The notes beneath the pieces were generated by a model. It ran no database searches. It saw only the letters and a list, made by a program, of their open reading frames with translations, and had not been told where the DNA came from. Position numbers and translations under genes: made by a program. A stretch of DNA of 64,000 bases from Hemiscyllium ocellatum (taxonomy: Eukaryota): positions 10,281,534-10,345,533 of the forward strand of contig NC_083409.1 of assembly GCF_020745735.1 (NCBI RefSeq), read 5' to 3'. Positions 1 through 64,000 of this stretch are shown here, piece by piece; position 1 is the first letter of the stretch; every line of letters begins with the position of its first letter.

Positions 1-120
1 ATGTGCAGGTTAGCTGGATTGGCCATCGAAGTGTAGGGTTAGGAGAGAGGGCTGGTTCTGGGTGAAATGCTGCTTGTACTTGATGGGCTGAATGGCCTTC
101 TTCCATACCGTAGGGATTCT
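1..120 (+). mobile_element. 3' part of HE1/V-SINE-like tRNA-derived SINE
   Basis: gtgcaggttagctggattggcc...gatgggctgaatggcc matches the 3' half of the SINE copies at 2075 and 19205. Confidence 0.6.
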
Positions 121-124
121 ATGA

Positions 125-300
125 TTCTGTGTTGCTATGGGTCTGGAGTCATATGTCAGTCAGGATGGGCAAGGACAGCAATCTGATGGACATTAGTGGG
201 CCCGATGGGGTTCTCCCCCAACAATGGTCGTCATTAGACTCTTAACTCCAGAGTCTTTTTGGATTTAAAATTCCACTCCATACATTGCCAGGATTTAGAT
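125..300 (-). mobile_element. Second tRNA-related SINE family, fragment
   Basis: gtgggtctggagtcacatg...cattagactcttaa motif shared with 3730, 6140 and 13955. Confidence 0.5.
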
Positions 301-608
301 TAGATTCCCTGCAGTATGTAAACAGGCCCTTCCATTGAACAAGTCCACACCGACCCTCCGAAGAGTAACCCACCCACACTCATTCCCCATATTTACCCCT
401 GACTATGGGCAATTTAGCGTGACCAATTCACCTAACCTGCACATCTTTGGACTGTGGGAGGAGACCGGAACACCCGGAGGAAACCCATGCAGACACAGGG
501 AGAATGTGCAAACTCCATAAAAGGCAGTCACCTGAGGCTAAAGTCGAACCTGGGATTCTGGTGCTGTGAGGCAGCAGTGCTAACCACTGTACCACCGTGC
601 TGCCCCAC
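300..608 (-). mobile_element. HE1/V-SINE-like tRNA-derived SINE
   Basis: Reverse strand reads ggtacagtggttagcactgctgcctcacagc (A box), ggttcgac (B box), then the conserved core and an (AATCT)n-like tail. Confidence 0.85.
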
Positions 609-664
609 GGTGATCCCAGATCCCTCAGAACATTACTTGGCTCTTGTGATTAAGAATCTAGTTC

Positions 665-1530
665 AAAGTTTGTGAGAAGATTTGTAGCTCGGGTGCTTGT
701 TGTTGTGGTTCTGTTCGCCGAGCTGGGAGTTTTTGTTGCAAACGTTTCGTCCCCTTTCTAGGCAACATCTTCAGTGCTTGGGAGCCTCCTGTGAAGCGCT
801 TCTGTGCTGATTCCTCCGGCATTTATACTGGTTTGAATCTGCCGCTTCCGGTTGTCAGTTGCTGTTCGCTGCAGTGGCCGGTATATAGGGTTTAGGTCGA
901 TGTGTCTGTTGATAGAATTTGTGGAGGAGTGCCATGCCTCTAGGAATTCCCTGGCTGTTCTCTGTTTGGCCTGCCCTATAATAGTGGTGTTGTCCCAATC
1001 AAATTCATGTTGTTTGTCATCTGAGTGTATGGCTACTAGGGATAGCTGGTCGTGTCGTTTCGTGGCTAGTTGGTGTTCATGAATGCGGGTTGTTAGCTGT
1101 CTTCTTGTTTGTCCTATGTAGTGTTTTGTGCAGTCCTTGCATGGGATTTTGTACACTACGTTGGTTTTGCTCATGCTGGGTATCGGGTCCTTTGTCCTGG
1201 TGAGTTGTTGTCTGAGAGTGGCTGTTCGTTTGTGTGCTCTTTTGAGTCCTAGTGGTCGCAGCAGTCTGGTTGTCAGTTCAGAAATGCTCCTGATGTATGG
1301 GAGTGTGGCCAGTCCTTTGGGTTGTGGCATGTCCTCATTTCATTGTCTTTCCCTTAGGCATCTGTTGATGAAATTGCGCAGGTATCTGATTTTGGTGAAT
1401 ACCTTGTATGGGTGTTCTTCTTCCTCTTTTTGTAGTTCTGGTGTGCTGCAGTGTGTTGTGGCCCTTTTGAATAATGTCCTGATGCAACTTCGTTTGTGTG
1501 TGTTGGGGTGGTTGCTTTCATAGTTCCTGT
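665..1530 (-). mobile_element. Penelope-like retroelement, 5'-truncated (RT thumb plus GIY-YIG endonuclease)
   Basis: ORF 758-1330: NVVYKIPC..C...YIGQT.R.L..RI.EH...AREFLEAWH (GIY-YIG). Upstream frame has NHP..HKRSCIRTLFKRA. Confidence 0.9.
738..777 (-). ncRNA. Minimal type I hammerhead ribozyme motif overlapping the Penelope ORF stop
   Basis: GCA-CUGAAGA-U-GUUGCC uagaaa GGGGAC-GAAA-CG-UU-UGC. Core intact, stem I GCA/UGC, stem II has one mismatch, stem III is the palindrome ACGU. Confidence 0.65.
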
Positions 1531-1624
1531 ACCAATAAAGCTGTGCCACCCCACTTGATTCTGGGCAATAAATGCTGACATAGCAAGTGACGCCCAATCC
1601 AGTAAATGAATTAAGAAAAGATCA

Positions 1625-2070
1625 GTCAAGTTCTGGATAGGACTGTGATGGGTTACTCCCCACTTGCCTGGATGGGTGCTGCTCCAAAAATGATCAAGAA
1701 GCTTGATATCTTCCAGTACAAAGCAGCCTGCTTGATTGGCACCACATCAATAAACATAAACTCCCTCCACCACTGATGCTCAGTAACAGCGGTGTGCACC
1801 ATCTACAAGATGCACTGCAGGAATTCACACCAAGTCTCTTGAGACAGCACTTTCCAAACCCACATCATTTCCATGTAGAAGGACACAAAACACGACCAAA
1901 AACAAGTTCCCCTCCAATCCACATAGAATCTTGATTTGAAAATGTATTACCGTTCCTCCAGTGTCGCTGGATTAAAATCCTGAAATTCCTTCACGAAGAG
2001 CATTGTGGGTGTATCTACAGCACATGGACTGCAGTGGTTCAAGAAGGCGGCTCACCACCACCTTGCAAAG
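1625..2070 (+). mobile_element. Non-LTR retrotransposon 3' end (non-CR1 clade, unresolved)
   Basis: Translates to YSPLAWMGAAP...KKLDIFQYKAACLIG...SLHH.CSV..VCTIYKMHC; the same family appears reversed near 52700-53200. Confidence 0.6.
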
Positions 2071-2074
2071 GGTA

Positions 2075-2405
2075 GGATTGTGGCTCAGTGGTCAGTGCTG
2101 CTACCTCACAGCACCAGGGACTTGGGTTCAATTTCACCCTGGGATGACTGTCTGTGTGGAGGTTGCACATTTTCCCCATGCCTGTGTGGGTTTCTTCCAC
2201 ACAGTCCATAGATATGTTGGTTAGGTGGATTAGCTATGCCAAATTGCACATAGTGTCGAAGGATGTGTTGGCTGGGTGGGTTGGCCATAGGAAATGCTGC
2301 AGTACAGGAATGGAGTCAGTCCAGATGGGATGCTGTTTGGTGGGTTGGTGTAGATTTGATGGGCTGAATGACCAACTTCTACACTGTATGATGATTCCAT
2401 GATTC
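2075..2405 (+). mobile_element. HE1/V-SINE-like SINE
   Basis: gtggctcagtggtcagtgctgctacctcacagcaccagggacttgggttcaatt A/B boxes plus core. Confidence 0.85.
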
Positions 2406-3989
2406 ACAAGACAACACAGAATGTGTAATAAACGCTGGCCCAGATAGCAACACCGATGTCCTCAGAGTGAGTTTTAAACAAAAAGACCATCCTCACTGCT
2501 TACTATTCCATCAGTCTTTGTGTCAATGTGGAACTGATTCTCATTATTACATACAGTAAGTAGTTAAGGCCTCACCACAGATTCCTTGTGGAACACCACA
2601 TGTCACTTTCTTTCCCTGTTGTCTGTCACTAAACCAGCCTCCAAACCAAGTCAAACATTCATCTTCAATCCCATGGGTTTTAATTTTGATCAGCAGACTG
2701 TTTTGCGGGAAATTATCAAGTACTTCTGAACTTGCTGGCCTATCGACTATTTAGTTTATGCATTTGGTTCATTAGTCAGAACCTACCCATCACAAATCTA
2801 TGGGGGCTATTTCCAATTCTCTACATGTTCATTCTCTCGGCTGTTAATTATAGATTCCAATGAAACCCTCAAAAGAGATGTTAGATTGACCAGGATAAAA
2901 TTTCCTTGGTTCCCGCTCTCATCTTTCTTGAACCCATGAAGTTACAGCAAGACATTTTCCAAATTAAAGGAATGGTTGCTGCTTTGGAACCTAACGGGAA
3001 AAGCCTCTGAAACTTCTCCCCCCCTCCCCCTCCCTTTAAACCCCTGAGGTCCTGAAGATCTGTCAGCCTTTAGAGCTGCTCGCTTTCCAATGCTGTTTTC
3101 TGGCATGTATCAAGTTTTGCAAATTCCAGTCTTCAATTGTGGCAGGACCTCCCTGGCAAGGAAGCTGCATTATCCCGTTCCTTGACTGTGAAGACTGACA
3201 TAACTAATTATTGTAAATATCAGCCATTCCCTGAGTCTCATTCATGGAATTCCCAGATTGTTTTTAAAGGGCTCACATTGCACCGGAGCCCCATGATTTT
3301 CTAATTTTTGTGTAAAACATTTGTGTTATTCTTGTGACCCCTTGCAGGTCTCTTTCTCAATCACTTTTCTGTAACTCTTGCTTCCTTTTTGTCTTCCTTT
3401 GCAGTTCTTCATATCTTCCTTCAGTTGCCTGAATTCTCGATGATATTCCCACATTCGAGTGTTCTCGCCTTCAGTTTTCTGTTTTCTCTCACTTATTTTA
3501 TCAGCGACGATGTGCTAACAAGTGGGGACCTGCTCCATACTGAGCTGAATACATTGTTAACCATCTCCCCATCTCATTGGGAGTCTGATCTGACAATTGT
3601 GGCTGACACCAATCTCTGCTGCATTCTGTTTTCTGGGAGGTGGGTGTCACTGGCATCGATCAGCATTTGTTACCCAAGACTAATTGCCCTTGAACTGCTG
3701 GCCTTGCTGTGGCCTCTCAGAAGGCACCTTAGAGTTAACCAGATTGCTGTGGGGCTGGAGTCACATGAGGTCCAGACTGGGTAAGGCTGAGGCTGGACAG
3801 CATTCAGGGATCATTATCGTGGTCACCATTAATGAGGCTTGCTTTGTGATTTGAATTCAAATTCCAGCATTTGTCACTGGAGGAGATAGTACAGTTCGAT
3901 AGATTGTGGCAGGACCTCTGTTTTTTATCTCACTGAAAGACAACAGCTCCCTCAGTTTGCAGTGTCAGCCTTGACTGTGTGCTCAACAT

Positions 3990-4490
3990 AGGAATTAGGA
4001 GCAGGAGGAGGCAATTCAGCCCTTCGATCCCTCTCCGCCATTTAACATGACTGTGGCTGATCTTATCCTGGTCTCAACTCCACTCTCCTGCCTGCTCCCC
4101 ATCGCTCTTTATCTCACTTTTCATCAGAAACACATCGTTCTTGAGCCTGTTGATTGATTCTGCCTCCACTGCACTCTGGGGCATTGAGTTTCACAGATTC
4201 ACAACCCTCTGGGAGAAGTAGTTTCTCCTCATCTCAGTTCTGAACCTACAGCCTCTCACTCCATATCGATGACCTCTTGTTCCAGACTGTCCCACAAGGG
4301 GGAGCATCTATTCAACGTCCTCCTTATCAATCCTCTTTCACATTTTCTATCCCTCCACCAGATCCCTCCTCATTCTTTTGAACTCCAGTGAGTACAAGCC
4401 CAAGCTCTTTAACTGCACCTCATGGGACAGCCCTTTCATCCCTGGGATCAGTCTGGGGAACATGCTCTGAACAGCCTCCAGTGCTGAAGG
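3990..4490 (-). mobile_element. CR1-type LINE 3' end
   Basis: Reverse strand encodes the RT C-terminus and CR1 3' UTR (ttctcccagagggttgtg...ggcagagtg...gggctgaattgcctcctcctgctcc). Confidence 0.75.
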
Positions 4491-5039
4491 ACTCTATGAT
4501 CAAAATAGACTCCCCAAAGCTTATGAGACAGAGGTGACAGTGCTCCCACTGACCAGGTTCTAGTTTGTACAGGGCTCTGCTCTCAGCTGGATGGTTGGGA
4601 GTTGGAGCTGATTGTAAGCTGTATATTGGAGAGGGGTAAGCAATCTTTCTGATCAAAGCCTCCAGAAATGTGAAGGGGTAATTTATGAGCAATTCAGAGC
4701 AATGATCTACTCAGTTATTTTGACTCCTGGGGCCTGCTGAGTACTAAACCTCAGCATTTAGGGATTGCTGAGAAATATCTTCATTGACTTGGACATTAAT
4801 TGTACTTTTCAGGTTCCACAGTTTAATGAAGAGCCCAGAAGATTATAGCTTTGGGTTATTTCCCGATCTCATTGTTGCTGTCTACAAGGCTGTGAAGGAC
4901 ACAGAGTGGAAGAAGTACTTTCCAAAAAAATAGGGGCTGCTCCTGTCTTCAAAGGGTTGCCATCTCTTGAGTGGATATGACACAGAACCACATGCTTCAG
5001 GGCTAGAATGGAAAGAAGGAACTTGCATTTGTAACACAG

Positions 5040-5352
5040 AATCCCTATAGTGTGGAAGTCGGCCATTCAGCCCATTGACTCCATACCTCCCCTCCGAAGG
5101 TCATTCTATCTCGACCCCTATCCTATCTCTGTATGTTCCAATGGCTACTCCACCAAGCCTGCACATTGCTGTACACTCTGGGCAATTTAGCATGGCCAAT
5201 TTATCGAGACTGCAGATCTTTAGACTGTGGGAGGAAACCAGAGCACCCAGGGAAAGTCCACGCAGACACAGGGAGAATGTGCAGACTCCACACAAACCCA
5301 CCTGAGGCAGTTCCCTGGCACAGTGAGGCAGCAGTGCTAACCACTGAGCCAT
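5040..5352 (-). mobile_element. HE1/V-SINE-like SINE
   Basis: ORF 5101-5391 SAMAQWLALLPHC... is the typical translation of the SINE head; core follows. Confidence 0.85.
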
Positions 5353-5589
5353 CGCGCTGCCTATTATTGCTTGCTGTAATGTCTGTTTCATGACTTGTAA
5401 TTTATTTTATTGTTTTAAATAAACCAACTCACAGAGTTAATGGATTGATTATGGGACCATTATCTTTCACCTCACAGTGAAAGGCTGGAGCAAACACTGT
5501 GCCGATGAGGCCTATTGCACAAGCAGCTTAATCTGCAGGTAGAAAATACGAGTGGCAGTCTTTGCTTGTGCGAAGGTGTGTGAGGCAAC

Positions 5590-6055
5590 ATATGGGCAAG
5601 GAACAAAAGTAGGCCACTCGGCCCTTTGAACCTGCTCCCCTATTCAATAAGATCGTAGTTGATCTGGTTTTAACATCAACTCTACATTCTCCGATAATGT
5701 ACCATCCCTTCAGTCATGAAGAATCTATCTACCTCTTCCTAGGGTAAATATAGGGTCGGGAAATCGGTCTGGATTAGTTACTCTTCGGAGGGTTTGTGTG
5801 GACTTGTTGGGCTGAAGGGCCTGTTTCCACACTGGATGGGTTCTCAATTCTGCATCCACTGCCTTTTAAGGAAGGGAATTCCAAAGACTGACAAGTCTGA
5901 GAGGAAAAACGTGTTTCTGAATCTCTGTTTTGATTGGACTCTCCCTTAATTTTAAACTGTGATCCCTAGTTCTGGATTCTCCCACAAGAGGAAACATCCT
6001 TTCCACATCCACCCGGTCAAGGCCCCTCAGGATCTTGCTTGTTTCAATGAAGCCT
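5590..6055 (-). mobile_element. CR1-type LINE 3' end
   Basis: GLDRVDVERMFPLVGESRTRDHSLK...VSLWNSLP. Confidence 0.8.
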
Positions 6056-6139
6056 TGCATTCAGTTTCTCCTCACAACACACCATAATGCTCTATGAGCT
6101 TTCCCGATGACTTGCTGTACCTACAAACTAACCTTCTGT

Positions 6140-6450
6140 GATTAATGCACAGAGACCCAGATATGGTTCTGGGGACACAGGCTCAAATCCCACCATGGCA
6201 GACGGGGGAATTTAAATTCAATTAAAAAGTCTGCAATTAAGAATCTAACAATGACCATGAATCCCTGTTGTTTGTCAGGAAAACCCATCTGGTTTACTAA
6301 CGTCCTTTAGGGAAGGAACTGCCATCCTTCCCTGGTCTGGCCTACATGAGAATCCAATCCCACAGCAATGTGGATGACTGTTAACTGCCCTCTGGGGCAA
6401 TTAGGGGTGGGCAATAAATGCTGTCCTAGTCAGTGACACCCTCATCCAGT
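6140..6450 (+). mobile_element. Second tRNA-related SINE family
   Basis: ggttctggggacacaggctcaaatcccaccatggcag (B-box-like) followed by the family body. Confidence 0.6.
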
Positions 6451-6769
6451 CAATGAATGAAAAAGAAAAATCTGACTATAATAATCGACGAGGATTAAAG
6501 TCATTTGTAATGAATGAGCAGCCTTTGTTACAGGCCCTCATTATCCCCTGATTTATTCTCTTTCCCACCATAAAGCTACTGTTAGGAAGCATGGAGACTA
6601 TTCCCACCAGCTCTTGGATCTCTTCCCTATTTGTGCTGCTTTCCAGAACACAAGCATCTTCCTGCTCCAGCCTCCATTCCTCACCCTCACACTGTTCTCC
6701 CTCTCTCCACTCCTGACCTCTCACACTGTTCTGCAGCCTCCGCTCCTCACCCAGACCTGTTTAAGACCA

Positions 6770-7010
6770 GGGGTCATAAGATTAAGGAGAAAGTATGTTT
6801 TGACCCAGTGTGTGGTAGCTATGTGGAACATGCTGCCTGAGAGGGTGGTGCAGGCTGAAAATCTCACAACCTTTAAAATACATTTGGAAGAGCACTTTTA
6901 TTTCCAGGAGACAGTAGGCTCCAGACAACTGCGAGTAAATGGGATTAGTGTAGTTTAGTGTGTGGTGGTTGGCATAGACTTGGTGGGCCGAAGGGCCTAT
7001 TTCTGTGCTG
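6770..7010 (+). mobile_element. CR1-type LINE 3' end
   Basis: TRGHKIK...TQCVVAMWNMLPERVV motif and tail. Confidence 0.7.
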
Positions 7011-7364
7011 TGTGACTCTCGAACCTGGCTCCCTGGCTCTGTGAGGCAGCAGTGCTGTGTCGCCCATATTGAGGGAGGCACACAACAAAATCAGCTCAAG
7101 GGATTCCTGTTTTTGAAAGCCCCACCGCCACATCACCCAGTTAGCAAATTAAAACAAAGGATGGGTTATAAGCACAGCTCCCTGCCGGGGTGGTGAAGGG
7201 GAGGTGTGGTCACTGGTCAGATAACAAAGACATAGGAAGAGAGGGAGTGGACCCAATTAAAATGGAAGGGGAGTGGTGTGGGGGGTATCTGTGAATGGAT
7301 ACTTACCCATCTGACAGAGTGCCCTCCACCTGGCAATCTATTTTACGCAATGTAGAAACATAGA

Positions 7365-7825
7365 GGATAGGAGCAGGAGTAGGCCATCGGCCCCTCCAGC
7401 CTGCTCTGCCTCTCAATATGATTGTGGCTGATCATGGAGCACATTACTGTAATCCCTCCCTACCCCGTATGCCTTGGTTCCTTCGCCACAAGAGCTGTCT
7501 CTACCTCCTTCTTGAAAACATAATGTTTTGGCCTCAACCACTTTCTGTGACAGAGAATTCCACAGGCTCACCACTCTCTGGGTGAAGACATTTTTCCTCA
7601 TCTCTGTCCTATAGAGTTTACCTCTTAACCTTAAACTATGAACCTGGTTCTGGACTTCCCCACCATTGGGAACATCCTTACTCCATTTGACTTGTCTCAC
7701 ATCCTGTTCCAATTTTACAGCTGTCTCCAAGATTCCCTTCCTTCATCCTTCTAACCTCCAGTGAACACAATCCTCACCAACTCAACCTCTTCTTATACGT
7801 CAGTCCTGCCATCACAGAAATCAAA
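7365..7825 (-). mobile_element. CR1-type LINE 3' end
   Basis: HSLRLRGKLYRTEMRKNVFTQRVVSLWNSL. Confidence 0.8.
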
Positions 7826-8404
7826 TAGCATTCAGTCATTAATATTACTCAGCCCATTGTGGAATGTCGTGGAAATTAAATTGACTCGACTTAGCTATTA
7901 GCAAGAGCAACCAAAAAGAGCTTTATTAATTTTTTTTAACCTCTGCATTGCAGGGGGACCACATGCACTTGACAAAAATGCCTTGTGCAAGGGGCCTGAG
8001 CATAATTCAGATATTCTCCTTATCCTGTTTCTTATCACACTCTCAAGGACAAAGACTGTGAAGATTTGAGTTGTTATTCTTTTCATTCCCTTGTTGTGGA
8101 CAGACTGTTCTTATATTTTTCTCTTGTTGAATATTTACAAAGTTCCTCAGAGAGAAGCTGTCCCTCGACTGCATACTTCAGCAAAGTGTCAGAGAGTTTT
8201 AATTTTGGTCAAGCACTGTCTTTCAGGTTTCAGAGTAAATGGATTTCAGAGTAAATGTTAATTTTGTTAATTTTCCATTACATGGAACACAGGCTTTGTA
8301 GGTCAGAGTTAGAAGACAATCATTGCCAGTTCTAGAATTCGGGCTTCAGGTGCAGTAATCTCAATGGAATCATTGGATACTATTTTACAGCAGCAGAAAG
8401 ATGG

Positions 8405-8615
8405 GAGGTGTAGATGGAGGGTGCAGACAGCAGTGTAGACAGTGGGTGTAGATGGTGGGTGCAAACAGAGGGACTAGACAGTGGCTGTGGATACTGGGTG
8501 CAGATAGTGGGTACAGACGGTGGTGCAGACCGAGGGTGCAGATGGTGGGAGCAGATGGTGTTGTAGACAGAAGGTCCAAACGGTAGTTGCAGATGGTGGT
8601 GTAGACAGTAGTGTA
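8405..8615. repeat. Degenerate G-rich minisatellite, 12-14 bp unit (TGGGTGCAGAYRG-like)
   Basis: About 14 diverged units such as gggtgcagac, gggtgtagat, ggtgcagata, ggtacagacg. Confidence 0.75.
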
Positions 8616-9244
8616 GACAAGAGCAATATCTTGCGTTGTGACCACATTGGTGGCTGTGTGGAATCACACAGAGAGCAGCCAGTGAGCCTGACACAGTCAG
8701 GGACACCCCCTGGTGCTGAAGATCATGCTGTTACCGACAAAGGTTGCATTTCAACTGAAACTGCACTTCCTCCCTACACACTCCCCTCTTGTCACCACAT
8801 GCCTCACAACAATCCCTGGAGATGCCAGGCAGCACCCTGTGCTCTCGCTCAGTCTCCAATGACCTTGACCCTCCTCCCAAGCACTTACTTGGGCCTTCAC
8901 TGAAGGTTGAGCCATTTCCTCTGACCCTTGATCATTGATTTGCCATCTTGGAACTGTCTAATATAGTCACCATTAACCTGTACCACCCTCTCAGCTTGGA
9001 GCGTAGATTGATACAGCACAGAAAAGGCCCTTTGGCCCATTGAGTCTGCCCTGGCATAACTACTGCTAAAGGGACTCTAATCCCAAGTTCCTGCACTTAT
9101 CCCAAATCCTTGCATGTTATGATATTTAAATGTTGTAAGGTTTCAAGCCTTCACTACCTTCCCTGGCAGAGGGTTGTGTGTTTATAATTCATATCACGTC
9201 AGGCTCAAAGAGTTTAATAAAAGCTCCTGTTCTTTCATGTACAG

Positions 9245-9580
9245 TATGGTGGCTCAGTGGTTAGCACTACTGCCTCACAGCACCAAGGACCTGGGTTCGA
9301 TTCCAGTCTGAGGTGACTGTCTTTGTGGAGTTTGCACGCTCCCCCTGTGTCTGTGTGGGTTTCCTCCGTGTGCTCCAGTTCCCTCCCACAATCCAAAGAT
9401 GAGCAGGTTATGTGAATTGGCCATTCTAAAATTGCCACAGTGATCAAGAATCTGTCAGTCAGGGGAATTGTTGAGTAAAAGGGTAGGGGAATGAGTCTCA
9501 GGGAGTCTGTCTTCAGAGGGTTGGTGTTGGCTTGTTGGGCCAAATGGCCTGTTTCCACACTGTGGAGTCTGTGACAGTCC
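9245..9580 (+). mobile_element. HE1/V-SINE-like SINE
   Basis: ggtggctcagtggttagcactactgcctcacagcaccaaggacctgggttcgattcc. Confidence 0.85.
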
Positions 9581-9689
9581 ATTCCAGATTCCCATCACCC
9601 AGAATGAACATCTTATTTCCCAAATCTCATTTGTGATGTTCATAATGAAACCATTCATTTTATCTTGTCTCGTTTAGCTCTTGTGCTCC

Positions 9690-10065
9690 TTGTTCAATAA
9701 ATGTTTTTTTTTCAATAAAATATAAGTTCCTTGATGGGCTGTTAACCTTGTCCAATCAGGGAGCCCCGGCTGACAGATAAAAAGGGGAGTGTCAGAAGGA
9801 CTGATACTCTGGGACCTGACTCTGAATAACAACCTGCCAACCAACCCCCTCCTTCTGTCACCCTCAACCTCCCCATGCTTACTCTTGATGCCCCTTTGAC
9901 CCAGCCTGTTGCTGCCTTTGGGAGAGGTTGGCCTTCCTTCCATTCCTAATGAAGAGCTTATGCCAAAAGCATTGATTATCCTGCTCCTCAGATGCTGCCT
10001 GACCGGCTGCGGTTTCCCATCAACACACTCTTGACCCTGATCTCCACCATCTGCAGTCTTCACTT
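9690..10065 (+). mobile_element. Penelope-derived 3' fragment with a decayed hammerhead motif (about 9942-9976)
   Basis: attcCTAATGAaGAGCttatGCCAAAAGcattgatt followed by the family tail cctgctcctcagatgctgcctgacc. Confidence 0.55.
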
Positions 10066-10559
10066 TCTCCTTCCCTCCAGCACCAGGAAAGTGGACATCA
10101 TCCCAGAGGAGCATCGTCCCACTTGCTCATTACAGACAGAGATGACTGGTGGTGTGTTTAACCTGAAGGTCACCACAGCTGAGGCAGGGGGAGTGAAGGT
10201 GGCACCTTCATGGTGGTAGCACCCTTCATTAATCCACTGCAATCCCTCTTGGGGCTGCAAGAATTCAACCTCACTCACTGCTCTCCTCCCTGTAAGGTAA
10301 TATTACTGCATCTAGTTTAGAGCTTATTGACCATTGAAATACGACTATGGCTAGTCAGCATTGGCTGAGCAGACAGCCACTACTGCAATGATTCCAGCTC
10401 CAGAAAATCCCCTTGTAATTGGGAGCACATTAGGGAGCACAGTGTGCACTGCCTCTGAAATCCCTCCCTTACTGAGAATATACTCTCAGTATTCACCTTT
10501 CTCAGCTGCCATCTCAATTTCACTGTAAATTCTGTGAACTATGATCCTGCCCCATTAGC

Positions 10560-10650
10560 TGCCTGATGAAGGAGCAATGCTCCGAAAGCTTGTACTTCCA
10601 AAGAAACCTGTTGGACTATAACCTGGTGTTGTGTGATTTTTAACCTTGGC
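10560..10650 (+). mobile_element. Short Penelope-derived element beginning with an intact minimal hammerhead (10560-10594)
   Basis: UGC-CUGAUGA-A-GGAGC aau GCUCC-GAAA-GC-UU-GUA, then tail aaacctgttggactataacctggtgttgtgtgatttttaac. Confidence 0.7.
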
Positions 10651-10827
10651 CACCTCAATGAGCTGCCATCTCAGACTGAGGTGTTTTTCTTTCGAGATTT
10701 GACAACATTAAAGCCTAATCTTCAATCCCCATCACAAAGGCCATTCTCCCCCCATCACTCAGAGACAAATACCTCAGAGACACCGACAGGCAGCACAGAG
10801 TAACATACTCACACTCATTGAGATACA

Positions 10828-11055
10828 GAGTTAAAAATCACACAACACCAGGTTATAGTCCAATAGGATTAATTGGAAGCACACTCGCTTTCGGAGCGCC
10901 ACTTCATCATCAGGTGGTTGTGGAGGACACTCCCTTGATGAAGGAGCGGCGCTCCGAAAGCTAGTGTGCTTCCAATTAATCCTATTGGACTATAACCTGG
11001 TGTTGTGTGATTTTTAACTTTGTACACCCCAGTCCAACACCAGCATCTCCAAATC
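10828..11055. mobile_element. Inverted (fold-back) pair of hammerhead-bearing Penelope tails
   Basis: 10830-10916 is the reverse complement of 10935-11020; both arms carry tccgaaagc.agtgtgcttccaattaatcctattggac. Confidence 0.8.
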
Positions 11056-11092
11056 ATTGCACTGCCTACAGCCAGTGCAGAATAACACAGAT

Positions 11093-11123
<31 letters not shown>

Positions 11124-11439
11124 GACACCTACAGGCAACACTGAGTAACACACACAGAGAGTCAGGCAGCACTGAGTAACATGCTCCATGCTGCCTGTAG
11201 GTGTCTCTCTGAATAACACACCCACACTCAGAGTGACACCTACAGGCAGCATTATGTAGTACACTCACACTCAGAGGGACACGCAGCCTGCACTGTCAGT
11301 GATTGACCTAAGATCACTTCAGGGACAACACAGGATGCAGCAAAGAGTGCAGAGTGCAATCCCAGCACCTGAGCCTGGACCACAGAGTGAAGAGGGAATG
11401 CCTAAGATTGTAATTATTGAGTCCTAACAGCTTTCTGTT

Positions 11440-12737
11440 TCTAGGTAAAAACAAGGACTGGAAACCAGAGGCGAGATCAGATTGGTGCTGGAAAAGCACA
11501 GCAGGTCAGGCAGCATCCCAGTAGCAGGAAAATCAATGTTTCGGGCAAAAGCCCTTCATCAGATATAGAAGCAGGGTGCCTGCAGAGTGGAGAGATAAAT
11601 GAGTGGGGGTTGGGGAGAAAGTAGAATCAAGTACAATAGGTGAATGGGGGTGGGATGGAGGTGATAGGTCAGAGATGAGGGTAGAGTGGATAGGTGGAAA
11701 GGAAAATAAGCAGGTAGGACAGGTCATGAGGATGGTGCTGAGGCTGGAAGGTTGGAGCTGGGGTGAGGCGGGGGGAAGAAGAAATGAGGAAGCTGGTGAA
11801 ATTCAGATTGATGCCATGGGATTGAAGTGTTCCGAGGCGGAAGATGAGGTGCTCTTCCTCTAGGCGTCGGGTGATGAGGGAGCGGCGGTGGAGGAGGCCT
11901 AGGACCTGCATGTCCTTGGCAGAGTGGGAGGGGGAGTTGAAATGTTGGGTCACAGGGCAGTGGGGTTGATTGGTGTGGTTGTCCCGGAGATGTTCACTAA
12001 AGAGCTCTGCAAGGAGGTGTCCAGTCTCCCCAATATAGAGGAAACCGCATCAGGTGCAACAGATACAGTAAATGATATTGGAGGATGTGCTGGTAAAAAT
12101 TTGATGGATATGGAAGGCTCTTTTGGGGCCTTAGATGGAGGTGAGGGAGGAGGTGTGGGCAGAGGTTTTGCAATTCCTGCGGTGGCAGGGGCGCGTGTCA
12201 GGAAGGGAGGGTGGGTTGTTGGGGGACGTGGACTTGACCAAGTAGTCACGGACGGAACGGTCTTTGTGGAAAGCAGGAATGGGTGGGGAGGGAAATATAT
12301 CCCTGGTGGTTTGCAGGTGGCGAAAATGTCGTTGGATGATGTGGTTTATGCGAAGTTTGGTAGGGTGGAAGATGGAAGGGGGGGTTCTGTCCTTGTTACG
12401 GTAGGAGGGGTGGGGTTTGAGGGCAGAGGGGTGGGATGTGGATGAGATGCGTTGGAGGGCATCTTTGACCACGTGGGAAGGGAAATTGCCGTCTCTCAAG
12501 AAGAAGGCCATCTGATGTGTTCTGTGATGGAAGTGGTCCTCCTGGGAGCAAATATGGCGGAGGCAGAGGAATTGGGAATACAGGATGGCTTTTTTGCAAG
12601 AGGTAGGTTGGGAAGTAGGTGAAATTCTCGGTGCCGGTAGGTTTGTAAAAAATGTCAGTGTCAAGTCGGTCATCATTAATGGAGATGGAGTGGTCCAGGA
12701 AGGGGAGGGAGGTGTCAGAGATGGTCCAGGTTGTCAT
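11440..12737 (-). mobile_element. Penelope-like retroelement, 5'-truncated and frameshifted, with hammerhead remnant near 11530-11566
   Basis: LPFLD.SISI...L.TDIFYKPT, CKKAILYSQFLCLRHICS, RRLEEEHLIFRLGTLQ.HGIN; 3' end CTGATGAAGGGCTTTTGCCCGAAACATTGATTTT. Confidence 0.9.
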
Positions 12738-12962
12738 TGATGGAAAACTGTTTGGAATCTTGTAACCTCCAATGATTCCAGATCAAAGGGATCATTTGAA
12801 AGTGATTGATGATTGGCTCTCAGTATCCTCTACAAAGATGTGTCATTGATTGACAAGCCAATTAGCCAATTGTGACAATGCCATGCTGAAATGCAGCCAA
12901 TCAGCTCAATGGAGTCGTCAATCTCCAAAGCACACAGACACAGAGACTTAAACTTCTTCATC

Positions 12963-12968
12963 TTTATT
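12963..12968 (-). terminator. Candidate polyadenylation signal of the cluster 1 C exon
   Basis: First AATAAA I found downstream of the C stop (about 530 nt), followed by a GT-rich tract tctctgtgtctgtgtgctttg. Confidence 0.45.
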
Positions 12969-13493
12969 CCCTTTTCCAGATTAACATTGACAGAAAAAAA
13001 CTACAATTAACAGCCCAGACAGAGGAAGCTGCTCAAATTCACAGCCACATTGGAGCTTGAGGCAAACACTTGTGGAGATTTTCTCAATAACATGAGAATC
13101 CTTTCCCTTCAAACAGTGACAAAACCTTAAATTGGAACTGACAGCTAAGCAGGAAGGAGATCTGGTTTACTGAAACAGAGACTTCTGAGGTTCACATTGT
13201 TTTGTACAGCTGACAGTCTTCAGCAACTTCAAGAGATTTTACTTGGCATCACAAGTCAACTCTGTCCCCATCAAACACTCCCAGAACAGGGACAGCATGG
13301 GGTTTGACATAGCATAAAGCTCTATCTACAGTGTCCCAATGACCTATCATAACCCCTGAACCTCAGAAATGTCTCTGAGCCAGTCCTGAGAAGGAAGAGA
13401 GTTGAAATTCAGTGCTGGCAATGACCTTTGTCCTGCCAGCTCAGCCCTGTTCTATTTAAAGTTGTGTCTCCTCTGTGGACTGTCTCCAACACT

Positions 13494-13822
13494 CTACACA
13501 CATTCTGATCTCCTGATGCTCTTGCTGAGGGGAGAGGGGAGGGTCACGTGGGTGAGGGCACAGGAGAAGCGAGCGTCAGACTCCCAGTCAGACCCAGAGA
13601 GGGTCAGCAAGGCTGCTGACACTGTAAGTGCTGTCCGAAGCTCGCAGGTAGTTGCTGGTCTGAACCCCGTCCAAAATGACTGCACCGTCCTTCTTCCACT
13701 GCACCTCCAGCTCATCGGGATAGAAGTGATTGGCAAGGCACACCAGGGTGGCAGAGCACTTGGCATTGACCTGCTCTGGGGAGGGGGTAGCAGGGTCAGC
13801 TTGGGCTGAGAGTTCTCACGGC
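13494..13822 (-). pseudogene. IGKC: Ig kappa-type (type III/NS4-like) constant exon with two compensating frameshifts
   Basis: Acceptor ctcttatctttcag|GC CGT GAG AAC. Restored frame reads RENSQPKLTLLP(P)SPEQVNAKCSATLVCLANHFYPDELEVQWKKDGAVILDGVQTSNYLRASDSTYSVSS-LLTLSGSDWESDARFSCALTHVTLPSPLSKSIRRSECV*. There is a -1 in the C run at 13783-13787 and a +1 at about 13609-13610. Confidence 0.93.
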
Positions 13823-13954
13823 CTGAAAGATAAGAGAAACAGTTTTAATCCCTGCCATATGGAGGGATTTCAACTCTCAGAATATTCATTGATAAAATGT
13901 TTGAACATTTGTAGCCAATACCTAACAAACCCCAGAAAAGAACAGGCATTGTTT

Positions 13955-14290
13955 AAATTGCTTCTTGGGATGTGAGTGTCACTGATAGGATCAGCATTTA
14001 TTGCCCATCCCTAATCACCCAGAGGGCAGTTTAGAGTCAACCACATTGCTGTGGGTCTGGAGTCACATTGTAAGGATGGCAGGTTCCTTCCCTAAAGGAC
14101 ATCAGGGAATCAGGTGGCTTCTTCCTGACAATCAACAATTGTTTCATGGTCATCATTGGACACTTAAATGCAGATTTTTTTATTGAATTCACATTCCACC
14201 ATCTGCTGTGGCAGGATTCTAACCCTGGCCCCCAGAACATTAATCTGGATCTCTGGATGAACAGCTCAGCAATAGTACCATTAAATCATT
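13955..14290 (-). mobile_element. Second tRNA-related SINE family
   Basis: ccaccatctgctgtggcaggattctaaccctgg is a reversed B-box; the body is shared with 6140. Confidence 0.6.
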
Positions 14291-14399
14291 ACCTCCTTTA
14301 TCTTATTTTTAGTTAAGCGTGAAAGCAAGAAGTTTGTTTCTGAACAGGGTGATTAGAAAAATCACAACTGAAAGACTCCCAGTTCATCCCAAAAAAGAT

Positions 14400-15090
14400 T
14401 AGTTCCTTGAAAGTGGAGTTGCAGGTAGGTAGGGGGGTGACGAAGTCATTTGGCATGCTTTCCTTTATTGGGCAATGCATTGAGTATTGGAGTTGGGAGC
14501 TGATGCACCTGTACAGGACATTAGTTTGGCCCCTTTTGGAATAATCTGTGGCATTCTGGCCTCCCTGCTGTTGGAAAAATGTTGGGAACCTTAAAATGGT
14601 TCAGAAAAGATTTCCAAGGATGTTGCCAAGTTGGAGGGTTTGAGTGATCAGGATAAGCTGAATAGGCTGAGGCTATTTTCGCTGTATCACTGGAGGCTGA
14701 GGGGTGACCATATCGAGGTTTCTAACATAATGAGGGACATCGATCAAGTGAACAGAGAAGATATTTTGGTCAGAGTGAAGGAGTCCAGAACTAGAGGGCA
14801 TAGGTGGAAAGTATCAGGAGAATGATTTAAACAGGAACTAAGGCATAATGTTTTCCAGCAGAGAGTGGTACATTTTTGGAATGAGCTGCCAGAGGAAGTG
14901 GTGGAGGCTGGTATGATAACATTTAAAAGGCATTTGGGTGAGTATATGAATAGGAAGGGTTTAGAAGGATATGGGCCAAATACTGACAAATGGGACTAGA
15001 TTAATTTAGGTTATCTGGTCGGCATGGACGAGTTACACAGAAGGATCTATTTCTGTGCTGTACATCTCTCTGACACTATGACTCTATGTC
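14400..15090 (+). mobile_element. CR1-type LINE 3' end
   Basis: EGLSDQDKLNRLRLFSL..WRLRGDHIEV...ESRTRGH. Confidence 0.8.
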
Positions 15091-15479
15091 TCTGTGGTTG
15101 GCATGGATGAGTCAGATCGACGAGTCTGTTTCTGTGCTGTACATCTCCATGACTCTAATTGTGTTTCAGTTAAGCCCTCAGCACCTCAGACTCTCCAAAA
15201 GACAGTTACATTTTGCTTGAAAACCAGTCACTGTTGCAATTTCAGGAAAGGGGCAACCAATTTCTACACAGCAAGATCCCACTGGAAGCAATGAGATCAA
15301 AGAGCATTCTTCACGATTTTGGTTCAATGATAAATATTGTCCTGAACACAACCCAAAGAGAAAGTAATTTGGTTCAGTTGAATGGAAAATGAGAAAATGG
15401 AAGATAAAGGAGAAGGTAGGATTGCTGGTTAGTGATGGGATTGATTGTTCCAAGTAAATAAAAGGAAGGGATAGAATTT

Positions 15480-17830
15480 TTGAATATCAAAGGAACCATA
15501 AAAGTGCAGGGAAAATCAATAATAAATCAAACTTAAAAATTTTGTGTCTAAATGCACGAAGCATTCCGAGTCAGGGAAACAAAGTGATGCCCCAAATCGA
15601 GGTAAATTGAGTTTCCAAGTAATTAAAACTAGTTAAAGTGGAGGAGGGCTCAGGAGAGGTCAGCAAAGATTCTAGAAGATGTAATAGGACTGAGAGCATG
15701 GAAGGGATCAGGAATCAAATGTCAAGCACAGCAGATAAGAGGAACACTGATGAGAAGGAGGGCAGTCAATGTAGTACTGAGGGTGTTGTACTTAAATACA
15801 CAAGATATACACAATAAGCTTGTAGTGCAGATTGAAACTGGCAGGTACAATGTTGTGGGTATCACAGGTACATGGCTGTAAGGGGATCCGGGTTGGGAAC
15901 TAAATATCCAAGGATCCATATCCTATCAAAAAGACAGGCAGAAGAGCAGAGGGACAGGAGTTGCCTTGTTAGTAAGAAATGACTTTAAATCAATAGCAAG
16001 AAAGATACAGTCAGAAGGTGTAGAATCTGTGTGGGAAGAGTTGAGGAACCCAAGAAATAAAGAATCTGATGCAAGTTCAGGTCTCCAAGCAGTAATCAGG
16101 GGGTGGGGAAGGAAATCAATCAGGAGACAGAAAATCCATTTAAAAAATGGAGAGGTGGATTGGGTAGCACGTCTCAACAAAAAGTTTTCATGGAATGTCT
16201 ATGAGATGGTTTTTGAAACAGCTTGCGGTTTGGAACAGGCAGTTCTGGATTCAGTGATGTGTAATGAGGCAAACTTGGTCAGTGAGCTGAAGGTGAAAGT
16301 ATCCGTATGGATAAGTGACCATAATATGATAGAAATCCCCCTGTAGTTTGAGAGGGAGAAGCTGCAATCAGATGGAACAGTATTTCAATTGAGTAAAGGG
16401 AACGACAGAGACGTGAGGAAGGAGCTGGCCAGAGTTGATTGGAAGGGGAACCGAGCAGGTAAGATGGTGTGGCAGCAAACAACAGAGTTTCTGGGGGTAA
16501 TTCAGGAAGCAGAGTAGGAATTCATCCCAAAAAAGAAGAAACACACTAAGGGGAGGACAATGTAACCATGGCTGATGAGGGAGGTCAAGGACAGAATAAA
16601 AGCAAAAGAAAAAGCACACAATGTGGTGGAAAATAGTGGGAGGCCAGAGGATTAGGAAGTCTTTAAAACCTGTAGAGGATAACTAAAAAAAAATAATAAT
16701 TAGGGTACGGAAGGTGAAATGTGGGGGAAAGTGAGCCAGTAATATAAAAGAAGATTGCAAGAGTTTCATCAGATATATAAAAAGGAAGAGAGAGGCAGAA
16801 ATAGACATTGGAAAAAGAATAATAGGAAATGAAGAAAAAGCAGAGGAATTGAATCCATACATTACATCAGTCTGCACAATGGAAAACACCAGCAGTGTCC
16901 CAGTACTTCAAGACTGTCAGGGGGCAGAGGTGAGTGCAGTGGCCATTACTCAGGAGGAGGTACTGGGGATGCTGAAATGTCTGAGTGTGGATTACTCACC
17001 CAGACTGGATGAATTACACCAGTGTGTTCTGAAGGAGATCACTGAGGAGATTGTGGAGACATTTTTGATGATCTTTCAGGAATCAATGGAGTCAGGGTGT
17101 GGAGGTATTTTCTAAATGAGGAAAGCCTTTGGAAATCTAAAGCACAAACCTCATTCAGGATTTTCTTAAGGTTAACAGGCAGGTACAGTCTGTGCTTGGG
17201 AAGGCAAATGAAATATTAGCATTCATTTCAATAGTGCCAGAATACAAGAGCAGAGATGTACTGCTGAGGCTGTGTAAGGCTCTGATCAGACTGAATTTGG
17301 AATATTGTGAGCAGATTTAGGACCCATATTCTAAGAAACAATGTGCTGGCATTGGAGGGGTTTACAAGAATGATCCTGGGGATGGAGGGCTTGTCATATG
17401 AGGCATGGTTAAGGACTCTGGGTCTGTACTCAATGGAGTACAGAAGGATGAGGAGGGATCTTATTGAAATTTGCAGAATACAGATAGACCTGGATAGAGT
17501 GGATGGGGAGAAGATGTTTCCAAATATAGGAGAGACGAGGTAACCAAAGCACAGCATCAGAATGAAGGGCCGACCCTTTCCAGCTGAGATGAGGAGGAAT
17601 TTGTTCAGCCGGAGGGTGGTGAATCTGTGGAACTCATTGTTACAGAGGGCAGTGGAGGCCAAGTCACTGAGTGTATTTAAGACAGAGATAGATAGGTTCA
17701 TGATTGTTAAGGGGATGGAAAGTTCCTGTGGAGTAGGCAGGAGACTGGGGTTGAGAAGCACATCTGCCAAGATCAAATGGCAGAGCAGATTCAATGGGCT
17801 GAATGGCCGATTTCTGCTCCTATTTCTTAA
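15480..17830 (+). mobile_element. Decayed CR1-type LINE ORF2 (endonuclease, RT pieces, 3' end) with internal deletions
   Basis: CLNARSI, VVGITGTW, EQAVLDSVMCNE, SDHNMI, LFSRRVVNLWNSL. Confidence 0.85.
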
Positions 17831-18597
17831 AGTCTTCTGGAGAGTTTCTCCAAAACCCTGGAACACTGAACCTACTGGACTGTGAGCCCTGCTGGAGCTG
17901 TTTGTCATCAGAACTCTGCATAGAGATAATCCAAGAGTGGAGAGAGTGTGCATCCATGTGGGAATTTCAGAATGTTTCCCCGGTCCTGGAATACCATGAG
18001 TACAGGAAGTGTGGTCAATGACAGCAGCTGGAGCTCTGGGTTTTGGAGCTTGAGCAGCAGCTGGTGTCAGTGCGGAGCGTCCGTGAGGCTGAGAGCACCG
18101 TGGAGAAACGTTTCTAGATGTGGTCACTCTGCAGCTTCAGAGTATGCAGGGAGAGAGGGAATGGGGGAGCAGCAGACAGTCCAAAAGGACCAGGCAGCTA
18201 GTATAGGAGTCCCCAGACATCCTACTCTCCAACCAGGATTCAGTTCAGAATCCTGATGAGAATGATGGTTCATCTGGGGAGTGCAGCCAGAGCCAGGTCC
18301 ATGGCACCATGGGGGGCTCAGCTGTACAGGGGGGCACAAGGAAGACTGGAAGAGTGATAGTGAGAGGAGATTCGAGATTGAAGGCAGTCGATAGGTGTTT
18401 CTGCAGCTGCAGATGGGAATCCAGGATGGTGTGTTGTCTCCCTGGTGCCAGGGTCAAGGATATCACTGAGCGGCTGCAGAGCACCCTGAGGGGAGAGGGG
18501 GAACAGGCAGCAGTTCGTGGTCCACATCAGTCCCAGTGACAGAGGGAGAAAAGGGATGTGGTCCTGCAGTCAGAAGTTTTGGAGCTTCCTACTTTTA

Positions 18598-18678
18598 AGT
18601 AATCTGGGAGCTTCCTACTTTTGAGTTCCTGCTGCTAATTAGTAGCAGGAACTCAAAAGTAGGAATCTCCAGATTACT
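18598..18678. repeat. About 80 bp near-perfect palindrome
   Basis: agtaatctgggagcttcctacttttgagttcctgctgct aatt agtagcaggaactcaaaagtaggaatctccagattact. Confidence 0.85.
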
Positions 18679-18699
18679 CCCAGTGCCCCACGCAAGTGA

Positions 18700-18786
18700 A
18701 GAAGGGCTCAGGCCCGAAACGTCGACTCTCCTGCTCCTTGGATGCTGCCTGACCTGCTGCACTTTTCCACTAACACATTTTCAGCA
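18700..18786 (+). mobile_element. About 87 bp hammerhead-tail element with 14 bp target duplication
   Basis: agaaGGGCtcagGCCCGAAACGTCGACTC plus tail, flanked by ccccacgcaagtga and ccccacacaagtga; the paralogous site near 61715-61730 is empty. Confidence 0.8.
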
Positions 18787-19204
18787 CCCCACACAAGTGA
18801 GAATAGAATCAGGAGGTGAACACAGGTGATTGCTGGGTTGGAAAGAGGATCCATGAGGGAGGGCTTTAGATTTTTGTGAGGTGGTTTACTACTGGTAGAG
18901 AGGGTTTAAACTAACTTGGCAGGGGTGTGGGAGCCAGGGGCTAATATCAGAGAGGAACACCAAGGACCACAGAATCCTCAGAGCAGACAATAACTCACCA
19001 CCCAATGGGAAGAATGTGGAGGATAACAAATGCTAGGAATTTACAGAGATCTGCAAATATGATAGAGGCGTTATAAATGGGCGGGGGGGGGGGGGGTGTC
19101 TTTAATTTCTGAATATAGTGACCAGAGTGGCAAGAGTGTGTTTAGGTGAATTTTCAGGTGGCATTGGTGGCTTAGTGGTGGCTCGGGTTTGTGGGTGTGG
19201 GGGG

Positions 19205-19535
19205 GAGGAGGGGGGTCGGGTCAGCATATTGGCTCAGTGGTTAGCACTGCAGCCTCATAGTACCAGGGTCCCAGGTTCGATTCCAGTCTGGGTGACTGTC
19301 TGTGTGGAGTTTGCACATTCTCCCTGTGTCTGCGTGTTTTTCCTCCGGGTGCTCTGGTTTCCTCCCACAGTCCAAAGATGTGCAGGTCAGGTGAATTGGC
19401 CAGGCTAAATTGTCCATAGTGTTCTATGCATTACTGAGAGGGAAGTGGGTCTGGGTGGGTTACTCTTCGGAGGATCAGTATGGACTTGTAGGGCCGAAGG
19501 GCCTGTTTCCAAGCTATGGAGAATCTAATCTAATC
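19205..19535 (+). mobile_element. HE1/V-SINE-like SINE
   Basis: A/B boxes, core and (AATCT)n tail aatctaatctaatc. Confidence 0.85.
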
Positions 19536-21935
19536 ATTGGCAGTGAAGAAGGTTGTCTAAGAATACAATGAAATCTTGACCAACTGGGCCAGTGGGCTGA
19601 GGAATGGCAGATGGAGTTTAATTCAGATAAAGGTGAGTGCTGTATTTTGGTAAGACACAAGAGATGGGTGAGATCCTGAACAAATATTTTAGGTCAGTAT
19701 ATATTGTGGGGAAAGCTAAGGAATTTGGAAAAATAGTGATGTCTTGAAAAGAGACCACATACAAATGAGGAGATGCAAACAATCTTAAAACACATAGAGG
19801 TAGATAAACTCGAGGACCTGATCATTGTGGCAAACTGGGGAAGAGATTTTTGGGACCCTTGCTGAGATATAAGTATCATCGGCAACCATGGATTAGGTAC
19901 TGGAGAAACAGAGAGGTTGGCTAAGATTATGCCATTATTTCAGAATGGCTGTAAGGAAAAGTGAGGGAACTATAGACCAGTGAGCCTGATGTCAGTGCTG
20001 GGTAAGATGTTGGAGTGGATTCTGTGGGACAGGATTTACACCGTTTGGATAATCAGTGTGGCTTTGTGCATAGGAAATCACGTCTCATGAATTTGATTCA
20101 GGAGGTGACAAAAAGGATTGATGAAGACAGAACAGTAGACATTGTCAATATGGATTTCAGAGTAAAGTGTTTGACAAGGTTCCACATGATAGACTGGTTA
20201 GTGAGGTTAGACCACATGGGGTCCAGGGGGAGCGAGCCATTGGAGTAAAAAAAATTGGCTTGAAGATAGGAGACAGAGAGTGGTGGTAAAAGGTTGCTTT
20301 TCAGACTGGAGATCTGTGAATAGCTGTGTGCCGCAAGGATTGGTGCTGAGTCCACAAATGCTTTACATCATTTAAAGAAATGATTTGGATGTGAATATAG
20401 GAGTTACGGTAAGTTTGTAAATGACACCAAAATTGGTGGGACAGTGGATTGTGAAGAAGATTATCTCAGGGTACAGCGGGACCTTGATCAGATGGGGCAA
20501 TGGGCAGAAGAGTGGCAAATGGAGTTCAGTTTAGATAAATGTGAGATGTTGCATTTTGGAAAGGCAAACCAGGGCAGGAGTTATACAGCTAATGGGAGGG
20601 CCCTGTGGAGTGTTACTGAATAACAGACCTAGGGGTGAAGATGCAGGTACCTTATTCCTTGAAAGTGGGGTCACAGGTAGACAGGGTGATGAAGAAGGTG
20701 TTTGGTTTGCTTGCTTTTGTTCATCACTGCATTGAGTACTGGAGTTGGAACATTATGTTGCAGCAGTACAGGAGATTGGTGAGGCCACTTTGGGAATGAT
20801 GTGAACAATCCTGATCATCCTGAGATAGGAAGGATGTTGTTAAACTTAAAAAGCTGCAGAAAATATTTACAAGGATGTGGCCAGGATTTGGAGGGTTTGA
20901 GCGACAGGGAAAGGCTGAAGAAACTGGGGCTATATTCCCTGCAGCATCTAAGGCCTCGGGGTGACGTTATAGGTGTTTATAAAACCATGAGGGGCATGGA
21001 CTGGGTGTATATCCAAGGTCTTTTCCGTGGGAAAGGGATTCCAAAACAAGAGGACATAAGTTTAAGGTGAGAGGCAAAAGATTCAAAAGGGACCCAAGCG
21101 GTGACTTGTCACACAGACGGTGGTATGTGTCTGGATCGAGCTGCTAGAGAAAACGTTGGAGGCAGATACAGTTACAGCATTTAAAACACATTGGGATGGG
21201 TACATGAATAGGTTGGGTTTTGAGAGGTGTCAGCCAAATGCTGGCAAATGGGATGAGGTCAGTTTAGGATATTTGGTTAGCATGGACAAGTTGGACTGAA
21301 AGGTTTGTTTCCACGCGGTATGACTCCATGATTATGAGCGGCTGGAAAAGCTGAGACTTCTTACCCTGAAGCGGAAGGTTCTGAGGAGTGACCTTGTAGA
21401 GGTTTGGAAAATCATGAGGGACATAGATAATGTGAAGAATTCTGGAAGGAGGCGAATGTTTTGTAGCAATGGCAAAAATTGTTCCCAAAGATCATTCCAG
21501 GGATGAGGAACATCAGTTATGAAGTTTGATCGGAGAATTTGGGACTGTCTTCTTTGGAGAAGGCTGAGAGGAGATTTGTTCAAGGAATTCAGAGTCAGGA
21601 AGGGCCTGGAGAGAGTAAATAGGGAGAAAATGTTCTCAAGTGAGAAAGGATTCAGACCAAGAGACCACAGATTGAAAGCAATTGGGAAAAGGAACAAAGG
21701 TGAGATGGGGAACAACATTTTTGGCCAGTGAGTGGTTAAGGTGTGGAATGCACTGCCTGAGAGTGTGGTGGAGGCAGCTTCAATTAAAACATTCCGAAGG
21801 GAATGAGACTGTTATTTGAAAAGGAGCAATGTGCAGGGTGACAGGGAGAAGGCAGGAGAATGATACTCCGAGAATTGCTCATTCAGAGAGCCGGTCCAGA
21901 CAGAATGGACACCTTGTACACTGTAACAATTCTGT
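19535..21935 (+). mobile_element. Nested CR1-type LINE RT and 3' fragments
   Basis: NYRPVSL.SV.GK, QCGFVHRKS.L.NLI, VPQGLVL, repeated 3' ends. Confidence 0.8.
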
Positions 21936-21990
21936 GATTGTGTGATTGAGCAGAGTTAAAGCTGGGGGAGGTGGGAGCTCAGTGTCTCAC

Positions 21991-22019
21991 TGTGCTGCTG
22001 TTGCTGCTGCTGCTGCTGA
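21991..22019. repeat. (CTG)n microsatellite in the J-C intron
   Basis: ctgtgctgctgttgctgctgctgctgctg; the paralog is (CAG)n near 57998-58024. Confidence 0.85.
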
Positions 22020-22391
22020 GGTCAGTGAGATCAGAGACTGGGACAGGGAGCCAGAGCTCACATCAAAATCTGCCCGTGTCCGTCACACTGAGACTGGCAG
22101 GAGGCTACTCACTGATTTCACTCCATGCTGCAGGAATGGGACCACAGGCTGCAAATGGACAGAGCTCCTCCACACAGTGAGTAAAACTGACTGACTTATA
22201 TCTTGCTGCTTAAAGGGGGCAATAGGACGACAGAAATACAGCTGGACACCCTGTTCGACACAGTGCTCCTCAATCAACCATTTCATTCACTGCAGTTCCC
22301 CACTAACACCTTCAACAATTCAGCATTTGTGTTTTAGAAAGTGTATTTCAGTATTGACAGGGTTAATAACGGACAATTGAGGTTTACTTGC

Positions 22392-22425
22392 TCAGTCTGA
22401 GTTTGGTTCCTTTACCGAATATGTG
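22392..22425 (-). pseudogene. IGKJ: Ig kappa-type J segment (unrearranged), GC donor
   Basis: CAC ATA TTC GGT AAA GGA ACC AAA CTC AGA CTG A|GCAAGT = FGKGTKLRL; the paralog has A|GTAAGT. Confidence 0.92.
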
Positions 22426-22457
22426 AGAGCTCCCAGTGCAGAGGCTGTACAAAAACC
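22426..22457 (-). other. J recombination signal: nonamer plus 23 bp spacer, heptamer missing
   Basis: GGTTTTTGT (22457-22449), acagcctctgcactgggagctct (23 nt), then CACATAT instead of CACTGTG. Confidence 0.8.
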
Positions 22458-22900
22458 TCTGCTCTCTGTTTCCCCCGTCACTCTCAACCTCTCCCTGTCT
22501 CTCTCTGTCTCTGTCTATTCTTGGTCAATCTCATTCACTCCCTACCCCTCTCTGTCTCTCCTTCATTCATATGTCTTTCTCTCTCTGTCTCCCTGGGTTG
22601 TGTCCAGCTACTCTCGGGGGTTTGTGAAATTTAGTTTTCATTGTTAAATCTTGCAACTGTTCTTCACATGCGGCCATGGAGTGTAAGAGGGAAACTTGAG
22701 GCCTTCAGTGAGCGGTGGACACCACATAGACTGGAGTGTGTAGTGGACAGTGACAATCCCAGCATGGGGTAATTTGCTCAATTTACTTTATATATAACTG
22801 TGGATGTGTCAGTGCAGGAGGTGGAACTGTCTGTCCATTATTATACATTTCATATAACTGTTGGATGTGTCAGTACAGGAGGTGGTGTTGTGCGTGTTGA

Positions 22901-22928
22901 GGTTTTTGTATGGCACTGTATCACTGTA
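22901..22928 (-). other. V recombination signal with 12 bp spacer, heptamer mutated
   Basis: TACAGTG-atacagtgccat-ACAAAAACC. Confidence 0.92.
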
Positions 22929-23224
22929 AAGGCTGCTACTATACTGCTGACAGTAATAGTCAGCGACATCCTCATTCTGAACGTTGCTGATTGTCAAGGT
23001 GAAACTGGTCCCTGATCCACTGCCGGTGAATCGATCCGAGACTCCTGTGAATCGAGTTGCTGCATCATAGATCAGGAGAGAGGGTTTCTGACCTTCTCAC
23101 TGCTGGTACCAAGCAAGGTAGCTGCTAATGCTTTGACTGGCCGTACAGGTGATGGTTGCAGTCTGGCCCAGTCCCACTGACAGCACCGGGGGAGACTGGG
23201 TCATGATGATGTCCCCACTGATAC
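22929..23224 (-). pseudogene. IGKV: Ig kappa-type V exon (cluster 1) with in-frame stop in FR2
   Basis: [98 protein letters not shown]; TGA at 23099-23097 where the paralog has CGA. Confidence 0.95.
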
Positions 23225-23410
23225 CTGAGGGGTCAGAGAGAAACACAGTCAAGTCAGAACTGTCACAGAAAGAGCCGGTCAAATGAGAGATTTTTGGAGA
23301 CACTGAGCATTCCTCTGGTTTCAGCATTTTCCCTTCAATCACAAGTCAGTGGAATTGGAGTGAAATGGAGAGCAGCTAAAGATTCAAGGTGGAAGGAGAG
23401 AGATTTGTAC

Positions 23411-23459
23411 CTGCGACACAGAATGCCAGGGGCCAGATCAGCTGGATGTGTGAAATCAT
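23411..23459 (-). CDS. IGKV: Leader exon of cluster 1 V gene
   Basis: ATG...GCA G|GTACAA = MISHIQLIWPLAFCVA; 186 nt intron to cag|GTATC. Confidence 0.9.
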
Positions 23460-23519
23460 GGTGTGTGCTCCTGTCCCTGTGCCTGGTTCCTGATAAACTC
23501 TCCCTTCACTGGGCTCTGC

Positions 23520-23600
23520 TTTATAAAGCTGCAGCCTGAGAGAGCCTGACTGGGTGTTCCTCAGTATGTAAATGGCATCAGGCAGAGAGAGCCACGTCAG
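23520..23600 (-). promoter_or_regulatory. V promoter: TATA box, octamer variant, CRE-like site
   Basis: TATAAA 23525-23520; ATTTACAT 23573-23566 (octamer ATTTGCAT with one change); TGACGTGG; all the same in cluster 2. Confidence 0.75.
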
Positions 23601-23610
23601 CCCCTCACAC

Positions 23611-23613
<3 letters not shown>

Positions 23614-23650
<37 letters not shown>
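23614..23650. repeat. (CT)n microsatellite just upstream of the V promoter
   Basis: Direct observation; the paralog is a (GA)-rich tract near 56846-56905. Confidence 0.9.
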
Positions 23651-23652
<2 letters not shown>

Positions 23653-24564
23653 AGAATCATTGATGTGAACAACATTGAATGACGCCAATGTGAGTAAACA
23701 AAGATCTGATGACACTAATCCCATCCTCCAGCTCTTGGCCCGTTACCCTGGAGGTTACAGCAACACAAGGGAATATCTAAACAATGCTCCAATGTCACGA
23801 GAGTTTGTGACTCAACCAGCCTTTCAGGCAGTGAGTTCCAGACTCCCACCACCCTCTGGGTGAAAACATTTCTCCTCAATTCTCCTCTCACTCCAATTTG
23901 ACTGGGCCTGGACTCACTCAAGTTCAGAAGGATGAGAGGGAATCAGATTTTATACATCTGATTGAGATGTATAAAATTCTAACAGGGCTGGGCAGGGAGG
24001 AGGTTTCCCCTGGCTGGGAAGTCTGGAATCAGGGGACCCAGTCTCAGAGGGATACAGGGTAGACCATTTTCGACTGAGATGAGGAAACATTTCTTCACTC
24101 AAAGGGTAGGACAACTGTGGAACCCAAGGAACTGAATAAATTCAAGAAAAAGAGAGAGATAATTGTTTTGCATTTTAACAGCATGAAGGGAATAGGGAGA
24201 AAGCAGGAATATGGTTTTGAGATGGAGGATCAGCCATGATCATAGTGAATGACAGAGCAGACTCAAAGAGCCAAAAGGCCTACTCCAGTTCCGAGTTTCT
24301 ATGTGTCCATGTCTGTGTTACCTGGGACACAGGTTATTGAGTCCTTTACTGATATATAAAGTGCCTTCTTACCCACGGTATCACTGCCCCAAATAATCTT
24401 ATCCCCCTCTATCATGTCCCCTCTCAGCCTTCACTGCTCCAAGGAAACAATCCCAACCTTTCCAAGATTTCCCCACAGCTGACCCTCCATCCCAGGCAGC
24501 ATCTTGGTAAATCTCTGCACCCTCTCAAGTACAATCACATCCTTCCCAGAATGTGGTGACCAGG

Positions 24565-24936
24565 ACCTATCCACCTCTCTCTCTCTGTCTCACATCTGTC
24601 ACTTCTTTCTCTCTATCCCTCTCTCTCCTCCTGTTAATCTCTTTCATGTTCTCTCTCTCTCTCACTCTGTCTCATAGCCACACTCCCCAATTCACTCATG
24701 CTTTCTCACTCCATCTCATAATCTTTATTTTTCCATCTCTCACTGTCTCCATAACACCTTCCCTCTCTCGCTTCAATTTAAATCCTCTGTTATCTCTCCT
24801 CTCTATACTTCCCTCTGTCTGTCTCTCTCCCTCCCTCTCTGTATTCCCAAATCTACAGTCGCACTCCCTCCCTCTCTGTCATTCTGTTTCTAATCATACT
24901 CATGTCTCTCACTTTCTCTCTCTCTCTCTCTCTCTG

Positions 24937-24980
<44 letters not shown>

Positions 24981-25025
24981 ACAGACACTCACCCTTTGTC
25001 TCTGACTCACTTCTCTCTCTTTCTC
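24565..25025. repeat. Polypyrimidine low-complexity tract with (CA)n
   Basis: CT-rich throughout, (CA)n near 24937-24978; mirrored by the GA-rich tract 55180-55825. Confidence 0.85.
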
Positions 25026-25529
25026 ACAGTGTCCCAGGTTGTGGCAGTTGAATTCAGGATGAATCTCCCTCTCTCTGCCCCACTCATGGATGTTAACCCT
25101 TGACCCCAGAAGCATGTTTTCTCCTGGAGTAAGGCCCCATTTTCCACATTGACCTGGATTTGGCCTCTCTCAGAAAGATGGCTAGATTCTTGTCAAATGA
25201 AGGGCAGTTCTGTGCTTTTGGCCTGTTCTCACTGGGGACTGGTTTGGACACAAAGCTCATTCCATGAAGGCCCAGCAGAGAGAGGAGATCCTCAGGCCAT
25301 CAGTGTGAGCTGGAGGGACAGCACAGGCTCTGACCCACTGATCCAGCCTGTCCATTCACAACATTTTCCAATCCCTTCCCCTCTCCTACCCCTCTCTTTC
25401 CCTTTCCATGATCAGTCTCTGAGTCAGGGTGTTTTACTGGGATGTGGGTTGAACCATTACACAGTTACAACAGAAAGGAACCGAACCCCACACTCACCTT
25501 GGAGTCCATGATGCACTGGAGTCTCCTAC

Positions 25530-25790
25530 AGAGTCCAGTAAACATGGCCTCCTTCCTGCAAGAGCCTCCACTAGAGACCAGTAAACATTGGTCTCCTTCT
25601 GACTGGACTCTCCAAAGGAGACCAGTAAACATGTATCTCTTTCGGACTGGATCATCTAATAAAGACCAGTAAACATGGATGTCCTTCCTGCTGGAACCTC
25701 CAACACAGACCAGTAAACATGGATCTCCTTCTGACTGGATCCTCCAAGACAGATCAGTTAATATGGGCCTCCTAATCATTGGAACTTCCA
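25530..25790 (+). repeat. 43-44 bp minisatellite, 6 units
   Basis: ccagtaaacatgg core at 25535, 25578, 25622, 25666, 25710, 25754. Confidence 0.9.
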
Positions 25791-27030
25791 ATGGAGATGA
25801 GCAGATGGTTTAATTTTTGAAGAAGTAAGCAAGAAGATAGGTAAAGATAGAGTAGTACACTCTGTCTACATGGAGTTAATACAAGGTTCCCTATGGTAGA
25901 CTGCTCAGTAAGATTATATCACATAGGATTCAGGGAGACCTCGCCAATTGGATATAAAATTGGCTTGATGATAGGAGGCTGAGGCTGGTGAGAGAGGGTT
26001 GTTCTTCAGACTGGAGGCCAGTGACCAACTGTCTGTCACAAGAATCGATCCTGGATCCACTGTTGTTCATCATTTATATGAACAATTTGGATGAGAAAAT
26101 AGAAGGAATGGTCAGTAAGTTTGTGGCTGACGTTAAAATTGTTGGCATAGTGGACAGGGAAGAAGGTTATGCAAGAGTGCAATGTCATCTTGATCAACTG
26201 GGCCAGTGGGTCAACAAATCCAGATGGAATTTTCGATAAATGGAAGGAGTTGCATTTTGGTAACACAAACCAGGGCAGGAATTACACAATTAATGGTAGA
26301 GCCATGGGGAGTGTTGTTGAACAGAGAGACTGAGGGGTACAGGTACATAGTTCCTTGGAAGTGGTGTCACAGGTAGACAGGGTGGTGAAGAAGGTATTTG
26401 GCATGCTCGCCTTCACTGGTCAAAGCAGGGAGTACAGGAGCTGGGACATGTTACAGCTGTACAAGGCATTGGGAAGGCCACATTTGGACACAGTACATTT
26501 CTGCTCATCCTGGTATAGGAAGGAAGTTATGACAGTGGTTTGAATAAAAGAAAGATTAACAGGGATGTTATCAAGATTGGAGGATTTGAATTACAAGATG
26601 AGGATGAATAGGCCAAGATGTTTTTTCCAGGGAATGCAGGAGATTGAGGGATGACCTTATAGAGGTTGTAGAATCATGAGGGTCATAGATAAGGTGAATA
26701 GTCAAAGTCTTTTCCCCAGGGTAGGAGAGTCCAGTACTAGAAGGAGTAGGCTTAAGTTGAGAGGGGAAAGATTTAGTAGGAAACTGAGAGGCAACATTTT
26801 CACACAGAGGTTAGTGTGTATGTGTAATGAGCTGCCATAAGAATTCGTAAAGGTGAGTACAATTACTACATTTCAAGGACATTTTTACAGGAACATGGAT
26901 AGGAAGGATTTAGAGAGAATTGGGCCAAACGCATGCAGATGGGACTAGTTCAGTTTTGGAAACTTGGTCAGCATGGATGAGTAGAGCTGAAGGGCCTGAT
27001 CCCATGCTGTAAAACTCTATGACTCTTTGA
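25790..27030 (+). mobile_element. CR1-type LINE RT and 3' end interrupting the minisatellite
   Basis: DWRPVT..LSQESILDPLLFIIYMNNLDE...SKFVAD.KI; intact 3' tail. Confidence 0.85.
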
Positions 27031-27039
27031 TGATGTATA

Positions 27040-27175
27040 CATGGGTCACTTTCCCGTAGAACCAGTAAACATGGACCTCTTTCCACTGGAACCTCCAATA
27101 GACACCAATAAACAGGAACCTCCTGCCCACTGGATGCTCCAGAAGAGACCAGTAAACATGGCCCTCCTTCCCTCA
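27040..27175 (+). repeat. Continuation of the 43-44 bp minisatellite, 3 units
   Basis: Core at 27062, 27105, 27149. Confidence 0.85.
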
Positions 27176-28479
27176 GGACTGTCCAGCACCTGCGCTGCAA
27201 ACCCCACATCCTCTCCATCATGTATGCCTCTTATTTCAATCTCAACAACATTGTCTCTGCACTACTTCAGCCCCTTGACCACAGAAACCCTAATTCCTGC
27301 TCGTCCTGCCCCCTAACTCTATGGTTCCAATGTCCTCTCCCAGCTTCCTAAAGCCATATTCCATAAACTCCAACTTGTCTGATATGGAGTGGGCCCTTCC
27401 CTGTCTTATCCATCTGTCATTCCAGAATGACCCCTGACCTCACTGCCAGCCAATTGCCTCCATAGCCTCCCTCCTCCCTCTGTCTGTGTCCTGCTGCAGA
27501 CTCACATTCCCTCCCTCCCCCTTCCATCTTCTGTCTCTGGGCTCCTGTCCATTGCTGCTTGCTCCATCCCACCATTGACAGCAGAGCCTTCAGACCCCTA
27601 CAGCATGCTCTCTGACCTCCTGCCCTTGAACCCTCCCCCTCTCAATGGTTGTGCTATTGAATATACTGTTCAATCCCATCACTTTTGGTTCACTGTTCCC
27701 TTGCCATTGATTTGCTGAATTATTCCTCATCAGTAAATCTAGTCTGGCCTGTTCCCTGAGTTGGTTCAAGAAAGTTTTCCTTGAGAAAACATTCTTTTGT
27801 AAACTGGGTTGTCTGTTTCTCCCAGTCTTTGTGTAAAGGTGAGTCTAAGTGTGTGTAAGCTCTTATACAGCACAGACAGAGGTCACTGGGCTGATTGTGA
27901 CTGTTAGTCAAATGAGTCCAATGAGTTCCCATTTCCCCAGCCCTTCCTGTATAACCCTGCAATTATTTCCTTTTCAGCTATTTCTCCAAATGCCCTTTTG
28001 AAAGTTGCTGTTGAATCCACTTCCACTCACCTTGCAGACCGTCATCATGAACTCGCTGGATAAAAAATGTTCCTATCTTCTCTCTTGTGCTTTAGACTCT
28101 TTCTGAAATGTGTGCCCTCTGGTTACTGACCCTCCTGCCTGGAGAAACAATTTGTCCTGTATTTACTGCATCCAGACTCTCCAATTGTGAACCCCTCATT
28201 GAGTGAGACCTATTTCCAGCACAGGGGGAGAACATTCAGCCTGTCAGGGAAATGCTGTCATTTCATGGAGCAATCCAGTCAGTCCCACCCCCTCCCCTAC
28301 TCGACCCCCAGAGCCTTGCAGGTTTATTTCCATCAAGAGCCCACCCAATCTGCCATTGCAATCACTGAGTGTCTTCACCTGTCTCACCTGAATGGGCACT
28401 AATTTCGAAGTCATTACCAATTGCTGTTCAAAACAAAGTTCTTTCTGACATTCCATATCTCTTGCCCAACAGAATGTAA

Positions 28480-29040
28480 GGTAATCTCAATGTGAAGATT
28501 GGATTTTGTCTCCACACGGACTGTGCGGTGGTCACCCTTACTGATACTGTCATGGACAGATACACCAGCAGCAGGCAGGTTGGTGAGGGTGATAGTGAGT
28601 ATGTTTTTCCTTCTTGTTGGTTCCCTTCACCACCTGCCCCAGGTCCAGTCTAGCAGCTGAATCAGGTGGAGCGTGACCAGTTTGCTCAGTAGTGATGCTT
28701 CTGAGCAGCTCTTGATGGTGGGCTTTGAAATCCGTTACTCAGAGTATATCCTGCATCATTCCCATCCTCTGCGCTCCCTCCAAGTGTTGTTCAACATGGA
28801 GGAGGACTGACTGCTCAGTTGAGGTTGGAGCGGAGGGCGGTGCTATGTGGTAATCAGCAGGAGGTTTCCTTCCCCATGTTTGACCTGCTGTCATGAGGCT
28901 TCATGGATTCCATAGTTAATGGTGAGGACTCTCAGGGCAACTCCCTTCCGACTGTACACACCACTGTGTTGCCTCCCCTGCTTGGTCTATCCTGCCAGTT
29001 AGAAACTGAATGAGGGAACAATTCTGTGCAGGTTTCACAG
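28480..29040 (-). mobile_element. Non-LTR retrotransposon endonuclease-region fragment
   Basis: Homologous to 53530-54000 in the same orientation, so an independent copy of that family. Confidence 0.6.
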
Positions 29041-29159
29041 CTTGGAGACAGAGCTGCTGCTGGATTCTGTTTCTGATCTCCGAGTGCAGGCGTGTGTGTT
29101 TGTGAGAGAGTGACTGACACCTTTTCCAAAACTGTGCTGTTTCTGCAAAAAATAAATCC

Positions 29160-29420
29160 TAGAACCAGCCTCCTGTGCTGTCAGATTCCAGGGAGTGCAG
29201 ACAGTTCACAGTTTTCTCCCGTCTCAGTAACAAACACCCAGCTGCTCCGAGCTCCTTCTTTCACTTCCTCTTTTGGTGAAGTTTCAACCTTGTGCTCTGA
29301 CAGTCTTTGCAGTTATTTTTTACACTGGGACTTTCTGCTGTGGTCAGAATCTCTAATAATAAGTGTCCAATCAGTGACAATCACAGCAGCTAAGAGCAGT
29401 CAGGACTGAGGAGCCAGGCT
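29160..29420. promoter_or_regulatory. Candidate B-cell enhancer upstream of cluster 1
   Basis: Apparently unique block conserved with 51680-51935: E-box CAGCTG 29239-29244, EICE GGAAGTGAAA (minus, 29259-29268), kappaB-like GGGACTTTCT 29327-29336, Runx TGTGGT 29339-29344. Confidence 0.5.
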
Positions 29421-30049
29421 CATTGTGAAACATATTGGGAAGATCAAAGCCATCCTCTTCAGATCCTGGTATAAGCTCCATCCCTCTCCCTGAGAATTCT
29501 CTGCTGCTCAACCAGACTCTTTACAAACTGGGTCTCATGTTTGAGAATGATCTAAGACCCGTATCTTCCATATCACAAAGATCAGCCACTGAAAATCTCA
29601 GCCATGTTTATGGGGCTCCAAACATGACCATTCCAATGGCTGATGCACATCACAGCCACTGCCCTCCGTATCCTTCAGCTCATCCAAAATTCTGCTGCCC
29701 GTATCCAAACTTGCACCATGTCCCGTTCCCACAACCCCCTGCACCCCGTGCCTATATTGGCTCCTGGTCGAGCAACACCTCGATTTTCAAATTCTCATCC
29801 TTGTTCTCAAATCCCTCTCTGCCCTCCACCCTCCCTATCTCTGTAACCTCATCCAAGCTGCCTCACTCCATGTGGTCAGCAATCTTGGATAATTGGCTCT
29901 CTATTCCTTCATCCAAGTCATTGAGAAATATCGTGAAATACTGAGGCTCCTGCACAAATCCCTGGGGACACCACTATTCACATCTTGTTCATTGGAGAGC
30001 ACACACATTATGCCTCTTCTCTGTCTCCTACCTCCAAACTAATTCCTAA

Positions 30050-32260
30050 CCCAAGACAAATAATTTTCTAGAGCTTTCTTGATGATAGGAAGCAGAGGTA
30101 ATATTGGAAAGATGCTTGTCAGACTGGAGGCCTGTGTTGAGTGGAGTGCCTCAGGGCTCAGTGCTGACCCATTACTGTTTATTATCAATATTAATGATTT
30201 GAATGAGAATCTGTAAGGCATGATTAGTAAGTTTGATGTGCAGGTCAGGTGAATTGGCCATGTTAAATTGGCCATAGTCTTAGGTACATTAGTCAGAGGG
30301 AAATGGGTCTAGGTGGGTTACTCCAGAGGGTCGGTGTGGATTGGTTGGGCTGAAGACCTGTTTCCACACTGGAGGGAATCTAATCTCTCATCTTGTACAG
30401 GATGTCAGTGAGTTCGCACTTGGAATATTGTATTCAGTTTGGTCACCTTGTTATAGGAAGGATATTACTAAACCAGAAAGAGTACAGAAGAAATTTGCAA
30501 GGATGTTGCCTGGACTCAACAATCTGAGTTATAGGGAGAGGTTAGGCAAGTTAGGACTTTTTTCTTAGAGCGTAGGAGACTGGTGGGGGATCTTTTAGAA
30601 GTGTATAAGATCATGAGAGACACGGACAGGGTTGGGGAAACGAGGATGAGAGGGCATCAGTTTAGTGTTAGAGAGGAATGAATAAAAGGGAACCTGAGGG
30701 GCAACATTTTTACACAGAGGGTGGCACGCATGTGGAATGAGATGCCAGCTGAAGTGATTGAGGTGGATACATTAACAACATTTAAAAGACATTTGGACAA
30801 ATACATAGATAGGAAAACATTTGAAGGATATGGGCCAAGTGCAGGGAAATGGGGTTAGCATGGATGGACATTTTGGTCAGCACGGTCCAGTTTGGGCCAA
30901 AGGGCCTGTCTCTGTGCTGTAGGACTTGATGGCTCTAAGACTCTATAATTCCATATGTTTCCATGTTTCTGAACAGTCTCTCAAACATAGAAACAAAGGA
31001 ACTAGGAGCAAGAGGAAGCCATTCAGCCCTTCGAGTTGGCTCTGCCATTCAATGTGACCATGGCTAATCATCCAACTTAGTCCCCTGCTCCCATTTTTTC
31101 TCCATAAAATTTAACCCCTTTAGTCCTAAGAATATACTTATCCTCTCTTGAAAATATTGAATGTTTTGGGCTCAACTGCTTTCTGTGACAGAATCTCCCA
31201 CTAGCTTCCCACTCTCTGGCTAAAGAAATGTCTCCTTAGCTCAGTCTGAAATAACCTTTCACTTTTCGTTAAACCATAATTCGTAGTTCTGGATTCCCCA
31301 GTCATCAGGAACATCCTCCCTGTGTTGTTCTGGCCTTGTCCTGTTCGGATTTTCAAGGTTACAATATGATTCCTTTCAATCTTCTCAGTGCCAATGAATA
31401 TAATCCTAACTGATCCAGTTTCTCATCAGATCGAAGTGCTGTCCTCCCAGGAATCAGTCTAGTAAACCTTCGCTGCCCTCCCTCCACAGCCAGAACATCC
31501 TTCCTCAGATAAGGAGCCCGAAACTACCCACGACAGAATCATAAAATCACACAGTACAGAGGAGGCCCTTCAGTCCATTAACTGTGTACCAGCCAAACTA
31601 CACTAAACCTACACCAGTCCCACTTTCCAACATGAGGCCCACAGCTTGAATGTTATGACATTTCAACTGCTCACCCAAGAACATTTTAAAATTAGTAAGA
31701 TTTCCCACCTCAACTCCCCTCCCAGGCTGTGCATTCCAGATGCACACCATTCTCTGGATGAAAAACATTTTCCTCAAAACATCTTGAAACCTCCTACCTT
31801 TCACAATGAATGTGAGTCAACGTGTCACTGACCCTCCCATGAAAGAGAACAGCTGCTTTCTCTCCTCCCTGTTCATTCCCCTCATAACCTTATACACCTC
31901 TATCAGGTCCCCCCTCCACCTTCTCTGCCCTGAAGAAAACAACCCGAGCTGATCCAATTTCTCTTCATCACTGAAAGGTTCCATCCCACACAACATCCTG
32001 GTGATTCCCCTCTGCACCCCATCCAGTGCAATCACATCCTTCCTACAGTGTGGTGACCTGAACTGCACACAGCACTCCAGCTGTGGTCTCACCAATGTTC
32101 TGCTTAACTGCAGCATATCCTCTTGCTTTTATAACCAATACCTGACATGACAAAGGCAAGTGTCCCCTATGCCTTCATAACTGCTCTGTTAACCTGTCTT
32201 GCCATTTTCAGGGATCAGTGGAGAAGCACTCCAAGATCACCCTGTTCCTTTGAATTTCTT
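30050..32260. mobile_element. Several CR1 3' fragments in both orientations and a SINE fragment
   Basis: YSVWSPCYRKDI.K.ERVQKKFARMLPGL (+); LECCVQFRSPHCRKDVIAL (-). Confidence 0.75.
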
Positions 32261-32269
32261 CAGTTCAAA

Positions 32270-35200
32270 GAACAAAGAGCAACGAAAATTACAGCACAAG
32301 AACTGGCCCTTCGGCCCTACTAGTCTGCACTGGTCCATATCCTCCATCTAAACCTGTCATCAATTTTCCAAGATTCTGTCTCCCTTTGCTCCCTGCCCAT
32401 CCATGCATCTATCTAGATATATCTTAAATGATGCTATCATGCCTGCCTCTATCACCTCCACTGGCAAGAAGAACTATCCACACATATCTCCCTGAAATGT
32501 TTCCACTCTCACCTTGAACTCATGACCCCCGAGTAATTGAGTCCCCCACTCTGGGAAAAAGCTTCTTGCAATCCACCTTGTCTATATCTCTCATGGTTTT
32601 GTAGACCCCAATCTGGTCCCCCCCTCAACATTTGACTTTCTAATGAAAATAATCCTAATCTACTAAGCCTCTCTTCATAGCTAGTGCCCTCCATCCCAGG
32701 CAATCCTGGTGAACCTCCTCTTCACCCTCTCCAAAGCATCCACATCTTTCTGGTAATGTGGCAACCAGAACTGTACACAGTATTCCAAATGTGGCCAAGC
32801 CATAGTTTGATATAACTCTAATATGACCTTCCAACTCTTGTACTGAATACCACGTCTGGTGAAGGAAGGTATGCCATATGCCATCTTGACCACTCTGTCG
32901 ACCTGTGTTGTCTCCTCCAGGGTACAATGGACCTGAACACCCAGGTCTCTCTGGGCATCAATTTTCCCAGGGTGTTGCATTCACCGTAAAGTTTACTCCA
33001 GATTTGGATCTTCCAAAATTCATCAGATCGCATTTGCCTGGTTTGAAATCCATCCATCCGTTTCTCTGCCCAACTGTCTAATCTGTCCATATTCTGCTAC
33101 ATTCTCTGAAAGTCCCCTTCACTATCTGCTACTCCACCAATATTAGTGTCATCTGCAAACTTGCTAATCAGACCACCTATACCTTCCTCCACATCATTTA
33201 TGTATATCAAAAACAAGAGGGGTACCAGCACGGATTCCTGTTCTCCATTTTGAGAAACTCGTTCCACTACTACTGTCTGTCTCCTGTTGCCCAGCCTGTT
33301 CTCTATCCATCTCGTGAGTACACTCTAGACCCATGCGACTTAAATTTCTTTATCAGTCTGCCATGGGGAACTTTATCAAACGCATTCCTGAAATCCATGT
33401 GTATGACATCCACAGCCCTTCCCTCCTCAATCAACTTCATCAGTTCTTCAAAAAATTCTATAAAGTTGGTAAGACATAACATTCCCTGCACAACTTCATG
33501 CTGCATATAACTGATAAGTCAATTTTCTTCCAAATGTAAATAGATCTTATCCCTCAGTATCTTCTCCAGCAGCTTCCCTACCACTACATCAGGCTCACTG
33601 GTTGATAGTTACCTGGATTATCCTGGCTACCCTTCTTCAACATTAGCAATTCTCCAGTCCTGTGGGATCTCATCCATGTTCAAGGTTGCTACAAAGATAT
33701 CGATTAAGGCCCCAGCTATTTCCTCTCTTGCTTCCCTCAGTAAGCTGGGATCGATCCCATCCTGACCTGGGGACTTGTTCACCTTGATGCCTTTTAAAAT
33801 ACCCAACACTTCCTCCCTCCTTAAGTCGACTTGACCTCGAGTAATCAAACATCTATCCCCAACTTCAACATCTGTCATTTCCCTCTCCTTGGTGAATGCC
33901 AACGTAAAGCACTCATTAAGAATCTCACCCATTTTCTCTGACTCCACACATAACATTCCTTCTTTGTCCTTGTGTGGACCAACACTTTCTCTAGTCATCC
34001 TCTTGCTCCTTATATATGAATAAAAGGATTTGGGATTTTCCTTAATCCTGTTTGTTAATGATATTTCATGACCCCTTTTAACCCTTTTAATTCCTCACTT
34101 CAGATTGGTCTTACTTTCACGATATTCTTCCAAAGCTTTGCCTGTTTTCAGCCTGTTTTCAGACCTTATATATGCATCCTTTTTCCTCTTAGCTAGTCTC
34201 ACAATTTCATCTGTCATCCAGCGTTTCCAAATCCTGCCATTTCCATCCCTTATTTTCACATGGACATGTCTGTCCTGACTCTAGTCAACCTCTCTTTAAA
34301 AGCCTCCCACATATAAAATGTGGATTTCCCTTTAAACAGCTGCTCCCAATCCACATTCCCCAGCTCCTACCAAATTTTGGGATAGTTGGCCTTCCTCCAC
34401 TTTCACCCTCTTCCTTTAGGACCACTCTCATCTTTGTCCATGAGCATTCTAAAACTTATGGAATTGTGATCACTCTTCCAAAGTAATCCCTGACTGAAAT
34501 TTCAACCACCTGGCCGGGCTCATTCCCCAACACCAGGTCCAGTCTGGCCCCTTCCTGAGTTAGACTATTTCCACATTACTCTGTAAAATTCTCATGGATG
34601 CTCCTTACAAATTCTGCTACATCTTAACTTCTAACAGTGAATCCCAGTCAATGTTGGGAAAATTAAAATCTTCCATCATCACCACCTTGTTACTCCTACA
34701 TCTTTCCATAATCTGTTTACATATTTGTACCTCTATCCCACGTTCACTGTTAGGAGGCTTGTAGGATAGCACCAACATTGTTACTGCACCTTTCCTGTTT
34801 CTGAGCTCTGCCCATATTGCCCCACTGCTCGAGTCCTCCATAGTGCCCTCTTTCACACACCTGTGATATCCTCTCTATCCTCTCTGACCAGTAATGCAAC
34901 TCCTCCATCCCTTTTACCTCCCTCTCGAACCCATCTGATACATCTGTATCCTGTGATATTTAGTTGCCAATCTTGCCCTTCCCTCAACCACGTCTCAGTA
35001 ATAGCAATAACATCATACTCCCAGATACTAGTCCAAGCCCTAAATTCCTCTGCCTTACCTACTACACTTCTCACATTAGAACAAATGCACCTCAGACCAT
35101 CTGTCCCTTTGCGTTCATCATCTGCTCCCTACCTACTCTTAACCTTAGTCACGCTGACTTCAATATCTAGTTCCTGATAGGCTTTAGTTACTCCCTCCTT

Positions 35201-35700
35201 ATTGTCCACTAACTTCCTCATTTGGTTCCCATCCCTCTGCTACACTATTTTGAACCCTCCCCAAGTGCGTGATCAAATACATCCCACAGGACATTGGTTC
35301 CAGTCCTGCCCAGGTGTAGACCACTCGATTTGTAATTGTCCCACCTCCCCAGGAACCAGTCCCAATGTCCCAAAAATATGAACCCCTCCCTCCTGCACCA
35401 TCTCTCAAGCCACGTATTCATCCTGCCGATATTTTCATTTCGACTCTGACTAGCACATGGCACTGGGAGCAATCCTGAGATTACTACCTCTGAGATCCTA
35501 CATTTTAATATGGTTCCTAACTCCCTAAATTCTGCTTGTAGGACCTCATCCCATTTATTGCCGATATCATCAGTCCCTTCATGCACCATCACAGCTAGCT
35601 GTTCACCTCCCCCTTCCGAATGTCCTGCAGCCGATCTGAGACATCCCTGACCCGTGCAACTGGGAGGCAACATGCTATTAGTGAGTCTTGTTTTTGACCA
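32270..35700 (-). mobile_element. Long decayed CR1-type LINE (ORF1 esterase, endonuclease, RT, 3' end)
   Basis: VMVHEGTDDIG...VVISGLLPVP...GLHL; VIAITETWL; MDFRNAFDKVPH; HLEYCVQFWLPHYQKD. Confidence 0.9.
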
Positions 35701-36594
35701 CAGAACCGCCGATCTACTCCCTTTACAACGTCCAAATCAACCATATCCACGGCCCACCCCCCCCCCCCTTATCAAATCCACTCACTACATCCTCAAACAA
35801 TTCCATTTGATTTCCCTTTCGACAATCCATGCTGACTCTGTCCAGTTCTGTCACTGTTTTCAAAGTTTTGTGCTATAAAATATCTTATAATGAATTTGGG
35901 CATTTTCTTCACTGCTGATTTCTGGCTAATTGGTCTAAAATTTCTTATTTCCGCACCCCCCGCTCAACCGCGCTCTCTCTCTCTTTCAATAATTGTGTTA
36001 AATTAACTCCCTCCACTCTGTAGGACCTATTCCACAGTCGACAAACAGATAACCATCAATGTTTCTCATATTTTCCAACCACTTCCTGAAGCACTCCTGA
36101 AAATAGATTATTTAGCCCTCCTGATTTAACACACTTTAATTTTCCCAGAACCATTTTCCTCCAATAACTGATTTCCTTCAGCTCCTTCCTCTGATAAAAC
36201 CCCAAGTTCACCAACATGTCTGAGATTTATTTGAGAATTCATTTGTGCAGAAAGATCCAGAATATGTTTATCTGTCTTCTCTTTGTTCCAACTATAACAT
36301 TATAACACTTGTGTGGAACTACCTTGAATGTCATCTGGACGTCCATATAAACAAAACATTCCCTTATTTCACACATTAGTGACCTCGTTAAAACATGTAA
36401 CCAGGTTAATTAAAGATGTCTGGCCCTTCTTAAATCCATACTGACTTACTCTGATCTGTTCATATTTGTCAGACATTCTGTCTCTAAAACCAGATTCAAT
36501 TACTTCCCAACAATAGACATTCAACAGAGATGTTCATTGTGAGTGAGGTTAGTAAACAGCTAGCATTGACATGACGGGCTGAACAGCCTCCTCC

Positions 36595-39500
36595 TAGAGT
36601 CACAGAGTCAAAGAGATGTACAGCATGAAAACAGACCCTTCGGTCCAACTTGTCTATGCCAACCAGACATCCCAAACCAATCTAGTCCCACCTACCAACT
36701 CCTGGCCCAGATCCCTCCAAACCCTTCCTGTTCATATACCCATGCAGATACCTTTTAAATGTTGCAATTGTACCAGCCTCCACCACTCCCTCTGGCAGCC
36801 CATTCTGCACTCGCACCACCCTGTGCGTGAAAAAGTTGCTCCTCAAGTCTCTTTTATATCTTTCCACTCTTACCCTAAACCTATGCCCTCTATTACTGGA
36901 CTCCACCACTCCAGGGAAAAGACTTGGTCTCTTTGCCCTATCCATGCCCCTCATGATTTTATAAACCTCTGTAAAGTCACTCCTCAGCCTCGGACACTCC
37001 AGGGAAAACATCCCCAGCCTATTTAACCTCTTCCTATAGCTTAAATCCTCCAACCCTGGTAACATCCTTGCAAATCTTTTCTGAACCCTGTCAAGTTTCA
37101 CAACATCTTTCTAATAGGAAGGAGACCAGAACTGAACGCAATACTCCAAATGTGGCCTAGGTGACCTCCCAATTCCTATTCTCAATACTTTGACCATTAA
37201 AGAAAAGCATACCGAATGTCTTCTTCATTATCTTATCTACCTACAACTCTACTTTCAGGGAACTATGAATCTGCACTTCAAGGTCTCTTTATTCAGCAAC
37301 ACACCCGAGGATCTTACCATTAAGTGTATAAGTACTGCTAAGATTTTCTTTCCCAAGTGCAGCACCTTGCATTTATCTAAATTAAACTCCATCTGCCATT
37401 CCTCAGCCCAATGGCCCATCGAATCAAGATCTGTTGTAATCTGAGGTAACCTTATTCACTGTCCACTACACCTCCAATTTTGGTGTCATTTGCAAACTTA
37501 CTAACTCTACCTCCTATGTTCATATCCAGATCATTTATGTAAATGACAAAAAGTAGTTGACCCGGGACCAATCCTTATGACACTCCACTGGTTACAGGCC
37601 TCCAGTCTAAAAAACATCCCTCCACCACCACCCTCTGTCTTCTACCTTTGAGCCAGTTCTGTATCCAAATGGCTAGTTTGCCTGAGATTCCATGAGATCT
37701 AACCTTGCTAACCTGTCTCCCATGGGGAACCTTGTCGAATGCCTTACTGAAGTCCATACAGAGCCTGTCTAACGCTCTGCCTTCATCAATTCTTTCTGTT
37801 ACTTCTTCAAAAAACTCAATCAAGTTTGTGAGACATGATTTCCCATGCACAAAACCATGCTGACTACCCCTAATCAGTCTTTGCCTTTCCAAATATAAGG
37901 ACAATCTGTCCCTTAGGATTCCTTCCAACAACTTCCTCACAATCGACGTCTGGCTCATTGGTCTACAGTTCCCTGGCTTGTCCTTACCACCTTTCTTAAA
38001 TAGTCGCACCAATTAGTGAACTTCCAGTCTTCTGGCACATCATTTGTGACTATTGAGGATACAAATATCACAGTAAGAGGCCCAGCAAACACTTCCCTAG
38101 CTTCTGACAGAGTCCTAGGTTACACCTAATTAGGTCCTGGGGATTTATCCACGTTTATGCATTTCAAGACATCGAGCACCTCCTCGTCTGTAATATGAAC
38201 ATTTTTCAAGATGTCACCATCTATCTCCCTAAATTCTATATCTTCAATATCCTTCTCCACAGTTCAACTGAAGCAAAATACTCATTTAGTATCTGCGCCA
38301 TCTCCTGCAGCTCCACATAAAGGTCGCCTTGCTGATCTTTGAGGGACCCTATTCTCTCCTTAGTTACCCTCTTGTCCTTAAGGTATTCGTAAAACCCCTC
38401 TGGATTCTCCTTAACCTTATTTGCCCAAGCTATCTCATGTTCCCTTGTTGCCCTCCTGATTTCCCTCTTAAGAATACTCCTGCTGCCTTTGTATACCTCT
38501 AAGGATTCACTCAATCTATCCTGTCCATACCTGACATATGCTTCATTCTTTTTCTTAACCAAACCCTCAACTTCTCTTGTCACCCAATATTACCTTCACC
38601 TACCAGCCTTTCCTTTCACCCTAATTAAAATATACGTTTTCTGGACTCAAGTTATCTCATTTCTGAAGGCTTCCCATTTTCAAGCTGTCCCTTTACCTGA
38701 GAGCAACTTCCCCCAATCAGCTTTTCAGAGTTTTAGATTAGATTACTTAGTGTGGAAACAGCCCCTTCAGTCCAACAAGTCCATACGGACCCTCCGAAGA
38801 GCAACCTACCCAGACCCATTCCCCTACGTTTACCCCTTAGCCTCACACTATGGGCAATTTAGCATGGCCAATTCACCTAACCTGCACATTTTTGGACTGT
38901 GGGAGGAAACCGGAGCACCCGGAGGAAACCCACGCCGACATGGGGAGTATGTGCAAACTCCACACAGACAGTTGCCTGAGGTGGGAATTGAACTGTGAGG
39001 CAGCAGTGCTAACCATTGTGCCACTGTGCCTGATACTGGCAAAATTAGCCTTCCTACAAATTTTGAAGTTCAACTTCTGAATCTGGTCTATCCTTTTCCA
39101 TCACTATTTTAAAATGAATAGAATTATGGTCTCTGACCAAAAGTGCTCCTCCACTGACACCTCAGTCACCTGCCCTGCATTATTTCCCAAGAGTAGGTCA
39201 AGCTTTGCAGCTTCTCTAGTAGATACATCCACATACTGAATCAGAAAATTGTCTTGTACACACTTAACAAATTCCTTTCCATCTAAACTCTTAACACTAT
39301 GGCAGTCCCAGTCTATGTTTGGAAAGTTATAATCCCCTACTATAACCAACCCATTATTCTTACTGATAGCTGAAATCTGCTGACAAATTTGTTTCTCAAT
39401 TTCCCGCTGACTACTGGAGGGGGGCTATAATATCATCCCAACAAGGTGATTATCCCCTTCCTTTTTCTCAGTTCCACCCAAATAACTTCCCTGGGTGTAT

Positions 39501-40570
39501 TTCCGGGAATATCCTCCCTAACTACAGCTGTAATGCTTATCAAAAATGCCACACCCCCTCCTCTCTTGTGCCTCCCTTTCTGTCCTTCCTGTTGTATTTG
39601 TATCCTAGAACATTAAACGGCCAGTCCTGCCCATCCCTGAGCCATGTTTTGATAATTGCTATGATATCCCAGTCTCATGTTCCTAACCACGGCCTGAGTT
39701 CATCTTCCTTCCCTGTTAGGACTCTTGCATTGAAATAAATGCATTTTAATTTATCAGTCCTACCTTGTTCTCTGCTTTGTCCCTGCCTGCCCTGACTGTT
39801 TGACCTGCCTTTGTTCTCAACTGTACCAATCTCAGATTGAAATCTTTCCTCACTATCTCCCCCAGGGTCCCACCCGCCCACCTTACGAGTTGAAATCCTC
39901 CCGAGCAGCTCTCGCAAATTTTCCTGCCAGTATATTAGTCCCCTTCCAATTCAGGTGCAATCTGTCCTTCTTGTACAGGTCACTTCTACCTCAAAACAGC
40001 TTCCAAAGATCCAAAAATGTGAATCCTTCTCCCATACACCAGCACCTCAGCCATGCATTCATCTGCTCTATCCTCCTATTCCTGCCCTCACTAGCTCATA
40101 GCACCAGGAGTAATTTAGTTATTACTACCCTTGAGGACCTCCTTTTTAAATTCCTGCCTAACTCTCTGCAATCTCCCTTCAGAATCTCAACCTTTTCCCT
40201 TCCTATGTCGTTGGTTCCAAAGTGTACAATGACCTCCTGCTGGTCCCTCTCCACCTTAAGAACGTTCTGCACCCTCCCTGAGACATCCTTGATCCTGGCA
40301 CCAGGGAAGCAACACACCATTCTGATTTTTCGCTGCTGGCCACAGAAACGTCTGTCTGTACCTCAGGCTAGAGAGTTCCCTAACACAGTCGATCGTTTGG
40401 AATCTGACGTACCTCCCATTACATTAGAGCCAGTGTCAATACCAGAAACTTGTCTGCTCATGCTAAGTACCCCTGTATTTTCCAAAACAGCATACTTGTT
40501 TGAAATGGGAATAGCCACAGAAGACTCCTGCACTACTTGCCTACCTCTCTTGCCTTTCCTGGAGTTATGG
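36595..40570 (-). mobile_element. Long decayed CR1-type LINE with nested SINE
   Basis: MVCCFPGARIKDV (ORF1); LKCIYFNAR, GDYNFPNIDW (endonuclease); QHGFVHGKSCLTNLIEFFEEV..MDFSKAFDKVPH (RT); 3' tail. Confidence 0.9.
38735..39030 (-). mobile_element. HE1/V-SINE-like SINE inserted in CR1
   Basis: Head ggcacagtggcacaatggttagcactgctgcctcacag; tail aatctaatcta. Confidence 0.85.
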
Positions 40571-40799
40571 TAAGAGCCCATGGGATCCAAGGCATTTTGG
40601 CAAATTGGATCCAAATATGAGGCAAAGAGTGATGGTGGAGGGTTGTCTTTGTGATTGGAAGCCTGCGACCAGTGGTGTAAGACAGGGATTCAGGCTGGGA
40701 CCCTTGCTGTTTGTAATCTACATTAACAAATTGACTGTGATTGTATAATTCAAAAGTTTTCAGAGGCCACATAAATTGGTGGTGTTATTGATATTGATT

Positions 40800-41570
40800 T
40801 GATTTTTATTTTAGTTTATTGTCACGTGTACTCGAGTACAAAAGTATTGGAGTACAGTGAAAAGTATGTAACGTCACCTCACAAGGTGCCATCTTAGGTA
40901 CAAGGACCACAGTACAGAATCGTAAGAACAAGGTAGAAAGAAAGAATAAAATTCAAAATTACGTCCTGCAGATCTTTTTAGTTTTAAGTAGAAATGAAGA
41001 AATAAAGCTGAAAGTTCAAGCATTACAGCATTTCTTAAGAATGTAGCTATCATGGGATCATACTTTAAGTCATCATCTCGAGACCGGAAGTCCACGCTGA
41101 GGCCTTCCCGGTTGGAGAGACCACCATATACAGAAAGGACCACTATGTGGGCTGAGAGACAACCACTCTGGGCCACTCAGAGATCGCCACACTAGGCCGA
41201 GTGACCATCACGCTGGGCTGACAGTCTAGCATGCTGGGCTGACAGGCCACCACATCGAAATGAGAGGCCATCATGTTGGACCAAGAGTCTGCCTCGTCGG
41301 GCTGGAAGGTCTCCCTGCCAGCCCAGGACACTGCCACACCAAGCCAAGAGGCCACATCATTAGGTCTGTACTGGGTCAGAGGCCTGGCCTGGCCTGGGTC
41401 AGACTCCTGAGACTGAAAGTCCATGCCCGGGAGAAGAAATAAGGGAGAAGAACAAAAGAAAAACACAAAAGAAATGGAAAAGAGAAGTGGAATAGAAAGA
41501 AGAAAAGGAAACAGATGGAGCAGATGAACTCGGTCTGAAGCATCCTACTCTGCTGCCATCTTGGATGACT
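40800..41570 (-). mobile_element. Unclassified interspersed element inserted in a CR1 fragment
   Basis: Splits CR1 sequence; one end has the YY1-like CAAGATGGC, the other a (AAATC/AAAAT)-like tail. Confidence 0.4.
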
Positions 41571-44060
41571 GGGTCTCAGGCTACAGTCTGATATTGGTCA
41601 GCTGGTAAATTGGGCAGAGCAATGGTGGATGGAATTTAATCCTGATACCTCTGAGGTGATCCAACTTGGGAGGTCTAATAAGGGAAGGATATACACAATG
41701 AAAGGCATGTGCTTTGAGTGTCCTTATGCATGAATCACAGAGGGTTGGTCTGCAGGTACAACAAGCAATTAGGAAGGCAAATGGAATTTTGTCCTTCATT
41801 GCTGAAGGGATTGAGTTTAAAAAGCGGGAAGGTTATGTTGCAGCTGGTGAGGCCACACCTGGAGTACTGCATGCAGTAATGGTCTCCTTACTTGAAAAAG
41901 GCAATACTGGCACTGGAGGGGTGCAGAGAAAGTTCACCAGGCTGATTCTGGGGTGGAGGGGGTTGGCTTATGAAGGGAGACTGCGTAGACTGGGATATAC
42001 TCATTGGAACTTAGAAGAATGAGGGGAACTTTATAGAAATAAATAAAATTATAAAGAGAATAGATAAGACAGAAGTAGACAGGGTGTTCTCATTGGCAGA
42101 TAAAACTAAAACAAGAGGGTTTAGCCTCAAAATTAGGGGGAGCAGATTTAGGACTGAATTGAGAAGGAACGTCTTCATCCAGAGGGTCATAAATCTATGA
42201 AATTACTTGCTCAATGAAGAAATTGATGCTATTTCAGTTAATGCTTTAAAGCTAAGACAGATTTTTTTTAACAATCAAGGAATTAAGAGATACAGTGAGA
42301 GTAAATGCCAGGACTTGCACTTTAGAAAAAATAATACAGACATGGACAATTTTCTAAACGATGAGAAAATTCCTAAAGCCAAAGTACAAAGGGATCTGGG
42401 AATGCTAGTCCCGGATTCTCTAAAGGTTAACTTGCAGGTTGAATCCGTGGTTAAGAATGCAAATGTAATGTTGTCATTTATCTCAAGAGCTGAAAAATGT
42501 GTTGTTGAAAATGCGCAGCAAGAATGAAGAAGGGCTTATGCCCGAAACATCAATTCTCCTGCTCCTTGGATGCTGCCTGACCTGCTGCGCTTTTCCAGCA
42601 ACACATTGTTCAGCTCTGATCTCCAGCATCTGCAGCCCTAACTTTCTCCTAATTTATCTCAAGAGGGTTGGAATGTAAAATGAGATGTGCTGCTGAGACT
42701 TTATAAAGCTCTGGTTAGGCCCCATTCAGTCCAGTTTTGGGCCCCACACCTCAGGAAGGACATATTGACACTGGACCGTGTCCAGTGGAGATTCACATGG
42801 ATGATCCCTGGAATGGTAAGCCTAATATATGATGAACGGCTGAGGATCCTGGGATTGGATTCATTCGACTTTAGAAGGGGAGATCTAATAGAAACTTACA
42901 AGATAATGCATGGCTCAGAAAGGGTAGATGCTGGGAAATTGTTTCCATTAGGTGGGGGTACTAGGACCCGTGGGCAAAGCCTTAGAGTTAGAGGGGGTCA
43001 GTTTAAAACAGAATTGAGGAGACATTTCTTTAGCTAGAGAGTGATGGGCCTTTGGAATTCATTGCCACAGAGCGCAGTGGCAGCTGAAATATTAAATGTC
43101 TTCAAGGCAGAGATTGATAAATTCTTAATCTTGCAATGAGTCAAGGGCTACAGGGAGAGTGTGGGTAACTGTCCTTCAACGCCCAACACCCATGATTGAA
43201 TGGCGGAGTGGACTCGAGTAACCAAATGGCCTTACTTCCACTCCTTTGTCTTATGGTCTTATGTGGAGCTGAGTCCATGAAAAGATCAGCTATGATCTTA
43301 TTGAATGGCAGAGCAGGGTTGAAGGGCCAGATGGCATACTCCTGCTCCTAGTTCTTATGTTCTTATGTTCCTTGGGAGTACTGAGGAACAAAGGGAGCTT
43401 GGTGTACAAGTCCATCAATCCTGGAAGGTATCAGCACAGCTAGACAGGGTGGTGAAGAAGGCATATGGGATGCTTGGCATTATTAGCCAGGGTGTAGAAT
43501 ATAGGAAGTAGAAAGTCTTGTTGTTACCTGTCAGAGCACTGGTTAGGTCATGTCTGGAATATTGTGCACAGTTCTGGTCGTGACACTGTTGGAAGAACGT
43601 GATTGAACTGGAGAGGATGCAGAGGAGATGTTCCCGGGGATGGAAAGTGTTAGTTCTGAGGAGAGACTGGATAGACTGGGTTTGTTTTCTCTGGGGGAAT
43701 CTGATTGAGATATACAAAAATATGAAAGGCATAGACAAAGTCAATTGTGAGAATCTTTTCCCCATGTCAGACATGTCTATGACCAGAGGGAATAAGCTTA
43801 CCATGTGAAAAAGTGGTTTAGAGGGGTTTTGAGAACTTGTTTTCCCCAGAGGGTGGTAGAAATATGGAATGTGCGGTTTGAGAAGGTGGCGGAGGCAGGT
43901 CCTCTCACAACATTTAAGAAACATCCCGATGAACACATAAAATGCCAGGGCATGGAAGGCTATGGACCAACTGCAGGTAAATGGAGTTTGGTGATTACTG
44001 ATTGGCATCGACATGTCGACAAACAGAAAGGCCTGTTTGTTTGCTATATGACTCTATGAC
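41570..44060 (+). mobile_element. Three tandem CR1 3' fragments
   Basis: Repeated LLRLYKALVRPH...QFWAPHLRKD and TRGH motifs. Confidence 0.8.
42490..42651 (+). mobile_element. Hammerhead-tail element with short inverted 5' segment and 14 bp target duplication
   Basis: TGAAGAaGGGCttatGCCCGAAACATCAATTC plus tail; atttatctcaagag at 42476-42489 and 42652-42665. Confidence 0.8.
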
Positions 44061-44064
44061 AATG

Positions 44065-47050
44065 AAGAGAAGGATGTGGAAGCATTTTTCATGTTGTTTC
44101 AGAAGATAGCAACACAAGTGAGGTGGGAAAAACAGGTTGGACCTTGCCCATGCAAAAATGAACTTGGGAAGCACAAGAGGTTTCTACATCCCTGTCAGAG
44201 GAATGTTCTCGGGATCACGAGGTGGTGAAAATGGCTATTCTAAGCACATATGAGTTGGCTCCAGAAACATAAAGACAGATGTTTCAGAACTTACACAAAC
44301 AGCCTGGACAAACCTCTACTGAGTTTAAGAGAGTTCAACAAAATAATGTTGACAGGTGGATAAGAACATTAACAGCTGAGAATACTTACAATGCTCTCAG
44401 AGAAGTTATCCTTTGAGAAGAATTTACAACTTCATTCCCTTCTAAAATCAGAATTCATGTAGAAGACCAAAGGGAACGACAGTAAGACAAGCAGCTAGAA
44501 TGGCTAATGATGATAGACTTTGTTAAAACCAAAACCCTGCAGATGCTGGAATCCAAAGTAGACAAACAGGAGGCTGGAAGAGCACAACAAGCCAAGCAGC
44601 ATCAGGAGGTGGAGAAGTCACCTGATGGGAGACCGATCCAGAAACCTTATTCCCATCAGGCCCAGAAATGGGAGAAAAATAAAAATTGGGAGAGTCTAAG
44701 GAAGGTAGATAGCCAGGGGAGAGAATGGACAGGAGGGAACAGCCCGAGAACTCCTCCTCAGATTAAGAAGGAAATTGCTGAGGGTGGAAGTGATGATCAG
44801 AAGCTGAAATGTTTCTCTTGGAATAAGGTGGGCCATGTATGTTTGGAATGTTGGAAGTTGAGGTAAACCCATGGGATTTATGGGAGTTAGTAAAATGAGT
44901 CAGAGAAGGGAACACAGACAGATAATCCCACGGAGCAGGTTGTAGCTGTCACTATAACAAAAAGGCCGGAGCTGAATTTTGTCATTAGTAAAGGAGGTTG
45001 TCAGGTAGATGAGAGGTGGATAGGACTTTTATCAAAAGGAATGGTGACTCCTTTTACTTCAGCTAAACCCAGAACCAAACTGAGAGATACAGGAGCAACA
45101 CAGTCACTTTTACTGGAGAAAGAACTAATTACCCTCCAGAGCTAAGGTATTAATCAATGGGATTGATGGAGAATATATTCCACTTCCATTGTATACAGTA
45201 CAACTGGAATGTGATTTGTTATCAGGAGAAGTAATTGTCGGAATGGGAAAACATTCCCTGATGAGGGAGTCGATTTCCTTCTGGAGAATGGTTTGTCCGG
45301 ACTAAAGGCAGTATCTTCCCCGATAATTACAGAATGTCCAAAGGAAGGCCAAGAAACAGAACAATGACAGGAACAGGTTCCTGGTCTCTCTCCTTCGTGT
45401 GAGGTAACCAGGGCAATGGTTAAACAAAATCCTTCAATAAGGGTTGGTGTGACATCACAGCAAGTGAAAGGGTCGCTGAAACTTTCCGAAAGGGTGAAGA
45501 TAATCCAGGTGGAGTGTTTGGTATGATGTCCCTAATTACAACAGATCCAAAAAGCAGATCCTGACTGAGATAAATGAGCACAGTCAACTCATACTGAGGT
45601 CAAGGCTGAAGGAGTTTCAGAGTGTTATTGTGTTCAGAATGGAGCGCTGATGAGGACGTGGAGACCCCCTCATAGACCCCCAGGTGAAGAATGGTCAGTT
45701 AGACATTGGCTAGTGGTCCCACCCAGCTATCATAGGGAGATAGTACAAGGAGCACATGCGACTCCCATGGCAGGTCACATGGTGATTTGGAAAACACAGG
45801 CATCCAGAAACAAATATTTTACTGAGCCACAATTGGATAAAGATGTGGTGCAGTTTTACAAAACGTGTCTTACTTGTCAAGTTATAGGTAAACCTCAATG
45901 CAAAACCAGCATCCTTAATTCCTCTCCCAGTTTTTGAGGAACCATCCCGTCATGTACAAGTTTGTCAAGTAGTGAGTATAATAGAGGAGGGGATCAGAAA
46001 AAGCTTGAGATCAAAAAAGACCTGGACACTTCCCAAAGGAAACTTCCTGTTATTAGATGAACAAATTCAGAGATATTTGAGACTTCAGACACTGTATTTT
46101 TGTATCTGGAGAAAGATCAACAGGTAGATTTAGTGAGGCTGCTCAGACAATACAAAGATGTTTGTATGAGGTTTCGTTGAGGACTTTGGTTCTGTGCTTG
46201 ATGGAGCTTAGAAAGATGAGAGGGAATGTCATTGAAACTTAGAGAATACAGGGTGGCCTGGATAGAGTGGACATGGAGGGGATGTTTCTAATAATAGGAG
46301 AGTTGGAGACCCGAGGGCACAGCCTCAGAGTGAAGAGACGATCTTTCGAACTGAGCTGAGAAGCAATTTCTTCAGCCAGAGTGTCATTAATCTGTGGAAC
46401 TGCAGAGGGCCTTGGAGGCCAAGTCATTGAGTGTATTGAAGAAAGAGACAGATTGGCTCATGATTGGTCAAGGGATCAAGATTTACAGGGAAAAGGGAAG
46501 AGGGCTGAGGAACATTATCAACTGTAAATGACCAGACATGATGGGCCAAATGGCCCAATTCTGCTCCTTTATCTTGTGGACTTGTATTGATACACTTAGA
46601 TCTACCACGTGATTCAAATATAATATGAATTTGGTAATTCAGACAAAATAAAACAAAAACCAACCGAAACCGACGATGGAACAGAGGGCTTCCATGTTGG
46701 AGAATCAACTGATTGAACCACATCAGAGTAAGTGGATTTCTCCTGTAGTATTGGCTCCTGAACCAAACTGTTCAATTTAATTCTGTATAGACTTGAGGAA
46801 TGTGAGTCGCGTCACAAAACCAGATTCATTCCCTATTCCCACCTGAGAAGGTTGCATGGAGAGGGTTTGTAGAAAATCATTCTTGTATAAAATTGATTTG
46901 TTCAAAGGATGTTGACAAGAACTCACTGATAACTAGAACTAAGTGAGTTTCTGTATTTATCACACCTAATGGATTATACCCAATGGCAAGTTTTGCTATG
47001 TGGACTTAACAACTCTCCAGTCACATTTGAATGATTATTATGAAAGTGAA
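44065..47050 (+). mobile_element. Decayed Ty3/Gypsy LTR-retrotransposon internal region, Gmr1-like order gag-PR-INT-RT
   Basis: gag with eroded zinc knuckle CFSWNKVGHVCLEC (~44810); LRDTGATQSLL (~45080); integrase HHCC AHATPMAGH...CLTCQ (45730-45880); RT LIEPHQSKWISPVVL...FCIDLR.V..VTKPDSFPIP (46700-46950); CR1 insert at 46170-46590. Confidence 0.85.
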
Positions 47051-47439
47051 CAAGGTCACACTCCCCCACATTACACTCCAACTGCCCAATATTTCTTCAA
47101 AGCCCAGCTGTATCTAACATTCAGCAGGATGGACCTTCACTGAGAAATAGCCATTTGTAACTAGAATAATGATATCTCTGAGAATCACATTAATAATTAT
47201 TTCTATTGAAGCTTTCATCAGTTCTATGTTAATTGACACAATGCTCTGGTTTGGGCTTTGCTGTCTGTACAAACCATCTGTCATGTCTTTGCTGCAATGG
47301 TTCACATTTCCATCATCAAACTCCCACTCCAAATATCCCGTCATTATTCTCCATGGGATTCACTGGCATTGGCTCAGATCGAACTCCCAGCAGCTGAAAT
47401 GGAGGGAGGGATACGGCTTAGAGAGCAAGAGATGGAGCA

Positions 47440-47620
47440 CAGGGAGAGAGAGAGAGAGATAGATAGATAGATAGATATAGAGAGAGAGATAGAGCACTAA
47501 AAGAGAGGGAGCTAGACCTTGGACAGAGAAAGAGGGATGGAACTCAGAGTGAGATCTATGCAGCTGAGTTAGAGAGGGGTGTGGAGAGAGAGTGAGAGAG
47601 AGAGAGAGATGGAGTCAAGG
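47440..47620. repeat. GA/GATA-rich microsatellite region
   Basis: (GA)n and (GATA)n runs. Confidence 0.8.
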
Positions 47621-47689
47621 AGTTGTATGTCACAGATAAATTATACTCTGTTAAAGATTGCACTGGATGAATGTTGACTCTCTGACTCT

Positions 47690-49810
47690 ATGAACACTAC
47701 CTACAAAGCTGCCTAACTTTGTGTCGTTAGCAAACTAGAGTATCTGACTTTCTATGTCATTATCCAGTGCATTAATAAATAATATAAATAATTGAGGAAT
47801 GCGCACACATTCCTATTGGACACCACTGGTCACATCCTGCCAATTTCAGCACTTATCCATGATCCCTATTTTCTGTCACCTGTCACTCAACCAATTTCGG
47901 TATGGCAGTATTTTAGCCTCAATTCTGTGGATTTCTAACTGAGTTGAACAGTTTCTTACATGGGATTTTATCAAATGCCTTCTGGAAGTCCCTATAAACA
48001 TCATCCATTGACATTACTGTGTCCAGTAATTTTGTTTCCTCTTCAAAAATGTTCAATGAGATTTTTCACATGACCAACTTGTCATGAATCCATGCTGATT
48101 CTCCCTGATTAACTGACCATTTTCAAGGTCTTCAGTTACCCCCATCCTTGATTATAGACTACAACAATTTACACACCACAAACGTTGGCTTAGTGACCTG
48201 TAATTCCCTGGCTTTTCTCTAACATCCTTGTTAAATGTGAAATGAAATTTGCAATTTTCCAGTTCAGAGGTATGACTCCTGAATCCAGGTAACTCTGAAA
48301 GATTATAGTCAGGGTGTCTGCAATGTGGTCTTTTACTACTGTATCACCCTCAGGTCCTGAGGATTTGTCACTCTTTAGTTCCATTATTTTCCTGATTACA
48401 CATGTTATATTGACATTAACTTTATTTAGGTGACACAGTGGTTAGCACTGCTGCCTCACAGCACAGAGTCCCAGGTTCAATTCCAGCCTTGGGCAACTGC
48501 CTGTGTGGAGTTTGCACATTGTCTGCATGGGTTTCCTCCTACTATCCAAAGATGTGCAGCTCAGGTGAATTGGCCATACTAAATTTCCATAGTGTTAGGT
48601 GCATTAGTCAGAGGGAAAATGGGTCTGGGTGGGTTACTCTTCGGAGGGGTCAGTGTGGACTGGTTGGGCCAAAAGGCATGTTTGCACACTGCAGGGAATC
48701 TAATCAGTCCCTGACACAGATCCTCTGTTAATTTCTTTTGGACTTCGGGCAAGTCCTCTTCCTTTTCTACTGCAAATCTTGAGGCAAAGTATTTATTTAA
48801 CATGACTGTCATGTCCCCATTGTCACTTTCAGTCTTTAACGGCCAATATTGCTCCTGACCTCCCAGCTTCCCTTTTATGGAACTGTAACATTTCTCCTGA
48901 TTGATTTTGTTATCCCTTACATCTTTCCTTTCAGAATCACTTTTGGTAGCTCTTCGAAGTTGACATGTGGCCCTTTTGTATCCATCCCATTCAGCGGAAT
49001 CTGACCTTATTTTTTGCTTTTCTGTAAGCCTTTTTTTAACATTTTATTCTTTCCCTTATCTCTTTAATTGACCATTGTTGTTTGTTCGCTTTTCCCTCTC
49101 AGGTATAAACTGGCTTTGTTTTGTGTTGAATGTTCCTTTAAATATTCCCCACTGTTCTTCAATTGTTTTACCCAAAAGCAGATTTTCCCAGTTTACTGTG
49201 GACAGTCTCTGTCTCATCTCGTTAAAGTGGGCCTTACCTTAATCTCAAACTCTAGCAGCTGATTCATGCTTTTTACTTTCAAATGCGACACTGAACTAGA
49301 TCATGTTATGATCACTATTTGATAAATGTTCATGCACAAATAGTTACAAACTAAATCTATCTCATTATTCATGACTAATTCCAATATTGCTTGTCCCCTT
49401 TTTGTATCCAGGACCTATTGCTGTTGGAAACTATTCTGGACACACAGCAGCAATTCACTACCTTTCTGACAGAGGGCTCGTCTGTCTCCCAATCTAAGTT
49501 AAACTTAAACTTCCCCATTAATAATACACTGGCTTTGCTACACACTTGTCTAATTTCTGTATATATATAATCCAGCACCTCAGAGCTGCTGTCAGGGGGG
49601 TCTGTATCCAACATCTATTACAGTTTTCGATCCTTTCCTGCTCCTCAGTCCCACTGAATGTTTTCTCCTCATTATGACCTCCCTCACCATTGAAGCCATT
49701 TTTTCCCTCATCAATGAAGCTGCTCCACCTCTTCTGCCATTTCCCCATATCCACCCTGTGAACCTTCTAACCCGATAGATATCGTTCCCAATCTGAATGA
49801 TTCTGCAACT
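47690..49810 (-). mobile_element. Old CR1-type LINE fragments
   Basis: LKSDKSSGPEG, IPLNWKIAN, GYRPP, LNKYFAS motifs. Confidence 0.7.
48430..48715 (+). mobile_element. HE1/V-SINE-like SINE
   Basis: gtggttagcactgctgcctcacagc...ggttcaattcc plus core and aatctaatc tail. Confidence 0.85.
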
Positions 49811-50864
49811 ATGGCTCAGTAATTGATCCGATACCACAATCTTAAATGTGAATTTGTGCCTGCAGATTATTGTATTTATTCCTTACGCTTCATGCATTCG
49901 GATATAGAACTCTTATTTAGTCCATTCACTGGAATCTGTTCCTCAGCACTGATGCTGTATTCACCTCTTTCTTATTTCTCTCCATCTGTCTAATCAATAT
50001 CCTTCTGATAGCTTTCCTGATATTGTCCAAATAGGACCTTTTGCCGATTTTTGCTGATGTTGTTGGTCCCGACACAGACAACAACAACTGGATCCTCAAC
50101 CCCCACCGCAACCCCCCCCCCCCCCCCCCAAGTCTGTTATAATTAAAAGATGGCTCGAGGTGCCTTTACCTTAAAAACCAGGCAGGCAACACACCATGTG
50201 GGGCTCTCAATCCTGCTCACAAAGGATGCTATCAGTTCCCTTCATTATCAAGACCCCTCTTTTCTTTGTGCTCCCCCAGTCTGAGTGGCCTCCTGGACCA
50301 TGGTGCAATGGTTTCCTTCGTTCATTCATAGGAAATGGACATCTCTGGCCATCACTTGATGTGGTCACTCTGAGCTACAATGGGCTCCACCAGCTTCCCC
50401 ATCGTACAATTACTACACATCGCCTGGCCCTGTATGTGGAAATTATTTGAGGATTTTTTAATTTATGTTTTAAAATTTGCTGCTGGTCTTTAGTTTTTAA
50501 TCTGTAAAATACTTCTGTCCAGGAGACAGAGAAGGTGCCAGCACAGGAGGAGGCTGTTCAGCCCCTCGTGTCAGTGCTAGCTGTTTACGAGCCTCAATTA
50601 CAATGAGCATCTCCATTGAATGTCTGTTGTCAGGAAGTGATTGAGTCTGTTTTTAGAAACAGAATAACGGACAAATATGAACTGGTCCGAGAGAATCAGC
50701 CTGGATTGACAAAAGTTCAGACATCTTGAACTAACCGGGTTACACTTTGTTAGGAGCTCACTAGTGTGGGATATAAGGGAATGTCGATGGCTATTGTCTA
50801 TAGGGAATTCCAAAAGATATTTAAAAATGTTCCACAAAAGAAACATTGATTCAGATCTTACACT

Positions 50865-51000
50865 CCACAACTATCTGATGAAGGAGCAGCGCTCCAAACA
50901 CTGATGCTTCCAAACAAACCTGTTCCATTAGAACCTGGTGTTCTGTGATTTTTAACATTTACACGACAGATCGACACCGGCATCTCCAAATCATGGAATT
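50865..51000 (+). mobile_element. Short Penelope-derived element with degenerate hammerhead
   Basis: CTGATGAaGGAGCagcGCTCCAAAC (GAAA mutated) plus family tail. Confidence 0.65.
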
Positions 51001-51679
51001 GGATGGAATTTGAGAAATGCATTTACCTTGGGTCAGGAATGGGCCTGTCTAGGAGACAGAGAGGAAGGATAATGTGCGTGTGTTCCAATGAGCCAGATGT
51101 GAGTAGTGGTATTCCCAGGGATCTATGCTGGGACCTCAGCTTTTCACGATATTTCTCAATGACTTGGATGAAGAAACAGAGAGCCATATGTCCAAGATTA
51201 TTGATCACACTGAGTGAGGCAGCTTGGAGGAGGTCACAGAGATAGGGAGGGTGGAACAACAGGGAGCAGATTGAGAACAAGGATGAGAATTTAAAAATCG
51301 AGGTGTTGCTGGACCAAGAGCTGATGTCAGTCAGTGAGGATTGTGGTGGTTATGGTGGGGTGGGGAGGCGTGGGCAGGGGTGTGGGGTGGACTTGGTATG
51401 AGTTTGAACACAGACAGCAGAGTTTGGGATGAGGTGATGTTTACGGAAGTCAGTAGCTGTGATGTGGGCCTGGATAACATTGGAATGGTCACAAAAACAT
51501 GTTTGAGATTTTCAGTGGCTGATAATTGTGATGTGGAGGATTTGGGCCTCAAATCAGCCCCAAAGATGAGGCCAAAGTTGTAAAGAGTCTGGTTGAGCTG
51601 CAGACAGTGCTCAGAGAGAGGGATGGAGTTTGTACCGGGAACTGAAGAGGATGGCTTTGATCTTCCCAATGTGTTTCAC

Positions 51680-51935
51680 AGTGAGCTTGGCTCCTCAGTC
51701 CTGACTGCTCTTAGCTGCTGTGATTGTCACTGATTGGACACTTATTATTAGAGATTCTGACCACAGCAGAAAGCCCCAGTGTAACAAATAACTGCAAAGA
51801 TTGTCAGATCGCAACGTTGAAACTTCACCAAGAGAGGAAGTGAAAGAAGGAGCTCGGAGCAGCTGGATGCTTGTTACTGAGACGGGAGAAAACTGTCAAC
51901 CATCTGCACTCTCTGGAATCTGACAGCACAGGAGG
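51680..51935. promoter_or_regulatory. Candidate B-cell enhancer upstream of cluster 2
   Basis: EICE GAGGAAGTGAAAG 51834-51846, CAGCTG 51860-51865, Runx ACCACA 51760-51765, kappaB-like GGGGCTTTCT (minus, 51768-51777). Confidence 0.5.
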
Positions 51936-52299
51936 AGGCCATTCAGCCCATCAAGCCTTTGAATGACTCAGTTAGTCCCACTGCTTCCCCCCTCTCTCCC
52001 TGTAACCTAGAAAATCTTTCCTTTATAGCTCAATCTCCAATTCCCTCCTATAGACCTCATGTCCACAGAGTGAGAATGCCCTGAACCTGGGCTTCAAATT
52101 GGCATCTCATTCATTCATTGGGAAACAAACTGCCTGGGCTGGGAAATGGAGCTCAGGACCCTGAACATTCCCTCTCCCCTCCTGAGGAACACTTAATTTG
52201 GTTTTGCATATTCACTTGTGGGAAGGGGCTTCACTGGCTGTGCCAACATTTTCTACCCTGTCCCTAGTTGCCCTGGAGTCGGTGATGGGATGCTGCCAT

Positions 52300-54300
52300 C
52301 CTGAATTGTTATCGTCCACAAGCTGTAAGTTGACCCACAATGCCAACATTTTAACCCAGCAAGGCTGAGGGATCAGCGACATATTTCCAAGTCCGGATGC
52401 TAAGCTTTTTTGAGGGGAACTTGCAGCTCACAGTGTTCCCATGTATCTGCTGCTCTTGTTCGAAATGGAAGTGAAGGTGGGTTTGGAGGGAAACTAAAAG
52501 AACTGCAGATGCTGTAAACCTGAGACAAAAATAGAAAGTGCTGGAAAAGCTCAGCAGGTCTGGCAGCATTTGTGAAGAGAAATCAGAGTTAATATTTCAT
52601 GCTAAACCTGTAATGATATTTCTGATTTCACTCCAAGATTCTGCCTGACCTGCTGAGCTTTTCCCACAATTTCTATTTTTGCCCATGTGTTTGGAAGGTG
52701 CTATCTGAAGATTGGTGATGAATTTCTGCAGTGCATCTTATCGATAATACACACTGCTGCTATGGAGCGTCAGTGACATTGAGTTTGGATGCTTTGAGAA
52801 TGCGATGCCAATCAAGGAGTTTGCTTTGCTCTGGATGGTATCAAGCTTTTTGAGTGGATAAGAAAGACATAGGATACAATAGACATAGATAGGAAAGGTT
52901 TCAAGGGATATGTGTGAAATGCAGGCAAATCAGATGAATTCTCTTCAGAAAACCTGGTCAGCATGTCGAAGTTTGGCTTAAGGGTTTGTTTCTGTGACAA
53001 TATCAATCTATGAATGTTGTTGGAGCTGCACCTGCCCAGGCAAGTGGGGAGTATTTGCTCACACTCCTGCCTTGGTTGACAGACTTTGGGGGGATCAGGA
53101 GGTGAGTTACTCGATGCAATATTCTCAGCCTCTAACTTGCTCTTGTAACCACTGTGTTTCTTTGGTGAATCCAATTGTGTTTCTGGTCAATGGCACCTCA
53201 AGAATGTTGATAGTGGGGATTCAGTGATGGTAATAGCATTGATTGTCAAGGGGCGATGTGTAGATCGTCTCTTATTTGTGATGGTGATTGGCTGGCATTT
53301 GCATGGCACCAATGGGAAATGTCACTTCTCAGACAAAACCTGGATATTGTCCAGATATTGTTGCATTTGCACGTGGACTGCTTCAGTATCTGAGGAGTTA
53401 AGAAGAGTGCTGAGCATTGTGCAATCTTTGGCAATCATCCCCATTTACAAGTTTGCCTTGAGTTGCAATATCTGTTTGGAGTCTGTCCTATTTAGCACGG
53501 TGACAGTACCACACAACACAATGGAGGGGATTCTCAATGTGAAGGTCAGACTTTGTTTCCACAAGGACTGTGTGATGGTCACTCTTACCAATACTGTCAA
53601 GGATAGATGCATCTACAGCCACAAGATTGGTGAGGATGGGGTCAAGCATCTTTTTCCATCTTTTCGGTTCCAGCTGCAGAGCCAGTCCCTCAGCTACATC
53701 CATGAGGAACCAACCAGCTCGATCAGTAATGCTGCTGCCGAGCCACTCTCAGTGGTGGACATTGAAACCCCCCACCCAGAGTACACTCTCTGCTGTCATC
53801 ACCCTCAGTGCTTCCTCCAAATGTTGTTCAACATCCAGGAGAGACTGATTCATCAGCTGAGGGAGCAAGATATCTTGTAATCACCAGGAGGTTTCCTCGC
53901 CCATGTTTAACTTAGTTTCATTAGTCTTCATGGGGTCCAGAGCCAATTTTGAGACTTCCCAGGGTAACTCCCTCCTGACTGTAGACAACTGTGTCATCAG
54001 CTCTGCTGGGTCTGCCTTTCTGGTGGGACAGGACACATGCAGGGACAGTGATGGTGGTGTCTGGGGCATTGTCTGTAAGGTATGATTCTGTGAGTATGGC
54101 TGTGTCAGGCTGTTGCTTGACTAGTCTGTAAGACAGCTCTCCTGAATTTGGCACTAGCTCCCAGATGTCAGTAAGGAGGATGGAGCAGGGTAGACAGGGC
54201 TGTTTCTGTCATTGTCTTTTCGGTGTCTAGATCGATGCCTGTGGTCCGTCCTGTCTCATTTCTTTTTTGAAACATTGTCATAATTGATACAACTGAGAGC
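52300..54300 (-). mobile_element. Non-LTR retrotransposon fragments (endonuclease and RT)
   Basis: ELSYRLVKQQPD.AILTESYL; LDPILTN...IGKSDHHTVLV. Confidence 0.75.
52490..52685. mobile_element. Inverted pair of Penelope tails inserted in a LINE fragment
   Basis: gctggaaaagctcagcaggtc...ctgacctgctgagcttttccc; flanks gtttggagg and gtttggaagg. Confidence 0.6.
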
Positions 54301-55179
54301 CTTGCTCGGCCATTTCAGAGGGCACTAGAGAGTCAACCACATTGCTAGAGGACAGTGCCGTGTACCCCGGCAGTACATTCCGGCTTCCCCCACTTCCCCA
54401 TTCTGTATATGGAAGGCGGAAGCCTGCCAGCTGGATATTCACCAACAGGAGCTATCACAGCCCGTGTGCAATTCTGTCCCCACATTAAATCCACACAAAT
54501 CCTGAGTTCACATAACACCTTCAATGTCCAAGCATTCCAAGAATGTTCACAAAGTTGCAGTAAGAGGGATGGGGGAGAGGGTGGAGGAACATAAGAACTT
54601 GGAGCAGGAGCAGGCAATTCAGCCCCTCGAGCCCACTCCACCATTTAATACAATCATGGCTTATCCCATCTCAGACTCAACTCCACTTTCCTGCCCACTC
54701 TCCATCATCCTTTAACCCATTACCCATTAAATATCTGTCCATCTCCTCCTTGGTGTGAGACAGGGAAGGGAACACTCCATTTCAGAAAAGACTGACCATG
54801 GAAGGGGAAGGAGAGGGGAAGGGATTGGAACATGTTGTGAATGGACAGGATGGGTCAGTGAGTCAGAGCCTGTCCTGTCTCCCCTCCAACTCACACTGAT
54901 GATCTGAGGATCTCCTCTCTCTGCTAGGCCTTCATGGAATGAGGTTTGTGTCCAAATCAGTCCCCAGTGAGAATAGGCCAACAGCACAGAACAGCACAGA
55001 ACTGCCCTTCATTTGACCAGAATCTGTCCATCTTCCTGAGAGAGGCCAAACCCTGGTCAACGTGGAAATAGGGCCTTACTCCAGGACAAAACAGGGGTCA
55101 AGGGTTAACATCCATTAGTGGGACAGAGTAGAGGGAGATTTATCCTGCATTCAACTGTCACCACCCAGGACACTGTCAG

Positions 55180-55825
55180 AAAGAGAGAGCAGTGAGACAG
55201 AGAGAGAGATGGAGGGAAAAATAGTGTGAGAGTGAGAGTGAGACTAGCATCTGATATGGTGTAAGATATGTGAGGGGACCAAGAGAGAGGTAAAGGGAGG
55301 TAGAAATGGTGAGGTTGAGGGATAGACAGAGAAACAAGATGTGAGACAGTGTGACTGAGAGGGATGGAGAGAGACAAAGAGACAAGGAGAGAGAGAGTGA
55401 GAGACAGGATGGGTGTGAGACTAAGTATGAAGAGAGTTGAGAGGGAGGGTAAGATTGAGTGTGAGGGAGAGAGATGAGTATGGGTAGATTTATAATGACA
55501 GAGAGAGAGGGAGAGAAACTGTAAATTGGGAGGTAGAGAGGGAAGGAGAGAGAAAGAGGGAGGAATAGAGAGTGACAGGTAACAATTGGAGGCTTTTAAT
55601 TGAAGTGAGAGAGGGAGCGAGTAACAGAGACAGAGAGAGATGGAGAAACAGATGATAAGATGGAGTGAGAAAGCATCAGTGAGTTGGAGAGAGTGGCTAT
55701 GAGACAAAGTGTGTGTGTGTGTGTGAGAGAGAGGGAGAGTACATGAAAGAGATTAACATTGGGAGAGAGAGATAGAGGTAGAGAGAAAGAAATGGCAGAT
55801 GTGAGTCAGAGAGAGAGAGGGACAA
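55180..55825. repeat. Polypurine GA-rich tract
   Basis: Mirror of 24565-25025. Confidence 0.85.
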
Positions 55826-56865
55826 GTCATGGTCACCACACTCTGGGAAGAATGTGATTGTACCTGAGAGGGTACAGGGAGATTTCCCAGGATGCTGCCT
55901 GAATGGGAGCTTTAAGCAGTGAAGGCTTAAAAGGGACCTGATGGAGAGAGATAGGATTATTCAGGACAGTGATAGGGTGGGTAGGATGGCACTTTTTACA
56001 TGAGTAAAGGACTTCATAACCTGGTACAGAGATTTAAGGTAACACAGACATGGACACGTAGAAACTTGGAGCAGCAGTAGGCCATTCGGCCCTTTGAGTC
56101 TGCTCTGTCATTCAGTATGATCATGGCTGTATCAATTTTTGAATATCATCATTTCTTCGAGGGTCGGTGTGGGCTTGTCGGGCCAAATGGCCTGTTTCCA
56201 CACTGTAGGCATTCTATGATCTATGGCTGATCCTCTCTCTCAAAGCCATATTCCTGCCTTCTCCCCATTCTCTTCAAGCTGTTAAAATGCAAAACAATTA
56301 TCTCTCTCTTTTTCTTGAATATATTCAGTTTCTTATCCTCCACAGCCTTCAGTGGTAGAGAATTCCACAGGTTGACCACCCTCTGAGTGAAGAAATGTTT
56401 CCTCATCTCAGTCCTAAATGGTCTACCCTGTATCCCCCTGAGCCTGTGTCCCCTGGTTCCAGACTCCCCAACCAGGTGAAACCTCTTCCCTGCCCAGCCC
56501 TGTTACAATTTTATATGTTTCAATCAGATCCACTCTCATCGTTCTGAACACGAGTGAGTCCATGGCCAGGCGAGTTGGAGAGTTGGAGAGTGAGAGGAGA
56601 GTTGAGAAGAAATGTTCTCACCCAGAGGGTGCTGGGAGTCTGGAACTCACTAGCCTGAAAGGCTGGTTGAGTCACAAACTCTTGTGACATTGGAGCAGTG
56701 TTTAGATATTCCCTTGTGTTGCTGTAGCCCCCAGGGTAATGGGTCAAGAGCTGGAGGATGGGATTAGTGTCATCAGATCTTTGTTTACCAGCACAGACAC
56801 AATGGGCCAAATGGCCTCATTCAGTGCTGTTCACATCAATGACTCTGAGACAAAGAGAGTGAGAT

Positions 56866-56902
<37 letters not shown>

Positions 56903-56914
56903 AGTGGAAGTGTG

Positions 56915-57000
56915 AGGGGCTGACGTGGCTCTCTCTGCCTGATGCCATTTACATACTGAGGAACACCCAGTCAGACTCTCACAGGCTGCAGCTTTATAAA
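56915..57000 (+). promoter_or_regulatory. V promoter of cluster 2
   Basis: TGACGTGG at 56921; ATTTACAT 56947-56954; TATAAA 56995-57000; ATG at 57061. Confidence 0.75.
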
Positions 57001-57060
57001 GCAGAGCCCAGTGAAGGGAGAGTTTATCAGGAACCAGGCACAGGGACAGGAGCACACACC

Positions 57061-57109
57061 ATGATTTCACACATCCAGCTGATCTGGCCCCTGGCATTCT
57101 GTGTCGCAG
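57061..57109 (+). CDS. IGKV: Leader exon of cluster 2
   Basis: MISHIQLIWPLAFCVA G|GTACAA, identical to cluster 1. Confidence 0.92.
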
Positions 57110-57295
57110 GTACAAATCTCTCTCCTTCCACCTTGAATCTTTAGCTGCTCTCCATTTCACTCCAATTCCACTGACTTGTGATTGAAGGGAAAATGCAGAA
57201 ACCAGAGGAATGCTCAGTGTCTCCAACAATCTCTCATTTGACCGGCTCTTTCTGTGACAGTTCTGATTTCACTGTGTTTCTCTCTGACTCCTCAG

Positions 57296-57621
57296 GTATC
57301 AGTGGGGACATCATCATGACCCAGTCTCCCCCGGTGCTGTCAGTGGAACAGGGCCAGACCGCAACCATCACCTGTACGGCCAGTGAATCTGTAAGCAAGT
57401 GGGTTAGCTGGTACCAGCAGCGAGAAGGTCAGAAACCCTCTCTCCTGATCTATGAAGCAACAAAACAATTCACAGGAGTCTCCGAGAGATTCACCGGCAG
57501 TGGATCAGGGACTAGTTTCACCCTGACAATCAGCAACGTTCAGAATGAGGATGTCGCTGACTATTACTGTATGCAGTATAGCAGCTCCCCTCGTTCGGTA
57601 AAGGAACCAAGCTCAGACTGA
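57296..57621 (+). CDS. IGKV: Pre-joined kappa-type VJ exon; V intact, junction out of frame, stop at the last exon base
   Basis: [108 protein letters not shown]. Junction CCT-CG-TTC GGT AAA GGA ACC; no RSS at the junction; donor GTAAGT at 57622. Confidence 0.95.
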
Positions 57622-58476
57622 GTAAGTAAACCTCAATCCTCTGTTATTAACCCTGTCAATACTGAAACACACTTTCTAAAATACAGTTACTGATTTGTTG
57701 AAGGTGTTAGTGGGAAGCTGCAGTGAATGAAATGGTTGATTGAGGAGCACTGTGTCTAACAGGGTGTCCAACTGTATTTCTTTACATTCATGCCCTCTTT
57801 AAAAAATGCAAGATATGAGTCAGTAAGTTTTACTCACCGTGTGGAGGAGCTCTGTCCATTTGCAGCCTGTGGTCCCATTCCTGCAGCATGGAGTGAAATC
57901 AGTGAGTAGCCTCCTGCCAGTCTCAGTGTGACGGACACGGGGCAGAGTTTGATGTGAGCTCTGGCTCCCTGTCCCAGTCTCTGATCTCACTGACCTCAGC
58001 AGCAGCAGCAGCAGCAGCAGCAGCACAGTGAGACATCGAGCTCCCACCTCCCCCAGCTTTAACTCTGCTCAATCACACAATCACAGAATTGTTACAGCGC
58101 ACAAGGAGACCATTCCGTCCATCCTGTCTGGACTAGCTCTCTGAATGAGCAATTGACAGAGTGACATTCTCCTGCCTTCTCCCTGTCACCCTGCACATTG
58201 TTCCTTTTCAAATAACAGTCTCATTCCCTTCGGAATATTCCAATTGTAGCTGCCTCCACCACACTCTCAGGCAGTGCATTCCACACCTTAAACACCCACT
58301 GGCCGATAAAGTTTTCCCTCATCTCAGTTTTCTTACTTTTTCAATTACTTTCAATCTGTGGCCTCTCGGTCTCAATCCTTTCACAAGTGGAATCATTTTC
58401 TCCCTATTGACTCTGTTCCAGGCCCCTCCTGATTTTGAGTTTCTGGAACAATTCTCCTCGCTGCCTTCTCCAAAGA

Positions 58477-58678
58477 CTTGAAGGTGCCGGTGTTGGACTG
58501 GGGTGGACAAAGTTAAAAATCACACAACACCAGGTTATAGTCCAACAGGGGGTTTATTTGGAAGCACTAGCTTTCGGAGCGCCCCTCCTTCATCAAATGG
58601 TTGTCAACGGCGCTCCAAAAGCTAGTGCTTCCACATTAACCTGTTGGACTATAACCTGATGTTGTGTGATCTGTAACT
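58477..58678. mobile_element. Inverted hammerhead-tail element with 11 bp target duplication
   Basis: ttctccaaaga at 58466-58476 and 58679-58689; minus strand CAT-TTGATGA-A-GGAG..CTCC-GAAA-GC-TA-GTG; the paralogous site near 21550 is empty. Confidence 0.8.
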
Positions 58679-59574
58679 TTCTCCAAAGAAGATAGATTGG
58701 AGAATTTGGGACTATCTTTATAACTGATATTCCTCATCCCTGGAATGATCTTTGTGCATATGTTTGCCAGCTCTACAAAACATTCACCTCCTTCCTGCAT
58801 TATTCACATTATTTATGTCCCTCATGATTTTATAAACCTCTGTAAGGTCACTCCTCAGCCTCCGGCCCTTCAGGGTAAAAGATCTCAGCTTTTCCAGCTT
58901 CTAATGGTCACGGAGTCAGACAGCGTGGAAACAGATCTTTCAGTCTAACTTCTCCATACTAACTAGATATCCAAAACTGACCTCATCCCATTTGCCAGCA
59001 TTTAGCCCACATCCCTCTAAACCCTTCCTATTCATGTACCCATCCAAACATCTTTTAAATGCTGTAATTGTATCCATCTCCAGCACTTTCTCTGACAGCT
59101 CGATCCGTACACACACCACCCTCTGTGTGACAAGTTACCCCTCAGGTCCCTTTCGGATCTTTTTCCTCTCATCTTAAACCTACACCCTCTAGTGTTGGAT
59201 TCCCTTTCCCAAGGCAAAGACCTGGGATGTACACCCTGTCCATGCCCGTCATGATTTTATAAACATCTATAAGGCCACCCCTCAGTCTCCGATCCTGCAG
59301 GAAGAATAACCCGTCTATTGAGCCTCTTTCGACAGCTCAAACCCTCCAGTTCCAGGCAACATCCATGTAAATCTTTTCTGCAGAATTTTAAGTTTAACAG
59401 CATCATTCCTATCACAGGATGATCAGAATTGTTCACATTATTCCCAAATTTCCTGTACAGCTGCAAATGGTGTCCCAACGCTGATACTTAGTGCAGTGAC
59501 CAATAAAGCAAATGTACCCAACACCTTCTTCATCTCCGTCTCCCTATGACTTCACTGTCAAGGAATAATGCCCC

Positions 59575-59608
59575 TGCCCCTGCCCCTGCCCCTGCACCTG
59601 CACCCTGA
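59575..59608. repeat. (CCCCTG)n hexamer repeat
   Basis: gcccctgcccctgcccctgcccctgcacctgcaccctg. Confidence 0.8.
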
Positions 59609-59705
59609 GGTCACTTTGTTGAGCAACACTCCACAGGGCCCCACCATTAACAGTACAAGTCCAGTCCTGGTTTGACTTTCCAAAATTGAACTCCATTTGC
59701 CACAC

Positions 59706-59917
59706 GTTTAGATCAGAGTGGTGCTGGAAAAGCACAGCAGGTCAGGCAACATCCGAGGAGCTGGAAAATCGACGTTTCGGGCAAAAGCCATTCATCAGGA
59801 TTCCTCTAGCCGAAAAGTCGATTTTTCTGCTCCTCAGATGCTGCCTGACATGCTGTGCTTTTCCAGCACCACTCTGCTCTAAACTCTGGTTTCTAGCATC
59901 TGCAGTCCACACTTTCG
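59706..59917. mobile_element. Inverted hammerhead-tail element with 14 bp target duplication
   Basis: tccatttgccacac at 59692-59705 and 59918-59931; minus 59803-59766 GAATC-CTGATGA-A-TGGCttttGCCC-GAAA-CG-TC-GATTT; the paralogous site near 20510 is empty. Confidence 0.82.
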
Positions 59918-62900
59918 TCCATTTGCCACACCTCTGCCCATTTCCCCAAATGATCAAGGTCCCACTGTACTCTCAGATAAGCTTCTTCACTATCCACTGT
60001 ACCACCAATTTTGGGATCATTTACAAACTCGCCATAATTCCTATATTCACATCCAAATCATTTATTTAAATAATGAAAAGCCGTGGACCCAGCACCAATC
60101 CTTGTGGCACACAGCTGACATCTGATCTCCAGTCTGAAAAGCAACCCCTTACCACCACTCTCTGTCTCCTATCTTGAAGTCATTTTTTTTACCCAAATGG
60201 CTAGCTCCCCTGGATCCCATGTGGCCTAACCTTACTAATCAGTCTATCATGTGGAACCTTGTCAAATGCTTTGCTGAAGTCCATAGTGTCTACTGTTCTG
60301 CCTACATCAATCTTCTCTTCAAACAACCTCAATCACGTTAGTGAGACACGATTACCATGCACAAAACTGCATTGATTGTCCAAATGCATGTAAATCCTGT
60401 CCCTCAGAATTCACTCCAATAACTTACCCAGCAATGACATCAGGCTCACTGGTTTATAGTCCCCTGGCTTTTCCTTACAGCCTTTCTTAAATAATGGCTA
60501 ACATTAGCCAACCTCTCTGGTTCTCCAGAACCTCACTCATGGCTGTCAATCAGAAACATACCTCAGCAAGGGGTCCAGCAATCTCTTTCCTAGCTTTCCA
60601 CAATGTCCTGGGATACACCTGATCAGGTCCTGGAGATTTATCTTCTGTCTTGCACTTAAACTCATCTTCTTCTGTAATGTGGACTTGTGTCAAGACATTA
60701 CTATTTACTTCCCAAGTTCCCAAATTTCCATGTCTTTCTCCATGATAAATACTGACCTGGAATATTCATTTAAGACCTAAACCATTTCCTGTGGATACAC
60801 CCAGAGGTACATTGTTCATCTTCATGGGGCCCTATTCTCTCTCTAGTTACTCTTTTGCCCTTTTCTTATTTACCATAATTCTACCACTTTTGCCCTTGAG
60901 TAAGTTCAGGAATTGTTTGCCCTCCTTCAAATGTATCTCGAATATACCTGGTCCACATCCTCTACTATTCTTTTCAGGACTTTCCTGCCAACCTTTGATC
61001 CCACTTTATTCAGATCCGTTACATCCATATCCTATAGAAGCTGGCATTTTCCCCAGTGAAGATGTTTGACCCTGAAAAGGCCTTTGTTCTTTTCTACCAT
61101 CACCCTCAAATTTGTGATACTTAAGGGCACTCTTCCTTAAGTGTCCTCTCACTGACACTTGATCCACATGGGCCTCCTCATTTCCAAGATCCAGATCTAG
61201 CAGAGCCTCCTTTCTCATTGGACTGGAAACCTGCGGCTGGAGAAAATTCACATGAACACACTCTCACGACTCTGGCCCCTCTGTCCTTCACACTGCTACT
61301 ACCCCAGTCTATATTCATAAATTAAAGACATTCACACCCCACCAACCCCATTTATAATGACTATTACATTTGCAGGTCTCTGTAAATTCCTTGCAAATGT
61401 ATTCCTCTAAATCCTTCCCACTGGGTGGTGACTTATTGACTGCACTGATGATTCTGTGGACCTTGGTGTTTCTCTCTGACAGTCCCTCCTGGCTTCCACA
61501 GCCCTGCCAAGTTAGCTTAAACCCTCTCCAACAGCACGAGTAGATCACCTCAAAGGAGCTCAGTGCCAGCTCTGTTCAGGAGCAACGCTGTCTGGTCTAA
61601 CCAGGTCCCATCTCCCCCAGACCCAGTCCCAATATCACAAGAATCTAAAACCATCCCTCCTGGATCCTCTTCCCAGCCCCACAGTCACTTGTGTTATCCT
61701 CCTGCTCCTCTTCTCACTTGTGTGAGGCACTGGGAGTAATCTGAAGATTCCTACTTTTGAGTTCCTGATGTTAATTCCCTTCTGATCTCCCTAAATTCTG
61801 ACTGCAGGACCACATCCCTTTTCTCCCTCTGTCACTGGGACCGATGTGGTCCACGACTGCTGCCTGTTCCCCCTCTCCCCTCAGGGTGCTCTGCAGTCGC
61901 TCAGTGACATCCTTGACCCTGGCACCAGGGAGACAACACACCATCCTGGATTCCCATCTGCAGCTGCAGAAACACCTATCGATGCCCTCACTCTCGAATC
62001 TCCTTCCACGATCACTCTTCCCGTCTTCCTTATACAACCACCTCCCCCCCCCACCCCCCGCCCCACCACCCCCCGCCCCAATACAACTGAGCCACCAGTG
62101 GTGCCATAGACTTGGCTCTGGCTGCACTCCCCAGATGAACCATCATTCTCATCAGGATTCCAAACTGAATTCTGTTTGGAGAGTGGGATACACTCAGGGT
62201 ATTCCTGTACTAGCTGCCTGGTCCTTTTGGACTGTCTGCTGCTCCTCCATTCCCTCTCTCCCTGCATACTCTGAAGCTGCAGAGTGACCACATCTAGAAA
62301 CGTGCTCTCCACGGAGCTCTCAGCCTCACGGACGCTCCGCACTGACACCAGCTGCTGCTCAAGCTCCGAAACCCAGAGCTTCAACTGCTATCACTGACCA
62401 CACTTCCTGTACTCATGGTATTCCAGGAGCTGGGAAGCATTCTGAAGTTCCCACAAGGAACAGGATGCACACGCTCTCCACTCTTTGGTTGTCTCTGGGC
62501 AAAGTTCTGATGACAAACAGCTACAGCAGGGCTCACAGTCCAGTGGGTTCAGTGTTGCAGGGTTTTGGGATTACTCTCCAGAAGTCTTTAAAAAATAGGA
62601 GCACAAATCAGCCATTCAGCCCATTGGATCTGCTCTGCCATTTGATCTTGGCAGATATGCTTCTCACCCCCATTCTCCTGCCTACTCCACAGGAACGTTC
62701 GATCCCCTTTACAATCACAAACCTATCTATCTCTGTCTTAAATACACTCAGTGACTTGGTCTCTAGCCCACTGTAGCAATGAGTTCCACAGATTTCCCAC
62801 CGTCTGGCTGAAGAAAGTCCTCCTCATCTCAGCTCGAAAGGTTGGCCCTTCATTCTGAGGTTGTGCCTTGGTTACCGAGTCTCTCCTGTTTTTAGAAACA

Positions 62901-64000
62901 TCTTCTCTGTATCCACTCTACCCAGGTCTATCAGTATTCTGTAAATTTCAATAAGGTGCCTTTGAAGTCTAAAACCTTACCAACAACTGAGTCCTGGCTA
63001 ACTGGCCTATCATGTCCCATCTTCTACCTCCCTCCCTTCTTAAACAGGGATGGTGTGTAAGCCATTTTCCTGTCCCTTGCCCCCACCAAATCCGTCCCCA
63101 CCCCACCTCCACACCCTGACTCCATTGATTCCTGAAAGATCATCACCAATGCCTCCACAATCTCCTCAACAATCTCCTTCAGAACACACTGGTGTAGTTC
63201 ATCCAGTCTGGGTGCGTTATCCACATTCAGACCATCTAACTTCCCCAGTACCTCCTCCTTAGTGATGGCCACTGCACTCCCATCCGACCCCTGACAGTCT
63301 TGAAGTACTGGTACACTACTAGTGTTTTCCATGGTGCAGACTGATGTGAAGTATCTATTCAATTCCTCTGCTATTCCTTCATTTCCTGTTATTCTTTCTC
63401 CAGCCTCATTTCCAGTGATCCATAGTCTATTTTTGACTCCCTCTTCCTTCTTATACACCTGATAAAGCTCCTGCAATCTTCTTTTATATTACTGGCTAGA
63501 TAACTCCCACATTTCACCTTCTCCACCCTTAATGCTTTTTCAGTTATCCTCTGCAGATTTTTAAAGGCTTCCTAATCCTCTGGCCTCCCACTATTCTCCA
63601 CCACATTGTATGCCTTTTCCTTTTGTTTTTATGCTGTCCTTGACCTCCCCCATCAGCCATGGTTGCCTTGTCCTCCCCCTGGTATGTTTCTTCTTTTTTG
63701 GGATGAGTTCCTGTTCTGCTTCCTGAATTACCCCCAGAAACCCTGCTGTTTGCTGTCCCACCATTATACCTGCTCGAGTCCCCTTCCAACCAACTCTGGC
63801 CAGCTCCTTCCTCATGTCTTTGGAGTTACCTTTACTCAATTGAAACACTGTTCAATCTGATTACAGCTTCTCTCTCAAACTACAGGGAGAATTCTATTGC
63901 ATTATTGTCACATATCCATCGGGATACTTTCACCTTAAACTCACGAGTCAAGTTTGCCTCAATACACATCACCGAATCTAGACCTGCCTGTTCCATAATG

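Follow-up and report, generated by a model that had tools for sequence, protein, structure and literature searches.

An apparently germline-joined kappa light-chain gene near a split relative in the epaulette shark, Hemiscyllium ocellatum

A stretch of 64,000 nucleotides of Hemiscyllium ocellatum (epaulette shark) DNA (NCBI RefSeq assembly GCF_020745735.1, contig NC_083409.1, positions 10,281,534 to 10,345,533 of the forward strand; this whole stretch is called the window, and its first letter is position 1) contains a kappa light-chain gene on the + strand in which V and J are already fused in the assembled genome. This gene, designated cluster 2, is in our judgement probably a germline-joined kappa gene (type III, NS4-like), created by a RAG-type V-to-J deletional recombination in a germ-line cell. 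Its joint is out of frame. A second kappa cluster in the window, cluster 1, is on the opposite strand and is still split. Evidence that the V(D)J recombinase is sometimes active in the germ cells of sharks, and so alters the genome that is inherited, comes mainly from germline-joined antibody genes. Cluster 2 belongs to a class that has been known since 2000 and leaves that picture unchanged; what it adds is a clean example, in which every base of the joint can be compared with unjoined relatives.

The joined gene and its split neighbour

The features of both clusters are given in Table 1. The promoter stretch of cluster 2 is common to all of the family members that were aligned. In tblastn comparisons, the leader matches kappa chains of the nurse shark and of the epaulette shark at 100% over their residues 1-17, and RNA contigs of run X12 skip exactly the leader intron, a result whose resolution is that of the gene family. 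The V part retains Cys23, Trp35, and Cys88 in an open frame that is free of stops. The closest protein relatives of the V domain are shark kappa light chains with 82-85% identity; the best matches are proteins named 'immunoglobulin kappa light chain-like' from Chiloscyllium, Hemiscyllium, and Cetorhinus, together with a nurse shark V-C sequence (P0017). Judged by its V-set domain and by the 12/23 signal layout of its split relatives, cluster 2 is a kappa (type III, NS4-like) light-chain gene. When the window was searched by tblastn with full-length kappa chains, the only constant exon matched was that of cluster 1, and no constant exon of cluster 2 was found there; homology with cluster 1 predicts a position about 2 kb past the window end.

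Within the window the reading frame is the sole lesion of cluster 2, since the promoter, leader, splice sites, and V frame are all intact. Translation of the spliced leader plus VJ shows that the joint lacks one base for a continuous frame, which is equivalent to an excess of two. The V frame consequently stops at a TGA (57619-57621) that is the last codon of the VJ exon, and the predicted spliced product has 124 residues, ending …RSVKEPSSD. (The frame call hinges on a run of four C's at 57587-57590; a fifth C would yield an in-frame gene.) With its stop at the exon junction, a spliced cluster 2 message is predicted to have some chance of escaping nonsense-mediated decay. Such a message would, as predicted from the sequence, encode a V domain that lacks the J strand.

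A BLAST search of the window with 56901-57700 returned one relative, on the minus strand. This is cluster 1, which matches cluster 2 at 94.3% on the V side, from the promoter to V (23617-22935), and at 89.7% on the J side (22419-22313). The two clusters are arranged head to head, 33 kb apart, on the inverted arms of a decayed inverted duplication, each arm about 14 kb long (roughly 16231-30069 versus 63995-51013). Approximately 21 kb of repeat-rich DNA separates the arms.

Cluster 1 carries at least six disabling lesions: the stop in FR2, the altered V heptamer, a deletion at the J border, a GC donor, and two frameshifts in the constant exon. The crippled TACAGTG signal of its V appears to have been passed on when clusters were duplicated. 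At J, alignment with three split genes of Chiloscyllium punctatum (L001-L003) shows that the heptamer/coding border has been lost to an 8-bp deletion (ACTGTG and GG, by comparison with L002 and L003), leaving the J remnant …ACATATTCGG…, and the donor that follows reads GC rather than GT (22391-22390). The frameshifts of the constant exon are of opposite sign and lie near …LLPP/PEQ… and …VSSL/LTLS… (the slash marks the point of the shift), so that in a three-frame reading the first and last parts of the exon share one frame and the middle is in another. Two side observations concern the signals of this cluster. The 8-bp deletion at J could have been left by a cut that was closed again with loss of bases, or it could have arisen by chance. 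In addition, an epaulette shark protein, P0031, reads through its signal with the same …LYSD… as cluster 1.

Table 1. Features of clusters 1 and 2 in the window, with the identity between the two clusters where it was determined
Feature	Position	Strand	Identity, cluster 1 vs 2	Basis or remark
Upstream flank			82-89%	
Cluster 2 promoter stretch	56900-57060	+	98.7%	
Cluster 2 promoter, octamer-like ATTTACAT	56947-56954	+		motif position; putative function
Cluster 2 promoter, TATA-like TTTATAAAG	56993-57001	+		motif position; putative function
Cluster 2 leader exon, ATG at 57061	57061-57109	+	100%	tblastn
Cluster 2 leader intron, 186 bp, GT..AG	57110-57295	+	97.3%	sequence
Cluster 2 fused VJ exon	57296-57621	+		GTAAGT donor from 57622
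Cluster 2 V part, ending …TAT AGC AGC TCC CCT at 57591	57296-57591	+	89.3% (V exon), differences mostly in CDRs	Pfam V-set E=1.3e-18
Cluster 2 joint dinucleotide CG	57592-57593	+		2-nt microhomology, suppliable by either coding end
Cluster 2 J part, TTC GGT AAA GGA ACC AAG CTC AGA CTG A	57594-57621	+	96.4%	J frame FGKGTKLRL plus 1 nt
Cluster 2 J-C intron, running off the window	57622-64000	+	89-90%	collinear with cluster 1 22391-16231
Cluster 1 leader	23459-23411	-	100%	
Cluster 1 leader intron, 186 bp, and V exon 23224-22929	22929-23459 overall	-		sequence
Cluster 1 in-frame TGA in FR2	23099-23097	-		translation
Cluster 1 V signal, TACAGTG-12-ACAAAAACC	22928-22901	-		essential first heptamer C replaced by T
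Cluster 1 J signal and J	22392-22457	-		nonamer GGTTTTTGT at 22457-22449; 23-bp spacer present
Cluster 1 constant (C1-set) exon	13494-13822	-		tblastn; Pfam C1-set E=6.7e-13; about 8.5 kb below J

The joint read against split relatives

The joint was analysed in an alignment of both clusters with L001-L003 and with one joined kappa gene, L004, all four on short contigs of Chiloscyllium punctatum. In the unjoined genes (cluster 1 and L001-L003), V is followed by a signal with a 12-bp spacer and J is preceded by one with a 23-bp spacer. The V of L001, for example, ends …CCCTCGA and continues into CACAGTG-12-ACAAAAACC; L001, L002, and L003 all have the heptamer CACAGTG. The J of the split genes begins as GGTTTTTGT-23-CACTGTG, followed by GCTTCCGTTCGG (as in L001) or by GGACACGTTCGG. 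In cluster 2, the sequence at 57586-57598 reads …TCCCCT-CG-TTCGG…, with V contiguous with J. Both signals and the spacer are absent, and the missing DNA amounts to 509 bases relative to cluster 1 (22928-22420) and 508 relative to L001. Measured against the split genes, 1-3 nt have been lost from the V coding end and 5-7 nt from that of J, for a total of 8, and no added bases are needed to account for the joint; the two BLAST pieces of L001 overlap exactly at 57592-57593. Loose ends of contigs from three DNA sequencing runs have CACTGTG-GCTTA immediately before 57592.

Because both breakpoints sit within a few bases of the signal/coding borders, the joint has, in its sequence, the look of a RAG-type coding joint formed with no contribution from terminal transferase. 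The structure of the joint is observed directly; that RAG was the enzyme is what we infer from it. Also observed is the collinearity of the flanks of cluster 2, which extends over about 14 kb with cluster 1 and over several kb with L001 (2.9 kb upstream plus downstream pieces). Two other explanations fail on these grounds, since the promoter, introns, J donor, and flanks are collinear with those of the split relatives. A processed retrocopy is rejected because cluster 2 has kept both introns, the promoter, and flanks on the kb scale, and a chimeric assembly is rejected because the flanks on either side of the joint are collinear with both cluster 1 and L001.

A sequence-only reading of this DNA had described most of this anatomy. 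Its account of V running directly into J (TCC CCT CG TTC GGT AAA) is correct, coordinates included, and the loss of both signals and about 500 bp of V-J DNA is borne out by the bases of cluster 1 that have no counterpart in cluster 2. Its argument for a join at the DNA level, as opposed to a retrocopy, holds for the promoter, leader intron, J donor, and kb-scale flanks, and the translations of V and J agree with its statement that the joint is one base short of frame.

The events proposed for cluster 2 would then be as follows. An ordinary split cluster, with V, spacer, and J, would have undergone RAG-type deletional recombination in a germ-line cell. Both signals would have been excised along with the spacer of roughly 500 bp, and the coding ends, trimmed by 8 bases in total, would have been ligated at the 2-nt CG overlap without additions. 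With an out-of-frame joint, the gene would have been incapable of encoding a light chain from the moment of joining, and because no signals are left, the joined cluster would be unable to rearrange again.

Age and origin of the join

The neutral DNA of the two clusters differs by 11-18% (flank identity 82-90%). The split gene L001, from another species, has 88-92% identity to cluster 2, which is as close as cluster 1. Because cluster 1 is no closer to cluster 2 than this, sequence comparison places it as a neighbouring member of the family and not as the immediate precursor, and the join is left undated by it. The suggestion of the sequence-only reading that the sister copy preserves the state before joining is thereby weakened: cluster 1 is split, but it is inverted, has only 82-90% neutral identity, is no closer than L001, and is dead. 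In comparisons by identity, the closest relatives of cluster 2 that were found are split genes, with cluster 1 at 94% from the promoter to V (89% for the V exon by itself) and L001 at 92%. The join is probably much younger than the duplication that separates the clusters, and younger than the decay of cluster 1, because cluster 2 is intact apart from its frame while cluster 1 is heavily decayed over the same span. Counts of cluster-specific changes against three outgroup genes (12 and 17) are too few and too even to date the join.

The annotation of the same species (GCA_020745735.1) contains a pair of kappa genes that bears on this question. P0005 ('immunoglobulin kappa light chain-like') is joined, and its V is followed by J in the wrong frame (…RSVKEP…), as in cluster 2; P0035 is split, and its gene model reads through the spacer and the J signal. 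The two proteins are identical over the leader and V (115 residues) and over the constant region. P0005 is on a 116-Mb chromosome record and spans 9235 bp, and P0035 is on a 72-kb unplaced scaffold and spans 9753 bp; the 518 bp by which they differ correspond to the size of a V-J spacer. The pair may represent one locus in two states, that is, haplotypes, a very recent duplicate, or a non-germline molecule. Because the leader-V and constant-region protein sequences are identical, a joined copy in an assembly of this type may belong to one haplotype and need not be fixed. P0005 was also considered as an orthologue of cluster 2, which would make the join old. This was rejected, since the V identity is 83% (17 of 98 residues differ), P0005 exceeds cluster 2 by one codon in CDR3, and P0005 is matched by the split twin described above; the P0005 gene spans about 9.2 kb. 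Among the annotated proteins no split twin of cluster 2 was found, the best V identity being 85%.

The segment from the promoter through the leader intron (56900-57295 versus 23620-23225) is 97-100% identical between the clusters, and it is likewise conserved in Chiloscyllium paralogues. Identity this high points either to non-coding sequence under strong constraint or to gene conversion that has homogenised the copies. Set against the neutral divergence, it can be taken to favour an origin in which the joined state of cluster 2 was copied in by gene conversion from another joined kappa gene, or was inherited through duplication of a cluster already joined, and the J of P0005, as deduced from its protein, is cut at the same CGTTCGG position. 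Such an origin is nevertheless improbable. Homology to the split genes continues up to the joint from either side, the partner staying the same throughout, and no database protein shares the V of cluster 2 above 85%. P0005, for its part, differs from cluster 2 at 17 V residues and at three bases of the junction, besides having a split twin of its own.

Another reading is that cluster 2 is germline-joined but in frame and functional, a base having been lost through assembly error in the C run at 57587-57590. The intact state of everything but the frame within the window would fit a functional gene, and relatives do possess in-frame joined kappa genes. Homopolymers of four bases are, however, rarely miscalled in current consensus assemblies, and out-of-frame joined kappa genes are documented both in the nurse shark (R19) and in the epaulette shark annotation (P0005). 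We consider it quite unlikely that the frame defect is an error of this kind.

The germ-line setting of the join was approached through sequencing runs as well. A search listed 24 runs, from several organisms, with at most 57% of the sampled words of 57040-58040, and four were examined as short Logan contigs with depths in the hundreds: one RNA run and three DNA runs, each of the latter from a different organism. The contigs merge gene copies, and in place of the bases specific to cluster 2 (57197 A, 57267 T, and 57289 T) they carry the family base. Among the longest pieces listed from the four runs (more than 3000 further pieces exist), no contig bridges 57586-57594, and a search with the 75 bases around the joint, which comprised three sampled junction words, listed no run. 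Because contigs of this type drop rare variants, the missing junction contigs do not constitute evidence against the joint.

That the join is of germline origin is something we infer, on three grounds: a clonal somatic joint should not win the assembly consensus, the assemblies of related sharks also hold joined kappa genes, and germline joining has been proven experimentally for the same gene family in the nurse shark. The joined genes found in related assemblies are L004/P0024 (in frame), P0001, P0002, P0016 and P0046 (in frame), and P0005 (out of frame). A somatic B-cell rearrangement, or some other non-germline molecule taken into the consensus, would agree with the wrong frame, which is typical of B-cell rearrangements that have not been selected. 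It would also agree with the lack of a joint-spanning piece among the contigs listed from independent runs and with the presence, in a single assembly, of split and joined versions of one kappa gene of the epaulette shark. Yet each B-cell joint is specific to its clone, with dozens of clusters to choose from, and any one joint would be expected to make up a minute share of the molecules. Furthermore, the assemblies of several species carry joined kappa genes, and those of the nurse shark were proven germline by Southern blots with erythrocyte DNA from seven animals. A somatic source is accordingly very unlikely. Least credible is a deletion that did not involve RAG, such as replication slippage or end-joining at the CG overlap, since, even though the 2-nt overlap and the lack of added bases would suit it, both ends of the approximately 508-bp deletion lie no more than 7 nt from the heptamer/coding borders, on the coding side, with the signals wholly removed, a placement that by our own estimate would arise by chance about once in 10,000 or less (random end points, span of about 1.4 kb), and the same pattern recurs in independent joined genes.

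Within the preferred reading, germline joining by RAG-type recombination, the join of cluster 2 could be very recent and perhaps still polymorphic, one of many germ-line V-J joins that arose independently, and continue to arise, in the kappa locus of the epaulette shark. This is a tentative idea and on the whole unlikely; it is raised because the P0005/P0035 pair, the strongest lead on joins that are still polymorphic, points that way. If pairs of this type are haplotypes of one locus, germ-line RAG activity would become measurable in pedigrees or sperm, in a shark bred in the laboratory. Cluster 2 would be of practical use as a marker: in combination with the other joined kappa genes, it would allow independent joins to be counted and polymorphism to be checked in a species that is bred in aquaria.

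Comparison with known joined genes

Among the publications searched, no paper on epaulette shark light-chain genes was found. The closest known system is the NS4 family of the nurse shark, in which Lee, Fitch, Flajnik & Hsu (J Exp Med 2000; PMC2193156) described the joined genes R4, R7, R18, RE18, R6, and R19. About 10% of roughly 50 NS4 genes are joined in the germline, a status established by Southern blot and PCR with erythrocyte DNA from seven animals, and the joins were attributed to RAG-like activity in germ cells (PMC2193156). The sequence-only reading had cited germline-joined NS4 genes and this attribution, and both are found in that paper. Cluster 2 resembles NS4 in light-chain type, in cluster layout, in the 186-bp leader intron, and in a spacer of about 500 bp in the split members (502-524 bp in nurse shark; PMC2193156). 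In both systems the joints have small losses and little or no added sequence, and the joined genes are nested among split ones. The restriction fragments also correspond: PstI releases 727-754 bp from joined and about 1200 bp from split NS4 genes (PMC2193156), and here cluster 2 yields 732 bp and cluster 1 yields 1239 bp. Two of the six joined NS4 genes, R6 and R19, are pseudogenes, and R19 is out of frame in CDR3 (PMC2193156). The differences are that the species is Hemiscyllium ocellatum and not the nurse shark, that germline status was shown by experiment there and is deduced from sequence here, and that the J-C intron is about 8.5 kb here. In addition, the frame of R19 was restored by the authors through omission of one base, whereas the joint of cluster 2 is one base short.

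A second comparison is with the joined gene P0024/L004 of Chiloscyllium punctatum, in which V likewise runs directly into J without signals and the leader intron and J donor are kept; L004 aligns end to end with window positions 56899-58441. This gene differs from cluster 2 in that its J is read in the correct frame and its V-J-C model (237 aa) is complete, and in having only 78-81% identity and a shorter span (4.4 kb). Its joint sequence is distinct from that of cluster 2 and longer. The likeness to a VpreB-like, V-only component of a surrogate light chain is confined to the predicted 124-aa reading frame of cluster 2.

Finally, the joint of cluster 2 shares its form with the non-productive VJ joints of B lymphocytes, in which the signals and spacer are excised, the ends are nibbled, and the frame is wrong. 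Those joints are somatic and clonal and are not inherited, whereas cluster 2 stands in the genome consensus with normal flanks, which argues for its inheritance.

Follow-up and report, generated by a model that had tools for sequence, protein, structure and literature searches.

Inherited V-family polymorphism as the probable source of CDR-focused divergence between two shark kappa light-chain genes, one of them germline-joined

The divergence between two kappa light-chain genes of the shark Hemiscyllium ocellatum, clusters 1 and 2, is concentrated in the CDRs, and this concentration, together with its runs of adjacent changes and its serine codon switches, is best read (with a probability of roughly 0.8) as inherited polymorphism of the V family that predates the V-J join of cluster 2, not as hypermutation of the joined gene. 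The codons concerned are common to unjoined genes, the differences carry no excess of tandem changes or of hotspot sites, and the paralogues are old. Selection would be the cause of the contrast between the CDRs and the rest of the V unit (the scaffold). Both genes lie in the window, which is the whole 64,000-nucleotide stretch of DNA analysed here, and all coordinates are positions in it.

Cluster 2 lies on the plus strand and, to judge from its colinear flanks in the genome assembly, is a germline-joined VJ gene of the kind described by Lee et al. (2000). Its parts are as follows:

57061-57109, plus strand: leader exon, ATG at 57061, read directly
57110-57295, plus strand: 186-bp leader intron, belonging to the conserved scaffold
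57307-57375, plus strand: FR1, 3/69 differences from cluster 1
57376-57408, plus strand: CDR1, with Ser codon 28 TCT at 57388-57390
57409-57453, plus strand: FR2, one difference from cluster 1 (CGA in cluster 2, TGA in cluster 1)
57454-57474, plus strand: CDR2, E A T K Q F T, 5/21 differences from cluster 1
57475-57570, plus strand: FR3, 5/96 differences from cluster 1
57571-57591, plus strand: V-encoded portion of CDR3, M Q Y S S S P; its Ser codon 94 is TCC (57586-57588)
57592-57593, plus strand: junction CG, read directly
57594-57621, plus strand: J segment, TTC GGT AAA GGA ACC ..., read directly

The V exon starts at 57296. The leader intron has the ends GT..AG, and spliced leader-to-V contigs of a related organism omit 186 bases; it differs from that of cluster 1 at 5/186 positions and from those of the Chiloscyllium punctatum genes discussed below at 4-14/186, and the two parts of the leader are identical in the two clusters (0/60). 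The alignment of cluster 2 with cluster 1 breaks off after 57585 and resumes at 57594; cluster 2 lacks the 0.5-kb spacer and the two recombination signals. The V-J join is out of frame, with a V-frame stop at 57619-57621, and the splice donor GT is at 57622. The CG at the junction fits an origin either from a V end (CCT CGA stands before the heptamer in L001 and L007, two of the C. punctatum genes) or from a germline J (...ACG TTC GGT).

A self-comparison of the window places the paralogue of cluster 2, cluster 1, at 22935-23617 on the minus strand (683 bases, 94.3% identical). The two genes form the arms of a large inverted duplication and stand head to head. The parts of cluster 1 are:

13497-13844, minus strand: C-kappa exon, with two internal frameshifts
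22392-22419, minus strand: J segment, downstream of V, with 509 bases (22420-22928) between it and the V coding end
22901-22928, minus strand: V recombination signal, TACAGTG, 12-base spacer, ACAAAAACC
22929-23224, minus strand: V exon, unjoined, CDR1 Q S I S S Y L A
23225-23410, minus strand: leader intron, 186 bp

Cluster 1 carries an in-frame TGA in FR2 (23099-23097) where cluster 2 has CGA. Its J has a degenerate heptamer and a GC splice donor (22391-22390). A tblastn search with the C part of the H. ocellatum protein P0017 matches the two ends of its C exon in frame -3 and, at 95% identity, its central 59 residues in frame -2, and the tail of this exon is identical to the tail of the H. 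ocellatum gene models. The first base of its V heptamer (22922-22928) is T and not C, while all eight C. punctatum heptamers are CACAGTG; the same TACAGTG variant recurs in another H. ocellatum cluster, that of protein P0036 (read through as 'LYSDT'), so it is an inherited feature of the lineage and not a private lesion. P0036 also has the CDR2 and CDR3 of cluster 1 along with the variant heptamer read-through. Both clusters are pseudogenes.

Several smaller features of cluster 1 may be recorded here. The J (22392-22457, minus strand) reads CAC ATA TTCGGT, having lost the 3' half of its heptamer and the first J codons; in related organisms the germline J is CACTGTG, five bases (GCTTA or GCACA), then CG TTCGGT. 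The C-kappa exon stays open in one frame, and its two frameshifts, which compensate each other, leave the central part of the domain scrambled. The TGA in FR2 replaces the CGA (Arg39) of the family and is a CpG transition; a TGA stands in FR2 of the nurse shark split NS4 pseudogene S15 as well, so that this Arg39 codon may be a recurrent nonsense site.

By homology, both clusters are assigned to the cartilaginous-fish type III (NS4, kappa) light-chain family. The best protein matches of the V region are shark proteins named 'immunoglobulin kappa light chain-like' (80-85% identity), the top ones coming from C. punctatum (84-85%) and H. ocellatum, and for the V region of cluster 2 the identity with nurse shark NS4 (protein P0027) is 83%. 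The V is homologous to that of NS4/type III, and its relatives carry V-set and C1-set domains. Cluster 1 has the type III/NS4 layout of split leader, 186-bp intron, one V with a 12-spacer signal, 509-base spacer, J and C. Spliced kappa transcripts of the family, though not of cluster 2, occur in the RNA-like run X16 of another organism.

The nearest known system is that of nurse shark NS4 (Lee, Fitch, Flajnik and Hsu 2000, PMC2193156), in which leader, 186-bp intron, V, about 500 bp of V-J spacer, J and C are arranged in the same way. About 10% of its roughly 50 genes are germline-joined, and its pseudogenes are both joined and split, among them a joined gene that is out of frame and a split one interrupted by a TGA in FR2 (PMC2193156); split, germline-joined and dead members of both kinds thus occur in one family there as here. 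The length of the leader intron in clusters 1 and 2 and in all eight C. punctatum genes equals that in the nurse shark. The present case differs in that it concerns a hemiscylliid shark and in that a split and a joined gene, both dead, are adjacent in an inverted duplication. Moreover, the closest split/joined pairs of the nurse shark are up to 99% identical (PMC2193156), whereas the present pair is one of old paralogues whose CDR versions differ.

The differences between the two V genes had been counted in a preliminary description, and alignment with a codon-by-codon script gave exactly the same figures: 9/210 in the frameworks (FR1 3, FR2 1, FR3 5), 14/24 in CDR1 codons 27-34, 5/21 in CDR2 and 6/21 in the V part of CDR3. 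With CDR1 taken as Kabat 24-34 (14/33), the CDRs differ at 25/75 positions and the frameworks at 9/210 (Fisher P=8e-10), in agreement with the focus on the CDRs described there, and the CDRs are also more diverged than the adjoining non-coding arm (79/886, P=3e-8). Both serine codon-family switches are likewise as described: codon 28 is AGC in cluster 1 (23132-23130) and TCT in cluster 2, and codon 94 is AGC in cluster 1 (22934-22932) and TCC in cluster 2. By simple counts, the codon differences comprise 12 non-synonymous and 3 synonymous ones in the CDRs, and 3 non-synonymous, 5 synonymous and 1 stop in the frameworks.

This contrast recurs throughout the genes compared. Among ten genes (the two clusters and eight V genes of one other species, C. 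punctatum, L001-L008, compared as DNA), CDR1 and CDR2 together are more diverged than the frameworks in 45/45 pairs, unjoined pairs included, by a ratio of 1.7 to 8.2 (median 3.4). The cluster 1/cluster 2 pair has the highest ratio (8.2) and so lies at the edge of the family distribution because its framework distance is the smallest, and not because its CDR distance (19/54) is unusual.

All eight C. punctatum genes are unjoined: behind each V end stand a heptamer, 12 bases of spacer and ACAAAAACC or a sequence close to it, with the J about 0.45 kb beyond the V end wherever the contig is long enough. Most of the states of cluster 2, both serine switches included, are present in these unrearranged genes. 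TCT at codon 28 is shared by cluster 2 and four of the eight (L001, L002, L003 and L007), the remaining four having AGT (two genes), GAC and GGC (one each). The CDR1 of cluster 2 reads GAA TCT GTA AGC AAG TGG GTT AGC, that of L001 GAA TCT GTT AGC AAC TAT GTT CAC, and that of L003 CAA TCT GTT AGC AAC TAT GTT AGC. In CDR3, cluster 2 has ATG CAG TAT AGC AGC TCC CCT CG; L002 has ATG CAG GAT TAC AGC TCC CCT, L004 includes TAT AGC AGC TCC, and L007 has CAG CAG TAT AGC AGC TAC CCT CGA, directly followed by the heptamer. Unjoined C. punctatum genes also have the cluster 2 states GAA (codons 14, 27 and 50), GAG (codon 60) and AGA (codon 61); the GAA GCA of CDR2 is common to L008, and in FR3 the GAG is also in L007 and the AGA in L005 and L006. 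The changes are therefore not confined to the rearranged gene, TCT, AGC TCC, ATG CAG and GAA (codons 27 and 50) all occurring in unjoined C. punctatum genes. The preliminary description had itself stated that the pattern would be ordinary family diversity if these CDR1 and CDR3 codons also stood in germline V genes that are not joined, and C. punctatum has such genes for the serine codons; its fallback, that the CDR states predate the join, holds.

Contigs of four other organisms (A, B, D and E are among their labels) were placed on 56950-57660; they are short and unphased, and a joined or unjoined origin cannot be assigned to them. The exact CDR1 of cluster 1 (CAA AGC ATT AGC AGC TAC CTT GCT) is present in 72 contigs of organism E, whose run includes spliced leader-V contigs and is therefore RNA, and in 5 contigs of organism D. 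In organisms B and D a single letter is read at each position across 57394-57408, which suggests that the AGC AAG TGG GTT AGC of cluster 2 exists elsewhere. Organism A has unjoined V ends in which '...CCT CG' runs into A CACAGTG and in which '...AGC TCC CCT A' is followed by CACAGTG. Similar CDR1 versions occur in proteins of the basking shark Cetorhinus (SQSVSNYVS) and the horned shark Heterodontus (SQSVSKYVA), so the CDR1 versions appear to be old. The same-species relatives P0017, P0035 and P0036 were compared as proteins only.

Which gene lies nearest to cluster 2 varies by segment, cluster 1 being the nearest outside the CDRs and C. punctatum genes in CDR1 and CDR3. In the non-coding parts and leader, cluster 2 differs from cluster 1 at 8/404 positions and from the nearest C. 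punctatum gene (L002) at 10/406; in the frameworks the figures are 9/210 for cluster 1 and 12/210 for the nearest C. punctatum gene (L004). In CDR1 the order is reversed, with 14/33 differences from cluster 1 against 5/33 from L003 and 6/33 from L001, and in CDR3 there are 6/21 differences from cluster 1 against 3/21 from both L002 and L007. The CDR1 of cluster 1 is nearest to that of L004 (6/33) and is identical at the protein level to those of the C. punctatum proteins P0013 and P0014.

The preliminary description had suggested that hypermutation-like changes may have become fixed in the germline. On this reading, AID-type hits would have fallen on the joined gene or its ancestor, either in germ cells or through a somatic gene that returned to the germline. 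Tandem substitutions make up as much as about 60% of shark hypermutation (Lee 2002, as cited in PMC8781386), many of the cluster 1/2 differences are adjacent, and WRC/GYW sites are dense in the CDRs (29% of positions, against 9% in the FRs), all of which speaks for such an origin. The superficial likeness to shark somatic hypermutation (Lee et al. 2002, as cited in the same paper) is limited to these runs of adjacent CDR differences, which in clusters 1 and 2 occur at the frequency that their density predicts, are common to unrearranged genes and are not focused on hotspots. When the differences are shuffled within each region, 10.3 +/- 1.8 adjacent differing pairs are expected and 12 are observed, which is no tandem excess (P=0.25), and in CDR1 alone the figures are 7.6 and 8. 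Comparison of joined with unjoined genes, which had been put forward as a check, gives no difference either: over the 45 pairs of ten genes, the ratio of observed to expected adjacency in CDR1 is 1.34 for pairs with the joined gene and 1.42 for unjoined-unjoined pairs. The statement that the changes fall on AGC AID-hotspot motifs is not borne out as an enrichment, as the CDR differences are no commoner at WRC/GYW sites (9/25 on the cluster 1 sequence, 5/25 on that of cluster 2) than the site content would give (29% and 24% of CDR positions, respectively). Since the supposedly mutated codons stand in unjoined genes of another species, and since neither adjacency nor hotspot use sets the joined gene apart, germline-fixed hypermutation appears extremely improbable.

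What is private to the joined gene also speaks against it. Private letters were defined against nine genes (cluster 1 and the eight C. punctatum genes) and the contigs of the four other organisms. The letters found only in cluster 2 are at 57267 (intron), 57350 (FR1, an A that gives CAG at codon 15), 57393 (CDR1, synonymous), 57467 (CDR2, an A that changes CGA to CAA at a CpG, a transition) and 57513 (FR3, a T). These few isolated single bases, spread over intron, frameworks and CDRs, look like ordinary decay. Reading of the context finds no WRC/GYW motif at private positions 57267, 57467 and 57513, and none at 57289, a position not private in the strict sense. Private changes are about as few in cluster 1, and include the CGA to TGA stop. 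Two further candidates for changes private to cluster 2 were rejected: AAG TGG (codons 31-32), considered as a tandem change, is read in organisms B and D, and GAA (codon 27) is present in L001.

The flanks of the two genes bear on their age. Identity between the two clusters is 88.8% in the J-C introns and 66-89% in other parts of the arms, while the J-C intron of cluster 2 is 90.4% identical to that of L003 and 91.8% to that of L007, cluster 1 being no closer. The possibility that the clusters are recent twins whose CDRs changed fast was rejected, as the flanks are 11-34% diverged, as far apart as each is from the C. punctatum genes; by this measure the two are old paralogues. The non-CDR V region is nevertheless much more alike (17/614 differences, against 79/886 in the flanks; P=9e-7). 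This 98% identity is equalled across species, for example by L002 at 10/406, and family-wide the differences amount to 2-8% in the leader intron and 1-8% in the promoter, against 8-25% in V-J spacers and J-C introns; a regulatory role or homogenisation may account for the conservation of intron and promoter. The close identity outside the CDRs is thus that of a conserved scaffold and is no sign of recent duplication.

In the explanation favoured here, promoter, leader, 186-bp intron and frameworks would be held near-constant throughout the family by purifying selection, possibly with homogenisation, while the CDRs would be a limited set of old and very different versions, common to clusters and species and kept by long-term diversifying selection. 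Cluster 1 would have inherited a 'QSISSYLA'-type CDR1 and cluster 2 a 'QSVSxxVS'-type, and their CDR2 and CDR3 would likewise be versions carried by other unjoined genes. Some exchange between clusters may have contributed. Later both genes would have died and gathered a few scattered single-base changes. The pattern is that of classical germline V families (Detanico et al. 2016, PMC5118421; PMC6872785), in which frameworks are conserved and CDRs evolve faster than the adjoining non-coding DNA. CDRs rich in AGY and in hotspots are found across vertebrates (PMC5118421), and serine codon-set switching, with both serine sets at variable positions, is described as well (PMC6872785); the CDRs of clusters 1 and 2 are similarly rich in AGY serines and WRC hotspots and use both serine codon sets. 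The local point is that two pseudogenes are compared here, so that the pattern is inherited and not currently maintained. What is seen here is V-family diversity of the classical kind, in a family (NS4/type III kappa) whose joined and dead genes were described in 2000.

Exchange between clusters could have gone further, with CDR tracts or the whole 0.7-kb V unit copied in from other family members by patchwise gene conversion after the inverted duplication. This is a tentative possibility, and would be a contributor to the inherited polymorphism favoured here rather than an exclusive alternative to it. CDR1 and CDR3 types are reassorted among genes, an SV-type CDR1 going with an MQ CDR3 in cluster 2 and with QQ in L001, and an SI-type with MQ in L002, P0014 and P0026 and with QQ in cluster 1 and P0013. 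In addition, 45% of informative site pairs are incompatible (PHI-type test, P=0.04), and conversion would also account for the greater likeness of the non-CDR V region than of the flanks. However, the PHI-type test gives a weak signal, and incompatible sites also arise where hypervariable positions mutate repeatedly; purifying selection explains the identity of the scaffold equally well, and that identity is as high across species. A donor with a long identical tract was not found among the genes compared. Of the suggestion in the preliminary description that CDR patches were copied from other clusters, the part that stands is that the CDR states are common to other clusters, the copying itself being compatible with the data and weakly indicated.

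It is very unlikely that the V of cluster 2 is an assembly artefact, a chimera of reads from paralogues. The best public run contains 0.50 of the words of its CDR1-CDR2 region and 0.58 of those of an 801-base stretch, and several cluster 2 letters are never read in the four other organisms, as a chimera might lead one to expect; the source individual's reads, though, are apparently not among the runs searched, so that such absence says little. Moreover, the same mosaic is present in the independently assembled C. punctatum contigs, and the private changes are spread over intron, frameworks and CDR as in a real diverging copy.

The value of these observations is mainly negative, the pattern being a textbook one for V families. 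Germline-fixed hypermutation, had it been true, would have had consequences for the activity of AID in germ cells and for the old soma-to-germline debate; the lesson is that CDR-focused, seemingly tandem divergence between shark V paralogues should not be taken for a hypermutation footprint unless it is polarised against the rest of the family. A further idea concerns the 0.7-kb V unit, whose likeness between clusters and species exceeds that of the adjoining V-J and J-C non-coding DNA three- to fivefold while its CDRs are reshuffled. If short-tract conversion is frequent, dead joined genes might serve as a store of CDR cassettes, which would be an analogue, on the scale of evolutionary time, of the chicken pseudogene pool; this is an improbable conjecture.

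A few minor observations concern the surroundings of the two genes and the public records. A (GA)n microsatellite lies just upstream of both promoters (56866-56902 and about 23610-23650) and forms the upstream edge of the high-identity V unit, and the J-C intron of cluster 2 contains a (CAG)9 run at 57999-58025. The H. ocellatum gene model P0017 ('kappa light chain-like') reads ...MQHSSWPLRSVKEP..., with its J in the same out-of-frame reading as that of cluster 2 and a junction one codon longer; it is probably another germline-joined, out-of-frame gene that has been forced into a gene model. Finally, a public database lists P0010, an 89-residue fragment of shark-type kappa leader and V, as a protein of Salmonella enterica; its source is almost certainly shark DNA that contaminated a Salmonella enterica assembly.
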